64,000 nucleotides of DNA from contig CAVPHU010000004.1 of assembly GCA_963704815.1 (NCBI GenBank), forward strand, positions 2,354 through 66,353, in the 5' to 3' direction. Of this stretch, positions 1-64,000 are shown piece after piece; position 1 is the first letter of the stretch; each line of letters starts with the position of its first letter. The notes under the pieces are model-generated. The model was given only the letters and a program-made list of their open reading frames with translations. It was not told where the DNA came from and ran no database searches. This stretch comes from an uncultured Acidimicrobiaceae bacterium. GTDB taxonomy: Bacteria; Actinomycetota; Acidimicrobiia; Acidimicrobiales; Salinilacustritrichaceae. Made by a program: the position numbers and the translations under genes.

Positions 1-1480
1 CCATCATCTCCGCCAAAGTCCGAGACACCACCGGGAAGTGGCTGTCGCTCGACGCCCGGTTCCTCAAGTACCAGCAACGAACGATCGGCTGGATCTACGA
101 CGCCGCCCTCCGCACCGAGCTCACCAACCGCCTTGGCGCCGGATGGAAGCTCCGAGACGGCGGCGTCTCCGACCTCGACTGGGTCCCCGACGACGTGCGC
201 GACCTGTTCTCGAAACGCTCCGACCAGGTCGACGCCAAACATGCCGAGCTGATCCGACGGTGGCGTAACGAGAACGACGGCGCAGACCCCGACGCACGCA
301 CGATCGCTCACCTGCAACGCAAAGCCGTCACCGCATCGAGGCCCGGAATGGGACACGGCGTCGACGCGATCGCACTGCACGCCGACTGGGCAATCGAAGC
401 TCGCAGCATTGGGATCGGGCCCGACCAGCTCACACCCGGAGAGATGGCACGCAACGAGCGGTCCAGCGGACCATCCGTCGACGAGGACCTGATCGACGAA
501 GCACTCCGCCACGTGAGCCAGGAAGCATCGACGTTCCTCCGAGCGGACGTTGCCCGGCACCTCGCCACGCTCCTCGAACCCGACACCGCCCCGACCGGCG
601 CCGGGCTGGTCGAAGAGATCGACCGCCTCGCCGAACTCGCAGAACAGCACTGCACACCGCTCGGACCCGAACCAACCGGCACACACCAGCACCGAACAGA
701 CGGACGGCCAGTCACCGAACACGTCACCGACCGTCGCTTCTCCACACCACACGTCCTCCACGAGGAGCAAACGCTCCAGGAGTGGGCCACCGCGAGCACC
801 CGGCGGGTCGCCGCCACCGGTGATCCACAGACGGACGCTGCCCGGGCAGTCGCCGGTGACGCGCCGCTCGTGGTCGTCGTTGGGCCCGCCGGAACCGGCA
901 AGACCCACACCACCGCGACCGCCGTGGCCGCGCTCCAAGCTGAGCGCCGGTCGGTCGTGGGACTCGCGCCGTCGGGCAAGGCCGCAGACGTGCTCCACCG
1001 CGGAGCCGGCTGCGAGACCAGCACCGTCGCCGGGTTCCTCCTCAACCACCGCTACCAGCAGTCGCGCTCTATCCCGCCGGCACGACCGTGATCCTCGATG
1101 AGTCCGGGATGATCGCGACCGCCGACCTCGCACGACTCGTCGAACTCGTGCGTGAGCACCAGTGGCGACTCGTCACCGTCGGTGACCCAGAGCAACTCCC
1201 CGCCGTCGAACGCGGCGGTGTATTCGCGCACTGGTGCAACACCCTGCCGGTCCACACACTCGACACACCTCGACGGTTCACCGGGGACTGGGAAACCGCC
1301 GCCAGTCTCGGACTCCGCGCCGGCCGGGCCGACGCCGTTCAGTCCTACGCCGACCACGGCCGATTCGCCACCGCACACCCCGCCCTCGTGGCGGAACGAG
1401 TCGCACGGCTCCATCAGACCCACGCCGCTGAGGGGCGGTTGGTGGCGATCACGACCAACACCGTCGTTGTCGCCGCCGGC
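1..1480 (+). pseudogene. MobF/TrwC-TraA-type conjugative relaxase-helicase. The 5' end lies outside the window, the frame breaks near 1070-1090, and homology is lost after ~1480.
   Basis: Frame from nt 3 reads IISAKVRDTTGKWLSLDARFLKYQQ... (relaxase-like). Walker A is VVVVGPAGTGKTHT. The helicase continues in another frame as TTVILDESGMI...VTVGDPEQLPAVERGG (1088-1250). Confidence 0.7.
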
Positions 1481-1512
1481 GACTTGGCTGATCCCCTGGA
1501 AACAAGGGGTTT

Positions 1513-1557
1513 TGGTGCGCCCGGAGGAACTCGAATCCCCAACCTTCTGATCCGTAG
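1513..1557 (-). other. tRNA 3'-half-like fragment (T arm, acceptor 3' strand, ACCA); not an intact tRNA
   Basis: Minus strand reads ...GGGGATTCGAGTTCCTCCGGGCGCACCA. No complementary 5' acceptor strand lies upstream. It sits where relaxase homology ends. Confidence 0.4.
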
Positions 1558-1765
1558 TCGCAGACGGCAGTTCTGTTGAGCGGCCATGGGCATCGACTCA
1601 GTTCGGGGGACGGAGCGCCAGACCGACGCCGGCGGTGGTATTCACTGAGACAGCTACGGAAGTCTGGGCGCTGCCGCAAGCGCCGGATTTTCTACCGGCT
1701 GACGGGCCGGTGGGCGTGCAGGGATCGGGTGCTCAGCGTCGCCGGGTGGTGCCCGTCGGTCGGCG

Positions 1766-2228
1766 GTGGCGGAGCGCACCGGACAGTGCCTCCCGGGAGG
1801 TGGACGTCAGCGAGAGACTGCCCGCCAAACGTCGGCGACGGTGACCCCGAGTCGCCGGAGTGGCGGGGGGACGCTCCTGCTGACCGGGCTGGTCGCGGCA
1901 CCCGCCGCAGTGTTCGCCCTCGGCGGTCTCATCTGGATGCGGCGGCGCAACCGTAAGCAGCAGGAGGAACTAGCCGAACAGCTTGACCAGGCCGAGAGCC
2001 AGATGGCCGCGACGCGGCCGGGGTTTCGAGGCTCTCGTTGAGATCCTCCCGCTGGCCACCGCGGCGCTGGACTACATCGCCACCCACGCTAGCCATGCCC
2101 TCAAGAGATGGGAGACGGAACTCGGTCCGCGACCGCTGAAGTGGAGCTCGTTGGAGGAGACGCAGCAGCAGCAGCAGCAGCAGCGATACCAAGACTTCAT
2201 CGAAATCGTCGCGGTCAGGTCGCAGTAG
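1766..2228 (+). pseudogene. Hypothetical membrane-anchored protein with a polyQ tract; two frames join at a GGGG run near 2020
   Basis: TM-like LLLTGLVAAPAAVFALGGLIWMRRRNRK, then EELAEQLDQAESQ. High-GC3 coding continues in the next frame (FEALVEILPLATAALDY...QQQQQQQRYQDFIEIV). Confidence 0.3.
2163..2183 (+). repeat. (CAG)7 trinucleotide microsatellite
   Basis: Seven perfect CAG units read directly; they encode Q7 in the + frame. Confidence 0.95.
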
Positions 2229-2558
2229 TCACGATCAATGTGCTGGCCCTCATGGAGAGCGACCACAATGACCGAGAGCATCTGATCGATATTGGCTGGC
2301 GAGACGTTGACTCAAGCGCAGCCCAATGTCGAGTCGTTGGTCTGATGCCCGTGTTTGGAGCAGATTGAGGTCGCACGCGAAACGCTCTGACTCGACTCTG
2401 GCGACCGCCCCGTCAGCGCCGGTCGAGCGGGAACCGGCCGAGACGACGCCGATCGCCGAGTCGCCCGCCGCCGCCAACGGCGAAACCCTGGCCGCTTGCC
2501 GATACATCGTCCGAGGCCTTCGTCACCCGCTACCGGCGGCCGCTTCGCCTGGGCCCGG

Positions 2559-2825
2559 TCAGGACCAGCCGGTCCACTTCCGCTCGGCGTCGTCATCGAC
2601 TCGGACTGCAAACAGCTGCTCGCGCGTGTTGCCGATCCCGGTGCGAACCTTCCAGCCGTTGCGCCGGGCGGCGAGTCGAGCGGCGGCACGCCACTCGTCG
2701 ACGGAATCGATCTCGGCGACCTCGACGATGACGTAGGTGGTCGACACCAGCACGCGGGCCAGGTCCACAGCAAGGCGTTCGATACGGCGCTGGCGGAGGT
2801 CCACGACGTTCGTTTCCGATCGCAT
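2559..2825 (-). CDS. Hypothetical small protein (88 aa)
   Basis: ATG at 2825 is preceded by a strong SD (GAAGGAGGG, 6-nt spacer). Protein-like sequence MRSETNVVDLRQRRIERLAVDLARVLV... Confidence 0.6.
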   Translation of the reverse strand: MRSETNVVDLRQRRIERLAVDLARVLVSTTYVIVEVAEIDSVDEWRAAARLAARRNGWKVRTGIGNTREQLFAVRVDDDAERKWTGWS

Positions 2826-2849
2826 GCGTACCCTCCTTCGGCGATCCGT

Positions 2850-2871
2850 CCGGTAGAGATCCGGTAGAGAT
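2850..2871. repeat. 11-nt tandem direct repeat (CCGGTAGAGAT x2)
   Basis: Read directly. It lies between the small CDS start and the tRNA-Leu half copy. Confidence 0.9.
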
Positions 2872-2916
2872 CGCCCACTTTTCGCCTCCGGCAAGCCCCT
2901 GACCAGGGCATTCAGA

Positions 2917-2972
2917 GTGGGCGAGGGGGGACTTGAACCCCCACGTCCTTTCGGACACAGGAACCTGAATCC
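2917..2972 (-). repeat. Copy of the 3' half of tRNA-Leu(CAG): att-like direct repeat
   Basis: 54/56 identical to 12730-12785. The two differences are a compensatory pair in the T stem. Confidence 0.85.
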
Positions 2973-3184
2973 GGTCACGACGGTTCTGATCAGTGCCAAG
3001 CGAGGCCGAATTGTGCTGCTGACTGCGGCGCTCGCGAGGGGCATGCCCCCTCGATGATGGGCCGTACTGGCGCGTGTCGTTGTGTTCGGTTGCAGTCCGG
3101 GTTGCAGCTTCCGAGGAGCGCTGCGATGTCCACGGTGTCCAAGATCCCGGGTCACCTCCAGTCCGTCGATCGTGCGCGATCGAT

Positions 3185-3571
3185 GTCAGACCTCGCGCGC
3201 GTTGACCAGGAGCAAAGCCCACTCGGCGAACGATCCCAATCGTGCAGGCCCTCGACCGAAGGGAAGGGCCCAGATCCCCGAGCGAGACAGGTCGACGACT
3301 TCCCCATCGCAAGGCTCGAGAAATGGCGATTGTTGCCGAATGACTCCGGAGAAGGCCGGATGCACTTCGAAAGAGAGAAGGTCCTCGAACCGGGACTCAC
3401 CGGGTCCGATACAGCGATCGAACTGTTAGCCGGTCGTCGCTGAAGAAGACGGAAGGACGGTCTTTGACCCAGACGGTTAGACCAATGGCCAGAATCGACG
3501 GCTAGATAGCCGTTGACCGGTCCACCTGCCTCCTCGATGGAGATCAGGTCCTCTTGGATCGAACTCGACAT
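3185..3571 (-). pseudogene. Hypothetical protein spread over three frames
   Basis: MSSSIQEDLISIEEAGGPVNGYLAVDSGHW / TVWVKDRPSVFFSDDRLT / FDRCIGPGESRFEDLLSFEVHPAF...LLLVNAREV read in successive frames. Lower-GC region. Confidence 0.25.
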
Positions 3572-3600
3572 CGGGATGTGACGCTCACGGGCGTCGGAAC

Positions 3601-4134
3601 TCAGCGCTCGATCCGTCTACCAGCATCGAGAGCCGCTTTGCGATGCACCGATGGAGCACGCTTTGCGCATCTCTGCTCGACGAGCGACAGAACCTTGCCC
3701 TGGCGTGACAGCACCCAGACACCGCCCTTGTCGAACGAGATCTGGTGGACGCCCCTGCCGAGTGTGTCCACGACGGCTGTCAGCGCCTCGAGGACATCGC
3801 CGTGCGTGCACGCGACGCTGCCATCGGGAAGCTGTCGGAGGAGCCTCCACGTCTCCTCCACGGGTGCCCCTTCCGCGAGCGAGGCGTTGAACACGACCGG
3901 CTTGCGGTGCCGCGTTGCGAGGGGCTGGACGGTCTGGACACAGCGTACGTAGGGGCTCGAAACAACCTGACCGGCGGACGTCAAGTCCAAGAGGTGCACC
4001 AGCCGGACCGCCTGCGCCTGCCCGCTGCTGCTCAGCGGGCGCAGCCGATCGTCGGGGCCGTGTCCTCGGACTCCCGCGTCGGCGTGGCGGACGACGTAGA
4101 CTCGCGCATGTTTCGCCGGGTGCGACGGGGCCAT
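3601..4134 (-). CDS. Histidine phosphatase family protein (SixA/PGAM-like)
   Basis: RVYVVRHADAG (RHG-type motif) near the N-terminus and a later THGDV motif. Start chosen at the internal Met (MAPSHPAK). Confidence 0.7.
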   Translation of the reverse strand: MAPSHPAKHARVYVVRHADAGVRGHGPDDRLRPLSSSGQAQAVRLVHLLDLTSAGQVVSSPYVRCVQTVQPLATRHRKPVVFNASLAEGAPVEETWRLLRQLPDGSVACTHGDVLEALTAVVDTLGRGVHQISFDKGGVWVLSRQGKVLSLVEQRCAKRAPSVHRKAALDAGRRIER

Positions 4135-4276
4135 GGGTCGATTGTGATGTGATACCGGAGCGGGCTCTTCATCCACTTCGTACGAACGGGGATGCATCGC
4201 ACAGAACGGATGACGCCGATCGCGTCGCTGTGCTCCACAGTCGAGTGGTATCGGTTGGTCGAGATCAAAGGAAGAG

Positions 4277-5698
4277 TTGATGGGTATCTCGGAGAATTCG
4301 CAGCGTTATCCCCGCTGGTCGCTCGAGAGTCGGCGTGAGCCCAGGACAGCGCGGGCCGCGGCCGGTCGTGGCCGGCGTGAGTCGGTGCCGCTCGATGACC
4401 ACGCGGAACTGGTCGTTCCCGATGACCGAGCCAGCGCCCTGGCGACCCTGCAGGCCCAGGACGCAAATCGATTGCAGGATCTGGTCCCGATCCGATACGG
4501 GCGCATGTTGGCGACGCCGTTCACGTTCCTGCGCGGGTCGGCGGCGGTCATGGCCGCCGACCTGGCGGCCGGTCCGCGTACCGACATCACTGTGCAGCTG
4601 TGCGGTGACGCCCATTTGTCGAACTTCGGGATGTTCTCCTCACCCGAACGCCGTCTCGTGTTCGACATCAACGACTTCGACGAGACGCTTCCGGGTCCCT
4701 TCGAATGGGACGTCAAGCGACTCGCGGCCAGTGTCGTGGTGGCGGGCAGGAACAACCATTTCGACAAGAAGACCAATCGGAAGCTGGCACGAGCAGCGAC
4801 CGCCGCGTATCGCCGGGCAATCGAGACTGCGGCGGCGATGAACCCCCTCGATCTCTTCTACTACCGGCTGGATGTCCAGGAACTGGCCACGACGCTCGCC
4901 ACGGCGAAGAGCGATCGCCGCCGGCTGGCGAAGACACGCAAGAAGTCCGCCAGGAAGAACAGCCTCGGGGCGCTGCGCAAGCTCACCGATGTGGTCGACG
5001 GGAGGCGGGTCATCGTGTCGAACCCGCCCCTGATCGTGGCGATGACCGATGCTCAGCGCCGGGAGGAGATGACGCAGATCGAAGGGTTCTTCGACGACTA
5101 CCGGGCAACGCTGAACGCCGACCGGCGCCAGCTGATGGACCGCTACTCGCTGACGGACCTGGCAGCCAAGGTGGTCGGCGTCGGCAGCGTCGGTACCCGA
5201 TGTCTGATCGCGCTGTTCGAATCGGGTGACGGTGAACCGCTGTTCCTACAGATCAAGGAGGCGGCGCCCTCGGCGCTCAAGGCCCACCTGGTGCCGAGCG
5301 AATTCGACCAGGAGGGCCACCGCGTCGTCGACGGGCAACGAAGGATCCAGGCGACACCGGACGCGCTGCTCGGGTGGGCCCGCTACGAACGCAGCGACAA
5401 ATCGACCACCGACTTCTACGTCCGGCAACTCTGGGACGGCAAGGCGTCCGCCGACGTCGAAACCATGAAGGCCAAGGTGTTGCGGCGCTATGCGAATGCC
5501 TGCGGGGCAGCGCTCGGACGCGCCCACGCCCGGTCCGGCGACGCGCCGATGATCTCCGGATACATCGGCGACGACGACACCTTCGATCGGGCGGTCGCCC
5601 GGTTTGCCGAGGCATACGCCGATCGCACCGAGCAGGACTACGACGAACTCATCGATGCCGTCGACGACGGCCGGGTGCCGATCGTTCGCGATCTCTGA
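4277..5698 (+). CDS. DUF2252 domain-containing protein
   Basis: LVPIRYGRMLATPFTFLRGSAAVMAADL...CGDAHLSNFGMFSSPERRLVFDINDFDETLPGPFEWDVKRLAAS is typical of the family. Confidence 0.75.
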   Translation: MMGISENSQRYPRWSLESRREPRTARAAAGRGRRESVPLDDHAELVVPDDRASALATLQAQDANRLQDLVPIRYGRMLATPFTFLRGSAAVMAADLAAGPRTDITVQLCGDAHLSNFGMFSSPERRLVFDINDFDETLPGPFEWDVKRLAASVVVAGRNNHFDKKTNRKLARAATAAYRRAIETAAAMNPLDLFYYRLDVQELATTLATAKSDRRRLAKTRKKSARKNSLGALRKLTDVVDGRRVIVSNPPLIVAMTDAQRREEMTQIEGFFDDYRATLNADRRQLMDRYSLTDLAAKVVGVGSVGTRCLIALFESGDGEPLFLQIKEAAPSALKAHLVPSEFDQEGHRVVDGQRRIQATPDALLGWARYERSDKSTTDFYVRQLWDGKASADVETMKAKVLRRYANACGAALGRAHARSGDAPMISGYIGDDDTFDRAVARFAEAYADRTEQDYDELIDAVDDGRVPIVRDL

Positions 5699-5785
5699 AC
5701 ACGTCGTCGACGTCCCGCGCCTCGAGGTCGGAGCCCCAGACCGTCAGCAACCTGGCGACCGTGTCCCTCTATCATCATCGGGACA

Positions 5786-8032
5786 ATGAGCGCGGGGATC
5801 GTGGCCGACATTGGGAATCGCCTGGTGGCGGCGAAGACCAGCGTTCCGCGCCTTCGCTCGGCGATCGTCCGGCGCCAGCGCCTGACGAGCCGGCTCGCCG
5901 CCAGCGCGGACCTCCCGCTGGTCGTCGTGTCGGCGCCGGTCGGATACGGCAAGACGACACTGCTCCTCGACTGGCTACAGCACGACGATCGCGCGATCGC
6001 GTGGGTGTCGTTGGATCGTGCCGACGACGACGTCGCGACGCTGATGACGTCGATCATCGCCGGGGTGAAACGGGTGCGAGAGCTCGACCCCTCCCTCTGC
6101 AGGGACCTGGGTTCGCCCGACGTCTCCGTCCTCGGCCGGGTCGTGCCGGGGTTGGCGGCCTCGATCGGTGCGGTCGATGAGCCGCTCGTCGTCGTGTTGG
6201 ACCGTCTCGAAGAGATCCGATCACTCGACTGCCATGACGCGCTCAGCCTGCTCCTCGATCTCCTGCCTGAGCAGGCTCAGTTGGTCGTCTCCAGTCGCCA
6301 GGAGGTGTGGCTCGCAGGGGGCCGTCGGCGCGTGCGCGGCGAGGTGCTCGAGATCGGCGCGGCCGATCTCGCCTTCGACACCGTCGAGACGGAGGAGCTC
6401 CTCGATCTCCACCAGTTGGCACCGTCACCCCAACGGGTTGGTCGGTTGCTCGAGCGAACGGAGGGATGGCCCGCCGGCCTGGCACTCCTCTTGCTCACCG
6501 ACCGAAGCGACTCCGCAACGACCGGTTCCAGCATCGCACCGTCGGCGCACGACCGGGCCGTTGCCGAGTTCATCCGATCGGAGGTCCTGACCGGGCTCTC
6601 GCCCGAGACCGTTCGCTTCCTCTATCGGACGGCGATCCTGGACGTGTTGAGCGCACCGTTGTGCGACGCGGTCCTCGACTCGACGCAGTCGGCCGAAGTG
6701 TTGGAGGGGTTGTTGAGTGCCGGCCTGCTCATCACGCCACTCGACAACAGCGGGGGGTGGTACCGCTACCACCCGCTCTTCAGAACCATGCTCCTCGACG
6801 AGGCCAGCCGTTTCGAACCGGACACCCTTCGGGAGCGCCACGTGCGCGCCGCTCGCTGGTGGGCGGCTGCCGGTTCCGTCGAGCACACGATCGAACATGC
6901 CCGGGCAGGCGGAGATCTCACCATCGCTGCTGACCTCATGGTCACGGAGGTGCCGCCGGCGTACAACGACGGACGGTCGAGCACGGTCAGGCGATGGCTG
7001 GACCAACTCGGCGAGGAGACGATCGTACGGAATCCGGAACTGGCCGGATTGGCCGGCTGGCTGGAAGCGTTGATCGGGAATGCCGTCGAAGCGCAGCGCT
7101 GGGCCGACCGCATCGAGCATCTGACATCCGAGGGTGTCCCGGAGGTCGATTCGTTCGTGTCGAGCCGTGCTGCGCTCCGGGCCTTTCTCTGTGCGCACGG
7201 CATCGAGCAGATGGAAGCGGACGCAAGATGGGTCGTGACCGATGAGCCGGTCTGGGGCCCATGGCGGCCCGCTTCCCTCGGCTTCCTGGCGGCGGCCCGA
7301 TGGCTGCAGGACGACGACGACGAGGCGTTCACACTCTTCTCGCAGAGCATCGAGGTGACGACCAGCGTCGACGGATTCGAGGACCCCGAGGCGCGCTACC
7401 TCGCCTACCGGGCGGTGCTGTCGATGGATCGTGGCGACTGGGCGAGTGCCGACCGCGACCTCGAACTCGCCGTCTCGGTGATCGATGCCGCACATCTCTC
7501 CGAGTACGCGGTCAACTCGATCGTCGAAGCGGCCCACGCCCGGCTGTTGCTGCACCACAACGAGAACGAGACGGGTCGGGCGTCGTTGTTCCATGCGATG
7601 CGTCTGCGGACGTCGGTCACCTGGGTGAACCCGTGGGGTGCGGTGTGGTTGCGTCTCGAGATGGCCGATGCCCACCTGGTGTTGAGCGATCCTGGGGCCG
7701 CGACGACCCTGCTCGAGGAGGTCGATGGGATCCTGTACCGGCGACCGAAACTCGGCCGCCTCGGCGCGCGTGCAGACGCGCTCCGACAGACGTTGAGCGA
7801 GTGGCCGACCAATCTGCACGGCACCGCACTGTCGACCGCCGAACTCCGTCTGCTGCCGTATCTGCAGACGCATCTCTCGCTCAAGGAGATCGGTGCACGG
7901 TTGTACGTTTCGAGGAACACGGTGAGCACACAGACCAACTCGATCTACCGGAAGCTGGCGGTGTCCTGCCGGAGCGATGCGGTCGACCGTGCCCGGGAGT
8001 TGGGCCTGCTGGCGCCGAACGTGCTCGGCTGA
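5786..8032 (+). CDS. LuxR-family transcriptional regulator, MalT/LAL-like (P-loop NTPase + helical repeats + C-terminal HTH)
   Basis: P-loop SAPVGYGKTTLL. C-terminal LuxR HTH: LSTAELRLLPYLQTHLSLKEIGARLYVSRNTVSTQTNSIYRKL. Confidence 0.85.
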   Translation: MSAGIVADIGNRLVAAKTSVPRLRSAIVRRQRLTSRLAASADLPLVVVSAPVGYGKTTLLLDWLQHDDRAIAWVSLDRADDDVATLMTSIIAGVKRVRELDPSLCRDLGSPDVSVLGRVVPGLAASIGAVDEPLVVVLDRLEEIRSLDCHDALSLLLDLLPEQAQLVVSSRQEVWLAGGRRRVRGEVLEIGAADLAFDTVETEELLDLHQLAPSPQRVGRLLERTEGWPAGLALLLLTDRSDSATTGSSIAPSAHDRAVAEFIRSEVLTGLSPETVRFLYRTAILDVLSAPLCDAVLDSTQSAEVLEGLLSAGLLITPLDNSGGWYRYHPLFRTMLLDEASRFEPDTLRERHVRAARWWAAAGSVEHTIEHARAGGDLTIAADLMVTEVPPAYNDGRSSTVRRWLDQLGEETIVRNPELAGLAGWLEALIGNAVEAQRWADRIEHLTSEGVPEVDSFVSSRAALRAFLCAHGIEQMEADARWVVTDEPVWGPWRPASLGFLAAARWLQDDDDEAFTLFSQSIEVTTSVDGFEDPEARYLAYRAVLSMDRGDWASADRDLELAVSVIDAAHLSEYAVNSIVEAAHARLLLHHNENETGRASLFHAMRLRTSVTWVNPWGAVWLRLEMADAHLVLSDPGAATTLLEEVDGILYRRPKLGRLGARADALRQTLSEWPTNLHGTALSTAELRLLPYLQTHLSLKEIGARLYVSRNTVSTQTNSIYRKLAVSCRSDAVDRARELGLLAPNVLG

Positions 8033-8153
8033 CATCGAGCATTCGCGGGTCGATCCGTTCGGTGATGAGATCACCCAGGTTGCATGATTGCCGTCGCGCA
8101 GGGTGCCATCAGGATGGCCGTGTCAAGCAGTTCACCGAACGAAGGAGCAGGAC

Positions 8154-8681
8154 ATGGCAATGGACACATTCATGGCGTACGTCGGCGTGTACTCGAACGT
8201 CGAGACTGCCAAGGCGGACTACGACGCAGTCCACGACCTCCACACCAAGGACGGGCTGATCGACGCGTATGACGCCGCTGTCATCGAGCGCAAGGACAAC
8301 GGCAAGGTCAAGATCTCCAAGAAGCACGAAACGCCCACACGGGCTGGCGGCTGGGGCGGCGCAGGCATCGGCCTCGCCACCGGCCTCGTGGTCGCGCTGT
8401 TCCCGGCGGCCGCGCTCGGGGGCGGACTGCTCGCAGCAACCACCGGTGGCGGTGCGGCCCTCGGTGCAATGGCCGGGCACGCAGCAGCTGGCATGAGCCG
8501 CAAGGACCTCAAGGAGCTCGGCGAACACCTCGATGCCGGCCAGGCCGGTCTCGTCGTGGTCGGCGTGTCCGACATGGGCGCGAAGATCGAGGGCGTCATG
8601 ACCCAGGCCGACAAGGTCGAGGAGAAGCAACTCCAGGCCGACACCGCCGAGATCCAGAAGGATGCCGAGGAGGAGAGCTGA
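8154..8681 (+). CDS. DUF1269-like membrane protein (glycine-zipper segment)
   Basis: SD GAAGGAG lies 6 nt before the ATG at 8154. Gly/Ala-rich TM stretch GGWGGAGIGLATGLVVALFPAAALGGGLLAATTGGGAALGAMAG. Confidence 0.6.
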   Translation: MAMDTFMAYVGVYSNVETAKADYDAVHDLHTKDGLIDAYDAAVIERKDNGKVKISKKHETPTRAGGWGGAGIGLATGLVVALFPAAALGGGLLAATTGGGAALGAMAGHAAAGMSRKDLKELGEHLDAGQAGLVVVGVSDMGAKIEGVMTQADKVEEKQLQADTAEIQKDAEEES

Positions 8682-8684
8682 CGC

Positions 8685-10436
8685 GTGATGGGCGCTGAGG
8701 GCGGCCAGACCGAGCACCGAGCCGCGTCGGAAACAAGCGCGATCAAACGCTTCGTTCCGATCCTGGTCTGGCTGCCGCAGTACCAGCGGTCATGGCTGAC
8801 GAAAGATGTGATCGCCGGGCTGTCGGTGTGGGCGCTGATGGTGCCCACCTCGCTCGGTTACGCGTCGCTGAGCGGCGTCCCGGTCCAGAACGGGTTGTAC
8901 GCCGCGGCGTTCGGCATGATCGTGTTCGCACTCTTCACCACCTCGAAGCAGCTGGTGCAAGGCCCGGGTTCGTCGACCGCCCCGGTTCTGGGTGCCGCGA
9001 TCGTGTCGATCGGAGCGGCGGGCTCCGAGGACGCAGTGGCGATCGCCACGGCCATCGTGCTTGTCGCCGGGCTGCTGTTCGTGATCATGGCCGTACTCAA
9101 GATGGGCTGGATCGCCGAGTTCCTCTCGGCGGCCGTGCTGACCGGGTTCATCTTCGGCGTCGCCATCAACGTCGTGTCCGGTGAGCTCTTCAAGATCACA
9201 GGGACCGAGAAGTCGGGTTCGAACACGTGGCAGAAGCTCTGGGAGTGGGCGACGAGCCTGTCCGACGCGAACCGGACCACGGTCGCCGTCGGCGTCGTGG
9301 CGCTGGTCGTGTTGTTCGGCCTCAAGTTCCTCGCGCCGAAGGTTCCAGCTGAACTGGTCGCAGTGGTCCTCGGCATTCTCGCGACCGTGGTCTTCGATCT
9401 CGGCGACCGCGGAGTCGAACTGATCGCCGACGTGCCGCGAGGCCTCCCGAATCCCTCGTTCCCCGACCTGCAGATCATCTTCGACAACTGGTCGGTGGTG
9501 GTCGGGGCAGCGGTCGGGCTGGTGCTCATCGGGTTCTCGGTGACGACCGCCGGGGTGCGCCAGTACGCGACCAAGCACAACTACCGGATCGACGTCGACC
9601 AGGAACTGCTCGCCCAGGGCATGTCGAACGTGTCGTCGAGCGTGTTCCAGGGGATCTTCAACAACGGCAGCCTCTCCAAGAGCCCGGTCAACGACGGCGC
9701 CGGGGCGCAGTCACAGGTATCGAGCCTCGCCCAGGGTGGCTTCGTCATCCTGACCCTGCTCTTCCTCGCGCCGATCTTCTCGAAGCTCCCCGAGGCGGTG
9801 CTCGGAGCGATCATCATCGAGGCCGTGACGCTCGGCATGATGAACGTCGGCGAGATGAAGCGACTGGTCACCGTCAAACGGTATGAGTTCGGCGCTGCGC
9901 TCGCCGCCCTGCTCGGTGTCATGACCTTCGGCATCCTGCAAGGTGTCTTCATCGGAGTCGGGATCTCGATGATCTGGCTGATCGCGGTCTCGGCGTTGCC
10001 GTACATCCCTGAGCTGGGGCGCAAGCCCGGGACCGATGCGTTCTACGACCTCGAGCAGCACGACGACTGTGAGACGATCGAAGGACTGAAGATCCTCCGG
10101 TTCGACGGCGGGTTGTTCTTCGTCAATGCCGATGCCCTCGCTGACCGTCTCCGCCAGATCCGGGTCGAGGTACCGACGGGGCTCGACGGGGTGATCCTGA
10201 GCATGGAGGGCATCAACTTCATCGACACCGAGGGAGCCGACGTCTTGATCGCGATCGCCCGGGCCGGCATCGACCAGAGCATCGACCTGCACCTCGCCCG
10301 CGTGAAGCCACAGGTGATCGAGGTGCTCGAGCGGGACGGCTTCTTCGACCTCGTCGATCGGGGCCACGTCCACGACAACATCGAGGCCGCGGTCGCCATG
10401 CATCAGACGCTCCACCCGAGCGCACCCGCTGACTGA
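8685..10436 (+). CDS. SulP family anion transporter with C-terminal STAS domain
   Basis: N-terminal LPQYQRSWLTKDVIAGLSVWALMVPTSLGYASLSGVP, multiple TM segments, and a STAS-like tail (ILRFDGGLFFVNADAL...). Confidence 0.85.
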   Translation: MMGAEGGQTEHRAASETSAIKRFVPILVWLPQYQRSWLTKDVIAGLSVWALMVPTSLGYASLSGVPVQNGLYAAAFGMIVFALFTTSKQLVQGPGSSTAPVLGAAIVSIGAAGSEDAVAIATAIVLVAGLLFVIMAVLKMGWIAEFLSAAVLTGFIFGVAINVVSGELFKITGTEKSGSNTWQKLWEWATSLSDANRTTVAVGVVALVVLFGLKFLAPKVPAELVAVVLGILATVVFDLGDRGVELIADVPRGLPNPSFPDLQIIFDNWSVVVGAAVGLVLIGFSVTTAGVRQYATKHNYRIDVDQELLAQGMSNVSSSVFQGIFNNGSLSKSPVNDGAGAQSQVSSLAQGGFVILTLLFLAPIFSKLPEAVLGAIIIEAVTLGMMNVGEMKRLVTVKRYEFGAALAALLGVMTFGILQGVFIGVGISMIWLIAVSALPYIPELGRKPGTDAFYDLEQHDDCETIEGLKILRFDGGLFFVNADALADRLRQIRVEVPTGLDGVILSMEGINFIDTEGADVLIAIARAGIDQSIDLHLARVKPQVIEVLERDGFFDLVDRGHVHDNIEAAVAMHQTLHPSAPAD

Positions 10437-10465
10437 CGACGCCGGGACCGTTCACCATCGGGTGC

Positions 10466-11728
10466 TCAGGCGTGCGGCTCGGGAACCTCGACTCGCCGTG
10501 ACTTGATCAGCGCGACGACGATGGAGGTCGTCAGGTATGCCGTCGCGACAGCGATGACGACCGGTGCGGCCGTGAGTGGGCCGAGGCCCACGGCGAGCAC
10601 GGCGATGAACGTGAGCCCGATCGGTGCCTTGATCGTCGCCCCTGGGACGGCCGCCAGCATGCACCCGACCGCGATCGCGTACGGGATGTCGGGAAACATC
10701 AGGTGTGCGACGACGCCGGCGGCGCCGCCCACGAAGAGCATCGGCAGCACGTTGCCGCCGATGAAGCCCGTGGCGAGGCTGATCGCCATCGCCAGCATCT
10801 TGCCGACGAGCACCGCGACGAGCAGCCAGATGCTGATCGAGGCCGACTCGTCGATCACCGTGGTGAGCTGATCGTTCCCGGCTCCGACGGTCAACGGGAG
10901 TGCGAACGCGATCAGCCCGACGAGCGCGCCACCGACGGCGCCGCGTACATACGGATTCGGCAACTTCGCAGCGACCGCCTGGATCAGCTTCACGATGACG
11001 ACGAACACGATCATGATTGCGCTCGACGCGATGCCGAGACCTGCGCCGACGAGGAGGTGCCAGCTCGCGAAGTCGTCGACGGGAACGGCGAAGCTGTTGA
11101 GGAACGTCGTTCCGACCGCGCCGAAGAACACGGCGAAGGCGACGGTCGCGGCGATCAGTTGCGGCAGGATCGACTCGATGTACCGGTCCTTCGGGGTCGG
11201 TGCCAGCTCGCTGACGATCAGGGTGCCGAGACCCGGCGAGGTGAACGCACCACCGAAGCCGCCGGAGATGCCCATCATCGTGGCGTCGAGACGGGCCGTC
11301 TCGTCTCCGGGCCACCGCTTCGAGGCGATCCACGACCCGAGCCCGCCGCCCAGCATGACCAGGGCGAACGATGGCCCGAGGCTGGCGCCTGCGATCGCGG
11401 AGACGGCCGAAAGGAGGACCCACGACGGTGCGACCTTGTGGTCGACCGAACCGGATTCGATGACGGCGACGCCACCGGGCACGTGATCGGTGATGTTCAG
11501 CCAGCTGCGCACCGCCGCCGCAACCAGCCCGCCGGCCGCGACGAACGGGATCCACCACCAGTCGCCGGACCAGGTGTCGATCCGTGGATCACCGAAGATC
11601 CGATCGGTCAACCCGCCGGTGATCCCGAGATAGACGAGGCCGAGCAGGCCGATGACGAGTCCCATCGCCAGTGCGATGGCGAGAAGTTGTCGGTACCACG
11701 GTCGGTCGATGGGGAGCGCTGTCGTCAT
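10466..11728 (-). CDS. ClC-family voltage-gated chloride channel / H+-Cl- antiporter homologue
   Basis: ~10 TM segments. ClC-like motifs GASLGPSFALV and GGFGGAFTSP. Start taken at MTTALPIDRPWY. Confidence 0.7.
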   Translation of the reverse strand: MTTALPIDRPWYRQLLAIALAMGLVIGLLGLVYLGITGGLTDRIFGDPRIDTWSGDWWWIPFVAAGGLVAAAVRSWLNITDHVPGGVAVIESGSVDHKVAPSWVLLSAVSAIAGASLGPSFALVMLGGGLGSWIASKRWPGDETARLDATMMGISGGFGGAFTSPGLGTLIVSELAPTPKDRYIESILPQLIAATVAFAVFFGAVGTTFLNSFAVPVDDFASWHLLVGAGLGIASSAIMIVFVVIVKLIQAVAAKLPNPYVRGAVGGALVGLIAFALPLTVGAGNDQLTTVIDESASISIWLLVAVLVGKMLAMAISLATGFIGGNVLPMLFVGGAAGVVAHLMFPDIPYAIAVGCMLAAVPGATIKAPIGLTFIAVLAVGLGPLTAAPVVIAVATAYLTTSIVVALIKSRRVEVPEPHA

Positions 11729-11883
11729 GATGGTGCCTCTGGTCTCGTTCGGCCGCGACGATCTCGGGCGCGTGCAGGTGATCACCCGCGGGTGGGTCGA
11801 AACCACTCTGGCAGCTGCCAGTCGGTGGGTGATCACTCGAATCGAGCGATTGGCACACCGATCGAGTCTGGGAAGATGGCCGT

Positions 11884-12558
11884 ATGAGCGACGAAGAGTC
11901 CCCGGACGTCGAAGCCGACGGCATCAAGGAACGACTGCGCAGCCCCGATCGGGTGGTTGCGTTGAGTGACGGCGTGTTCGCGATCATCATCACGATCCTG
12001 GTGCTCGAAATCGCCGTTCCGGAGGATCTCCCGGAACAGTCGCTCTTGCGGGCGCTCGAAGATCTGCGTCCCACCTTCGTCGCCTGGGTGATCAGCTTCC
12101 TGCTCACGGGCATGTTCTGGGTCGCCCATCGCGATGTCTTCGCCCGCGTCCGGGTCGTCAACCGCGATCTCGTTTGGCTGAACCTGCTCTTCCTGCTCCC
12201 GGTGAGCCTGATCCCGTTCGCAGCGTCGGTGCTCGGCCAGTACCCCGACGAACCGGTCGCCATGCACCTGTACGGCGTCGTGCTGATCACGGCCACCCTG
12301 ATGCGGTTCGCGCTCTACCGGTACGTGGTCACGCGCCCGACGTTGTTGTGGCCGACCATGACGACGGATCGGGCTCGCCTGTGGCTCGCCCTCACGGCGT
12401 CGCCGATCGCGCTGTACGCCGTGGCCATGGTCGTTGCCGACGCGTCCACCGCGCTGAGTGCCGTGCTCTACTTCTCGGTCCCGGTGGTGTACTTCGTCGC
12501 CATCACCCTGCTGCGTCGACATCCGAGCACTCGATCCGAGGCCGACGAGTTCACGTGA
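11884..12558 (+). CDS. TMEM175/DUF1211 family (putative K+ channel) protein
   Basis: Signature RVVALSDGVFAIIITILVLEI followed by five further TM segments. Confidence 0.75.
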   Translation: MSDEESPDVEADGIKERLRSPDRVVALSDGVFAIIITILVLEIAVPEDLPEQSLLRALEDLRPTFVAWVISFLLTGMFWVAHRDVFARVRVVNRDLVWLNLLFLLPVSLIPFAASVLGQYPDEPVAMHLYGVVLITATLMRFALYRYVVTRPTLLWPTMTTDRARLWLALTASPIALYAVAMVVADASTALSAVLYFSVPVVYFVAITLLRRHPSTRSEADEFT

Positions 12559-12727
12559 ATTCTCGCATCCCGAACGGTGGGTGACGTCCACGCCACGGCG
12601 CGAACCCTCCGATTCGTGTTGGTCGATGCCGATCGATCGCAACCCGTTGGGTTTCAAAATGGTTGCAAGCAGGCCATTTGCACTCGAGCGTGTCGTACGC
12701 CGAATTCGTAGAACCCCAGTTCAACGG

Positions 12728-12814
<87 letters not shown>

Positions 12815-12862
12815 GAGTGGATCGGGAACCTTACCGCCGATTCCTCGGGCGGCGACAGTCGG

Positions 12863-12969
12863 AATGTCCCGCACTTCCCGGTGGGGCGTGCGGTTCGCGG
12901 CCACTCCGCCGGGAAGTTGCCAGAGCGTTGACGTACTTCCCGGTGGGGCGTGCGGTTCGCGGCCACTCG
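12863..12969. repeat. Two tandem copies (62-nt period) of a 45-nt palindromic unit ACTTCCCGG-N27-CCGGGAAGT (family 1)
   Basis: Copies at 12863-12907 and 12925-12969. The same pair occurs at 63362-63468. Confidence 0.9.
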
Positions 12970-13024
12970 GCCGGGAAGTTGCGAGCGCGGGAGCGGAAGG
13001 GTCGGACTGGCCTCAACGCGTACG

Positions 13025-13696
13025 ATGCACGCCGTGGGTCTGAAGGGGTTCGAACGACGACTGGAACGGATGGTCGAGGGTGCCTTCGCCGTCGCGTTCA
13101 AGAGCGGACTGCGCCCCGTCGAACTGGGGCGCAGGCTGACCCGCGAGATGGACAACAACCGCTCGGTCGGCGTGAAGGGACAGCCCGTCGCCCCGAACTC
13201 CTTCACGTTCTGGATCGGCCCCGAGGACGACCAGCAGTTCGCCGACGTCTACGACAGCCTCGAGCGCGAGCTGGCCGACGCCGCCCGCGAGCACGCCCGC
13301 GACGAGGGCTACCGATTCATGGGCCCGGTCGAGATCGAGTTCCAGGTCGACCAGAAGCGCCGCGCCGGCACCTTCGAGGTCGAAGCACGGCTGCGCAGCG
13401 GCGACGGATCAGGCGGCGGACCCGGCTCGTTGGTGCTCCCCACCGGCGACCGGTTCACCCTCACCCAGGCCATCGTGACCGTGGGCCGGATGGCCGAGTG
13501 CAACCTCGTGCTGGCCGATCCGAACGTCAGCCGCAACCACGCAGAGATCCGACCCGAGGGCGACGGCTACAAGGTGGTCGACCTCGGATCGACCAACGGA
13601 ACCAAGATCAACGGCATCCGAGTGCAGGAGCACGTGCTGTCCGACGGCGACGAGGTCGCCTTCGGCAACACGGTCCTGCGCTTCGAAGCGTCCTAG
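13025..13696 (+). CDS. fhaA: FhaA: FHA-domain protein with N-terminal DUF3662
   Basis: GLKGFERRLERMVEGAF N-terminus. C-terminal FHA: VTVGRMAECNLVLADPNVSRNHAEI...VVDLGSTNGTKINGIRV. Synteny with fhaB-pstP. Confidence 0.85.
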   Translation: MHAVGLKGFERRLERMVEGAFAVAFKSGLRPVELGRRLTREMDNNRSVGVKGQPVAPNSFTFWIGPEDDQQFADVYDSLERELADAAREHARDEGYRFMGPVEIEFQVDQKRRAGTFEVEARLRSGDGSGGGPGSLVLPTGDRFTLTQAIVTVGRMAECNLVLADPNVSRNHAEIRPEGDGYKVVDLGSTNGTKINGIRVQEHVLSDGDEVAFGNTVLRFEAS

Positions 13697-13714
13697 GCCG
13701 AGGCGACCTCACCC

Positions 13715-14173
13715 GTGTCCGAAGAACTCCTCCAGATCCTGAAGCTGTGCCTCATGGCACTGCTCTACCTCTTCTTCTTCCGCGTCCTGCGAGCCGTGTG
13801 GGTCGAAGTCCGGGCACCGGCGCTCGCGGCCGGAGGCGCCGCTTCCCGCGAGCGGCGACCCAAGGCGAAGCGGGCACGCCCGATCGCCGCGCCGCAGCTG
13901 CACGTGGTCGAGCCCGCCGAGATCGCCGGCACCGCCTACGCACTCGGCGACGAGCTCACCGTCGGTCGGGCCGCCGGCTGCCAGATCACGCTCGATGACA
14001 CCTACGCCAGCCAGCTGCATGCGAGGGTGTTCAATCGGGGCGGGGAGTTGTACGTCGAGGATCTGGGCTCGACCAACGGCACCTACCTCAATCGACGCAA
14101 GGTGGCGGGCCCGATGGTGATGAAACGCGGTGACCGGGTGCAGATCGGCTCGACCGTGCTGGAGCTTCGATGA
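13715..14173 (+). CDS. fhaB: FhaB/FipA: membrane-anchored FHA-domain protein
   Basis: N-terminal TM LKLCLMALLYLFFF. FHA: LTVGRAAGCQITLDDTYASQLHARV...VEDLGSTNGTYLNRRKV. Its stop overlaps the pstP ATG (ATGA). Confidence 0.85.
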   Translation: MSEELLQILKLCLMALLYLFFFRVLRAVWVEVRAPALAAGGAASRERRPKAKRARPIAAPQLHVVEPAEIAGTAYALGDELTVGRAAGCQITLDDTYASQLHARVFNRGGELYVEDLGSTNGTYLNRRKVAGPMVMKRGDRVQIGSTVLELR

Positions 14174-16819
14174 CCATCTTCAACCTCCGGGTCGGATCGG
14201 CCACCGACGTCGGCCAACTCCGCAAGATCAACCAGGACGCCATCGTGGTCGACGGCGGCATCTTCGGCGTCGCCGACGGCATGGGTGGCCACCAGGGCGG
14301 CGAGGTCGCCAGCGCAGTGGCCGTCGAGGTCCTCGGACGCGGGATGGCCGCACCCACTCCGTCCGGATTCGAGGCAGCCGTCAAGGCCGCCAACCTGGCG
14401 GTCTACGAACAGGGGCAGGCTCGGGACGAGCTGGCGGGCATGGGCACCACCCTCGTCGCCATCGCCGAGATCGACGTCGACGACGAGGCCCACCTCGTGA
14501 TCGTCAACGTCGGCGACTCACGTGGCTACCTCCTCCGAGACCGCAAGCTCGTGCAGATCACCGAGGATCACTCCTTGGTCGCCGACCTGGTTCGAGCCGG
14601 CCGCATCACCGCCGAGGAGGCCGAGACCCACCCCCGCCGCAACATCGTCACCCGGGTCCTCGGACTCGACGAGAACGTCAGAGTCGACCAGTTCGCCGTG
14701 CTCCCGTTCGAGGGCGACCGGTTCCTCATGTGCTCCGACGGTCTCACCAACGAGGTCAGCGAAGCCGACATCACCGCCACGCTCGTCCGGGTCGACGACC
14801 CCACCGAGGCCGCCAACACGTTGGTTCGCATGGCCAACGAGGCCGGCGGTCGGGACAACATCAGCGTCGTCATCGTCGACGTGCTCGACGACGACGGCCA
14901 GGCCGTCCGGGCCAGCGCCACCATCGCCGACGAGCCTTCGTCACTCGAGTCCACCGACGATCTGACCGACCTCGCAGACGACGAGGCGGAAGAGCCCGAC
15001 GAGCCGCAGGACGAGCAGGAATCCGACGAGGCGGAAGAGCCCGACGACTCGCAGGACGAGCAGGAATCCGACGAGCTCGACGCCCTGGGCGAGCTCCGGA
15101 CCGCCGGGGTCATCGGCGCGGTCGGCGCCATGAGCGCCGCCAACGCAGCGGGTGCCGCCGGAGCGGTTGGGCCCGATGATCCAGGTCCCGACGAGGAGCC
15201 CTGGGTTCCTGAGCCCGGGTGGCTCGATGAGGACGACGAGATCGACGTGGGCGACGACCTCGCTGACGAGGTGGACCCGACCGAGGAAAGCGACTCCATC
15301 GCCGACGATCTGGAGTCCGAGCAGATCGGCCCATCGGACGCAGGCCGTGCGGGTCAGCCATGGGACGACCAAGCCGCCCCCGACGACCACGACACCGAAG
15401 CCGACCCAGGCCGTGCGGGCGAGCCATCGGACGACCAGGCCGCCCCCGACGACCACGACACCGAAGCCGACCCAGGCCGTGCGGGCGAGCCATCGGACGA
15501 CCAAGCCGCCCCCGACGACGACGACACCGAAGCCGACCAGGCCGTGCGGGCGAGCCATCCAACGACCAAGCCGCCCCCGACGACCACGACACCGAAGCCG
15601 ACCCAGGCCGTGCGGGCGAGCCATCCAACGACCAAGCCGCCCCCGACGACCACGACACCGAAGCCGACCCAGGCCGTGCGGGCGAGCCATCCAACGACCA
15701 AGCCGCCCCCGACGACCACGACACCGAAGCCGACCCAGGCCGTGCGGGCGAGCCATCCAACGACGAGGCCGCCACCGACGACGACGACATCGACCACGAG
15801 AACGCGACCGCCGAGATCGCCGCGCCGACCGCCGAAGCAGACACCGACACGGACGCAGACGACGACGAGGTCACCGACGACGAAGACCCAGAGACCGACG
15901 CGGACGAAGCCTCGCCGCGACGCGGCGCGGCGGCAACGGCCGTCATCGGCGCCACCGGTGCCGCGGCCCTGGCCGGCGGCAAAGCACGCGATTCTGCCGG
16001 AGTCACCATTGCCGCCGACCGGGCACGCACGCCGAAGCCGGAGGCGTCGCAGGCATCCGAGCCGGACGCCGCAGCCGACGACAAGCTCTCGCGCCGCCAA
16101 CGCAAGAAGCAGGCCAAGACCGACGACGCCGCCGCGGCCGACGAGCCAGCAGCCGACGACAAGCTCTCGCGCCGCCAACGCAAGAAGCAGGCCAAGACCG
16201 ACGACGCCGCCGCGACCGGTGCAGCCGCAGTCGCCGACGGCGACGCCCCGACGACGAGCTCGGTCGACGATCTCGCCGGATTCGGTCGGGCGCTCGACGA
16301 CTCACAGCTGGCCGACGCCGAGACGTCGGTGCCGACGACGACGACGACGACCTCGACGACCTCATCCCGACCCGGCGCCGGTTCAGCTGGCGGGTCGCCG
16401 CGTTCCTCTTCCTGTTCTGCGCGGTGATCGGGGTCGCCATCGGCGCCCTCGGCGTCTATGCGCGGGGGACCTACTACGTCGGCTACGACGACAATCGGGT
16501 CGCGATCTTCCAAGGCCGCCCCGGGGGCGTGCTGTTCTTCGACCCCACCGTCGAGGCGCACAGCAACATCATCCGCGCCGAGTTGCTGCCCGTCTCGGCG
16601 GACAAGGTCGACGACGACCCCGATTTCGGCACGTTCGGCGAGGCCCAGGTGTTCATCACCAACCTGCAGCTGGTCGACGTCGACACGCTCCCGGTGACGG
16701 GCGAACCCGGCAGCTTCGACGGCGCGGCCGAACCCCCCGCAACGCCGTCGACGACCGCCATCCCGCTTCCCCCCGAAGCCCCGACGCCGGCAGGCTCCCC
16801 CGACACCACCGCCGGCTGA
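14170..16819 (+). CDS. pstP: PstP: PP2C Ser/Thr phosphatase with a very long acidic repeat linker and a C-terminal TM/extracellular segment. Needs two 1-nt frame corrections (about 15539 and about 16325).
   Basis: PP2C motifs QDAIVVDGGIFGVADGMGGHQGGEVAS and DNISVVIVDV. C-terminal RRRFSWRVAAFLFLFCAVIGV...YYVGYDDNRVAIFQGRPGG lies in another frame and ends at the TGA at 16817-16819. Confidence 0.8.
15343..15800 (+). repeat. About 7 tandem copies of a 66-bp coding repeat (GRAGEPS[D/N]DQAAPDDHDTEADP)
   Basis: Copy starts at 15343, 15409, 15475, 15540, 15606, 15672 and 15738. Copy 3 is 65 nt. Confidence 0.95.
16074..16215 (+). repeat. Two tandem copies of a 78-bp coding repeat (ADDKLSRRQRKKQAKTDDAAA...)
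   Basis: Identical first ~62 nt at 16074 and 16152. Confidence 0.9.
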
Positions 16820-18141
16820 TGGGCCGACTGCGCCGCACGACCGAGCTCGGGCTGCTGGTCCTCGCGGTCATCATCACGACGGGTGCCTACACCCTGGCGA
16901 GCCTCGGCCGAGACGCCACGATTCCGGCCAACATCGGCCCGTTCCTCGCCCTGCTGCTCGCACTGTTCATCGGGGCCCACATCGCCATCCGCAAGCTGGC
17001 GCCGAACGCCGACGGTGTGCTCTTCCCGCTCGCCGCCCTGCTCAACGGCATCGGCTACGTCTTCATCGTCAGGATCGACGAGGCCAAGGCCGATCCCGAC
17101 GGCCTCGCCGCCTACCAGCTCACCTGGACCGCCCTCGGCATCGCCTGCTTCATCGCCACCCTCTTCGTCATCCGCCGAGCCCGCGACCTCGAGCGCTATC
17201 GCTACACCTTTCTCCTGATCGGCGTCGCCCTCCTGGTGATCCCGCTCGTCCCGTTCGTCGGCCGCGAGATCAACGGTGCGCAGATCTGGGTGAGCATCGG
17301 GCCGGTCAACTTCCAGCCGGGCGAGTTCGCGAAGATCGCGCTGGCGCTGTTCTTCGCCGGCTACCTCGTCGAGCGACGCGAACTCCTGGCCATGAGCACC
17401 TGGCGGCTCGGACCGCTCCATCTCCCCGACCCCAAGGTGCTCGGACCGGTCCTGCTGGCCTGGGGGGTCTCCCTCGTCATCATGACCCTCGAGAAGGATC
17501 TCGGAAGCTCGTTGCTGTTCTTCGCTCTGTTCGTCGCCCTGCTGTGGATCGCCACTGAGCGGGTGGGCTACCTCGCGATCGGCGGGGTGCTGTTCGCCGG
17601 CGGGGCCATGCTCGCCTGGTCGACCTTCGCTCACGTGCGCGAACGGGTGGAGATCTGGCTGAACCCGTGGCCGGTGGCGAAGGACGAGGGCTTCCAGGTC
17701 GTCGAAGCCGGGTTCGCGGTGGCCGACGGTCAGCTCACCGGGACCGGCCTGGCCCTCGGCAACCCGCTGCGTATCCCCGAGGTCGAGACCGACTTCATCT
17801 TCGCGGCGATCGCCGAAGAGCTCGGCCTGTTCGGCGGCACTGCGATCCTGGTCGCCTTCATGCTGATGATCGGAGCCGGTCTGCGCATCGCGGTCCGGGC
17901 CGACAACCCGTTCGAGAAGTTGCTGGCGGCCGGGCTCACCACCCTGATCGGGGTGCAGAGCTTCATCATCATCGCCGGGGTCATCCGGGTCCTCCCGCTC
18001 ACCGGGGTCACCCTTCCGTTCGTCAGCTACGGCGGCTCGTCCCTGGTGGCCAACTACATCCTCCTTGCGCTGCTCTTGCGCATCAGCGACACCCGCTCGA
18101 CACGCACCGCCGAGGATGCACTCGAGGCCGTGCCGACATGA
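16819..18141 (+). CDS. rodA: FtsW/RodA/SpoVE-family peptidoglycan polymerase
   Basis: MGRLRRTTELGLLVLAVIITTG..., multi-TM, SEDS motifs (PGEFAKIALALFFAGYL, GVTLPFVSYGGSS). The ATG overlaps the pstP stop (TGATG). Confidence 0.9.
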   Translation: MGRLRRTTELGLLVLAVIITTGAYTLASLGRDATIPANIGPFLALLLALFIGAHIAIRKLAPNADGVLFPLAALLNGIGYVFIVRIDEAKADPDGLAAYQLTWTALGIACFIATLFVIRRARDLERYRYTFLLIGVALLVIPLVPFVGREINGAQIWVSIGPVNFQPGEFAKIALALFFAGYLVERRELLAMSTWRLGPLHLPDPKVLGPVLLAWGVSLVIMTLEKDLGSSLLFFALFVALLWIATERVGYLAIGGVLFAGGAMLAWSTFAHVRERVEIWLNPWPVAKDEGFQVVEAGFAVADGQLTGTGLALGNPLRIPEVETDFIFAAIAEELGLFGGTAILVAFMLMIGAGLRIAVRADNPFEKLLAAGLTTLIGVQSFIIIAGVIRVLPLTGVTLPFVSYGGSSLVANYILLALLLRISDTRSTRTAEDALEAVPT

Positions 18142-19610
18142 ACCGGCAGATCGCTCGCCTCGGAACCGCGCTCCTCGTGGCCTATGGGTTGCTGTTCATC
18201 CAGCTCAACTGGCTCAGCGTCTTCAACGCCCAGGAGCTCAAGGACAACCCCGAGAACTCACGCGAGATCCTCCGCACGTTCGACGGCCCGCGTGGCACCA
18301 TCTCGTCGGCTGACGGCGCACTCCTGGCTCAGACCGTCGCTTCGGCCCCCGGTGACCGGTTCGAGACCCAGCGGGTGTACCCCGAAGGCGATCTGTTCGC
18401 CCACTCGGTCGGGTTCTTCACGCTCAACCTCGGGTCGTCCGGTGTCGAGCGGTTCTACAACGACGAGTTGGCCGGCGAGACCGACGAGTTGGTGTTCGAG
18501 CAGCTCAGCGATCTCTTCGTCAACCGGGTCCGCAACGAAGACCTGACGCTCACCATCCGCAAGGACGTGCAGGAGGTGGCGAAGGCCGCGCTCGGCGAGC
18601 AACAGGGCTCGGTCGTGGCCCTCGACCCGCGTAGCGGCGCCATCCTCGCCATGTGGAGCTTCCCGAGCTTCGATCCCAACCTGCTGGCCGATCACGACAC
18701 CACCACCGCGACCGCCGTCCAGGTCTTCCTCGACGCCAACCCCGAGAAGCCCCTGCTGGCCAAGAGCTACCGCGAGCGCTACTTCCCCGGGTCGACGTTC
18801 AAGGTCATCACCGGCTCGGCCGGAGTGCAGACCGGACGGGTGACCGCCACCGAACCGGTCTTCCCCGTCACCAATGAGTACGTCCCGCCGCAGACCACCC
18901 GCCCCATCAGGAACTTCGGCGGATCGAGCTGTGGTGGCGACCTGTTCCAGATCCTCAGGGTGAGCTGCAACACCGCCTTCGCCGAGATGGGTGCCGAACT
19001 CGTCGGACCCGACCCGATGATCAGCACGGCCGAGGCGTTCGGCTTCAACCGCGACATCCCGATCGATCTCCCCGACCCCGCCACCTCGAACTTCCCGACC
19101 GACTTCGACCAGAACCTCCCGGCGCTCGCCCAGTCCTCGATCGGTCAGAACGACGTGTCGGCGACACCGCTGCAGATGGCGATGACCGCCGGGGCCGTCG
19201 CCAACGACGGACGTGTGATGACTCCGCACGTGCTCGCCGAGGCACGCAACGAAGAGGGCTCGGTCGTCACCACCTTCGAACCATCCGAGTTCCAGCGGGC
19301 CGTGGACGCCCCGACCGCAGCGGTGCTACGCGAGGCCATGGTCGGCGTGGTCGGCCCCGGTGGCACCGCACAGGGCCTGGCCATCGAGGGCTTCGAGGTG
19401 GGCGGCAAGACCGGAACGGCTCAGCTCGGCACCGAGATTCCGTCGTCCCATGCCTGGATCATCGGATTCGCCGGTCCGCCGGGTCAGCCGGCCGAGGTGG
19501 CCGTTGCGGTCATCGTCGAAGGTCAACCCGGAGCCAGCGAGCAGACGGGGGGTCGGGTGGCGGCACCGATCGCTCGGGCCGTGCTGGTCCAGGCGCTCCA
19601 ACCGCTCTGA
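18138..19610 (+). CDS. pbpA: Penicillin-binding protein A (class B transpeptidase)
   Basis: MNRQIARLGTALLVAYGLLF signal anchor. Motifs STFK (GSTFKVITG), SCN and KTGTA. The ATG overlaps the rodA stop (ATGA). Confidence 0.9.
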   Translation: MNRQIARLGTALLVAYGLLFIQLNWLSVFNAQELKDNPENSREILRTFDGPRGTISSADGALLAQTVASAPGDRFETQRVYPEGDLFAHSVGFFTLNLGSSGVERFYNDELAGETDELVFEQLSDLFVNRVRNEDLTLTIRKDVQEVAKAALGEQQGSVVALDPRSGAILAMWSFPSFDPNLLADHDTTTATAVQVFLDANPEKPLLAKSYRERYFPGSTFKVITGSAGVQTGRVTATEPVFPVTNEYVPPQTTRPIRNFGGSSCGGDLFQILRVSCNTAFAEMGAELVGPDPMISTAEAFGFNRDIPIDLPDPATSNFPTDFDQNLPALAQSSIGQNDVSATPLQMAMTAGAVANDGRVMTPHVLAEARNEEGSVVTTFEPSEFQRAVDAPTAAVLREAMVGVVGPGGTAQGLAIEGFEVGGKTGTAQLGTEIPSSHAWIIGFAGPPGQPAEVAVAVIVEGQPGASEQTGGRVAAPIARAVLVQALQPL

Positions 19611-20196
19611 ACCCAGATCGGGTCCGCCTCACCCAGGCGCGGGAGAGCGCCGCTGACAGTGCGTCGACGAGTTGCGTGAGCTCGGGGTCGTCGAGCGAGA
19701 AGCTCTGCCCAGCGTCTTCGAGGCAGGCGAGCCACAGGGCGCCCCGGGCTTGCGAGGCGACGCACAGACGGCTGACCCCCTGCGACGAGGCTGAGGCCCA
19801 GGAATTCGTCGAGTCCGGGTCCGAGCGCAGTGACCCCGAGATTCGCGGCCCGGTCCGAGCCGCCGAGCGACCACGCACAGGTCCTGATGTCGCCGAAGGG
19901 ATCGACCGATGCCACCGTCTCATCCGACGACACACCGACCGGCTCGGCTTCCTCGAGCAGGAGCCCGAGCTCGTCGAGCATCGAAGAACTCGCAGACCGC
20001 AACCGTCTGCGGATCGAGGGCGGCTCGGACGGTGAGGCGACCGTCGTCGGCGGCAGATCCGAGCTGGGCGATCGTGGTCTCGACCCCGCCGGGATCGCCG
20101 GCGGTCAGCAGGCTCGGCATCGTCGTCCGCGCACGAGGACACGGCCAGGCCGAGCACGACCAGGGCCCCCAACGTTCGAGCACTTCTGACCGCCAT
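19510..20196 (-). pseudogene. Putative lipoprotein, readable only by switching frames about three times
   Basis: Convincing signal/lipobox MAVRSARTLGALVVLGLAVSSC. High-GC3 segments then follow in other frames (PSLLTAGDPGGVETTIAQLG..., MLDELGLLLEEAEPVGV..., ALWLACLEDAGQSFSLDDPELTQLVDAL). Confidence 0.35.
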
Positions 20197-20263
20197 CGGC
20201 CCGAGCGCAGGCGGGGCTGCTGCCTTCACCCACAAGGCGCGCCAGTACGCTTTCGCACCGACG

Positions 20264-22246
20264 ATGAGCGATTCTGAACAGACCGTGTTCGGCGGAAGAT
20301 ACGAGCTTCACCGTCGGCTGGCCCGCGGGGGCATGGCCGACGTCCATCTCGCTCACGACCGACTCCTCGATCGGCCGGTCGCGGTCAAGGTGCTGTTCGC
20401 CCAGTTCGCGTCCGACCCGAGCTTCGTCGAGCGGTTCCGCCGCGAGGCCCAGGCCGCAGCGAATCTCAACCACCCCAACATCGTCGGTGTCTACGACTGG
20501 GGGCAGGAGGGCAACCAGTACTACATCGTGATGGAGTACGTGGACGGTCGGAGCCTCGCCGAGATCCTCCGGGCCGAGGGTGCCCTCCTCCCCGAACGGG
20601 CAGCCGACATCGGAATCGACGTCGCCGCCGCCCTCGGATTCGCCCACCGCAACGGGGTGGTCAATCGTGACGTGAAGCCGGGCAACATCCTCATCTCCAC
20701 CAGCGGGCAGGTGAAGGTGACCGACTTCGGCATCGCCCGGGCCTTCGAGGAGGGGGTGAGCGAGAACCTCACCCAGGCCGGTTCGGTGATGGGGACGGCC
20801 ACCTACTTCTCGCCCGAGCAGGCGCAGGGCAAGGCGGTCGATCCCCGCAGCGACGTCTACTCACTCGGGGTCGTGCTCTACGAGATGGTGTGCGGCCGTC
20901 CGCCGTTCACGGGGGACTCCCCCGTCGCCATCGCCTACAAGCACGTCCAGGAAGCTCCGACGCCGCCTCGCGAGCACAAGCCCGACCTCGACCCGGCGCT
21001 CGACGCCATCGTCCTCAAGGCGATGGCCAAGAGCACCGCCAACCGCTACCCGTCGGCCGAAGACCTGCGGTCCGACCTCCGCCGCTACCGCGAGGGTCAG
21101 CGCGAGCTGCGGGCCGGCGCACCCGTCGGCGCCGCGGCGGCCGCCGCTGCAGCTGCGGCCGCCGCCGCAGGCGCCACGACGGCCATTCCGGCGGTCGCGG
21201 CCGAACCCGACGGCACGCAGCTCGCATCGCTCGACGGCTACGAGGACGACGAGTACCTCGAGGAGCCCCGGCGCAACGGTGTGTTCATCGCCGTGTTGGT
21301 GGTCCTGCTGCTCCTGCTCGTCGGGTTCATCGTCGCATTCGCGCAGCTCTTCGACGGGGGCGACGACGCGGCACCGCTCATCACCGTGCCGAACGTCGTC
21401 GACAAGACCCTCGAGGAGGCCCGGGCCCAGCTCGAGTTGGACGGGTTCGAGGTGGTCACCCAGTTCGAGAAGAACGAGGACCGGCCCACCAACACCGTCT
21501 TCGCCCAGACGCCTGCCGGTGGCGAAAAGGTCGAGGAGGGATCGATCGTCACGCTCAAGATCTCGACGGGCGCGGAGACGGTGCCGATGCCCGAGGTCGT
21601 CGGCAAGACCGAGGCCGATGCCCGCCAGTTCCTCGTCGACGGCGGCTTCACCGGTGAGATCGACACGTCCACGCGCGAGTTCAGCGACGACGTGCCCGAG
21701 GGCGAGGTCATGGCGCAGGATCCTGCCCCCGGGGTCGACGTGCCCAAGGACGCTCCGATCAAGTTGACCGTGTCCGACGGCCCCGAACAGCGTCCGGTGC
21801 CCGACGTGGCCGGCAAGTCAGCGGTCGAGGCCACCTCCGAGCTGGTCAACGCGGGCTTTCAGGTCACCGAGCGAAACGAGTTCTCCGATTCGGTCGCCCA
21901 GGGTGTGGTGATCGGGACCGAGCCTCCTGCGGGCACCCTGCTCGACAAGGATTCTCCGGTCGTGATCCGCATCAGTCAGGGCGTCGAGCAGGTGGTCGTT
22001 CCCCGGGTCGTCGACCTCAGCGAGTCAGAGGCATCGTCGCGCCTGACGACCGCCGGCTTCCGGGTGGCGGTCGAGGACCTGCTGCTCGACGATCCCGACA
22101 GCACCGACGACGGCCAGGTCCTCGAACAGCGGCCCGCCGGGGACACGCAGGCACCCGTGGGTTCGACGGTGACCATCGTCGTGGGTGTTGCACCAGATCC
22201 GCCACCCGATCCTGATGCCCCGACCGACGGCGGAAGTGGCGACTGA
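20264..22246 (+). CDS. pknB: Ser/Thr protein kinase PknB with four extracellular PASTA domains
   Basis: Kinase motifs GGMADVHLA, VAVKVL, HRNGVVNRDVKPGNIL, DFGIAR. One TM (VFIAVLVVLLLLLVGFIVAF). Four PASTA repeats in 21380-22190. Confidence 0.92.
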   Translation: MSDSEQTVFGGRYELHRRLARGGMADVHLAHDRLLDRPVAVKVLFAQFASDPSFVERFRREAQAAANLNHPNIVGVYDWGQEGNQYYIVMEYVDGRSLAEILRAEGALLPERAADIGIDVAAALGFAHRNGVVNRDVKPGNILISTSGQVKVTDFGIARAFEEGVSENLTQAGSVMGTATYFSPEQAQGKAVDPRSDVYSLGVVLYEMVCGRPPFTGDSPVAIAYKHVQEAPTPPREHKPDLDPALDAIVLKAMAKSTANRYPSAEDLRSDLRRYREGQRELRAGAPVGAAAAAAAAAAAAAGATTAIPAVAAEPDGTQLASLDGYEDDEYLEEPRRNGVFIAVLVVLLLLLVGFIVAFAQLFDGGDDAAPLITVPNVVDKTLEEARAQLELDGFEVVTQFEKNEDRPTNTVFAQTPAGGEKVEEGSIVTLKISTGAETVPMPEVVGKTEADARQFLVDGGFTGEIDTSTREFSDDVPEGEVMAQDPAPGVDVPKDAPIKLTVSDGPEQRPVPDVAGKSAVEATSELVNAGFQVTERNEFSDSVAQGVVIGTEPPAGTLLDKDSPVVIRISQGVEQVVVPRVVDLSESEASSRLTTAGFRVAVEDLLLDDPDSTDDGQVLEQRPAGDTQAPVGSTVTIVVGVAPDPPPDPDAPTDGGSGD

Positions 22247-22262
22247 CCGAGCCCTGTCCGCG

Positions 22263-23396
22263 CTACTCCTGGCGCGCCCCGTCGAGCAGGTCGGTGAAGT
22301 TGCCGGCGATGTTGGGCCCGATCACCAACTGCTCGAGCGCGCCGACTCCGTTCTGCGTTCCGCTCTTGCCCATCACCACCTGCTGGACATGCAGGTTCTC
22401 GACCGCGAGGGGGTCGAGATCGGCGGTCTTCCAGGCCTCGGCGGCCATGGCCAGCTCGCCCTTCCAGCACCCGTGATTCCATTCGGGGTGGCGGTACCCG
22501 ATGCCCTTCATGTGGAAGCGGAGCACCGGCTCGAGCTCGATCTCTTTGGTGGTCCCGTCGTGGGCCGTCATGGTGAGCTCGGCGAACCGCGCCCACCGCG
22601 TGCCCGGGAGCCAGTCGATGTCCTGGGTGACGTGATGGAAGTGCTTGGTCCCCGGGTCCGACACACCCGGCACGGCGTCGACGGCGGCATAGGCCGGCAC
22701 GATGGCCGCGTCGGTGTGCCACGGTCGGGCGTCGGGCTCGAGGAACAGCCCGATGTGTGAGCAGTGGTCGTCCCAGTGCATCGGGTTCCAGAGGAACCAG
22801 AAGCCGGCGAAGTCGGTCACCGGAGCGCCGGCCGGGTCGGCCTCGCCCACCGGTCGGATCCCCCACGAACGGTCCTTGACGCCGGTGGTGGAGTCGGCGT
22901 TCACCTCGAGGGTCTGACCCTCGAAGGTGATCTGGCCGGACCAGGTGCCGTACTGCGCGAAGCGGGTGTTGTCGAGGGTGCGCCGGGATCCGGGCTGCCA
23001 GATCTGCCGGCCCTCCTCGACGCAGGCCGTCTTGGCCGTGAACGTCAGATCGGCGGTCACGCCGGTCTCGTTGTCGTCGAGGCTGATGCGGGTCACCAGC
23101 ATCGGCTCCACGACCTCGAGCCGGAACGGACCGATCCGGGTGTCGGACGGATCGGACGGCGCGCGTCCCGAGATGTGGAAGGAGTGCTGAGTGCCGTCGG
23201 TCGTCACGAGGCTCAACGCAGCGTCCAGCACGCCGAGGTGCGGATAGCGGCCCATGGCGACACCGAAGTAGAACTCACCGCCCCGGTCGATGCCGTTGAA
23301 CCAGTAGCGGTCGTAGGCATTGCGGTCGTTGGTGGCCGGCTGAGCGATCGGCTCGGGGGTCTGGTGGATCGGGTAGTCGTCGAACGCGGAAAGCAT
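22263..23396 (-). CDS. Conserved hypothetical protein
   Basis: Long high-GC3 ORF. Start taken at MLSAFDDYPIHQTPEPI. No family recognised with confidence. Confidence 0.6.
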   Translation of the reverse strand: MLSAFDDYPIHQTPEPIAQPATNDRNAYDRYWFNGIDRGGEFYFGVAMGRYPHLGVLDAALSLVTTDGTQHSFHISGRAPSDPSDTRIGPFRLEVVEPMLVTRISLDDNETGVTADLTFTAKTACVEEGRQIWQPGSRRTLDNTRFAQYGTWSGQITFEGQTLEVNADSTTGVKDRSWGIRPVGEADPAGAPVTDFAGFWFLWNPMHWDDHCSHIGLFLEPDARPWHTDAAIVPAYAAVDAVPGVSDPGTKHFHHVTQDIDWLPGTRWARFAELTMTAHDGTTKEIELEPVLRFHMKGIGYRHPEWNHGCWKGELAMAAEAWKTADLDPLAVENLHVQQVVMGKSGTQNGVGALEQLVIGPNIAGNFTDLLDGARQE

Positions 23397-23502
23397 GCAC
23401 CGGACCGTAGGCGAGAACACGCCGATCACGCCGACTCCGTCGTGCTGGTGCACCTCCTGCACCACCAGTGAGCAAGGGTGCCCACCAGGACGGGGAGGTG
23501 CT

Positions 23503-24078
23503 TCAGGCTCGGGCGATGAAGTTCCGGATGAGGTCGTGGCCGGCGGTGGTGAGGATCGACTCGGGGTGGAACTGGACTCCCTCGACGTCGACCTCGCGGT
23601 GGCGTAGCCCCATGATCACGCCATCGTCGGTCTGTGCGGTCACCTCGAGGTCGTCGGGGAGGGTCGCCGGGTCGACGACGAGGCTGTGGTAGCGGGTCGC
23701 CTCGAGTGGGTTGGGAAGCCCGGCGAACACGCCGGTGTCGTGATGACGGACGAGCGATGTCTTGCCGTGCATCACCTGCTTGGCCCGCACGACGTCGCCG
23801 CCGTACACCTCGCCGATGCACTGGTGACCCAGGCACACCCCGAGCACCGGTCGGCGCCCGGCGAACGTGCGAATCACGTCGTTGCTGATGCCTGCATCAT
23901 CGGGTGAACCCGGACCGGGCGAGATGAGCACGGCGTCGGGGTCGAGGTCGACCAGAGCTTCGACCGTGATGGCGTCATGGCGGTGCACGATCGGCTCGGC
24001 CCCGAGCTCACCCAGGTACTGGACGAGGTTGAACACGAACGAGTCGTAGTTGTCGATCACCGCCACCCGGGTTCCCAT
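23503..24078 (-). CDS. trpG: Anthranilate/aminodeoxychorismate synthase component II (class I glutamine amidotransferase)
   Basis: [32 protein letters not shown] (catalytic Cys), [10 protein letters not shown]. Neighbour of pknB as in other actinobacteria. Confidence 0.88.
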
Positions 24079-24153
24079 GGTCCTCCGACGCTATCGGTCG
24101 GGATCGACCGCACGTGAAGTGGATTGGCGCTCGCTCGCGGACTCGGACGTGCG

Positions 24154-25768
24154 TCAGCCGGTCCCGGACGCGGCCCGCACGACCACCTCGAGATCGAGCG
24201 CCGACTCGAGCAGGGCCCGCCGCTCGGTGGCCGCGAACAGCTCGAGCTCGATGTCCTGGTTGGCTTCGGCCCGGGCCGCGATCTCGAGCCATTCGTTCTC
24301 CACCTTCGTCTCGACCCTGCTGACCCGTCCGGCATGGTGACGGTCGAGCCCGATGGCCACTCGGAGGAGCCCAGCCAGGATCTCGACGGTCCGTCGGTCG
24401 TCGGGCGACAGCTCGACGAACTCGGGATGCTTGGCCTTCGGGTGGCTCTTGCGGTGGTAGCGAGCGACGAGGGCGATGAGCTCGATCTCGTGATCGGTGA
24501 AGCCGGTGAGGTGTTCGGAGTTCCGGATCATGTAGTAGCTGTGCTTGTGGTGGCCGGAGTGCGAGATCGCCACGCCGACGTTGGCCAACCGGGCCCCGGC
24601 CTCGAGCAGTTCACGCTCGATCGGGCCGAGCCCGTGGAGTTCGGCCGTCCCGTCGAACAGATCGAGGCACAGGCGAGCCACGTGGGCCGAGTGATCGGCG
24701 TCGTCGTCCATCAGTTCGACCAGGTGCAGCACGCTCTGCCCGCGGCAGGTCTTGCAGGTGGTGGAGCGAGGCGCCGTCGAGCCGCGACGCGAAGTCGAGA
24801 AGCACCCCTTCCCGGAGCGCGTCCTCGCTGATGACGATCTCCTCGATGCCGAACTCGTCGACCACCTGCTCGAGAATGAGCGCACCGGCCACGATGATGT
24901 CGGCCCGTTTGGGCTCGACGCCGGCGATGGCCTGTCGCTCGCGGGCGGTCGGGGCCGCCAGTAGCTTCTTGATCACCCGACGGAGGTCCTTGCGGCCGAC
25001 CGCGAAGTTGTTGAAGGTCTTGGGTGCCTCACCGTGACGGGCCGCCGCGATGGCCGCGAGGCATTCGATGGTGCCCGAACTCCCGACGGCGACTTCGAAC
25101 CCCAGACGGCGGACCTCGGCGGCGAACGGCAGCAGCTCCGAACGGATGTGACGGCGACACTCCTCGACGGCCTCGGGGTCGAGCGGCTCGTCGGCGAGGA
25201 ACCTCCGGGTGAGTCTGATCGCACCGAGACGCAGACTGCGGCTCGCCAGGACGTCGTGACCGGCACCGACCACGAGTTCGGTCGAGCCACCGCCGATGTC
25301 GCACAGCAGGACCCGCTTGTCGCCGAGTGGGACCGCGTTGCGGATGCCCACGTGGATGAGGCGGGCCTCCTCGAAGCCCGAGACCACCTCGACGTGGAGG
25401 CCGGACTCGGCCCAGGCCCGGTCGATGAAGTCGAGCCGGTTCTCGGCCTCTCGCACCGCGCTGGTGGCGACGGCGGTGACCCGGGCGCCGCGGGACTCGG
25501 CGATCTGGCTCATGCGGGTGAGCGCCGCCACGCCACGGTCGATGGCATCGGGCTCGAGACGCTTCATGTCGCCCCCGCCGGAGCCGAGCCTGACCATCTC
25601 CTTCTCCTTGTCGATCACGTCGATCCGGCCCTGCTCGTCGACCCGGGCGACGATCATGTGGACCGAGTTGGTACCGATGTCGATGGCGGCGAGGACGTCG
25701 TCGGTCACCCGCCAAGTATCGTCCACCACCGTGACACCCCTCGACACGCTCCACGACGACGCCCCCAC
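24154..25768 (-). CDS. ppx: Ppx/GppA-family exopolyphosphatase with C-terminal HD domain. One frame break near 24740 (CCC run at 24739-24741).
   Basis: N-terminal LAAIDIGTNSVHMIVA, DIGGGSTEL. After ...ALREGVLLDFASRLDGASLHHLQDLPR the protein continues in another frame: QSVLHLVELMDDDADHSAHVARLCLDLFD...HHKHSYYMI. Confidence 0.8.
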
Positions 25769-25792
25769 CGTTCCGGCAACCGGAGTTCGCTG

Positions 25793-26080
25793 ATGGCACG
25801 GCCGAAGAAGTCAGGCGGACGAGTGACGCCCAAGGGCACCGGATCGAAGAAGGCGTCGGTGCCGCCCCCCTCGAGTCGCTACACGCCGCCGGTCCCGATC
25901 GAGATGAAGGTCTCGCCGAAGTGGATCCCGATCCTGATGTTCGCCCTGCTCGGGTTGGGGACGCTCGTGATCTTCCTCAACTACCTCGGGTTGCTGCCCG
26001 GGGCCACCGACAACAAGTACCTGTTGTTGGGTCTGGGCGGCATCCTCGGCGGCATCATCACGGCCACCCAGTTCCACTGA
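25793..26080 (+). CDS. crgA: Cell division protein CrgA
   Basis: MARPKKSGGRVTPKG...SSRYTPPVP..SPKWIPILMFALLGLGTLVIFLNYLGLLPG...LLLGLGGILGGIITATQFH: two TMs, typical CrgA. Confidence 0.88.
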   Translation: MARPKKSGGRVTPKGTGSKKASVPPPSSRYTPPVPIEMKVSPKWIPILMFALLGLGTLVIFLNYLGLLPGATDNKYLLLGLGGILGGIITATQFH

Positions 26081-26138
26081 GGACCGACACCGCCCGCCCG
26101 ACGGGGGTTTCCCCAGGTAACCGGTGTCGCCCACAAGG

Positions 26139-26244
26139 TTGTCCACAGATCCTGTGGACACTGGGGACAACGGGGGGAACAGCTCCGAAAGCGAAAGTTA
26201 CATCCGTGTGACCTTCCCCAACGCTGTCCACAGGGTGTGGACAG
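26139..26244. promoter_or_regulatory. Cluster of DnaA-box-like 9-mers arranged as two palindromes (TGTCCACA-N5-TGTGGACA and TGTCCACA-N3-TGTGGACA)
   Basis: TTGTCCACA at 26139-26147, TGTGGACAC at 26153-26161, CTGTCCACA at 26224-26232, TGTGGACAG at 26236-26244. A weaker GGGGACAAC sits at 26163-26171. Confidence 0.55.
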
Positions 26245-26257
26245 CCCCGAACGGCCC

Positions 26258-26584
26258 TCAGAGGTCGTCGATCGGCGTCACCAGGTCCATCTCGTCCATG
26301 CAGTGCCGGGGTGGCTCGGGCACCTGGTCGTTGGCCGAGGTCATCCGGACCTCGGTGCCGCAGATCGGGCACCGGTAGGTCAGTCGGACCTTGCGCAGTT
26401 CGCCTGGCGGCGGCGGCTCGGGGATGGGCCGCGCCATCCCGCCGAGCATGGCGAACCCCATCCGGAAGATCGCATAGCCGGCGATCGTCGCCACCAGGAC
26501 CGCGCCTGCCGATGCAGACGTGAAGACAAGCGCCAGCACGCCGGCGACGATCGCGCCCGCCAACAACGCGGGGTGGTTCCTCAC
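26258..26584 (-). CDS. Small membrane protein with C-terminal zinc-ribbon-like motif
   Basis: Two TM segments, then YRCPICGTEV...PPRHC. Start placed at the GTG at 26584 because the upstream ATG lies inside a repeat hairpin. Confidence 0.55.
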   Translation of the reverse strand: MRNHPALLAGAIVAGVLALVFTSASAGAVLVATIAGYAIFRMGFAMLGGMARPIPEPPPPGELRKVRLTYRCPICGTEVRMTSANDQVPEPPRHCMDEMDLVTPIDDL

Positions 26585-26598
26585 GGGGACGACCCTAT

Positions 26599-26635
26599 GG
26601 AGCTGCGCGGAGAGGGCCAAGTTTCGCAGCTCCCC
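26599..26635. repeat. Hairpin repeat family 3 (GGAGCTGCG-N17-CGCAGCTCC), copy 1
   Basis: About 90% identical to 63055-63091. On the minus strand it is followed about 15 nt later by GTGAG (gene start). Confidence 0.85.
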
Positions 26636-26662
26636 GCCGGACCGGAGGGGCGCCGGGGTGAC

Positions 26663-27853
26663 TTACGAGAGCACCTCGATGATCGTGGCGTTGGCGAGAC
26701 CGCCACCCTCGCACATGGTCTGGAGGCCGTAGCGGCCGCCGGTGCGCTCGAGCTCGTTGAGGAGCGTGGCCATGAGCTTGGCGCCGGAGCAGCCGAGCGG
26801 GTGACCGAGGGCGATGGCACCGCCGTTCACGTTGACCTTGCTCATGTCGGGGTTGTGCTCCTTCTCCCATGCGAGCACGACCGAGGCGAACGCCTCGTTG
26901 ACCTCGAACAGGTCGATGTCGTCGATGCCGAGACCCGACTTCTCGAGCGCCTTGGCGGTCGACGGGATCGGACCGGTGAGCATGGTGATCGGGTCGACGC
27001 CGGCGAGGGCGAAGGTGTGGAACCTGGCCCGGGGCTTGAGGCCCAGCTCCTTGGCCTTCTCCTCGGTCATGATCAACATGGCCGACGCCCCATCGGTGAT
27101 CTGGCTCGAGTTGCCCGCGGTGACCTTGCCGTCGGGCTTGAAGGCCGGCTTCAGCTTGCTGAGGCTCTCAGCCGTGGTGTCGCGACGGATGCCCTCGTCG
27201 GCGGTGACCATCTCGTCGGACTCGATGAGGTCGCCGGTCTCCTTGTCGAGACGCTTCTCCTTTACGGCGACGATCTCGTTGTCGAAACGACCCTCGTCGG
27301 TGGCGACGGCGGCCCGCTGCTGGCTCTGGGCGCCGAACGCATCGAGGTCTTCGCGGCTGAGGCCCCACTTGTCGGCGATCATCTCGGCCGAGATTCCCTG
27401 GGGCACGATGCCACCGACATCGGCGTAGCGCTCCATGACCGCAGGACCGAACGGGAAGCTGCCGGGAGTGATCGAGGCACCCATCGGCGTGGTCGACATG
27501 ACCTCGACGCCGGCGGCGATGGCGATGTCGTATGCACCGGCCATGACCCCCTGGGCTGCGAAGTGGGCCGACTGCTGCGACGAACCGCACTGGCGGTCGA
27601 CGGTGGTGGCGGGCACCGACTCGGGGAACCCGGCGGCGAGCACGGCGTTGCGGCCGATGTTCAGGCCCTGGCTCCCGACCTGCATGACACAGCCCATGAT
27701 GACGTCGTCGATCGTGGCGGGATCGAGGCTGTTGCGCTCGGCCAGCGCCTTGAGCACCTCACCGGCGAGGTCGGCGGGGTGCCAGCCCGAGAGCTTTCCG
27801 AAACGCTTGCCTCCGGCGGTGCGGATGGCGTCGACGATCACTGCGGTGGCCAT
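26663..27853 (-). CDS. Acetyl-CoA C-acetyltransferase (thiolase II family)
   Basis: MATAVIVDAIRTAGGKRFG, active-site context VDRQCGSSQQ, C-terminal NVNGGAIALGHPLGCSGAKL...CEGGG. Confidence 0.9.
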   Translation of the reverse strand: MATAVIVDAIRTAGGKRFGKLSGWHPADLAGEVLKALAERNSLDPATIDDVIMGCVMQVGSQGLNIGRNAVLAAGFPESVPATTVDRQCGSSQQSAHFAAQGVMAGAYDIAIAAGVEVMSTTPMGASITPGSFPFGPAVMERYADVGGIVPQGISAEMIADKWGLSREDLDAFGAQSQQRAAVATDEGRFDNEIVAVKEKRLDKETGDLIESDEMVTADEGIRRDTTAESLSKLKPAFKPDGKVTAGNSSQITDGASAMLIMTEEKAKELGLKPRARFHTFALAGVDPITMLTGPIPSTAKALEKSGLGIDDIDLFEVNEAFASVVLAWEKEHNPDMSKVNVNGGAIALGHPLGCSGAKLMATLLNELERTGGRYGLQTMCEGGGLANATIIEVLS

Positions 27854-27947
27854 GAACTGGCTCCTTCAACTTGGGTCACGAGAGAACTAGACCGAGCGGT
27901 CAAGTTCGAGTCTTGCGGGTGCCGGACCTCGGCTGCAACCTCGCGGG

Positions 27948-28493
27948 TCAGTCGTCCTCGGTCTTCGGCTCGGGGCGCCAGAAGACGGCCAGCAGCGCGA
28001 GCGCGCCGCCGAACCCGCCGATGAGGGCGATCAGCAGACTGGGCACCCCGACCAGGCCGTCGGTGAGATCGAAGGCGTGGTCGAGGCTCCACTCGCCGGG
28101 CGGGATGAGCGCAGTCGCCAACCCGGCGAAGGTGAGGGTCATCACGTACTCGTAGCCTTCGCCCGGCCGGAAGATGAAGAAACCGTTGCTCTTGTGGTTG
28201 GTGATCCAGGCAACGGTCATCACCCCGATCACCGCCGCGCCGGCGAGCGGCGTGAGCAGGCCGACGATCAACATCAGGCCGGCGGCCAGCTCGACGATGC
28301 TCGCCATCCAAGCGTGGAGCTTGCCGGGCTTCATGCCGAGGCTCTCGAACCAGCCGGACGTGCCGGCGATCTTGCCGCCGCCCCAGATGTGGTTGTAGCC
28401 GTGGGCGATGAAGACGATGCCCACCACCACTCGCAGCACGAGGGGCCCCAGGTTGAAGGCGATGTCGAAGTCGGTCGAAGACAGCTCGTCCAT
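27948..28493 (-). CDS. DoxX family membrane protein
   Basis: LRVVVGIVFIAHGYNHIWGGG...GWFESLGMKPG...ELAAGLMLIVGLLTPLAGAAV. Confidence 0.75.
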   Translation of the reverse strand: MDELSSTDFDIAFNLGPLVLRVVVGIVFIAHGYNHIWGGGKIAGTSGWFESLGMKPGKLHAWMASIVELAAGLMLIVGLLTPLAGAAVIGVMTVAWITNHKSNGFFIFRPGEGYEYVMTLTFAGLATALIPPGEWSLDHAFDLTDGLVGVPSLLIALIGGFGGALALLAVFWRPEPKTEDD

Positions 28494-28598
28494 GCGGACG
28501 AGTGTTCCAGATCACGGTTCTGGGCACCCGATTCCTCACGGGTGCGCGGCCCGTTCGGCTACGGTCCTCGCAGAGTCTCGACTGGGAGGATCTCCATC

Positions 28599-29420
28599 AT
28601 GCGCAAGCTCGCGCTGTTCGTCTCCACCTTGTTCGTCGTCGCCATCGTCGCGACCCTCGGCGGCCTTGCCCCGGCCGGTGCCGGCGGCGGCACCACCCAG
28701 GTCTTCGCGGTCCACGGCCTCAACCTGAATGCCCAGACCGCCCAGGCTGACGGCGGCTCGAACGTGACCGTCTGTCTCAATGACACCAACCCGGCGCTGA
28801 TCCCGGACTTCGAGTTCGGACAGGTCGTCGGACCGGTCGAGGTCGCCACCGGGGCTTCGATCAACCTCAGTGTGTACGACGCCGTCGACGAGGACTGCGA
28901 GAACCCGGCCGGCGGCGCCATCATCGACCAGGACATCGCCAGCGTCCCCGCGGGCACGGTCGCCCTGGTCGCCACCGGCGGCCCGGCAAGCGGGCTCGAG
29001 CTGCTCCCGATCGCGCTCGACACCGAGTGTGCCGATCCTGGCACCGGGCGGCTCACGGCCGCGCACGCTGCGAACGCCGGCGAAGTCGACGTGCTGGCGG
29101 GCGGGGCCAGCGCGGGCCTGCTCACCTACGGCCAGACGCTCGACGCCGACCTGCCGGCCGGGACGGTGGCCGTGCAGGTCGACCTCAGCGCCGGCGGAAC
29201 GATCGTGCCGTCCACCGACATCCCGATCACCGCAGAGGTCAACCGGATCGTCTACGTGGTCGGCAACCAGAACGTGCAAGGGGTGACTCCGGTCGTGCCG
29301 CTCGTGCAGGATCTCGCGATCCCGGCGTGCGAGGTGGCCACCCCGCCCACCACGGCGCCGCCCCCGCCGCCGGCGCCGCCCGCCGTTGCGGTGACGGCCC
29401 AGCCCAGCTTCACCGGCTGA
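28599..29420 (+). CDS. Secreted DUF4397-like protein with Pro-rich C-terminus
   Basis: Signal peptide MRKLALFVSTLFVVAIVATLGGLAPAGAGG. Repeated beta-rich segments. PPTTAPPPPPAPPA tail. Confidence 0.6.
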   Translation: MRKLALFVSTLFVVAIVATLGGLAPAGAGGGTTQVFAVHGLNLNAQTAQADGGSNVTVCLNDTNPALIPDFEFGQVVGPVEVATGASINLSVYDAVDEDCENPAGGAIIDQDIASVPAGTVALVATGGPASGLELLPIALDTECADPGTGRLTAAHAANAGEVDVLAGGASAGLLTYGQTLDADLPAGTVAVQVDLSAGGTIVPSTDIPITAEVNRIVYVVGNQNVQGVTPVVPLVQDLAIPACEVATPPTTAPPPPPAPPAVAVTAQPSFTG

Positions 29421-29474
29421 CGCATCGGTGAGGTGGGGTCTACGACCTCGCCGCCAGAAACCTCGAGTGGCCCG

Positions 29475-29850
29475 TCAGCTGGCGGTGCGGGTCTCGGTCT
29501 CGAAGTCGAGGGTGAGGCTGCACTCGTCGTCGCTGATCTCGTAGACCTTCGCGGCGAACGCCACGTGGGCGTAGGGGTTGTCGAAGCGGGCCTCGTGGCG
29601 CAGCGGCACCTCGGCGCCGTCGCCGGTGACCGCTCCGTCCTGGCCGAAGCTGACCTCGCCCACGGTCGGGTGAGTCCGTTGGTGAAGATGTCGTCGGGGA
29701 CGGATCGACGAAGGCCGCAGGCCGGTGCGACCAGATGGCGACGGACCCGTCGCCCTGTCGACCGAGCACCCAGCCCGAGTCGTCGATCACGACCGCGTCG
29801 GACTTCTCGGTCGGGAAGTAGGCGTGAGTCGTGTCGAGGTAGGTGAGCAT
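29475..29850 (-). CDS. Hypothetical small protein, interrupted by two frame breaks at GGG/GGGG runs (29668-29670, 29696-29699)
   Basis: MLTYLDTTHAYFPTEKSDAVVIDDSGWVLGRQGDGSVAIWSHRPAAFVDPS / PDDIFTNGLT / PTVGEVSFGQDGAVTGDGAEVPLRHEARFDNPYAHVAFAAKVYEISDDECSLTLDFE in three frames. Confidence 0.4.
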
Positions 29851-29940
29851 GGCCAGCGGCCCCGTGTCGTCCTGGGCGGCGAGGCACGGAGAGGGCCGGA
29901 CTGCGGAATCGCCGCGAGGTGCTGCGAGCATGGAGGGTTC

Positions 29941-31545
29941 ATGTTGAAGGCCGTCGATCTCCTCGTCGAAGTGGCCGGCGTTCCCGTGGTGAACGGCGGC
30001 AGCTTCGAGGTGCGCGCCCGCCAGACGGTGGGCCTGGTGGGCCGGAACGGCGCCGGCAAGACGTCGATGCTCAAGGTGCTCGCCGGCGAGATGCCGCCGG
30101 CCAAGGGATCGGTCACGATCACCGGCGGCCTCGGCTATCTGCCGCAGGACCCCAAGGTCGACGACGTCGGCCGCACGGCGCTGACCCATGTGCTCTCCGG
30201 ACGAGGCTTCGACGAGGAGATGGTGCGCATCGAGAAGCTCCGGCTGGCCCTCGAGGAAGACCCGTCCGAGGCCAACATCGCCAAGTTCAGCCGGGCGCAG
30301 GAGCGGTTCGAGATCGCCGGCGGCTACGCCGCCGACAGTGAGGTCCGCCGCCTGGCCAATGGTCTCGGGCTCGCCGACGACCGGCTCGAGCTCCCGGTGT
30401 CGGCCCTGTCCGGCGGCGAGCGCCGGCGGGTCGAGCTGGCGCGCATCCTGTTCGCCGGCTCCGACGTGCTGCTCCTCGACGAGCCGACCAACCACCTCGA
30501 CGTCGACGCCAAGGAGTGGCTGCTCGACTTCATCCGCGCCTACTCGGGCGCGCTCGTGGTCATCAGCCACGATCTCGAACTGCTCGACGAGGCGATCACG
30601 CGCATCATCCATCTCGAGCGACCCGACGATCTGGGTGCCGGCACCCTCACCGAGTACAAGGGCACCTACAGCCAGTACCTGAAGTCGCGGGTGCTCGACG
30701 AGCAACGGCTGACCAAGGTGGCGACCCAGCAGGCCAACGAGATCACCCGGCTCAGCACCCTGGCCGACTCGATGCGGGGCCAGACGGCGACCCGGGCTCG
30801 CAAAGCGAAGAGCCTCGACACGCGGGTGGCCAAGATGGAGGAACGGCGCATCGATGCGCCGAAGGCCGTGAAGTCGGTCAAGGTCACGTTCCCTGACCCG
30901 CCCCACTGCGGGCGGACCGTCGTCGAGGCCAAGGGGTTGGCCAAGAGCTATGGAGACCTCGAAGTCTTCCGCGACGTCGACTTCGACCTCGGACGAGGCG
31001 AGCGGCTGCTCGTTCTCGGGCTCAACGGGGCCGGCAAGACGTCGCTGCTCCGGATCCTCGCGGGCGAGATAGAGGCCGACACTGGAACCGTGGAGTGGGG
31101 TCACCAGGTGTCGCCCGGGTACTTCGCCCAGGAACACGAGATCCTCGACGACGACCGCAACCTGATCGATCAGCTGCGAGGAGCCGCCCCCAACGTCGAC
31201 GACATGACCCTGCGAGCCATGCTCGGCGGCTTCGGCCTGGTCGGCGACAAGGTGTTCCAGGAAGCCGGCACGCTGTCGGGAGGCGAGAAGACCAAGCTCG
31301 CCCTCACTCTGCTCGTCGCCGGGAAGCACAACGTGCTCCTGCTCGACGAGCCGACCAACAACCTCGATCCGCCTTCACGCGATGCTGCGGCCCTGTCGCT
31401 GGCTGCGTGGAAAGGGGCCGTGATCCTGGTCAGTCACGACACCGACTTCGTGTCACACCTCGCGCTCGACAAGGTGCTGATCATGCCCGAGGGCGACATC
31501 GACTACTGGCGCGACGACCACATGGATCTGGTCGAGCTCGCCTGA
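29941..31545 (+). CDS. ABC-F family ATPase (two ABC domains, no TM)
   Basis: Two Walker A motifs (GRNGAGKTS, GLNGAGKTS), two signatures (LSGGERRR, LSGGEKTK) and an inter-domain linker. Confidence 0.9.
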   Translation: MLKAVDLLVEVAGVPVVNGGSFEVRARQTVGLVGRNGAGKTSMLKVLAGEMPPAKGSVTITGGLGYLPQDPKVDDVGRTALTHVLSGRGFDEEMVRIEKLRLALEEDPSEANIAKFSRAQERFEIAGGYAADSEVRRLANGLGLADDRLELPVSALSGGERRRVELARILFAGSDVLLLDEPTNHLDVDAKEWLLDFIRAYSGALVVISHDLELLDEAITRIIHLERPDDLGAGTLTEYKGTYSQYLKSRVLDEQRLTKVATQQANEITRLSTLADSMRGQTATRARKAKSLDTRVAKMEERRIDAPKAVKSVKVTFPDPPHCGRTVVEAKGLAKSYGDLEVFRDVDFDLGRGERLLVLGLNGAGKTSLLRILAGEIEADTGTVEWGHQVSPGYFAQEHEILDDDRNLIDQLRGAAPNVDDMTLRAMLGGFGLVGDKVFQEAGTLSGGEKTKLALTLLVAGKHNVLLLDEPTNNLDPPSRDAAALSLAAWKGAVILVSHDTDFVSHLALDKVLIMPEGDIDYWRDDHMDLVELA

Positions 31546-31561
31546 CCCGGTCGGGTTGCGG

Positions 31562-32410
31562 TCAGAGACCGACCAGGTCGGCCGACCTCTCCCACAGGCG
31601 GGCGGCCGCCTCGTCGTCGGTGGCCCGAGCCTTGAGCTTGTCGTCGGCCGGTTCGGACTTCACGAAGTACGAGCCGTTGGTCGTCGCGAACTCGGACGAG
31701 GTGGCCGCAGCGAGGCTCGTGAGGGCGCCCTGCTCCGGCGTCAGGAACGCCAACCCGAGCAGCCAGCTGACCGGTTTGGGCGGGCTGCCGAGGTTGGTGT
31801 GCACCGCTCCGGGGTGCACCGAGTTGGCCGTCACGCCGGTGCCGTCGATCCGTCGTGCCAGTTCGCGGGTGAACAGGATGTTCATCAGCTTGGTCTCGCC
31901 GTACCGAGGGAAGCCCAGGAAGCCGTAGCCACGAGTCGCTTGGAAGTCATCGAGGTCGAGACCACGGCCGAACTTGTGCGCCTCCGACGCCACGGTGACG
32001 ATGCGAGACGGTGCACTGTCCCGCATCAATGGCCGCAGGAGGTTCGAGAGCAGGAACGGGCCGAGGTGGTTGACCGCCAACATCATGTCGTTGCCCTCGA
32101 CGGTCTTGGCCCGCTTGCGAATCGCGATCGCGGCGTTGTTGACCAGGACGTTGACATGGTCGAACCGCGATCCGATCTCGTCGGCGGCCCGCCTGACGTC
32201 CGCCATCACGCCCAGGTCGGCGACCACGATGGAGAAGTAGGCATCGGACACCGAGTCCGACAGATCGTCTCTGGCCGCCGCCGCACGCTCGGCGTTCCGA
32301 CACAACATGACCACGTCGTATCCGAGTCGTCCCAGCCCCCGTGCGGTCTCGAGACCGATCCCCGAGTTCGCTCCGGTGACCACGGCAACCCGGGACTTCG
32401 AAACGGACAT
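31562..32410 (-). CDS. Short-chain dehydrogenase/reductase (SDR) family oxidoreductase
   Basis: VAVVTGANSGIGLETA (TGxxxGxG), NNAA, Y..xxxK context (YGETKLMN). Confidence 0.85.
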   Translation of the reverse strand: MSVSKSRVAVVTGANSGIGLETARGLGRLGYDVVMLCRNAERAAAARDDLSDSVSDAYFSIVVADLGVMADVRRAADEIGSRFDHVNVLVNNAAIAIRKRAKTVEGNDMMLAVNHLGPFLLSNLLRPLMRDSAPSRIVTVASEAHKFGRGLDLDDFQATRGYGFLGFPRYGETKLMNILFTRELARRIDGTGVTANSVHPGAVHTNLGSPPKPVSWLLGLAFLTPEQGALTSLAAATSSEFATTNGSYFVKSEPADDKLKARATDDEAAARLWERSADLVGL

Positions 32411-32435
32411 TGCCGAGTCTCGCAGACGGACCGCT

Positions 32436-32475
32436 ATGACGACCTGTTCTGCGTGATGACGACGTGTTCTGCGTG
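32436..32475. repeat. 20-nt tandem direct repeat (ATGACGACNTGTTCTGCGTG x2)
   Basis: Read directly. It lies 26-65 nt upstream of the SDR start on the minus strand. Confidence 0.9.
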
Positions 32476-32527
32476 CGGCACCCCGGCATGACCGCCACCG
32501 CGAGCGTGACCGAGGAGCCCGGACCCG

Positions 32528-32929
32528 TCAGCCCTCGATCAGGCGCAAGCTGACCGTGCGCCGGGGATTGTCACGATTCCGGTCGACGAGGACGATGCTC
32601 TGCCACGTGCCGAGTTCGAGGCGGCCGTCGGCGACCGGGATCGTGATCGACGGAGCCACCAGCACCGGCAGGACGTGGTCGGAGCCGTGCCCCGGCGAGC
32701 CGTGGCGATGCACGTAGCGGTCGTCGCGCGGGAGCAGCCGATCGAGAAGTTCGTCGACATCGGGCTCGGTTCCGGCGCCCGTCTCGAACAGGGCCACGCC
32801 CGCGGTCGCATGCGGAACGAACACACACAGCAGGCCGTCACCCCGACCAGCGATGAACGCCGCGACCTCGTCGGTGAGGTCGATCAGCTCGCGTTCGGCG
32901 GTGTCGATGACGAGGTCGTGGCGGAGCAT
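32528..32929 (-). CDS. YjbQ/UPF0047 family protein (secondary thiamine-phosphate synthase-like)
   Basis: GLLCVFVPHATAGVALFE..EPDVDELL..RHGSPGHGSDHV...GTWQSIVLVD. The ATG overlaps the upstream stop (ATGA). Confidence 0.8.
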   Translation of the reverse strand: MLRHDLVIDTAERELIDLTDEVAAFIAGRGDGLLCVFVPHATAGVALFETGAGTEPDVDELLDRLLPRDDRYVHRHGSPGHGSDHVLPVLVAPSITIPVADGRLELGTWQSIVLVDRNRDNPRRTVSLRLIEG

Positions 32930-33381
32930 CAGGTCTCGAAGATGTCGAGGTGGATGGCGGCGTCGGCGGTGCGGGCCAGGGTTCGATAGCGCCGCTCGGT
33001 GAACCACCACCGGCCGTCGATGCGACCGAAGGTGTCGTCGTACCGCCCATAGACCTGACTGAAGGTGTCGCCGACTTGGCGGATCTCGGTCATGAACATG
33101 CGGCTGGTCGCTCGGTGCTCTGCCACGAACTCGATGCGGGCGTTGAGGATCTGGAACACGAAGAAGTCGAAGGCCCCGACGGCTGGGCCCACGAACCGGG
33201 CGAAGGCCGCCGTGCCGGCCACCTCGAGGTGGTCGCCGCCGGCCTTGGCGATGGTGATCGACACGTCGGGATCGAACAAGTCGTCGAGCTCGTCCCACTC
33301 GCTACGACACACGACGTCGGCGTAGGCATCGAGCAGGCGACGGATGGCCACGTGGTCGTCTCCCCGACTCAACGGTGCCAC
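32929..33381 (-). CDS. SnoaL-like / NTF2-superfamily protein
   Basis: IRRLLDAYADVVCRSEWDELDDLFDPDV...GRYDDTFGRIDGRWWFTERRY. Confidence 0.7.
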   Translation of the reverse strand: MAPLSRGDDHVAIRRLLDAYADVVCRSEWDELDDLFDPDVSITIAKAGGDHLEVAGTAAFARFVGPAVGAFDFFVFQILNARIEFVAEHRATSRMFMTEIRQVGDTFSQVYGRYDDTFGRIDGRWWFTERRYRTLARTADAAIHLDIFET

Positions 33382-33426
33382 CCGCGCGGCGCAACCCAGC
33401 CGGCACCCAACCCACCGACCTTCGTA

Positions 33427-33465
33427 CGGTTTGGACCACCTGGTGGCTTGAACCGGACAAGGATC
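33427..33465. repeat. Hairpin repeat family 2 (...CGGTT-hairpin-AACCGGACARRGATC), copy A
   Basis: Shares TGAACCGGACAAGGATC and the 5' arm CGGTT with copies at 40521, 56214 and 60336. Confidence 0.8.
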
Positions 33466-33502
33466 GGGGCTTGGTCCTCGGCGTGGGTCGTGTTCGGCGA
33501 GT

Positions 33503-34849
33503 TCATGGGCCGAGGAGGTCGGTGACGACGTCGAGCCAGAACTGGGTGGTGAGGCCGAGGGAGGTGACGTCGATGCGTTCGTCGTTGCCGTGGAAGCGGC
33601 TGGCGAAGTCGGCGCCGCTGACCGACGGGCTCAGCAGTCCCGCACCGTAGGCCGTTGCGCCGAGCTCTCGATGGACCCGAGCATCGGTGAAGCCGACGCC
33701 GAATCCGGCCGACAACTCGGTCTCGGGGAACGGCTTGGCCACCGCCTTCTGCATGCTGTCCCACAGGGGCGTGTCGATCCGGCTGATGCTGGCCGGATCG
33801 TCCATGAGGATCTCGATCTCGACGTGATCGGCCAGATCGCCGAGGGCCTCGCGCAGGTGCGCCTCGACCTCGTCGGTGCTGTCGCCCGGCATCGTGCGCA
33901 CGTCGACGTCGATCGTCACGGTGTCGGGCACCACGTTGGTCTTGGTCTGGCTGGTCGTGACGTTGGGCGAGAACGTCGTGTGGGTGCACGAGTAGAGGAA
34001 TGGCGCCCCCATCTCCTTGGGAAGTGCGTCGACGAATGCCTCGACCTCGGCGGGGTCCATGAGCAGATCGCTGGTGTCGTCGTCGAGGCCCAGGCCGTTG
34101 ACCACGTTGCGCCACAGTTCGTGCAGGCGAGGGGCCGGCCGGTAGCCGGCGATGCGCTCGATGGCCGCCGCGGCCTTGACGAGTGCGTTGTCGCTCTTGA
34201 ACGGCATCGATCCGTGGCCCGGCGTGCCGCGGAACGTGAGGCGCCGCCACGCGACCCCCTTCTCGCCGGTCGAGATGTTGACCGTCGGGGTCGTGCCGCG
34301 GCCATGCAGCCCACCGTTCTCGGTGAGCACGTAGTCGGTGGTGATGACCTCGGGGTGGTGCTCGGCCATCCAGCGAGCGCCGTAGGCACTGCCCGCTTCC
34401 TCGTCGGCCACGCCGAAGAAGACCAGGTCGCCGGCCGGCCTGAATCCGGTGGCGGCCAGATGCCGGAAGGTGACGGCCATCGAGGCCGTGAGGTTCAACA
34501 TGTCGACCGCACCCCGCCCCCAGATCTCACCGTCGATGAGCTCGCCGGCGAAGGGATCCTCGCGCCACCCCGCGGCGTTGACCGGCACGACATCGGTGTG
34601 GCCGTTGAGACACAAGCTCGGCGCATCGGGGTCGTGGCCCTCGAGCCGGGCGACGAGATTCGTCCGGCCCGGCGCGGCCTCGTAGGTCTCGACGTCGATG
34701 CCCGCACCGTCGAAGAAGTCGATCAGCGTCTGCGCGTTGCGCTGCTCATGGCCCGAGTCCTCGATGCCTTCGTTCACACAGGCGTTGCGGATCATGGCTT
34801 GGAGCAGGTCGACGGTCTGATCGGTCCGGGCCATCTGCTCCGACGCCAT
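33503..34849 (-). CDS. M20 family metallopeptidase/deacylase
   Basis: LNGHTDVVPV, GRGAVDMLN, FFGVADEEAGS. Start at MASEQMARTDQ. Confidence 0.85.
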   Translation of the reverse strand: MASEQMARTDQTVDLLQAMIRNACVNEGIEDSGHEQRNAQTLIDFFDGAGIDVETYEAAPGRTNLVARLEGHDPDAPSLCLNGHTDVVPVNAAGWREDPFAGELIDGEIWGRGAVDMLNLTASMAVTFRHLAATGFRPAGDLVFFGVADEEAGSAYGARWMAEHHPEVITTDYVLTENGGLHGRGTTPTVNISTGEKGVAWRRLTFRGTPGHGSMPFKSDNALVKAAAAIERIAGYRPAPRLHELWRNVVNGLGLDDDTSDLLMDPAEVEAFVDALPKEMGAPFLYSCTHTTFSPNVTTSQTKTNVVPDTVTIDVDVRTMPGDSTDEVEAHLREALGDLADHVEIEILMDDPASISRIDTPLWDSMQKAVAKPFPETELSAGFGVGFTDARVHRELGATAYGAGLLSPSVSGADFASRFHGNDERIDVTSLGLTTQFWLDVVTDLLGP

Positions 34850-34859
34850 GTTCACCCGC

Positions 34860-35153
34860 TCAGCGTCGCATGAGTCGGCCGACGGCGCCCATGAGCTCCT
34901 CGACCTGCTCGTCGGGATCGGTGGGGCCACCGCCACCACCGATGAGGCAGTGCCGTGCGTGGTCGTCGAGCACGCCGAGGGCCACCTTGTCGAGGGCGGC
35001 CCGAGCGGCCGCGATCTGGGCCAGCACGTCCATGCAGTAGCGCTCCTCCTCGACCATCTTGTTGACGCCTCGGACCTGACCCTCGATGCGGGCCAGGCGC
35101 GCCTGGAGCTGTTCTTTGGTTGCCGAGTACCCACGGGCCATGTCGACCACCAT
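34860..35153 (-). CDS. csoR: CsoR-family copper-sensing transcriptional repressor
   Basis: LQARLARIEGQVRGVNKMVEEERYCMDVLAQIAAARAALDKVALGVLDDHARHC (C-H-C ligand pattern). SD GGAGG before the ATG at 35153. Divergent from copZ-copA. Confidence 0.88.
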   Translation of the reverse strand: MVVDMARGYSATKEQLQARLARIEGQVRGVNKMVEEERYCMDVLAQIAAARAALDKVALGVLDDHARHCLIGGGGGPTDPDEQVEELMGAVGRLMRR

Positions 35154-35255
35154 ACCCCCCTCCGGTATTACACCCGCCCAACCGCCATTTCTTCGGCAGG
35201 TCGGACCTTCTGATGGCCGGTTCGCGACCGAGAAGCGACATCGCGGTTGTGCCCC

Positions 35256-35272
35256 ATACCCCATAGGGGTAT
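35256..35272. promoter_or_regulatory. Candidate CsoR operator: perfect palindrome ATACCCC-ATA-GGGGTAT
   Basis: Read directly, 10 nt upstream of the copZ ATG. A weaker ATACC-N7-GGTAT at 35152-35168 overlaps the csoR start. Confidence 0.7.
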
Positions 35273-35281
35273 CGTCGACCC

Positions 35282-35494
35282 ATGGCCGTCACCACCACCC
35301 GTCCCGTTCTCGGCATGTCGTGTGACCACTGCGTCAACGCCGTGACCGCCGAGGTCGGGGCGATCGAGGGGGTCAGGTCCGTCGACGTCGATCTCGGCCG
35401 CGGCTTGGTCACCGTCGTCAGCGACGGCGATCTTGCGGACGAGGCCTTCGCGGCGGCGATCGACGAGGCCGGGTTCGAGGTCGGCCCGACATGA
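35282..35494 (+). CDS. copZ: Heavy-metal-associated (HMA) copper chaperone
   Basis: [11 protein letters not shown] (MxCxxC) in a 70-aa ferredoxin-like protein. Confidence 0.88.
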
Positions 35495-37734
35495 GGACGA
35501 CCCGTGAGGTCGACCTCGCCGTCACGGGCATGACCTGCGCCTCGTGCGCGGCACGCATCGAGAAGAAGCTCAACAAGATCGACGGCGTCGAGGCGACCGT
35601 CAACTACGCCACCGAAGCCGCCAAGGTCGCGGTCCCCGATGGCGTCGACGAAGACCTGCTCCTGTCGACCATCGACGGCATGGGCTACGCGGCCACCGTC
35701 GCCCGACCGCCTTCGGCGCCCCCACCCGGCCCGACGGGTGCGCACGACCAGCCAGAGCCGACCATCGACGACGAGACGCTGACGCTCCGCAACCGGGTGC
35801 TCATCTCGGCCGCGCTCACCCTTCCGGTGGTGGCGATGTCGATGATTCCGGCGCTCCAGTTCGACAACTGGCAGTGGCTGGCCCTCACCCTCGCCTCGCC
35901 CGTCGTCGTCTGGGGCGCCTGGCCATTCCACCGGGCGACCTGGTTGAACCTCCGCCACGGCACGGCCACCATGGACACGCTGATCTCGGTCGGCACGGTC
36001 AGTGCGTACCTCTGGTCGCTGTACGCCCTCTTCTTCGGTGACGCCGGCGTCACCGGCATGACCATGGACATGTCGTTCACCATCGAACGCTCGCACGGCA
36101 GCTCGGAGATCTACCTCGAGGTGGCGTCGGCGGTCACGGTGTTCATCCTCGCCGGGCGTTGGTTCGAGGCCCGGGCGAAGCGGCAGTCGGGTGCCGCCCT
36201 CCGGGCGCTTCTGGATCTGGGAGCCAAGGAGGCCGTGGTGGTGCGTGACGGTCGAGAGATCTCCGTGCCCACCGATGAGCTCCAGGTCGGCGATCGGTTC
36301 GTGGTCCGTCCCGGAGAGAAGATCGCCACCGACGGTGCGGTCGTCGAGGGGAGCTCGGCGATCGACGCCTCGCTGCTCACCGGCGAGAGCGTCCCGGTCG
36401 AAGTCGGCCCCGGCGACGGCGTCACGGGCGCAACCGTCAACGCCGGCGGGCGACTGGTGGTCGAGGCCACTCGGGTCGGTGCCGACACCCAGTTGGCGCA
36501 GATCGCCAAGCTGGTCACCGACGCCCAGTCGGGGAAGGCTCCGGTCCAGCGCCTGGCCGATCGGGTTTCGGCGGTCTTCGTCCCGATCGTGATCGTGCTC
36601 GCCCTCGCGACGCTGTTCACGTGGCTGGCGCTGGGCGAGGGAGCCTCGGCCGCCTTCACCGCAGCGGTGGCCGTGTTGATCATCGCCTGCCCGTGCGCCC
36701 TCGGCCTGGCCACACCGACCGCGCTGCTGGTCGGAACCGGCCGCGGCGCGCAGCTCGGCATCCTCATCAAGGGACCCGAGGTGCTCGAGTCGACCCGGCG
36801 CATCGACACCGTGGTCCTCGACAAGACCGGCACCGTGACCAGCGGCAAGATGTCGCTCGTCGGCGTCGTCACCGACGGCGTCGACGAGGACGAGGCGCTC
36901 CGCCTCGCAGGCGCCGTCGAGCACGCCAGCGAGCACCCGATCGCCGCCGCCATCGCCGACGCGGCGAGAGTGAGCGTGGGTGCGTTGCCGAAGGTCGACG
37001 GCTTCGCCAGCACCCAGGGCCTCGGGGTCCGGGGGATGGTCGACGGAGTCGCCGTCGCGGTCGGTCGTGAACAGTTCCTGGCCGACTGGGGTCTTCACCC
37101 CTCACCGGCCCTGGCCCACGCGAAGGCAGCAGCCGAAAACGCCGGTCACACTCCGGTGCTCGCCGGGTGGGACGGACAGATGCGGGCCGTCCTCGTGGTC
37201 GCCGACACGGTCAAGGACTCATCGGCCGAAGCGGTCGCGAGCATCTGCGACCTCGGCCTCGAACCAATTCTCCTCACCGGTGACAACCGGGCGTCGGCCG
37301 AGACGGTGGCGGCCGAGGTGGGCATCGACACCGTCATCGCCGAGGTGCTGCCGTCGGCCAAGCTCGAGGAGATCCGCCGTCTCCAGGACGAGGGCAGGGT
37401 CGTCGCCATGGTCGGCGACGGCGTCAACGATGCGGCGGCGCTCGCCCGAGCCGACCTCGGGCTCGCCATGGGCACCGGCACCGATGCGGCCATCGAGGCC
37501 AGCGACATCACGCTCGTTCGAGGCGACCTCCGATCGGTGCCCGACGCCATTCGCCTCTCGCGCCGCACACTCGCCACCATCAAGGGCAACCTGTTCTGGG
37601 CATTCGCCTACAACGTGGCGGCCCTCCCCCTCGCCGCCCTCGGGCTCCTCAATCCGCTCATCGCCGGCGCCGCGATGGCGTTCTCGAGCGTGTTCGTGGT
37701 CAGCAACAGCCTCCGCCTCCGCCGGTTCACCTGA
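35491..37734 (+). CDS. copA: Copper-translocating P1B-type ATPase
   Basis: N-terminal [18 protein letters not shown] ([13 protein letters not shown]), [15 protein letters not shown]. The ATG overlaps the copZ stop. Confidence 0.93.
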
Positions 37735-37884
37735 GGGGCACCGCCGGCTGATCCGGCTCGCTCCGAAGACCTCGTCGGAAGACCGGAGCCGACGCCCACG
37801 CGTTCGTGGTCGGGATCACGTCGTCGAGCGAAGAGGCACCCCTTGCCCGCGAGCGATGGCCTCGCGCCGGGAGCGCATGACGGA

Positions 37885-38745
37885 TCAGGGCTGCAGCAAC
37901 GCACCCAGCCGGCGACTGCCGACGGTCACGCCGACGACGACCATGGCGAGCAGATAGACGACGTTGACGACCAGGCTCGCATCGAGCTGCCCGAGCGTGA
38001 GCGCCCGGCAGAGTTCGACGCCCTGATAGAGCGGTGTCCACTCCACGAAGGTCCGAACACCGGCCGGGTACTGGGTGACGGGGAAGAACGTCGCCGAGAA
38101 CAGGAAGAGCGGGATGACGGCGAGGTTGATGTAGTCGAAGTCGACGTAGCTGCGCATGTAGGTCGATGCCGCCAGGCCGACCGCTCCGAACCCCGCGCCG
38201 ATCAGGACCGTCACCGGAAGCACGAACACTGCCAGCGGCGACTCGACGTAGCCCAGCACCGTCATGGTCGCGAGGAAGACCGTCGACGCCAGGAGTCCCC
38301 GCAGGAGGGCGAACAGGATCTCGCCCGTCGCCGTGTCGGTCGGCGTGAGGGGCGTCGAGAGGATGCCGTCGTAGGTCTTCATGTACTTGAACTTGATGAA
38401 GAAGTTGAACGTCGACTCGAAGATCGCACCGTTCATCGCAGCCGCCGCGAGCAGTCCGGGTGCGACGAAGGACTCGTACGAGACCAGTTCGCCGTTCGGG
38501 CCGGGCAGGTCGCCGACCAGGGCGCCGACGCCGATGCCGATGGACAGCAGGAACAGCACCGGTTCGACCAGCGCGGCGACCAGGACGAGGGCCCGGCGCC
38601 GGTACGCCAGAGCGTTGCGCTCGACGATGCGCCAGGTACGACCGAAGACGATCGGCGGCAGGATCCGAAGCCGGGGCCAGTGGGAGGCCACGGGTTCCTG
38701 ATGACCATCCGGCCGTCGTTCGCTCGACGACGTGTCGACGCTCAT
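37885..38745 (-). CDS. ABC-2 type transporter permease
   Basis: Six TM segments with an ABC-2 pattern. The ATG overlaps the upstream stop (ATGA). Confidence 0.75.
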   Translation of the reverse strand: MSVDTSSSERRPDGHQEPVASHWPRLRILPPIVFGRTWRIVERNALAYRRRALVLVAALVEPVLFLLSIGIGVGALVGDLPGPNGELVSYESFVAPGLLAAAAMNGAIFESTFNFFIKFKYMKTYDGILSTPLTPTDTATGEILFALLRGLLASTVFLATMTVLGYVESPLAVFVLPVTVLIGAGFGAVGLAASTYMRSYVDFDYINLAVIPLFLFSATFFPVTQYPAGVRTFVEWTPLYQGVELCRALTLGQLDASLVVNVVYLLAMVVVGVTVGSRRLGALLQP

Positions 38746-39521
38746 GCGGTCAACCTCGCGGTGAACCGGCGCACGCCGACGATCCAACCGGCCGTCACCA
38801 CGGCCAGGAGGAAGACCGTGTGGCCGATCGAGACCAGCGCGTCGAAGTCTCCCGTCGTGAACCCACGGGCCAGTTCGACCCCGTGCCAGAGCGGCGACAG
38901 CCATGCAACCGGTTGGAGCACGGAGGGCAGCTGGGAGAGCGGGAAGAACACACCCGAGAACAGGAACAGCGGGATGATCCCGATTCGCATGATGACCGAG
39001 AAGGACTCGTCGGTCTCGACGCCGGCCGAATACGCGGTGATCGGCGTGGCGAACGCAAGTGCCGTCAGCATGGCTGCGGGGAGAGCGAGCACCGCCCACC
39101 ACGAGACGACCGCACCGAGCAGTGCACCCACGACCAGGAAGCTCGCCGCGGTCATGGCTCCCCGGGTCATGGTCCACAGCACGTAGCCGCCGAACGCGTC
39201 GGCCGGTTGCATCGGGGTGGTCACCATGGCGTTGAAGGTCCCCTGCCACTTCATCCCGCCGAGGACCGGCCACAGCGACTCGCCCGCCGCCCCGAGCATG
39301 ATGGTGGCGCAGAGAAGCCCGGGAGCGACGAACACGAGATAGTCGAGGCCGCCGAGCTCGGCTGCGCCCGCGCCGTCGTCGACGAGGGAACCGAGCCCGA
39401 ACCCCATGGCCCCGAGGTAGAGCAGCGGCACGACGAACGTCGAGAACGCCACCCCGCGCCACAGCTTGGCGAACACGAGGGCCTGGCGCTCGTAGGAACG
39501 GAGGAGCGCGGGCGTGCTCAT
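38742..39521 (-). CDS. ABC-2 type transporter permease
   Basis: MSTPALLRSYERQALVFAKLWRG..., six TM segments, paralogous to the downstream permease. Confidence 0.75.
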   Translation of the reverse strand: MSTPALLRSYERQALVFAKLWRGVAFSTFVVPLLYLGAMGFGLGSLVDDGAGAAELGGLDYLVFVAPGLLCATIMLGAAGESLWPVLGGMKWQGTFNAMVTTPMQPADAFGGYVLWTMTRGAMTAASFLVVGALLGAVVSWWAVLALPAAMLTALAFATPITAYSAGVETDESFSVIMRIGIIPLFLFSGVFFPLSQLPSVLQPVAWLSPLWHGVELARGFTTGDFDALVSIGHTVFLLAVVTAGWIVGVRRFTARLTA

Positions 39522-39524
39522 GGC

Positions 39525-40460
39525 TCAGTCCTCGAGGGTGCGGCCGGTGAGACGGAGGAAGACGTCCTCGAGCGATGACCGACGCACGAGCACGTTGTGC
39601 TCCTCGACCCCGAGGCCGGCGAGCTTCGCCGAGGTGGCGTCGCCATCGGCGGTGTAGAGCAGCACGCGATCCGCCAGCCCCTCCACGCGATCGGCACAGG
39701 TCTGGTACTGCCGGACGAGGCCCTCGCGGTCCTCGCCCAGCGGGAAGCGCACCTCGACGACCTCGCGGGTCGAGTGCTCGGCGATGAGCGATCGGGGCGA
39801 GCCCTCGGCGACGATGCGGCCCTGATCCATGATCACCAGCCGGTCGCACAGCTGCTCGGCCTCGTCCATGTAGTGGGTGGTGAGGATCTGGGTCTTGCCC
39901 CGAGCCTTGAGCTGGTAGAGCCGCTCCCAGAGCATGTGTCGGGCCTGCGGATCGAGGCCGGTGGTCGGCTCGTCGAGCAGCACGATGTCGGGGTCGTTGA
40001 TGAGGGCCCGGGCGATGGTGAGGCGTCGCTTCATGCCGCCGGAGAGCGGGTCGACCTTGCTGTCGGCGCGGTCGCTGAGCTGGGCGAAGTCGAGCAACTC
40101 GGCGGCGCGTTCGGTGAGCACCGACCGCGGAAGCCCGAAGTAGCGGCCGTACACGATCATGTTGTCGAGCACCGTCAGCTCGATGTCGAGGGTGTCCTCC
40201 TGGGTGACGACGCCCAGACGCGAGCGGATCTCGGGACCCTGGCGGAGCGGGTCGAGTCCGAGCACGCGGAGCGATCCCTCCGTGAGCGGCGAGACACACC
40301 CGATCATCTTCATCGTCGAGGTCTTGCCTGCGCCGTTCGGTCCGAGAAAGCCGAACAGCTCGCCGGGCTCGACCGACACGTCGATGCCCGCGACCGCAGT
40401 GAAGTCGCCGAAGCGCTTCACCAACCCGCGAGCCTCGATCAGCCCCTCCCCCTCAGACAC
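39525..40460 (-). CDS. ABC transporter ATP-binding protein (DrrA/NodI-like)
   Basis: GFLGPNGAGKTST, LSGGMKRRLTIA, IVLLDEPTTGLD. Confidence 0.9.
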   Translation of the reverse strand: MSEGEGLIEARGLVKRFGDFTAVAGIDVSVEPGELFGFLGPNGAGKTSTMKMIGCVSPLTEGSLRVLGLDPLRQGPEIRSRLGVVTQEDTLDIELTVLDNMIVYGRYFGLPRSVLTERAAELLDFAQLSDRADSKVDPLSGGMKRRLTIARALINDPDIVLLDEPTTGLDPQARHMLWERLYQLKARGKTQILTTHYMDEAEQLCDRLVIMDQGRIVAEGSPRSLIAEHSTREVVEVRFPLGEDREGLVRQYQTCADRVEGLADRVLLYTADGDATSAKLAGLGVEEHNVLVRRSSLEDVFLRLTGRTLED

Positions 40461-40520
40461 GGTTGCGGACCGTACCGGTCACCACCGTCGCGGCAGCAAC
40501 AGATTCCCTCCGGTTCCTCG

Positions 40521-40561
40521 TCCGGTTCGAGCCACCCTGTGGCCTGAACCGGACAGAGATC
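40521..40561. repeat. Hairpin repeat family 2, copy B (TCCGGTT-cga-GCCAC-CCT-GTGGC-ctg-AACCGGACAGAGATC)
   Basis: Read directly. It lies 13 nt past the glpD stop on the minus strand. Confidence 0.85.
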
Positions 40562-40573
40562 ACGGCGCGGGGG

Positions 40574-42202
40574 TCAGCCGGCTGCGACGAAGGACGTGCC
40601 GAAGTGAGCCTTGAGCTTGGCGTCGGCCTCGGCGCCGAACAGCACCTCGGCGACCTCGCGGAGCCCGAGCGAGGCCCGGACGTCGGCATCGCCGACGACC
40701 ATCGAGATCTTGCTGCGGCGACGGAGGAAGTCGTCGAGCCGCACGACCATCTCGTCGTGCGCCGTGTGACGGAGCTCGACACGCAGGTAATCGGCCGAAT
40801 CCATGATGTCGTCGCCCATCGCCGGGTCCTCCCGGATGTCGTCGATCATCTCGAAGGCTCGGCGGCCGTAGCGGCGCCACAGCCGGTCGGTGAGCGGTTC
40901 GACGCCCGGTTTGTCGCGCAGGTCGTCGAGCCTCATGGCATGGGCCTGGCGGGCGAAGGTCCGATACTCGGAGATGGGCGGCTCGCCGTACCAGCTGCCG
41001 TCGTCGCGAGACAGGTGGATGCCCAGGGCCTTCACCGCGTCGGCGATCTCCTCCCCGACGTTGAGGCAGTCGGTGAGCTTGCCGCCGAAGATGGTGACGA
41101 CGGACTGTGCGTGGTCGACATCGATCTCGTGCTTGCGCGACAACGAGGTCCACTCGGCATCGAGTTGATCGTCACCGTCGTTCTTCACCACGAGCGGCCG
41201 GCTGCCACACCGCTCGGAGATGATGTCGTCGGTCGTGAGCGGAGCCGGGAGATCGAGGCGGGCGTTGATCTGTTCGAGCAGGAAGATGCGGTCTTCGTCG
41301 GTCACGCCGATCGTGGGATCGTCGATCCGGGTGTCGGTGGTGCCGATGACGGACCGGTATCCCATCGGGATCACGTAGAAGAGGCGGCGGGTGTCGTCGA
41401 AGAACGCCAGCACCCGGTCGTTCGGGGTGAGCTGGTCGACGACCAGATGGATCCCCTTGGAGTGCACGATGCGATGCGGCGCCCGGACACCGAGCGAGTC
41501 GTTGAGCGGATCGGCGAACGGTCCGGCGGCGTTGACCACAACCCGAGCCGTACACGAGAACGTCGACCCGGACTCGACGTCGCGCAGCGATGCCTTCCAC
41601 AGCCCGGCTGCCCGTTCGGCCCCCTCGAAGCTCACGTAGTTGGCGGCGAGGCCGCCGAGGTCGAGCGACGATCGGACGAACCCGAACACGAAGCGGGCGT
41701 CGTTGTCCTTCAGGTAGGCGTCGGCGTACTCGACCCCACCGATCACGTTCGAGGTGTCGATGAGCGGCTCACGCTGTTCGATGGCCGGCTGGCTGAGCAT
41801 GCGCGGCGCGGCGGTGCGGAAGTTGCCGATGGCCCAGTAGGCGAACGCGCCGGCGCCTGCCAACCAACGGGGAAACGGCGCCGTGTCGCCGAGGCTCGCC
41901 AGGAACCCGATCTCCTGGATGCTCGACGGATAGGCCTTCATCAGCCGGTTGCGGCTCATGCACAGCTTGCGGACGAGGCCGATGTCGTAGTTCTCGAGGT
42001 ACTTGAACCCGCCCCACACCAGGTTCGACGACTCCTGGCTCGTGGCACTGGCGAAGTCGCCACGGTCGATGAGCGCGACCCGCGCGCCTCGACCCGCCAG
42101 CGATGCTGCCGCCACCGCCCCGTTGATGCCACCCCCGACGATCAGGACATCGAAATCGCCACCGTCGAGGCGCTCGAGGTAGGTCGCGCGAAGTTCAGAC
42201 AC
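40574..42202 (-). CDS. glpD: FAD-dependent glycerol-3-phosphate dehydrogenase
   Basis: DVLIVGGGINGAVAAASLAGRGARVALIDRGDFASATSQESSNLVWGGFKYLE. About 540 aa with a C-terminal GlpD-type domain. Confidence 0.85.
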   Translation of the reverse strand: MSELRATYLERLDGGDFDVLIVGGGINGAVAAASLAGRGARVALIDRGDFASATSQESSNLVWGGFKYLENYDIGLVRKLCMSRNRLMKAYPSSIQEIGFLASLGDTAPFPRWLAGAGAFAYWAIGNFRTAAPRMLSQPAIEQREPLIDTSNVIGGVEYADAYLKDNDARFVFGFVRSSLDLGGLAANYVSFEGAERAAGLWKASLRDVESGSTFSCTARVVVNAAGPFADPLNDSLGVRAPHRIVHSKGIHLVVDQLTPNDRVLAFFDDTRRLFYVIPMGYRSVIGTTDTRIDDPTIGVTDEDRIFLLEQINARLDLPAPLTTDDIISERCGSRPLVVKNDGDDQLDAEWTSLSRKHEIDVDHAQSVVTIFGGKLTDCLNVGEEIADAVKALGIHLSRDDGSWYGEPPISEYRTFARQAHAMRLDDLRDKPGVEPLTDRLWRRYGRRAFEMIDDIREDPAMGDDIMDSADYLRVELRHTAHDEMVVRLDDFLRRRSKISMVVGDADVRASLGLREVAEVLFGAEADAKLKAHFGTSFVAAG

Positions 42203-42376
42203 GACGTCGCACGAGGGCCCGACTCTTCACGGTCCGACGGTACCGGAGCCGAGCCTGGGCGCCGCGAACACGGGGTCGGCACCGAAGGATCACCGGTCAG
42301 CGGCGCTGCGGCGGCAGACTCAGGGCATTTCTTCCCTCGCGTCCGGTGTCGTCGACGACCACCGTCGCGACGAGCG

Positions 42377-42712
42377 ATGAGCACCGACCTCGCGCCCGCG
42401 TTCTCGGTGCGCAACCGCAACGGTTCGACCTCCGACGACCTCGACACCGTCGATCTCGGCGCCGTGCTCGGCCAACTCGGCGACGCCGACGACGACCATC
42501 GCCGGTCGTCGGTCGCGCTCACCCACCACACGGGTTGGTCCATCGAGGCGTTCTCATCCGGGCGGCTCGTCCTGACCCACCCGTCCGAGGCGCCTCGGCG
42601 CCTCAGTGGGGCGACCCCCGAACTGATCGCCGGCTTGTGGGCGAGCCTCTCGGTGGGCGACCTCGACACCATCGAGGCCCAGGCCTGGCGTCCGGTCGAC
42701 GACGCCGCCTGA
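42377..42712 (+). CDS. Hypothetical protein (111 aa)
   Basis: High-GC3 tail of a longer track ORF. Start at MSTDLAPAF. No recognisable domain. Confidence 0.4.
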   Translation: MSTDLAPAFSVRNRNGSTSDDLDTVDLGAVLGQLGDADDDHRRSSVALTHHTGWSIEAFSSGRLVLTHPSEAPRRLSGATPELIAGLWASLSVGDLDTIEAQAWRPVDDAA

Positions 42713-42758
42713 TCATCCCTCCGTCGGGGACCCTGTCCATCGATCGGAGCGCCATCGG

Positions 42759-43912
<1,154 letters not shown>

Positions 43913-43913
<1 letters not shown>

Positions 43914-45892
43914 TGGACTCACGATGGGACGGCTCGGCGCCCTCGCCCGACGACCCGATCGCCGAATGCGTCCACTGCACCCGGCTCATCGGAAGCGACC
44001 CGGCCCTGGTGCTGCACGGCGGTGGCAACAGTTCGGTGAAGGCACCGGTCGACGACATCACCGGTCGTACCGTCGAGGCCATCCACGTCAAGGGCTCGGG
44101 CTGGGACATGGCGACCATCGAAGCCGGCGGTCTGACACCGCTGCGACTCGACCGTGTCCGGGACCTCGCGGCGGTCGAGGCGCTGACCGACCGCGAGATG
44201 ATGCGCGAGCTCGGAGCAGCCAAGCTCGACCCGGCGGCACCCAACCCATCGGTCGAGACCCTGCTGCATGCGATGCTCCCCCACCGGGCCGTCCAGCACA
44301 GCCACGCCGACGTGATCGTCAACCTCACCAACCTCGAGAACGGCAACGACGTCGTGCGCGAGGTCTACGGCAACGACGTGGTCGTCGTTCCCTACGTCAT
44401 GCCCGGCTTCGATCTGGCCAAGCTGGTCCGGGAACGGTGGCCGGCGGATTCGCACGAGGGCACCACCGGCATGGTGCTGTTGAACCACGGCCTGTTCACC
44501 TTCGGTGACACCTCGGCCGAGGCCTACCAGCGCCATGTCGACCTGGTGACCCGAGCCGAGCAGTGGCTCGATCGGCACACGCCGGCCACCAGCCCAGACG
44601 CCGATGACCAGCCCGCCGCGCTGCCGTCGGGCCTGCTGACCGACCTGGCCGACCTGCGACGGACCATGTCCGAGGTGGCGGGCCGGCCGCTCGTCGTGCG
44701 CCGTCACACCGACGACGGGGTTCGCCGCTTCGTGGCTCGCCCCGACCTCGCGACGCTGGCGACGCGAGGTCCGCTCACGCCCGATCACGTGATCCGCACC
44801 AAGCGGATTCCCATGATCGGCCGCGACGTCGCCGGCTACGCGGCCGACTACTCGGCCTACATCGAGCGGAACGCTCCGAGGGTCCGAGGAGGCGTGCGCG
44901 AACTCGACGGTGCGCCCCGGATCGTCCTCGACCCGGAGCTCGGGATGCTCGCCGCGGGAGCGTCGATGAAGGCGGCCCGGATCGCCGCTGACATCTACCA
45001 CCACACCATGCCGGTCCTGACTCGGTCCGAAGACCATCTCGGCGGCTACGTGGCCCTCGACGAAGCCGACATCTTCGACGTCGAGTACTGGGACCTCGAG
45101 CAGGCGAAGCTCGCGATGGGCGGAACACCACCGCCGCTCCAAGGACAGGTGGGGTTGGTCACCGGTGCCGCATCGGGCATCGGCCGGGCGTGCGCGGCGA
45201 TGCTTCTCGAACGGGGGGCGTGCGTGTTGGGCGTCGACGTCGCCGAGTCGGTCGGCGACACGTTCGACGACGAGACGTGGCTCGGCGTCACCGCCGACGT
45301 CACCGATCGAGCCTCGGTCTCCCACGCGATCGGAGCCGCCGTCGAGCGATTCGGTGGTCTCGACGTGCTCGTGCTGTCGGCCGGGCTGTTCGGTGCCAGC
45401 CGGCCCATCGCCGAGGCCGACCCTTCCGGGTGGCGCGACGTCATGGCGGTGAACGTCGACAGCGTGGTGTCGTTGCTCGCCGACACCCATCCACTCCTCG
45501 CACGATCGCCGGTGGGCGGGCGCGTGGTCGTCATCGGGTCGAAGAACGTGGCCGCACCGGGTCGGGGCGCTGCGGCCTACTCGGCCTCGAAGGCGGCGCT
45601 GACCCAGCTCGCCCGGGTCGCCGCCCTCGAGTGGGCCGGCGACGGCATCACCGTGAACACGGTGCATCCCGATGCGGTGTTCGACACGGCGCTCTGGTCC
45701 GACGAACTGCTCGCCGAGCGGGCCGCCGCCCACCGCCTCACCGTCGAGGAGTACAAGCGGCGGAACCTGCTGGGCACCGAGGTGACCTCGACCATCGTGG
45801 CCGAGGTGGTCGGCGGGCTCTGCAGTCCGGCGTTCCGCGCCACCACCGGCGCCCAGATCCCCATCGACGGCGGCAACGAACGGGTCGTCTAG
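43913..45892 (+). CDS. Bifunctional class II aldolase / short-chain dehydrogenase fusion (RhaEW-like architecture)
   Basis: N-terminal aldolase: LHGGGNSSVK, PSVETLLHAMLPHRAVQHSHAD. C-terminal SDR: LVTGAASGIGRA, YSASKAAL. The ATG overlaps the mtnA stop (TGATG). Confidence 0.85.
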
Positions 45893-45908
45893 TCACCCGA
45901 AGCGGGCT

Positions 45909-46730
45909 TCAACCACTGGGCGTGAAGTGGACCTCGTCGCCTTCGCTGATCGTGCCCGGGGTCCTCACCTCGGCGTAGACGCCCAGGCAGGCGAAGTCGC
46001 CGAAGCCCCCGACATCGTGGCGGTTGTGTTCGGCGATCTTCTCGAGGACATCCGGCCGCCGGTCGAGGTCACCTTGGGCGACGGTCGTCATGACGCACCG
46101 CGGCGACGGGTCGCCGACCACGATCTCGACGTCGCCGATCGTGAGCGTGCCGCCCCTCCAGCCTTCCTCGACCATGCCGTCGCCATCGGCGGCGATGACC
46201 AGGCTCGGCCGGAACCGGCGCACGTCGGCGACCGCGTCGCCAACCCACCCATCGAGCGTTCTCATCGACGCAGTCGTCAGCAGGTGAAGGGTTGCGAGAT
46301 CGACGAAGCTCGGTGAGTCGGTTTCCATCGCGACCGGGAAGTCCATCTCACCCGACAGCACCAGACCCTCGATCTCCGGCCACTCCGACGCATAGACCTC
46401 GTCGACCGGAGCTTCGCTCACCACCTCGACCGGGCGTCCCACGGCATCGCTCAGCAACGACGCAGCCGAAGGATCGTCGAGCCGAATCCGCTCGCCGTGC
46501 GGCGTGGTGACCTCGGCACTGCCACCGCTGAGCACCACCGAGAAGTCGAGCAGGTGCCCCCAGCGAGCCGGCCGCTTGGCGCTCACGATCTTGCCGGTCT
46601 CGGTGTCTCGCAGCGCCCACCGCCGGTCACCGTCGATCCCGCCGGTGTCGAGCGCCGATGCATCCAACCGCTCACCCGCCATCGATTTCACCGGATAGCG
46701 CCAGATCTCGGCCACGGTCCCGACCTGCAT
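45909..46730 (-). CDS. MOSC domain-containing protein
   Basis: MQVGTVAEIWRYPVKSMAGERL (MOSC_N) and ...GDPSPRCVMTT (conserved Cys). Confidence 0.8.
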   Translation of the reverse strand: MQVGTVAEIWRYPVKSMAGERLDASALDTGGIDGDRRWALRDTETGKIVSAKRPARWGHLLDFSVVLSGGSAEVTTPHGERIRLDDPSAASLLSDAVGRPVEVVSEAPVDEVYASEWPEIEGLVLSGEMDFPVAMETDSPSFVDLATLHLLTTASMRTLDGWVGDAVADVRRFRPSLVIAADGDGMVEEGWRGGTLTIGDVEIVVGDPSPRCVMTTVAQGDLDRRPDVLEKIAEHNRHDVGGFGDFACLGVYAEVRTPGTISEGDEVHFTPSG

Positions 46731-46888
46731 GGGCGCAGCGTAGCTGCGAGGTCGACGGTCAGCTCGAGGAGGACGAGCCCGAGTGGGACCCGTCGGCAAC
46801 GTCGGCGAACTCGACGTCCGCAGCCGCTGAGCCTCTCGACGAGGGCGGTCCACGGGGTCGTGGCGGGCGGTCTTGCTAGGTTCCGCTG

Positions 46889-47803
46889 GTGGTCGTCCCG
46901 CCGGCTGAGTCTTCCGGGGCCGCTCCGACCGTCGAGATCGTCCATCAGTTCCGAGGTGACGGGCGAGGCACGTTCGCGCTGTTCCACTTCGTGTGGGCGC
47001 AGCTCCATTGCACCGATGCACGGTTCGTGAAGCGGGTCTCGATTCTCGATGGCGACCAGGACTTCTGGGGGCAGCTGTTCGAACCGCCGGACACCGAGCT
47101 GTCGCCCTCGGGCGAGGAGATCCAGGTCCCGCTGCTCGGGTTCCGCGACTACTCGCCGCAACTCGACGGCGTGATCGACGAGGAGATCGACCAGAGCTTC
47201 ATCGTGCATCGCGTCTTTCTCGGCTACCCGACCGGCCGGGAGTTCCAGGCAACCCTCGAGGACGTCGAGCTCCGGAGGCGGATGGCGACGGCGGTCGAGG
47301 CGAACTGCCGGCCGCGCCGGTGGGTTCGTGTCGACGCGGAGCGTTCACGGGCGCACATGGGTCACGAGTTCGTGATCGGTCTGCACCTCCGGAGCACCTA
47401 TCACCTCGGCGCGGAGATGACGGCTGAGCGCTACATCCACGACGTCGTCGTTCCCGAGGTGCTCCGGATCGTCGAGGAGCGAGGCGTCGATGACTACGCC
47501 GTGTTCGTGGCGACCATCGTCGGGGACTATCTCAGGGAGTGCGAGGTGGCGTTCGGCGATCGACTCTTCCACCGCGACGTCGCCCTCGTCGATGATCCAT
47601 CGCTCGACTTCTTCTCACTCGATGCCACTGCGTTCGAGAAGGCGCGCGACGTCCTCGTGGACAGCCTGGTTCTGGCCGGCTGCGACTTCGTGTTGGGGGT
47701 ACCGTCGAACGTGCTCATCGCGACGCTGATCTTCAATCCCGAGCTGCCGTTCAAGACGTTCGACCACTTCGCCGACGCGGACGAAGCGCCTGCGTTCTGC
47801 TGA
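46889..47803 (+). CDS. Hypothetical protein with weak fucosyltransferase/NodZ-like glycosyltransferase motifs
   Basis: High GC3. VIGLHLRSTYH and DSLVLAGCDFVLGVPSNVLIATLIFNP resemble GT motif pairs. Assignment is tentative. Confidence 0.45.
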   Translation: MVVPPAESSGAAPTVEIVHQFRGDGRGTFALFHFVWAQLHCTDARFVKRVSILDGDQDFWGQLFEPPDTELSPSGEEIQVPLLGFRDYSPQLDGVIDEEIDQSFIVHRVFLGYPTGREFQATLEDVELRRRMATAVEANCRPRRWVRVDAERSRAHMGHEFVIGLHLRSTYHLGAEMTAERYIHDVVVPEVLRIVEERGVDDYAVFVATIVGDYLRECEVAFGDRLFHRDVALVDDPSLDFFSLDATAFEKARDVLVDSLVLAGCDFVLGVPSNVLIATLIFNPELPFKTFDHFADADEAPAFC

Positions 47804-47813
47804 TCGTTCCCGT

Positions 47814-48482
47814 GTGATCGTCTTCGTCGACTACGAGCACGAGCGGGGCCGCTCGGCCCCGTGGGGCGAGCGTTCGATGGCCGCTCGCACCAGGATCACC
47901 TACCGGCTCGAGGACCTGTCCGGACAGCCGTGCATGCTCGTGCGCTACGACCGCATCACCGAGCAGCTCGTCGACCGGATCGGTGCAACCGCGCTGTGCA
48001 TCAGTGGCAACGGCACCCCTCCCGACCGCTATGACCCCGAAGCGCTCCGACCGCTGCTCGACCTCGTCACCGGCCGCCGGCTCCCGGTCTTCGGCTTCTG
48101 CGGTGGCTTCCAGTTGCTCGCCGAGGCGCTCGGATCCGACCTCGTGCCGCTCGGCCCGACCGACGCGCCGCCGGCCGACGACAGCCCCTACCCACCCGGC
48201 ATCGGGCACGAGTACGGCTACGCACCCGTCGACGTCGTCGCCGAACACCCTTTGCTCGAAGGGCTCGGCGCGGCACCGGTCTTTCGCCATGCCCACATGC
48301 TCCACGTGCCCGAACCACCCGCCGGGTTCGAGGTCCTGGCCTCGACCGAGCTCACGCCGGTGCAGATGGCCGTCGACGACACCCACAAGATCGTCGGCAC
48401 CCAGTTCCATCCCGAGTACTGGACCGACGAGCACCCCGCCGGCCGGACGCTCATCGAGAACTTCTTCGCCTGGGTCGAGTAG
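47814..48482 (+). CDS. Class I glutamine amidotransferase-like protein
   Basis: PVFGFCGGFQLLAEALG (nucleophile elbow) and GTQFHPEY. Confidence 0.75.
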   Translation: MIVFVDYEHERGRSAPWGERSMAARTRITYRLEDLSGQPCMLVRYDRITEQLVDRIGATALCISGNGTPPDRYDPEALRPLLDLVTGRRLPVFGFCGGFQLLAEALGSDLVPLGPTDAPPADDSPYPPGIGHEYGYAPVDVVAEHPLLEGLGAAPVFRHAHMLHVPEPPAGFEVLASTELTPVQMAVDDTHKIVGTQFHPEYWTDEHPAGRTLIENFFAWVE

Positions 48483-48501
48483 CCGAGGGATCGAGGGCCG
48501 A

Positions 48502-48828
48502 TCAGGCGCCTTCGGGCTGGAACCAGAGCTCGATGATGGCCGAGTCCTCGGCGAACGCAGCGGCGTGCGACGTGCCGGCCGGCAGGTCGTACCAGTCGCC
48601 CGTGTCGTAGAAGCGCGACTCGCCGGAGACGATCAGTTCGAGGCGGCCCTTGGTGACGATCCCGACGTTGTGGGAGGGGTGGTCGTGGGCGTCGAGGGTC
48701 GTCCCGCCGGGGTAGGAGGCGAACAGGACGTCACACCCGTCGGCGGCGAGACGGAAGGCATCGAAGGGCCCGTCGAAGGCCGGGAGGTCGGTGATCTGGG
48801 CGGGGAAGTGGTCGACGGTGTCGCTCAT
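48502..48828 (-). CDS. Cupin domain protein
   Basis: 108 aa. GGTTLDAHDHPSHNVGIVTKGRLELIV...WYDLPAGTSHAA. Confidence 0.75.
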   Translation of the reverse strand: MSDTVDHFPAQITDLPAFDGPFDAFRLAADGCDVLFASYPGGTTLDAHDHPSHNVGIVTKGRLELIVSGESRFYDTGDWYDLPAGTSHAAAFAEDSAIIELWFQPEGA

Positions 48829-48881
48829 GGCACCACTCTGCCCGACGCCGATCTCCTACGGCTGGCAGACTCGGCATCACC

Positions 48882-49979
48882 ATGAAGTCCGCTCGCCTCG
48901 ATGGGATCGAACTCCGCGACGGGGTCGATCGCGCGGTCGACCGGACGTGGAAGCGCATCGGGAAGCCGGGAACGGTCTGGACCGGGCCGCAGCGAGTCAC
49001 CATCGCCCGGGAGTTCCGCCGCGCTCACGCCTGTCATCTGTGCGCCGAGCGCAAGCGAGCGCTCTCCCCGTCCGCGGTCGACGGCACCCACGCCACGGTC
49101 GGCGATCTTCCGGCGGCGGCCGTCGACGCAGCCCACCGCATCGCCACCGACTCGGGTCGCCTGTCGAGTCGCTGGTACGACGAGTTCCTCGATGCCGGAC
49201 TCGGACCCCAACATCTGGTCGAGCTCACCGGCGTCGCTGCCACCGTCGCGGCGGTCGACACGTTCCATCGGGCGGTCGGTCAGGACCCACCGAGGCTGCC
49301 CGCGGCCCGTCGGGGGAAGCCTTCCGACGACCTGGCCGATGTCGCCATCATCCATTCGGCACGCGTCCCGACCGTGGCGCTCGAAGATGCCGTCGATCCG
49401 CTCGCCGGCTTCTATGCCGCGCAGCAGATGGTCCCGAACATCATGAAGGCGCTCACCCTGTGCCCCGACGAGACCATTGCGTTCTACGGGCTCGCCCATC
49501 ACCTCTACTCACTCGGGCCGGGAGCGCCGCCCGACGACTGGACGCTCAGCCGTCCGCAGATCGAGCTCGTCGCGGCCACCGTCTCGAACCACAACGACTG
49601 CTTCTACTGAACGACAGCCCACTCGTTGCTGCTCGGTCTGGGCGGCCTCTCCGAGGGTTCGGCCTTCGACATGACCATCGTCGCTGCCGACGCAGACGCA
49701 GGTGACGGCGGTGTCCCGCACGGCGACGTGCTTCGACGGTTCGCGCTGGCCGTGGTCTCCCACGATGATCCGAGTGCCATCGCAGCGGCGCGCGACGCGC
49801 TGCGCCACGCCGTCGGCCCCGCCGGGCTCGGCGACGCCTGCGGAGTCGTCGCCAACTTCGACGGCATCACCCGCGTGGCCGACGCCACCGGCACCGAGGT
49901 CGACGAGGTGATGGTCGAAGGCGTCGCCGCCGGCGTCCTCGGCGACTTCGACACGTCACATCTCCAGACGCTCGACTGA
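48882..49979 (+). CDS. AhpD/carboxymuconolactone-decarboxylase-family protein with an in-frame TGA (49608-49610) at the second Cys of CxxC. Candidate selenoprotein, or a nonsense-disrupted gene.
   Basis: ...VSNHNDCFY-TGA-TTAHSLLLGLGG... fits C-x-x-[C/U]-x3-H. The same frame stays open with high GC3 for 122 further codons. Confidence 0.6.
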
Positions 49980-50006
49980 TTCGACCACGCGACTCCGGGG
50001 GATCCG

Positions 50007-51752
50007 ATGACCGACGCACCCACGCTGCCTGCGAGCTTCGAACCCGACGACGGCCGGACGACCACCGGACCGGCCGGCGAGATCGCCCACGAGCGGCTGG
50101 TGGCACACGCCGAGCGCTTCACCCAGCGCCTCGTCTCGGTCGGCGACGACGCCTGGTGCATGATCGGCAACGGCCTCTCCAACCAGAACTTCGTGCGCGG
50201 ACCGGAGGGCATCATCGCCATCGACTCGGGCGAATCGATCGAGGAGATGACCGAGGCGCTCGAGGCGCTGCGCCAGGTCACCGACGAGCCCGTCGTGGCC
50301 GCCATCTACACCCACTTTCACTACGTCAACGGCACCGAGGCCCTGTTCAACGACGGTGCCGATCGATCGATCCCGATCTGGAGTCACTCCAAGGTCACCG
50401 AGAACCTCCGACGCCAGGGCATCGAGCTCTACGCCGTCGGGGCACGCGGGTTGGTGCAGCAGTTCGGCATCTTCCTCCCCGAAGAGGGCCCCGACGGCGT
50501 GCTGGTCGCCGGACTCGGTCCCCGCTACCGCAAAGCCGACCACGCACCGTTCACGCCGGGCTTCGTGCCTCCGACGAACACGATCGACGACGCCACCGAG
50601 GTCACCATTGCCGGACTCCGGACCATCCTTCGACCGGCACCGTCGGACGCCGACGACAACGTCACCATCGTCTTTCCCGACCTCGGCGTCTGTGTCAACA
50701 ACCTCGTGTGGCCGGTGCTGTTCAACGTCTTCGCCATCCGCGGCGAGGAATACCGCGACCCACGCGTGCTCCTGACGGGCATCGACGAAGTGCTGTCGTT
50801 CGAGCCCGAGCACCTCATCGGTGCCCACGGCCCACCGATCTCGGGTGCACGCGAGATCCACGACGTGGTCACCCGGTCGCGGGATGCCATCCAGTTCCTG
50901 TGGGACCAGACGGTGCGAGGCATCAACCTCGGGATGACGGCCGGCGAGTTGACCGAGTTCGTCCAGCTCCCGGCCCTCTACGACGAGCACTACCTGACCC
51001 AGCAGCACTACGGGCTGGCCGAACACCATGTCCGCCAGATCTTCAACGGCCTGCGGGGCTGGTTCGACGGCGACGAATCCACGCTGTTCCCCCTGCCCAC
51101 CATCGAGCGGTGCACCCGGCTGATCGAGGGGTTCGGTGGCCGCACCGAGGTCGCAGCCCAGGCACGGGCTGCGCTCGAGGCCGAGGACCTGCGCTGGGCG
51201 CTCGAGCTCTCGACGTGGCTCGTCCGCAGCAAGATCGGGCCGTACGGACGGGCCGACGGCGGGACCCCCGACGAACGTGAGCTGCTCGCCGATGCGCTCA
51301 GGGCGATCGGCCAGCGGACGACTTCAGCCAACATCCGCAACTGGACGCTCACCCGTGCCCGAGAGTTGGAGGGCAACCTCGACCTGAGTCGGTTCCGGGG
51401 CTTCCGGTTCAGCCGGGGGGCCGTGCTGGCCGCCGAGGTCGACGCGTACGTCCACGGTCTGCGGGTCGTGCTCGATCCTCGGGCCGCCGAGGGGGTCGAC
51501 GAGCGGCTGGCCTGGCGCTTCGACGACGGGACGATGGTGGGGCTGCACGTTCGCAACTGCATCGCGGTGCCGACGGACGGCGCTGCTGCTGCGACGACGC
51601 TCGTGCTGTCGCAGGAGGCCTGGGCCGACGTGCTGGGCGCCCGGACCACCATGTCCGAAGCCATCGACAGCGGCGCCGTCGTGGTCGAGGGCTCGGCCGA
51701 CACCGCGCTCCGGGTCCTCCGCTGCTTCGACCACCCGCCATTGCGAAGCTGA
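50007..51752 (+). CDS. Alkyl-sulfatase-like protein (MBL fold + dimerisation + SCP2-like C-terminal domain) with a non-canonical metal motif
   Basis: Three-domain architecture. GWFDGDESTLFPLP and RWALELSTWLV are typical of the dimerisation domain. The HxHxDH position reads HFHYVN. Confidence 0.65.
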   Translation: MTDAPTLPASFEPDDGRTTTGPAGEIAHERLVAHAERFTQRLVSVGDDAWCMIGNGLSNQNFVRGPEGIIAIDSGESIEEMTEALEALRQVTDEPVVAAIYTHFHYVNGTEALFNDGADRSIPIWSHSKVTENLRRQGIELYAVGARGLVQQFGIFLPEEGPDGVLVAGLGPRYRKADHAPFTPGFVPPTNTIDDATEVTIAGLRTILRPAPSDADDNVTIVFPDLGVCVNNLVWPVLFNVFAIRGEEYRDPRVLLTGIDEVLSFEPEHLIGAHGPPISGAREIHDVVTRSRDAIQFLWDQTVRGINLGMTAGELTEFVQLPALYDEHYLTQQHYGLAEHHVRQIFNGLRGWFDGDESTLFPLPTIERCTRLIEGFGGRTEVAAQARAALEAEDLRWALELSTWLVRSKIGPYGRADGGTPDERELLADALRAIGQRTTSANIRNWTLTRARELEGNLDLSRFRGFRFSRGAVLAAEVDAYVHGLRVVLDPRAAEGVDERLAWRFDDGTMVGLHVRNCIAVPTDGAAAATTLVLSQEAWADVLGARTTMSEAIDSGAVVVEGSADTALRVLRCFDHPPLRS

Positions 51753-51763
51753 CGCCAGACGGC

Positions 51764-52504
51764 TCAGCCGATGTAGGTCCCGAGCGTCCCGCAACAGCCC
51801 ATCCGCCGCTCCTCGGCAGGAGGCGGCATGCGGTGGATCGAAGCGTCGCGCAGATGAACGGCCTCGGCGCGCTCGATGTTCGCGAGATCTGCCGCGGTTG
51901 CCTCGACCGCAGCAACCGGACCGGTTTCCCATCGCTGACGCCAGGTGGGCGCCTGCGATGCAACCAGGGATGCCGCGGCGCCGAGGAACCCATCGAGCGG
52001 TTTGCGATCGCCGGCCTCGACCGCACGTCGCAATTCGATGAATCGTTCGACGGCGGCGTCGCGGCGCCGAAGCGCGGCCTCCGATGACCCGGCCGTCGTC
52101 GACGCGTCGACGGGCAGCGCCGCCGTCTCCTGGTAGCGGACGGGGTCGGCAACGACATCGGCGGCGAAGGTGATGACCAGGTCGCCGGCTTCGGGAAGCC
52201 CGGCGTTGCCCATGATCACCAGGATCTCGAGGTCACCACTGACGTTCACGAGCCGGTGGATCGAGCCCGGCGTGAACCAGACCAGCCCGCCAGGCGTGAG
52301 CGGAGTCTCGTCGAAGCCCGACCCGCTCAGGGTCTGCACCCGACCCTCGCCCCGCACGACCCAATAGGCCTCGGTGCACACCGTGTGGAGGTGCGGGGTC
52401 CCGCCCCGCAGACCATCAGGTGCCTCCGTGTCGTAGACGCGCAGGTGGGTGACGCCGACGCCGCCGGGGAGCGGCGGCACGGTCCCCTCGGTCATGGGGC
52501 CCAA
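51764..52504 (-). CDS. Cupin domain protein
   Basis: GGTPHLHTVCTEAYWVVRGEGRVQ...WFTPGSIHRLVN. Confidence 0.65.
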   Translation of the reverse strand: MGPMTEGTVPPLPGGVGVTHLRVYDTEAPDGLRGGTPHLHTVCTEAYWVVRGEGRVQTLSGSGFDETPLTPGGLVWFTPGSIHRLVNVSGDLEILVIMGNAGLPEAGDLVITFAADVVADPVRYQETAALPVDASTTAGSSEAALRRRDAAVERFIELRRAVEAGDRKPLDGFLGAAASLVASQAPTWRQRWETGPVAAVEATAADLANIERAEAVHLRDASIHRMPPPAEERRMGCCGTLGTYIG

Positions 52505-53580
52505 CCGGCGTAGAAGGGATGGTCGTCACCGATGGGCAACTCGACGTCGGTGCCCGAAGCGCTCGACCAGTAGAGCGCGGTCAGCAACTGGAGTGCGGCT
52601 CGGGCGTCGTCGAGCGACACCGGCAGCGGCCCACCGGCGCGAACCGCCTCGGCCATGCGGGCGAACTGGCCCTTGTACAGCTCGGGCTGCGGCTCGAAGG
52701 TGGCCAGCGCGGCCGCAATCGCCGCGTCGTCCTCGTCGCTGTCGCCCACGAACGACCACGGCTCGCGATGGTTCTGGTAGGGCGAGGTGTTGCTCTCGGC
52801 ACTGAGGTGCTCGAAGCAGAACCGATGGCGGCTGATCTCCTCGGACGAGCCCAGGGTCGCCGACATGGTGACGTAGGAGCCGTCGGCCATCTCGAGCGAC
52901 ACCGAGGCGGTGTCCTCGGTCTCGATGGTGTTCACCCGGGTCGATGTCCGGGCGAAGGCGCGGGCCGGCGGGCCCTGCACGAGCGTCACCATGTCGAGGG
53001 CGTGGATGCTGTGCGACAGCAGGATCCCGCCGATCTCGGTGGCGTGCCGTCCGCGCCAGGCCACGTCGTAGTAGTCGGCTCGGCGGCGCCACGAGACGTC
53101 GACGCTCCCGGTGTGGCAGGCGCCCGTGACGCCGGCGTCGACGAGGTGGACGAGCTTCTGGAGGCCGCGGCCGTAGCGGTACTGGAAGATCGGCATCACC
53201 CAGCAGCCGGTCTCCTCCTCGGTGGCGGCCAGCACGTCGAGATCGGCGAGCGATCCCACGACCGGCTTCTCGCAGACGACGTTCTTGCCGGCCCGGAGGG
53301 TGGCAGTGATCTGGTCGAGGTGGAGGAACGGCGGCGTTGCCAGGCTGACGATGTCGATGTCGTCGCGAGCCAGCACGTCGTCGAGCCCCGACGCAGCCTC
53401 GGCCTCGGTGAACCCCTGGACGAACTCGACCCGCGAGCGGTCGGGGTCGGCCGCGACCGCGATGGTGAAGTCGTCGGGCAGCCGCCGGTAGCCGTCAGCG
53501 TGAGCGGCGCCGACGCCCAACCCGACGATGCCGACGCGCAGCGGATCGTTCGTACCGGCCGACGTGGTCATCGCGGGCAC
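52492..53580 (-). CDS. Gfo/Idh/MocA family oxidoreductase
   Basis: LRVGIVGLGVGAAH Rossmann N-terminus, CEKP motif (NVVCEKPV). Confidence 0.85.
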   Translation of the reverse strand: MPAMTTSAGTNDPLRVGIVGLGVGAAHADGYRRLPDDFTIAVAADPDRSRVEFVQGFTEAEAASGLDDVLARDDIDIVSLATPPFLHLDQITATLRAGKNVVCEKPVVGSLADLDVLAATEEETGCWVMPIFQYRYGRGLQKLVHLVDAGVTGACHTGSVDVSWRRRADYYDVAWRGRHATEIGGILLSHSIHALDMVTLVQGPPARAFARTSTRVNTIETEDTASVSLEMADGSYVTMSATLGSSEEISRHRFCFEHLSAESNTSPYQNHREPWSFVGDSDEDDAAIAAALATFEPQPELYKGQFARMAEAVRAGGPLPVSLDDARAALQLLTALYWSSASGTDVELPIGDDHPFYAGWAP

Positions 53581-53623
53581 CGTAGCGGTGCGCGGATCGG
53601 CCGGTTTCGGGTACGAGCGGAGG

Positions 53624-54106
53624 TCAGCCGGCCGGCTCGAACCGCCACCGGCCGGTCTGGCGGAACCCTTCCCGGCCGGCCCAGCCCGACGACCGCCAGG
53701 CGATCACCTTCGCCGGCTGCACCACGTCGAACACCCCGTATTCGTCGACGTCGTAGTTCCAGTCGTACTTCCGGTCGTAGGCCTCGCAGATCTCGCGATC
53801 GCCGCCGTGACCGACGACCGATCCCTCGACGATCACCACGTCGGTCGCTCCGCCCAGGTGAACCGTGACGTCGCGGTCGGTCTCGAGTGCGGCCTTGATC
53901 GATGGGCTGCCGATGCTCAGGTACAGCGACTCGTCGCTCCACACGCCCCACACCGGCCGGGGATGGGGATGCCCCGCGGCCTTGGCGACCACCCAGTACG
54001 CACCGGCGTCGGTGAGTTGGCCGTCGACCCAGTCCCAGGCCAACGGAGGTTCCTCCGAGGGAGCTCCGTACATCACCAACCGTTCGGCCCGGGGCACGGC
54101 TCGCAC
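53624..54106 (-). CDS. Pyridoxamine 5'-phosphate oxidase-like (split-barrel) family protein
   Basis: GAYWVVAKAAGHPHPRPVWGVWSDESLYLSIG...VTVHLGG..VVIVEG. Confidence 0.6.
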   Translation of the reverse strand: MRAVPRAERLVMYGAPSEEPPLAWDWVDGQLTDAGAYWVVAKAAGHPHPRPVWGVWSDESLYLSIGSPSIKAALETDRDVTVHLGGATDVVIVEGSVVGHGGDREICEAYDRKYDWNYDVDEYGVFDVVQPAKVIAWRSSGWAGREGFRQTGRWRFEPAG

Positions 54107-54124
54107 CGTATCGAAGGCGTCGGG

Positions 54125-54691
54125 TCAGGGCCGGCCGGTCTCGCTCACGTCGTCGAAGCCTTCCTGGCACGACGCGCCGGGTTCGGGGGAATGGGCACCC
54201 GAGCTCGCCGCCTCGATGAACTGGGAGACGCGGGGATCGTTCACGTCATCGACCACGAGCCGGTGCTTCCAGGCCACGGCCTCGAGCACGTCGACGTCGG
54301 GGTGGGGCGAGGCGATCGTGCGGCCGTCGCCGGACTCGAACAACTCGCGCACCGTCGCCACCTCGGCGGCCGACAGGTCGGGGCTGTAGGCGAGCCAGAC
54401 CACGCCGTGTTCCATCGAGTGCACCGCGGTCTCGTCGAAGATCGGGGCCTCGTAGAAGTCGCAGTTCTGCCAGATGGGGTTGTGGTCGCCACCGGACGGC
54501 GGGCTGTCGGGATAGTCGAGATCGCCCTGGATGTGGTCGGCCCCGGTGACGGCTTCGACGACCACGCCGTCGATCGACTCGAGGTCGCTGCTCGCGCCCC
54601 CGCCATCGCCGCTGTCGCTTCCGCACGCGGTGAACACGAGCGCGGCCACGATCGGAAGAGCGGCGAGCCGGATGTGCACCACCCAATGCAA
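54125..54691 (-). CDS. DUF3105 domain lipoprotein
   Basis: Lipobox LVFTAC. PPSGGDHNPIWQNCDFY...HSMEHGVVWLAY. Confidence 0.7.
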   Translation of the reverse strand: MHWVVHIRLAALPIVAALVFTACGSDSGDGGGASSDLESIDGVVVEAVTGADHIQGDLDYPDSPPSGGDHNPIWQNCDFYEAPIFDETAVHSMEHGVVWLAYSPDLSAAEVATVRELFESGDGRTIASPHPDVDVLEAVAWKHRLVVDDVNDPRVSQFIEAASSGAHSPEPGASCQEGFDDVSETGRP

Positions 54692-54739
54692 CCACGTCGG
54701 ACGGCGACGGTGGGGGTCGGGCCGGGTCGATCTCGATGG

Positions 54740-55537
54740 TCAGGCGTGCGCCGTGACGATGTGGGCCGGCGCGTCGAACACCATCTCGCCGGAATCGACC
54801 ACGTAGGACCCGAGGGCATCGTCGGCCTCGACGAGAATCTGCTCGATCAGGTCTTCCTCGAGTTCGACGCCCATGACCGGCAGCCAGCCGCGCAGGTCGG
54901 CCTCGACCATCGAGCGCACGCTCGGAAACCGAGCGGTCCCCTGGCGAGTCTCGAGCGAGATCGACGAGGCACCGGCCTCCTCGAACAACCGGCGCAACTC
55001 GGCGGGGTCGCCGAGCACGAACGGGGCACGCAGCGCGTCAGCCGCAGCCGGACCGGCCAGCCGCTCCAACAGGTCGACCGAGATCGGGTAGGCGTCGGAC
55101 CGGTCGAGGGATTCCCAGACGGCAACGGCGATGCCGGCCCCGGGCTTGGCACAGCGCAGCAGTTCGGTGATCGCTTGGACCCGATCCGGGAAGAACATGA
55201 GGCCGAACTGGCTGACGACGGCGTCGAAGACACCATCGTCGAAGGGGAGCCGGCCGGCGCCACCCTCGGTCCAGGTCACGCGAGGCTCGAGTTGCTCGGC
55301 GACCGCCAGCATGCCCGGATCGATGTCAAGCCCCGTCACCGCACCGGTCGGGCCGACTCGACCCACCGCTTCGCGAGCCACGACGCCGGTTCCGCACGCC
55401 ACGTCGAGCACGGAGTCGCCGTCGGTCACGCCCGCAGCATCGAGCATCGGAGCAGCCCACTGCCGAAACAGGGCGTCGACGTGCAGGCGTTCGTAGGCCC
55501 ACGCACCTTCAACCGCCGGATCGAGCGGCTCAGCCAT
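54740..55537 (-). CDS. Class I SAM-dependent methyltransferase
   Basis: Motif I VLDVACGTG. FDAVVSQFGLMFF. Confidence 0.85.
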   Translation of the reverse strand: MAEPLDPAVEGAWAYERLHVDALFRQWAAPMLDAAGVTDGDSVLDVACGTGVVAREAVGRVGPTGAVTGLDIDPGMLAVAEQLEPRVTWTEGGAGRLPFDDGVFDAVVSQFGLMFFPDRVQAITELLRCAKPGAGIAVAVWESLDRSDAYPISVDLLERLAGPAAADALRAPFVLGDPAELRRLFEEAGASSISLETRQGTARFPSVRSMVEADLRGWLPVMGVELEEDLIEQILVEADDALGSYVVDSGEMVFDAPAHIVTAHA

Positions 55538-55614
55538 GGAGTCCCCCCTGGGTCGGAGTCTTCAGAACGGTAGTCGCACCGGCCGCCGCGGGCGGGGGGC
55601 CGGGCCTTGCCGGG

Positions 55615-56133
55615 TCAGCTCAGGTCGGCCGCGGTGAACAGCGAGATGAGGTCGAGGTCGGCCTCGGCGAGGCGGTGGGTTCCCTCGCTTCGGTCGATGA
55701 CACACAGCACGGCCAGAATGTCGGCGCCTCGATCGCGCAAGTCGGCAGCCGAAGCCAAAACCTGACCACCGGTGGTGATGACGTCTTCGACGACGAGGAC
55801 CTTGCGACCGTCGATGTCGGCGCCCTCGGCCAGCTTGGCCGTGCCGTAGCTCTTGGCCTCCTTGCGAACGAAGGCGGCCGGGAGCCCCGTCTGCAACGAC
55901 AGCGCGGTGGCCACCGGCACCCCTCCGAGTTCCAGTCCGGCGAGCACCTCGGTCTCGGCCGGCACGAGCGGAGCCGCCAACTCGGCCACCTCACGCAGCA
56001 GACCCGGGTCGGCCTCGAAGAGGTACTTGTCGAAGTACGTGGTGGCGGTCTGCCCGGAACGCAGGGTGAAGTTGCCGGTCAGCCGACAGACATCGCCGAT
56101 GCGCTCGGCGAGGGAGGGGTGCGAATCTGCCAT
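55615..56133 (-). CDS. pyrE: Orotate phosphoribosyltransferase
   Basis: GNFTLRSGQTATTYFDKY, PRPP motif KVLVVEDVITTGGQ. Confidence 0.9.
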   Translation of the reverse strand: MADSHPSLAERIGDVCRLTGNFTLRSGQTATTYFDKYLFEADPGLLREVAELAAPLVPAETEVLAGLELGGVPVATALSLQTGLPAAFVRKEAKSYGTAKLAEGADIDGRKVLVVEDVITTGGQVLASAADLRDRGADILAVLCVIDRSEGTHRLAEADLDLISLFTAADLS

Positions 56134-56213
56134 CCCCCCCAGCCTCGCCCACCCGTCGACGGCGTGCGAACATCCTCGACCGCAGACGACCTCCGAGCCA
56201 CCTCCGATCTCAG

Positions 56214-56254
56214 TCCGGTTTGGGCCGGTATCTGGTCGAAACCGGACAAAGATC
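56214..56254. repeat. Hairpin repeat family 2, copy C
   Basis: TCCGGTTtgGGCCGGtatCTGGTCgaAACCGGACAAAGATC, between marR and pyrE. Confidence 0.85.
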
Positions 56255-56323
56255 CGTGGCTGCGGGCTCTGACAGGGTGCCGGCCGGTCGGTCCTTCGGC
56301 CCACAGATGCCGGAAGGCGGGGG

Positions 56324-56827
56324 TCAGGTGGGGGTGCTGGCGTCGCCGGCTGCTGCTCGGAACCGGGCCAGCACCGCGACCAAGGTGTCGACATCACGGG
56401 CAGGCAGTTCGAGCGCCCGGAACACCTCGTTGACCGACTCGGTGGCCTCGGCGACCAGCGACCGTCCTTCAGCGGTGACCGTCGCCAGCGTGATACGGCC
56501 GTCCGAGGGGTGGTCGTTCCTCGCCACGAGGCCGTCGCGCTCGAGACGGTCGACGGCGTTGGTGATCGAGCCCGCTCCGACCTGGAGCCGATCGCTCATC
56601 TTGCCCAGCGGCAACGAGCCGGTTCGAGTGAAGGCCAGGAGGCGGAGCGCCTCGAAGCGGGCGAAGGTGAGGCCGAACGGGGCGAGCGCCTTCTCGATGC
56701 GCCCGAGCACGATCTGCTCGGCGCGCACGATCGAGGTGACCGCGGCCATGGCCGGTGCCACGTCGCCCCAGCCGTGGGTGCGCCACTGACGTTCGGCTTC
56801 GGCGATGGGATCGAAGTCGAGGCTCAC
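56324..56827 (-). CDS. MarR family transcriptional regulator
   Basis: Winged HTH: LPLGKMSDRLQVGAGSITNAVDRLERDGLVAR..HPSDGR. The GTG start overlaps the upstream stop (GTGA). Confidence 0.85.
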   Translation of the reverse strand: MSLDFDPIAEAERQWRTHGWGDVAPAMAAVTSIVRAEQIVLGRIEKALAPFGLTFARFEALRLLAFTRTGSLPLGKMSDRLQVGAGSITNAVDRLERDGLVARNDHPSDGRITLATVTAEGRSLVAEATESVNEVFRALELPARDVDTLVAVLARFRAAAGDASTPT

Positions 56828-57231
56828 GTCCGGCCGGCGGCCCGACGGACGGCGATGGCCACCTCGTCCGACGACGCGCCCGGCGTGAGGATCTCGGCGA
56901 CGCCGGCCTGGACCATGACCGGCACGTCGTCGTCGGGCACGATGCCACCGATCACGACGGCGGTGTCGAGGCCGGCATCGCGCACGGCCTGCACCATCTT
57001 CGGACCGAGGGTCAGGTGGCCGCCGTTGAGCATCGAGATCCCGATGACGTCGGCATCCTCCTGCTCGGCGGCCGAGATCACCGACTCGGTGGTCTGGCGC
57101 AGCCCCAGGTAGATGACCTCGAACCCGGCGTCGCGCAGCATCCGGGCCACGACCTTCAGCCCCCGGTCGTGACCGTCGAAGCCCAGCTTCGCCAGCACGA
57201 CCCGGACCGGTACCTCGGTCTCCTCACTCAT
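56824..57231 (-). CDS. Acyl-CoA mutase small subunit (cobalamin-binding domain)
   Basis: RVVLAKLGFDGHDRGLKVVARMLRDAGFEVIYLG (DxHxxG B12 motif). Confidence 0.88.
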   Translation of the reverse strand: MSEETEVPVRVVLAKLGFDGHDRGLKVVARMLRDAGFEVIYLGLRQTTESVISAAEQEDADVIGISMLNGGHLTLGPKMVQAVRDAGLDTAVVIGGIVPDDDVPVMVQAGVAEILTPGASSDEVAIAVRRAAGRT

Positions 57232-57316
57232 CGCAGGCTCGGCCCGCAGACGTGCGCCGACAACTCGGTCAGCACGACGCGGCGACGTCGTCGGATCCCG
57301 GGGTGGGTGGCACGCA

Positions 57317-58945
57317 TCAGATGCCGGCCGGTTCGACGTAGGTGCCGAACACCGTCTCGAGGGCAGCGACGATCTCGCCCTCGGTGGCGTAGGTGCGCAC
57401 CGCCTCGATCAGGGACGGCATGACGTTGACGTCGGGACGTTCGGCCGCGGCGACGACCGCGGCCAAGGCTGCGTCGACGGCCGCCTGATCGCGCTCGCCC
57501 TTGATCTGCTCGAGCCGCTTGAGCTGGTACTCCTCGACCTCGGGCCCGATCTGGAGGATCGGCACCTTGTCATCGGAGCCCTCGGTGAAGCCGTTCACGC
57601 CCACCACGATGCGGCGACCGCTGTTGACCCTGCGCTCGAAGTCGTAGGCCGAGTCGGCGATGGCGCCGACGAAGTAGCCGTTGTCGATGCCGGCGTACAC
57701 CCCTTCGAGCATCGAGCCGTTCCCCAGATCGTCGAGATGGGCGAAGATCTCCTCGGCCTGACGCTCCATCTCGTCGGTCATCCACTCGACGAAGGGTGCG
57801 CCGCCGAGTGGGTCGGCGACGCTGGCCACGCCCGTCTCGTGGGCGACGATCTGCTGGGTGCGCAGAGCGATGCGGGCGGCGTCCTCGGTGGGAAGGGCGA
57901 GCGCCTCGTCGAAGCTGTCGGTGTGGAGCGACTGGGTGCCACCGAGCACCCCGGCCAGCGCCTGGAGCGCCACCCGGGCGATGTTGTTCTCGGGCTGCTG
58001 GGCGGTGAGCGACACGCCCGCGGTCTGGGTGTGGAAGCGGCACAGCATCGACTTCTCGTCCTGCGCGCCGTAGCGCTCCTTCATCCAGCGGGCCCAGATA
58101 CGCCGGGCGGCCCGGAACTTGCCGATCTCCTCGAAGAAGTCGAGGTGGCTGTTGAAGAAGAAGCTCAGCCGCGGGCCGAAGTCGTCGACGTCGAGTCCGG
58201 CCGCGATCGCCGCTTCGACGTAGGCGAACCCGTTGGCCAGGGTGAACGCCAACTCTTCGGCCGCCGTCGACCCGGCTTCGCGGATGTGGTAGCCCGAGAT
58301 CGACACCGGGTGCCACCGGGGCATCTCGGCCGAGGTGAACCGCATCATGTCGGTCACCAGCCGAACCGACGGGCGCGGCGGGAAGATGTACTCCTTCTGC
58401 GCCTGGTACTCCTTGAGGATGTCGTTCTGAATCGTGCCGGCCAGCCGGGTGCGCTCGACCCCGGTCTTCTCGGCCACTGCGACATACATGGCCATCAGGA
58501 TCGGCGCCGGACCATTGATCGTCATCGACGTCGACACGTCGGCGAGGTCGATGCCGGCGAAGAGGTCCTCCATGTCGGCGAGCGTGTCGACGGCCACGCC
58601 GGCCTTGCCCACCTCGCCGAGCGCCCACTCGTGGTCGGAATCTCGGCCCATCAGCGTCGGCATGTCGAACGCCGTCGACAGGCCGGTGCCACCATGGCGC
58701 AGCAGTTCCTTGAACCGGGCGTTGGTGTCCTCGGCCGTGCCGAACCCGGCGAACATGCGCATCGTCCACAGCCTCGACCGGTACATCGAGGCATAGGGCC
58801 CACGGGTGTAGGGGTACTGCCCGGGGTAGGGGCCGTCGCCGTAGACGGGGTCGACCGGCACCCCGGACATCGTCTCGAAGTCGGCATCTCGAAGCGTCGA
58901 AGCCTCGTACGCCGCCTTCCACCGCTCCTGCGCGTCGTCGTTCAC
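57317..58945 (-). CDS. Acyl-CoA mutase large (substrate-binding) subunit with an isobutyryl-CoA-mutase-type signature
   Basis: YPYTRGPYASMYRSRLWTMRMFAGFGTAEDTN and QNDILKEYQAQKEYIFPP. That is Phe and Gln where methylmalonyl-CoA mutases carry Tyr and Arg. Confidence 0.8.
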   Translation of the reverse strand: MNDDAQERWKAAYEASTLRDADFETMSGVPVDPVYGDGPYPGQYPYTRGPYASMYRSRLWTMRMFAGFGTAEDTNARFKELLRHGGTGLSTAFDMPTLMGRDSDHEWALGEVGKAGVAVDTLADMEDLFAGIDLADVSTSMTINGPAPILMAMYVAVAEKTGVERTRLAGTIQNDILKEYQAQKEYIFPPRPSVRLVTDMMRFTSAEMPRWHPVSISGYHIREAGSTAAEELAFTLANGFAYVEAAIAAGLDVDDFGPRLSFFFNSHLDFFEEIGKFRAARRIWARWMKERYGAQDEKSMLCRFHTQTAGVSLTAQQPENNIARVALQALAGVLGGTQSLHTDSFDEALALPTEDAARIALRTQQIVAHETGVASVADPLGGAPFVEWMTDEMERQAEEIFAHLDDLGNGSMLEGVYAGIDNGYFVGAIADSAYDFERRVNSGRRIVVGVNGFTEGSDDKVPILQIGPEVEEYQLKRLEQIKGERDQAAVDAALAAVVAAAERPDVNVMPSLIEAVRTYATEGEIVAALETVFGTYVEPAGI

Positions 58946-59017
58946 GGACGAGACGATACTTCAACGTCGAAGTACTCGCCCTTTACGGTCGGCCCGTTCC
59001 GGAGGACACTTGGCGGT

Positions 59018-60304
59018 GTGAAAGCCACGTCGAGCCATCCGTTCCTCATTCTCGCCGCAGCATGTTCGGCCGCCGCCGGCATGATCCACGCGGGCGCCGC
59101 CGGCTCGCACGCCGAGTTGGGAACACTGGCGGTGCTCTACGCCATCGTGGCCGTGCTCCAGGTGGCATGGGCCGTCGCCGCGGTCACCCGGGGCGGGCGC
59201 ACCATCATCATGGCCGGCCTCGCCCTGCAGATCGTCACGTTCGGCGCCTGGGTCGTCAGCCGGATCTCGGGGATCTCGTTCATCTCCGGGCTGGAGGAAC
59301 AGCTGTCCATCGGCTTCCAGGACGGGATGGTCGCCGCGTTCGAGTTCGTCGCCATCATCGGCTGTCTGGTGGCCCTCGGCGTGAAGGCCACCGGCAAGGT
59401 GTGGCGACCGGTCGCCGGCGCCGTCGGCGCCCTTGCGCTGATCGCCGCCGTTCCCGCCATGGCGGCTGAGCACGACCACGGCTCACACGCCCACGACGAG
59501 ACGGCGGCGAGTCACGACGACCATCCCGACGACGACCATGCCGGCGATGCAGCGCACGACCACGGTGACGAGAAAGCGGTCAACGATCACGGCATGACCG
59601 AGGCCGAGCACGAAGCCATGTTGGCCGCCGCGTCCGAACGGGTCGGCAAGACCTCCGAAGAGCTCGGCTATCCGTCGCAGTTCGCCATGTGGTTCGACGA
59701 CCCGTCGCTCACCGCCGAGCAGATCGAAGCGGCCGAGACCCTGCTCGTCGAGACCAACGAGGCCATGAAGGCCTTCCCCGACGAGCAGTCGGTCAAGGAC
59801 GCCGGCTACGTCTCGATCGGCGACAGCGTCACGGGCTGGGAGCACTACATCAACATCGGCTTCATCGGCACCCAGGAGACGTTGAACCCCGACGCCATCG
59901 AGTCGATCGTGCTGAAGGTCAATCCCGACGGCACGAAGGACGTCGCCTCGGCGATGTACCTGATGACCAACGGCACCATGGCCGACGCCCCCGACATCGC
60001 CGGCGACCTCACCCAGTGGCACGACCACCAGAACCTGTGCTGGATCGGCGTCCAGGTCGTGGGCACCACCGACGCCACCGGCTCGTGCGAGGCCGGCACC
60101 TTCCGGGCCACGGCACCGATGATCCACGTCTGGATGATCGAGCACCCGTGCGGCCCGTTCGCCGGCATCGAGGGCTCACACGGCGAGGGCTGCGATCACG
60201 GCCACGGTGACCACGGCGGCGAAGAAGCCGAGCCCCAGGCCGCCACCGCCGGCGAACCCGACGTCCCCGACGGTCACGACAACAGCGACGGCCACCACGA
60301 CTGA
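59018..60304 (+). CDS. Membrane protein with two His/Asp-rich tracts (possible metal binding)
   Basis: GTG start 11 nt after GGAGGA. Four or five TM segments. AEHDHGSHAHDETAASHDDHPDDDHAGDAAHDHGDE and C-terminal SHGEGCDHGHGDHGG...DGHDNSDGHHD. Confidence 0.6.
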   Translation: MKATSSHPFLILAAACSAAAGMIHAGAAGSHAELGTLAVLYAIVAVLQVAWAVAAVTRGGRTIIMAGLALQIVTFGAWVVSRISGISFISGLEEQLSIGFQDGMVAAFEFVAIIGCLVALGVKATGKVWRPVAGAVGALALIAAVPAMAAEHDHGSHAHDETAASHDDHPDDDHAGDAAHDHGDEKAVNDHGMTEAEHEAMLAAASERVGKTSEELGYPSQFAMWFDDPSLTAEQIEAAETLLVETNEAMKAFPDEQSVKDAGYVSIGDSVTGWEHYINIGFIGTQETLNPDAIESIVLKVNPDGTKDVASAMYLMTNGTMADAPDIAGDLTQWHDHQNLCWIGVQVVGTTDATGSCEAGTFRATAPMIHVWMIEHPCGPFAGIEGSHGEGCDHGHGDHGGEEAEPQAATAGEPDVPDGHDNSDGHHD

Positions 60305-60335
60305 CCCCCCACCCCACGGATCCTTGTGCGCTTCT

Positions 60336-60367
60336 GACCATTGTCTGGCCTGAACCGGACAGAGATC
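60336..60367. repeat. Hairpin repeat family 2, partial copy D (lacks the 5' arm)
   Basis: GACCATTGTCTGGCCTGAACCGGACAGAGATC, between convergent genes. Confidence 0.75.
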
Positions 60368-60459
60368 CGAACTGTCTTGCAGTCAGGTGCGTAGATCGAC
60401 TCGACCTCGACCGCCAACAGCAGGACCACCATCACCCGCAACGGACGGGCGGCTGGCCC

Positions 60460-61320
60460 TCACCGCAGTTGGTCGACGTAGGTCTCGGTTCCGGGGAGGG
60501 TGGGGATGAACGGGGCCGACAGGACGATCGAACCCAGGCCGCCGGCGGCGATGCGCTGGGCGTTCGGGGCGAAGTGATCGGCCCAGCACTCGCGTGGATC
60601 GACGTCGAGGAAGTGCAGCAGCGTCAGCCGTCGGTCGAGCGCAGGCGTGTCGAGCACCTTCACGCCTTCCCCTTTGCGGACCGGCATCGGAATGGGTTCC
60701 CAACGAAGTGACATCGCAACCGGTCCGGAGGTGACCGGCGGCAGGTACTCATCGGCGAGCCAGGCGTCGAGATCGTCGCGCTCGACTCCCTCGTCGGCAT
60801 CGACGACCTCCATCACCAGGCCCTCGTACGGCAGGTCGAGGGCGTGGATGTCGCGCGGCCCACCCTCATCGCGGTAGGTCGGCCCGTTGTAGTACTGGAA
60901 GTTGGTGAAGACGTGGGTGCGGTGCTCGTCGAAGCCGCGACCGTCGGCATTCAGCCGATTGTTGGTGGCGGCCGCCCAGTAGAACTGCTCCTTGTAGCGG
61001 CCCTCGACGAGCCAGTAGGTCGACAGGTAGCAGCCGGCGGTCACGGGGTCGGCGATCGGCGACTCGTCGGGGATCCGCAGCAGTTGGAGCTCGCGGGTCG
61101 CCACCCACCTCCGCCCGGCGAACACCCAGGGGAACGCCATGGCGCCCGAGATGTAGTGGTCGTCTTCGTACCAGCGGTTGTAGGCAGCCTCGTGACCGAC
61201 GTGCGGCTCGACGAGGGTGATCAGTGCCGAACCGATCTTGGCCGCGTAGGGACCCTCGCCGGGCAGCGTGGCCCAGTCCTGAGAAGGTCGGTCGGTGCGG
61301 GTCTTGTCGAGGCTCGTCAC
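60460..61320 (-). CDS. Conserved hypothetical protein, translationally coupled to glnS
   Basis: The GTG at 61320 overlaps the glnS stop (GTGA). High-GC3 ORF: ...EPHVGHEAAYNRWYEDDHYISGAMAFPW... Confidence 0.6.
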   Translation of the reverse strand: MTSLDKTRTDRPSQDWATLPGEGPYAAKIGSALITLVEPHVGHEAAYNRWYEDDHYISGAMAFPWVFAGRRWVATRELQLLRIPDESPIADPVTAGCYLSTYWLVEGRYKEQFYWAAATNNRLNADGRGFDEHRTHVFTNFQYYNGPTYRDEGGPRDIHALDLPYEGLVMEVVDADEGVERDDLDAWLADEYLPPVTSGPVAMSLRWEPIPMPVRKGEGVKVLDTPALDRRLTLLHFLDVDPRECWADHFAPNAQRIAAGGLGSIVLSAPFIPTLPGTETYVDQLR

Positions 61321-63041
61321 GGTTGGCCTTTCAGCTTCGGCTCGTTCTGTTTGCGCTTCTGGATGTTCCTCCACTCGTCACGCAGCCCGACGGTGCGGTG
61401 GAACGTGTCGGGCGACTCGGGATCGGCGGCGAAGTACCCGAGCCGTTCGAACTGGACGACGGTTCCGGGCGGGGTGTCGGCCAGGGCCGGCTCGACCTTG
61501 GCCGTCACCGTCTCTCGTGAGGACGGGTTGAGCGACGCGAACGGATCGGCGCCGTCGGCACCGGGGTGCGCGTCGGTGAAGAGCCGGTCGTAGAGGTGCA
61601 CCGTGGCGTCGACGGCGTGGGCGGCCGACACCCAGTGCATGGTCGACTTCACCTTGCGACCGTCGGGGGCGTTGCCGCCGCGGGTCTCGGGGTCGTAGGT
61701 GGCACGGACCTCGACCACGTTGCCGTCGTCGTCGGTGATCGCCTCGGTGGCGGTGATGAAGTAGCCGGCCCGAAGCCGGACCTCGCGACCGATGGTGAGC
61801 CGGAAGTACTTCTTGGGTGGGTCGAGCATGAAGTCGTCCTGCTCGATGTAGAGCTCGCCGCTGAACGGCACCTCGCGCGTGCCTGCCGCGTCGTCCTCGG
61901 GATTGTTGATCGCCTCGACGTGGTCGACCTCGCCCCCTGCCCCGTCTTGTCGGCCAGGCCAGTTGGTGATGACCACTTTCAGGGGCCGCAGCACGCCCAT
62001 CCGGCGCAGGGCGTGCGCATTGAGGTGGGTGCGGACGAAGGATTCGAGGAGCTCGATCTCGACGGTGCTGTTGGTCTTGGCCACCCCGATGTGCTCGACG
62101 AAGGCCCGAATTGCCTCGGGCGGGTAGCCCCGTCTCCGCAACCCGCGCAACGTGGGCATGCGCGGGTCGTCCCAGCCGTCGACGTGACCCTCGGCGACGA
62201 GCCTGCGCAGGAGCCGCTTCGACATGAGCGTGTGGGTCAGACCGAGGCGGGCGAACTCGATCTGGACCGGCGGCTCGTGCGGGAGGTCGAGATGTTCGAG
62301 GCACCACTCGTAGAGCGGTCGGTGATCCTCGAACTCGAGGGTGCAGATCGAGTGGGTGACCCCCTCGATGGCGTCGGACTGACCGTGGGCCCAGTCGTAG
62401 GTCGGGTAGATGACCCACCGGTCGTCGGTGCGCTGGTGGGGCACGCGGCGGATTCGATAGAGCACCGGGTCACGCAGCGACATCACCGAAGCGTGCATGT
62501 CGATCTTGGCGCGAAGCACCTTCTCACCGTCGGCGAAGGCGCCGTCGCGCATCTGCCGGAAGAGCCCGCGGTTCTCCTCCGGCGACCGATCGCGGAACGG
62601 GCTCTCGACCCCCGATTCGCCGAACCCGCCACGCTGCGCGCTGATGGTCTCGGCGTCCTGGTCGTCGACATAGGCGAGCCCCTGCTCGATCAGCTCGACC
62701 GCCCACTCGTACAGCTGGTCGAAGTAGTCGGAAGCGTGGAAGACCTCGGCCGGCTCGAACCCGAGCCACGCCAAGTCTTCGTGGATGGCATCGACGTAGC
62801 TGATGTCTTCGGCTTCGGGGTTGGTGTCGTCGAACCGGAGGTTGCAGATGCCGCCGAAGTCGGCGGCGACCCCGAAGTTGAGGCCGATCGACTTGGCGTG
62901 GCCGATGTGCATGTACCCGTTGGGCTCGGGCGGGAAGCGGGTCTGGACCCGACCGCCGTAGGTCCCGGCGGCGAGATCGGCACGAACCCGTTCGCGGACG
63001 AAGTCGGTCGACGTCGACGCGTCGTCGGGGGCTTCGCTCAC
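61317..63041 (-). CDS. glnS: Glutamine--tRNA ligase (class I)
   Basis: RFPPEPNGYMHIGHAKS (HIGH), LMSKR (KMSKS-type), YPTYDWAHGQSDAIEGVTHSICTLEF, C-terminal anticodon-binding beta-barrels. Confidence 0.9.
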   Translation of the reverse strand: MSEAPDDASTSTDFVRERVRADLAAGTYGGRVQTRFPPEPNGYMHIGHAKSIGLNFGVAADFGGICNLRFDDTNPEAEDISYVDAIHEDLAWLGFEPAEVFHASDYFDQLYEWAVELIEQGLAYVDDQDAETISAQRGGFGESGVESPFRDRSPEENRGLFRQMRDGAFADGEKVLRAKIDMHASVMSLRDPVLYRIRRVPHQRTDDRWVIYPTYDWAHGQSDAIEGVTHSICTLEFEDHRPLYEWCLEHLDLPHEPPVQIEFARLGLTHTLMSKRLLRRLVAEGHVDGWDDPRMPTLRGLRRRGYPPEAIRAFVEHIGVAKTNSTVEIELLESFVRTHLNAHALRRMGVLRPLKVVITNWPGRQDGAGGEVDHVEAINNPEDDAAGTREVPFSGELYIEQDDFMLDPPKKYFRLTIGREVRLRAGYFITATEAITDDDGNVVEVRATYDPETRGGNAPDGRKVKSTMHWVSAAHAVDATVHLYDRLFTDAHPGADGADPFASLNPSSRETVTAKVEPALADTPPGTVVQFERLGYFAADPESPDTFHRTVGLRDEWRNIQKRKQNEPKLKGQP

Positions 63042-63054
63042 CCCACCAACCTAA

Positions 63055-63091
63055 GGAGCTGCGGGGATAGGGCCAATTTTCGCAGCTCCCC
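63055..63091. repeat. Hairpin repeat family 3, copy 2
   Basis: GGAGCTGCGgggatagggccaattttCGCAGCTCCCC, 14 nt upstream of the glnS GTG on the minus strand. Confidence 0.85.
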
Positions 63092-63171
63092 GTCCTGTCC
63101 GCTCAGGTTCGGCCTGCGGCCTCACGGGCCACTCGGGCCCCGAGGCCATCGGCGGTCAGGTCGCGACCGGG

Positions 63172-63393
63172 TCAGGCGCCGGCGAGACGGGGCGGGAACC
63201 CACCCTTGGCGATCGGTCCCCAGCGCTCGATGGTGAGGCGGATGAGCGACTTGCCCTGGTCGACCATCGCCTGGCGGTACTCGTCCCAATCGGCATGCTC
63301 GCCGCTGATGCGGCGGCGACGAGACCGGGATCCGTCGTCGCCGCGACCCGCTGAGGACGCAACTTCCCGGTGGGCCGTGCGGTTCGCGGTCAT
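63172..63393 (-). CDS. Small hypothetical ORF; the N-terminus is uncertain because the only ATG lies in a repeat unit
   Basis: High-GC3 C-terminal part: ISGEHADWDEYRQAMVDQGKSLIRLTIERWGPIAKGGFPPRLAGA. Confidence 0.3.
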   Translation of the reverse strand: MTANRTAHREVASSAGRGDDGSRSRRRRISGEHADWDEYRQAMVDQGKSLIRLTIERWGPIAKGGFPPRLAGA

Positions 63394-63468
63394 CCGACCG
63401 GGAAGTTCGGAAAGCGACTCGCAACTTCCCGGTGGGCCGTGCGGTTCGCGTCCACTCGACCGGGAAGT
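63362..63468. repeat. Second tandem pair of palindromic repeat family 1 (62-nt period)
   Basis: Copies at 63362-63406 and 63424-63468. Same orientation and spacing as the pair at 12863-12969. Confidence 0.9.
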
Positions 63469-63475
63469 TGGAGCC

Positions 63476-63976
63476 TCAGAGCGTTCGGCGCATGCGGACC
63501 TCGTCCTTGCAGGGGTCCGACGGCAGCGGTTGGAACTCGTCGAGGCTGACGAAGCCGTTGCGCTCGTAGAACGCGAGCGCCCGGTCGTTTCCGACGGTGA
63601 CCCACAGCTCGACCGCGATCGCCGCGACCGCGACCGCGAACTCGACGACTTCGGCGACCAGGCGGTCGGCCAACCCCGAGCCGCGGTGAGCCGGGTCGAC
63701 CCACATCGACACGAGGTTCATGGCGTCGGCGTCGTCGCGTCGGAAGGCCCCGATGATGCCCACCGCCAAGGCGGCGTCGACCGCGAGGAAGTTGGCACTC
63801 GACGGCCCCGAGGACCGATCTCGGGCTGAGGTGTCCCAGTGGCGGTCCGGCAGCACCGATTCCTCGGCGTGGGAGGAACCGAACGCCGACGGTGTGTCGG
63901 CGAGCGCCGCCAGCCGGACCGTTCGGAGCCGTTCGCCGTCGTCGGGTCGGACACGCCGGACCTCGATCGCTCCCAC
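63476..63976 (-). CDS. GNAT family N-acetyltransferase
   Basis: VRPDDGERLRTVRLAAL...MWVDPAHRGSGLADRLV (Q/RxxGxG/A acetyl-CoA motif)...AFYERNGF. Confidence 0.85.
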   Translation of the reverse strand: MGAIEVRRVRPDDGERLRTVRLAALADTPSAFGSSHAEESVLPDRHWDTSARDRSSGPSSANFLAVDAALAVGIIGAFRRDDADAMNLVSMWVDPAHRGSGLADRLVAEVVEFAVAVAAIAVELWVTVGNDRALAFYERNGFVSLDEFQPLPSDPCKDEVRMRRTL

Positions 63977-64000
63977 GCCTCGACGATCCCAGCCGGACGG

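What the first reader, a model, noticed from the sequence alone, without database searches (positions are those of the whole stretch)
48882..49979. In-frame TGA exactly at the second Cys of the CxxC motif of an AhpD/CMD-family protein: candidate selenocysteine (C-x-x-U)
ORF 48882-49610 stops at ...ATVSNHNDCFY-TGA (49608-49610). The same frame then stays open for 122 more codons (TTAHSLLLGLGGLSEG... to the TGA at 49977-49979) with the same G/C-rich third positions, so coding continues. The AhpD/carboxymuconolactone-decarboxylase core signature is C-x-x-C-x3-H. Here it reads C-F-Y-[TGA]-T-T-A-H, so the stop replaces the second cysteine, which as I recall is the attacking one in M. tuberculosis AhpD. 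AhpD-like proteins are a reported prokaryotic selenoprotein family. A stem-loop can form 22-46 nt after the TGA: lower stem CTCGG 49632-49636 with CCGAG 49651-49655, upper stem GGG 49640-49642 with CTC 49647-49649, loop CGGC. That position is compatible with a bacterial SECIS, but the fold is modest. Gene callers would report a truncated 242-aa ORF plus an orphan 117-aa ORF.
Basis: partly seen in the sequence, partly recalled or inferred. Interest (0 to 1): 0.75.

Follow-up and report, generated by a model that had tools for sequence, protein, structure and literature searches.

The report
Known AhpD-related selenoprotein gene (CFYUT family)
The in-frame TGA is almost certainly a genuine selenocysteine codon in a 365-residue AhpD-related redox protein, but the family has been a recognised selenoprotein family since 2005 and has its own NCBI model, so this is a correct but ordinary find.

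Summary
ORF 48882-49610 ends ...C-F-Y-TGA, and the frame stays open for 122 more codons to TGA 49977-49979. The read-through product scores 367 bits (cut-off 175) against NCBIfam NF041238 'AhpD_rel_CFYUT, alkylhydroperoxidase-related (seleno)protein'. A 2026 review equates this family with 'hypothetical protein 1' of the 2005 Sargasso Sea selenoproteome (CxxU).

All 82 gene copies in 80 related genomic loci plus this window carry TGA at this column, with 114-163 open codons after it (one locus ends at its contig edge). Seventeen of 18 aligned full-length homologues carry Cys there. The AhpD proton-relay residues are present with AhpD spacing (E228, C240, Y242, U243, H247).

It is a 7-bp hairpin at 49628-49646 (loop GGUCU, 24 nt after the UGA, -9.7 kcal/mol). 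It meets all published bacterial SECIS criteria, is 93% paired across 82 sequences with compensatory changes, is absent from six Cys-form genes, and has near-frozen synonymous sites.

selA-selB-tRNA-Sec lie directly upstream of the gene in L026; tRNA-Sec is adjacent in three loci. The source genome's own Sec machinery is not in the window, so it remains untested. Novelty and interest are low.

The parts
48882..49979 (+). Complete selenoprotein gene: 365 codons (242 + Sec + 122) plus the true stop. Member of NCBIfam NF041238 AhpD_rel_CFYUT.
   Evidence: 367 bits against a cut-off of 175; protein residues 12-346 match model positions 2-341 of 357, so the match spans the TGA; homology to Cys-form proteins over the full length.
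48882..49409 (+). N-terminal ~176-residue helical domain with no Pfam or PDB sequence match. It carries the conserved C51-x-x-C54 (codons 49032-49034 and 49041-49043), H70 and H85. Possibly a diverged second AhpD-like repeat.
   Evidence: C54, H70 and H85 invariant, C51 at 90% or more. (most of residues 11-150 at pLDDT 80-97, all helical). (Foldseek not significant; top hits are AhpD/CMD proteins, E = 1.4). (hhalign of N domain against C domain, E = 0.013, probability 3.4%, the two CxxC motifs in register). (no Pfam hit). Lead only.
49410..49976 (+). C-terminal AhpD-like ('peroxidase-related', COG2128/TIGR01926-type) domain. It contains the active-site residues E228 (49563-49565), C240 (49599-49601), Y242 (49605-49607), U243 (49608-49610) and H247 (49620-49622).
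   Evidence: profile matches to 3c1l (6.7e-15), 6k40, 2pfx, 2oyo and 2prr over profile positions ~185-350. TIGR01926, 2e-09; relay residues of MtAhpD and PA0269 for comparison.
49608..49610 (+). In-frame UGA read as selenocysteine (U243), at the second position of the CxxC/U redox motif.
   Evidence: TGA in 82 of 82 gene copies. Cys in 17 of 18 full-length homologues at this column. TGA is the ordinary stop for 41 of 51 genes in the window, so the recoding is local.
49628..49646 (+). Bacterial SECIS hairpin. 5' arm GCUGCUC (49628-49634), apical loop GGUCU (49635-49639), 3' arm GGGCGGC (49640-49646). 24 nt separate the UGA from the loop.
   Evidence: -9.7 kcal/mol, z = -2.7; 93.4% of cells paired against 28-51% in slid controls, 3 pairs with compensatory changes, 0 of 500 shuffles reach the observed pairing. 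RNAalifold finds only this hairpin; weak or absent in 6 Cys-form genes; frozen synonymous sites; published bacterial SECIS criteria all met.
49977..49979 (+). True stop codon (TGA, with no SECIS after it). The next gene (alkyl-sulfatase-like) starts at 50007.

Best explanation
Window 48882-49979 (+) is one gene for a 365-residue selenoprotein of the curated family NF041238 (AhpD_rel_CFYUT). During translation, the UGA at 49608-49610 is decoded as selenocysteine rather than stop. The mRNA forms a 7-bp hairpin at 49628-49646, 24 nt downstream, and this hairpin has the hallmarks of a bacterial SECIS. By analogy with other bacterial selenoprotein genes (inferred), the Sec-specific elongation factor SelB binds the hairpin and delivers Sec-tRNA(Sec) to the UGA. 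The product has an N-terminal helical domain with its own CxxC and a C-terminal AhpD-like domain whose redox centre is C240-F-Y-U243, flanked by E228 and H247. That arrangement matches the Glu/Cys/(His or Tyr)/Cys/His proton relay of AhpD. By analogy (inferred), the selenolate at U243 is the exposed nucleophile that attacks an oxidised partner or substrate, such as a peroxiredoxin sulfenate or disulfide or another disulfide or hydroperoxide. C240 then resolves the intermediate by forming a selenenylsulfide, which an upstream reductant recycles. What is shown here: the coding continuity, the family membership, the Sec/Cys column, the relay residues, and the conserved TGA-linked hairpin. What is inferred: actual Sec insertion in this organism, the redox chemistry, and the substrate, which is unknown.
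For: Family: NF041238 at 1.1e-109, 367 bits against a cut-off of 175, spanning the TGA; a review equates this model with a CxxU selenoprotein family first reported in 2005. Conservation of the recoding site: 13 of 13 database homologues end in C[F/V]Y; 82 of 82 gene copies carry TGA, and every copy not cut by a contig end (81 of 82) has 114-163 open codons after it; about 128 of 150 representatives are truncated at this column. Sec/Cys pair: 17 of 18 full-length homologues have Cys at the column, and the downstream domain is homologous, with H247, L251, R304, G312 and G337 conserved. SECIS: it meets all four published criteria (for the criteria, for the energy); covariation and controls; an independent RNAalifold prediction; the hairpin is specific to TGA forms (6.5 of 7 pairs and -8.7 kcal/mol, against 4.8 of 7 and -2.5 kcal/mol in six Cys-form genes); synonymous sites are frozen (Leu CUC 82 of 82 against 35% elsewhere in the same genes; Arg CGU 65 of 78 against 10%; Ser AGC 70 of 74 against 31%). 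Local recoding: TGA ends 41 of 51 genes in the window. Sec machinery is linked to the family: tRNA-Sec lies next to the gene in L026, L045 and L069, with selA and selB upstream in L026 and selA in L069. Active site: solved AhpD-like structures align CxxC-x3-H on C-F-Y-U-x3-H, and the relay residues and their spacing match MtAhpD and PA0269.
Against: No selA, selB, selD or tRNA-Sec lies in the 64-kb window, and the rest of the source genome could not be reached, so the Sec trait of this particular organism is unverified. No other selenoprotein gene was seen in the window (a crude scan). Pfam CMD is below threshold. No peroxiredoxin or other conserved partner lies nearby, so the substrate is unknown. 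In B. thailandensis AhpD the first Cys, not the second, matters more, so the assignment of U243 as the attacking residue rests on analogy with MtAhpD only. No Rfam SECIS model matches, although those models are known to miss bacterial SECIS elements.
Confidence: 0.88

Rival explanations
1. Relic selenoprotein gene. The lineage has lost Sec decoding, so translation stops at 49608-49610, giving a 242-residue truncated and probably inactive product. The downstream part is no longer expressed.
For: No Sec machinery in the 64-kb window, and no second selenoprotein gene there.
Against: The downstream 122 codons are intact with coding-type GC3 of 0.85 and keep the family's conserved residues. The SECIS still meets all criteria at -9.7 kcal/mol. 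The nearest relative, L001 (Acidimicrobiales, 70% identity), has the same TGA, the same open frame and the same loop variant, with a change in the 3' arm that still keeps the pairing. That pattern indicates continued selection, not decay. Sec machinery is documented in another order of class Acidimicrobiia. A 64-kb window would not be expected to hold the sel genes anyway.
Confidence: 0.07
2. Sequencing or assembly error, or a recent nonsense mutation of a TGC/TGT Cys codon. On this reading the gene is a Cys-form gene or a pseudogene.
For: TGA differs from TGC/TGT by a single base, and Cys forms of the family exist.
Against: TGA is at this column in 82 of 82 independent gene copies. It is accompanied here by the TGA-specific hairpin, which the Cys-form genes lack. 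An error would not come with a SECIS.
Confidence: 0.02
3. UGA is read by something other than Sec: a genome-wide reassignment (code 4 or 25), or SECIS-independent near-cognate suppression inserting Trp or Cys.
For: Only that the frame continues past the UGA.
Against: TGA terminates 41 of 51 GC3-supported genes in the window, including this gene itself at 49977. The conserved hairpin and the adjacency of selA, selB and tRNA-Sec in relatives point specifically to Sec.
Confidence: 0.01
4. Two separate genes: a 242-aa protein, and a 117-aa protein started at TTG 49626.
For: A TTG exists in frame at 49626, and gene callers output these two pieces.
Against: Cys-form homologues are single 339-418-residue chains covering both parts. 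The split would cut the AhpD-like domain between the two redox residues and separate C240 from H247. NF041238 matches across the junction.
Confidence: 0.02

Closest known systems
NCBIfam NF041238 'AhpD_rel_CFYUT', alkylhydroperoxidase-related (seleno)protein; the same as 'hypothetical protein 1' of the Sargasso Sea selenoproteome (Zhang et al. 2005, PMC1088965; listed in PMC13188914)
   Same: Full-length match well above the curated cut-off. The same C-F-Y-U-T motif, the same ~360-residue two-part architecture, and the same Sec/Cys polymorphism at the column.
   Different: Nothing essential. This copy, like its Acidimicrobiales relative L001, has a lineage variant of the SECIS loop (GGUCU instead of the family consensus CGUGC) and a G.U pair in place of a U-A pair in the stem. 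It encodes LLLGLGG where most members encode LLLRASG.
AhpD-like selenoproteins 'AhpD-like 1' (COG2128/TIGR01926, CxxU) and 'AhpD-like 2 / CMD-like' (PF02627, CxxU) of marine metagenomes (PMC2398784, PMC1088965)
   Same: An AhpD-type helical domain with Sec at the second position of the CxxC, and a SECIS hairpin immediately downstream.
   Different: Those are single-domain proteins of about 180 residues. This family has an extra ~180-residue N-terminal domain with its own CxxC, and it scores below the thresholds of TIGR01926 (37.5 against 81.8) and PF02627 (16.1 against 23).
Mycobacterium tuberculosis AhpD (Cys130-x-x-Cys133, Glu118, His137) and P. aeruginosa PA0269
   Same: The same relay residues and spacing: E228/C240/Y242/U243/H247 here, E118/C130/H132/C133/H137 in MtAhpD, and E36/C48/Y50/C51/H55 in PA0269. 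Sec replaces the Cys that attacks AhpC in MtAhpD.
   Different: Sequence similarity is only remote. There is no adjacent ahpC or peroxiredoxin gene. The nucleophile is Sec instead of Cys. The reducing and oxidising partners are unknown.
Consensus bacterial SECIS (bSECIS model of Zhang and Gladyshev, as summarised in PMC13188914)
   Same: [quoted passage not shown] All are within the published ranges.
   Different: No Rfam covariance model recognises it. It is a short hairpin without an extended lower stem; the small stem next to the UGA in the window is not conserved.

Membership tests
NCBIfam NF041238 AhpD_rel_CFYUT (seleno)protein | Whole-protein HMM score above the curated cut-off (175 bits), with near full-length coverage | tested here: met
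   367 bits, E = 1.1e-109; protein residues 12-346 on model positions 2-341 of 357 (Cys used as a placeholder at the TGA).
NCBIfam NF041238 AhpD_rel_CFYUT (seleno)protein | C-F-Y-U-T motif with U encoded by an in-frame TGA (or Cys in non-Sec members) | tested here: met
   C240-F-Y-[TGA]-T; the same motif with TGA in 82 of 82 gene copies. Cys in 17 of 18 full-length forms.
Bacterial selenoprotein gene (general criteria) | The in-frame UGA aligns with Cys in homologues, and homology continues downstream | tested here: met
Bacterial selenoprotein gene (general criteria) | bSECIS: 3-9 nt apical loop, 4-16 bp upper stem, G in the first two loop positions, 16-37 nt between UGA and loop, MFE of -7.5 kcal/mol or lower (PMC13188914) | tested here: met
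   5-nt loop GGUCU, 7 bp, 24 nt, -9.7 kcal/mol.
Bacterial selenoprotein gene (general criteria) | The SECIS structure is conserved with covariation across orthologues and is tied to the UGA | tested here: met
   93.4% paired against 28-51% in controls, 3 compensatory pairs. RNAalifold; weak or absent in 6 Cys-form genes; synonymous sites frozen.
Bacterial selenoprotein gene (general criteria) | selA, selB, selC (tRNA-Sec) and selD present in the same genome | not testable with these tools
   None are in the 64-kb window, and the source record was not retrievable. In relatives: tRNA-Sec lies next to the gene in L026, L045 and L069; selA and selB in L026, and selA in L069.
Bacterial selenoprotein gene (general criteria) | Selenium actually incorporated into a full-length product | not testable with these tools
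   Needs 75Se labelling or mass spectrometry.
AhpD / carboxymuconolactone decarboxylase (Pfam PF02627 CMD) | Score above the Pfam gathering threshold (23 bits) | tested here: not met
   16.1 bits, E = 0.011, residues 222-248 only. TIGR00778 ahpD_dom scores 15.3 against 27.8. So the protein is AhpD-related at superfamily level, not a Pfam CMD member by the curated cut-off.
AhpD-like structural superfamily | Profile-level homology to solved AhpD-like structures over the whole domain | tested here: met
   3c1l at 6.7e-15, 6k40 at 7.6e-15, 2pfx at 1.8e-13, 2oyo and 2prr, covering about 160 residues.
AhpD-like structural superfamily | Proton-relay residues Glu ... Cys-x-(His/Tyr)-Cys-x3-His with AhpD spacing | tested here: met
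   for the reference residues. E228 (invariant in A1/A2, at least 90% in A4), C240, Y242, U243, H247; E to C is 12 residues, as in MtAhpD (118 to 130).
AhpC/AhpD peroxidase system | Genetic linkage to ahpC or another peroxiredoxin, or demonstrated AhpC reduction | tested here: not met
   neighbours are MOSC, GATase, cupin and alkyl-sulfatase-like proteins; no partner recurs across the 80 loci. Enzyme activity is not testable here.

The most novel reading that the evidence does not exclude
The uncharacterised N-terminal ~180 residues may be a diverged second AhpD-like repeat. Its conserved C51-x-x-C54 (with H70 and H85) would form a second redox or metal centre that exchanges electrons with the C240-x-x-U243 centre. 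That would make the family a self-contained two-centre selenol/thiol relay rather than a simple AhpD adaptor. Separately, the Acidimicrobiales copies carry a distinct SECIS loop variant (GGUCU), which could reflect a lineage-specific SelB.
Probability: 0.25. Interest if true: 0.3.

Novelty: already known. Interest (0 to 1): 0.13.

Why it matters
The practical value is in annotation. Ordinary gene callers split this gene into a 242-aa fragment and an orphan ORF, and the public protein collection holds the truncated form. Most of the family's representatives there (about 128 of the best 150) are truncated in the same way. Recognising the Sec codon restores a 365-residue redox protein, and it implies that the source organism, probably an Acidimicrobiales actinobacterium, uses selenocysteine. 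Scientifically it adds little, because the family, its CxxU motif and the general SECIS model are already published and curated. The modest additions are: a comparative definition of this family's SECIS, including a control against Cys-form genes; the adjacency of selA, selB and tRNA-Sec in some genomes; and a hint that the N-terminal domain is a second AhpD-like repeat. The protein's substrate and physiological role are still unknown.

Tried and rejected
Rejected.
- A small stem next to the UGA (AACGA/UCGUU, rel. 3-7 with 16-20) appears in the window's MFE fold but is not conserved (38% paired, within the 9-45% range of the slid controls). Rejected.
- Rfam found no SECIS family, either at gathering thresholds on the whole window or at E <= 10 on 49560-49720. 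This is uninformative, because Rfam covers bacterial SECIS elements poorly.
- Folding 49605-49680 as a whole gives z = 0.03 against shuffles. In 68% GC sequence, bulk energy does not discriminate; only the isolated hairpin (z = -2.7) and the comparative data do.
- The source record could not be retrieved: exact look-ups of P0001 and of the downstream gene product found no contig, and the cluster look-up gave no accession. The genome-wide Sec machinery therefore could not be checked.
- No sel genes turned up in four further NCBIfam batches on the rest of the window plus the neighbour batch.
- My crude scan for other in-frame TGAs between coding-like segments returned only ordinary gene junctions. 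It also missed the true site at its thresholds, so it is insensitive and says little.
- Conserved gene neighbourhood: the window's neighbours are shared only with L001. In de novo clustering the top clusters were antisense shadow ORFs of the gene itself, and no real partner occurred in more than 9 of 80 loci.
The Foldseek search of that model against the PDB was not significant.
- Global TGA reassignment is rejected, because TGA is the main stop codon in the window.
Full report
1. OBSERVATION. An ORF starts at ATG 48882 and runs to ...N-H-N-D-C-F-Y followed by TGA at 49608-49610. The same frame then stays open for 122 codons (TTAHSLLLGLGG...) to a second TGA at 49977-49979. The window is 68% GC. 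A third-position GC (GC3) gene call gives 0.84 for the upstream piece and 0.85 for the downstream piece, both typical of real genes here. TGA ends 41 of 51 GC3-supported genes in the window. A genome-wide reassignment of TGA is therefore excluded, and any read-through must be local.

2. WHAT THE PROTEIN IS. With Cys as a placeholder at the TGA, Pfam gives only a sub-threshold CMD hit (16.1 bits against a gathering score of 23, residues 222-248). NCBIfam gives a decisive match to NF041238 'AhpD_rel_CFYUT, alkylhydroperoxidase-related (seleno)protein': E = 1.1e-109, 367 bits against a cut-off of 175, with residues 12-346 on model positions 2-341 of 357, so the match runs across the TGA. The model's name spells out the motif found here (C-F-Y-U-T). 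[quoted passage not shown] The 2005 paper reported that family as a new selenoprotein family with a conserved CxxU motif, Cys homologues and a downstream SECIS-like stem-loop (PMC1088965). AhpD-like CxxU selenoproteins in general are among the most abundant marine selenoprotein families (PMC2398784). The family and its Sec codon are therefore already known.

3. IS THE TGA CONSERVED, AND DOES IT PAIR WITH CYS?
- All 13 homologues found by the word-indexed search (37-100% identity) are 228-254 aa long and end in C-[F/V]-Y. They are truncated at the same column.
- A scan of one genome per species found 492 relatives. In the best 80 loci (Acidimicrobiales, Alpha-, Gamma- and Deltaproteobacteria, Myxococcota, Binatia, Dormiibacterota and others), every gene copy has TGA at the column, with 114-163 open codons after it wherever the locus extends that far. 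Counting the window and one tandem paralogue, that is 82 of 82 copies.
- An exhaustive profile search found 1513 family representatives. Of the best 150, about 128 end exactly at the last profile position, and 22 are 339-418 aa long.
- Aligning 18 of the long ones with the window's read-through product places Cys at the TGA column in 17. The exception, P0124, has lost both redox residues (S...G).
- The 122 downstream residues are homologous throughout, with H247, L251, R304, G312 and G337 conserved.
This is the classic Sec/Cys pair.

4. ACTIVE SITE. A profile of the family matches solved AhpD-like 'peroxidase-related' structures over about 160 residues of the C-terminal half: 3c1l at 6.7e-15, 6k40 at 7.6e-15, plus 2pfx, 2oyo and 2prr. 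The family's C-F-Y-C/U-x3-H lines up with their CxxC-x3-H.
- The AhpD proton relay is Glu118, Cys130, His132, Cys133, His137 in M. tuberculosis, and Glu36, Cys48, Tyr50, Cys51, His55 in PA0269 (PMC3141380).
- The window protein has E228, C240, Y242, U243, H247 with identical spacing. E228 is invariant or nearly invariant in the family.
- In MtAhpD, Cys133 rather than Cys130 forms the cross-link with AhpC Cys61 (PMC6626918).
- The same paper reports that the first Cys matters more in B. thailandensis AhpD, so the assignment is an analogy and not a certainty.

5. THE SECIS. In every locus, a hairpin sits in the same register 21-39 nt from the U of UGA.
- In the window it is GCUGCUC (49628-49634), loop GGUCU (49635-49639), GGGCGGC (49640-49646).
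- On an ungapped alignment of 82 sequences it is paired in 93.4% of cells, against 28-51% when the 3' partners are slid. Three pairs show compensatory changes, and 0 of 500 shuffles reach the observed pairing or covariation.
- RNAalifold independently predicts this hairpin and nothing else.
- It meets all four published bacterial SECIS criteria (3-9 nt loop, 4-16 bp stem, G in the first two loop positions, 16-37 nt spacing, MFE of -7.5 kcal/mol or lower; PMC13188914). Here the values are a 5-nt loop starting GGU, 7 bp, 24 nt and -9.7 kcal/mol.

Because the hairpin lies in coding sequence, I ran two controls against protein-level conservation.
- Six Cys-form genes (L081-L086) average 4.8 of 7 pairs and -2.5 kcal/mol in the same register. 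The TGA forms average 6.5 of 7 pairs and -8.7 kcal/mol.
- Synonymous sites in the hairpin are nearly frozen. Leu at codon +8 is CUC in 82 of 82 genes (35% of Leu codons elsewhere in the same genes). Arg at +9 is CGU in 65 of 78 (10% elsewhere), and CGC, at 46% elsewhere, is never used. Ser at +11 is AGC in 70 of 74 (31% elsewhere).

It is paired in only 32.9% of cells, which is control level, so it is not the SECIS. A small stem next to the UGA in the window's MFE fold is not conserved either. The window and its nearest relative L001 share a lineage variant: loop GGUCU instead of CGUGC, and G.U in place of U-A at one pair. The variant keeps the G-U of the loop and all seven pairs.

6. SEC MACHINERY. 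The window contains only a tRNA-Leu and no selA, selB or selD among its genes. The source record could not be retrieved, so the Sec trait of this organism is untested. That is the main gap.

In relatives the link is direct. tRNA-Sec (UCA) lies 0.1-1.4 kb upstream of the family gene in L026, L045 and L069. In L026 the order is selA (580 bits), selB (403 bits), tRNA-Sec, then this gene, and L069 has selA upstream of the tRNA.

The window is actinobacterial. It has the fhaA-fhaB-PP2C-FtsW/RodA-PBP-PknB cluster at 12.9-22.2 kb. Its nearest relative is an Acidimicrobiales MAG, at 70% identity for this gene and 77-88% for the neighbours. Sec machinery has been reported in another order of class Acidimicrobiia (Actinomarinales preprint).

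7. SURROUNDINGS. The neighbours are a MOSC-domain protein (45909-47021, -), a class-I glutamine amidotransferase (47814-48482, +), a cupin (48502-48828, -), an alkyl-sulfatase-like metallo-beta-lactamase protein (50007-51752, +, starting 28 nt after the true stop), another cupin and a GFO/IDH/MocA oxidoreductase. There is no peroxiredoxin. These neighbours are shared only with L001, and no gene recurs beside the family gene in more than 9 of 80 loci. The gene is therefore stand-alone, and its context gives no clue to a substrate.

8. N-TERMINAL DOMAIN. Residues 1-176 match nothing in Pfam or in PDB sequences, but they are conserved, with C51-x-x-C54, H70 and H85 invariant or nearly so.
- An AlphaFold model of the 242-residue product is confident over most of residues 11-150 (pLDDT 80-97) and is all-helical.
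- Its Foldseek hits are not significant, although the top ones are all AhpD/CMD proteins (E = 1.4, TM 0.34-0.50).
- A profile-profile comparison of the N- and C-terminal halves gives E = 0.013 but a probability of only 3.4%. It aligns C51-x-x-C54 exactly on C240-x-x-U243, with V39 and K58 in place of the Glu and His.
I treat a tandem AhpD-like repeat with a second CxxC as a lead, not a result.

9. MECHANISM AND RIVALS. The best explanation is SECIS-dependent insertion of Sec at U243 of an AhpD-type selenol/thiol oxidoreductase (confidence 0.88). What is shown: coding continuity, family membership, the Sec/Cys column, the relay residues, and the TGA-linked conserved hairpin. What is inferred: SelB recruitment, actual Sec insertion in this organism, the nucleophilic role of U243, and the substrate.
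- Rival 1: a relic gene in a lineage that lost Sec decoding (0.07). The intact SECIS, the intact downstream frame and the conserved relative argue against it.
- Rival 2: two separate genes (0.02). The single-chain Cys forms argue against it.
- Rival 3: a base error or nonsense mutation (0.02). The accompanying SECIS argues against it.
- Rival 4: non-Sec read-through or reassignment (0.01). TGA is the main stop codon here.

10. VERDICT. The feature is a member of a selenoprotein family that was published in 2005 and is curated in NCBIfam under a name that contains the motif. It is therefore already known, and interest is low (0.13). It is useful mainly as an annotation correction and as indirect evidence that the source actinobacterium uses selenocysteine.

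Noticed in passing
L026 5243-8785 and 9956-11100; L045 5164-8710; L069 6244-9883: selA, selB and tRNA-Sec (selC) sit immediately upstream of the AhpD_rel_CFYUT gene in L026 (a gammaproteobacterial MAG). L045 (gammaproteobacterial) has the same ORF sizes plus tRNA-Sec. L069 (an alphaproteobacterial MAG) has selA plus tRNA-Sec. This is physical linkage between the Sec-insertion operon and one of its client genes.
   Followed up: partly
L035 near 4413; L073 11821 and 10709: L035 has a second in-frame TGA gene about 6 kb upstream with the motif VSMINGCEY-TGA-IDSH and 184 open codons after it, probably a different AhpD-like CxxU selenoprotein. L073 carries two tandem paralogues of the family, both with TGA and both with the hairpin.
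   Followed up: no
window 14170-18141 (+): A single uninterrupted 1323-codon ORF combines an N-terminal PP2C Ser/Thr phosphatase (aa 12-236, Stp1/PstP-like) with a C-terminal FtsW/RodA (aa 950-1308). In mycobacteria these are separate adjacent genes (own knowledge, not checked here). This could be a true fusion, or two genes that happen to share a frame with no stop between them.
   Followed up: no
window 3-1091 (+): A MobF/TraA-type relaxase fragment lies at the left edge of the window, followed by a MalT-like regulator (5786-8032) and a SulP transporter (8685-10436). This suggests a conjugative or integrative element nearby.
   Followed up: no
window 49628-49646 and L001 4811-4829: The two Acidimicrobiales copies share a SECIS variant (loop GGUCU, 3' arm starting GGG, encoding L-G-L-G-G) that differs from the CGUGC/GAGC consensus (encoding L-R-A-S-G) seen in nearly all other phyla. 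It may reflect a lineage-specific SelB preference.
   Followed up: partly
P0124 and P0140 (full-length homologues): P0124 has Ser and Gly in place of the Cys and Sec/Cys (EQSFYGTTLH), so it is probably redox-dead. P0140 has CFSC and has also lost the N-terminal first Cys. These look like degenerate members of the family.
   Followed up: no
window 54740-55537 (-): A class I SAM methyltransferase (UbiE/MenG-like). Its methyltransferase domain also gives weak hits to NCBIfam models of ArsM-type fusion selenoproteins (NF041537, NF041536, NF047649). Only the methyltransferase domain matches, and no in-frame TGA was seen.
   Followed up: no
L001-L080, strand opposite the family gene: Long antisense 'shadow' ORFs (139-284 aa) overlap the family gene in 30-66 of the 80 loci and cluster as if they were conserved neighbours. 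This is a high-GC artefact that could mislead neighbourhood analyses.
   Followed up: yes
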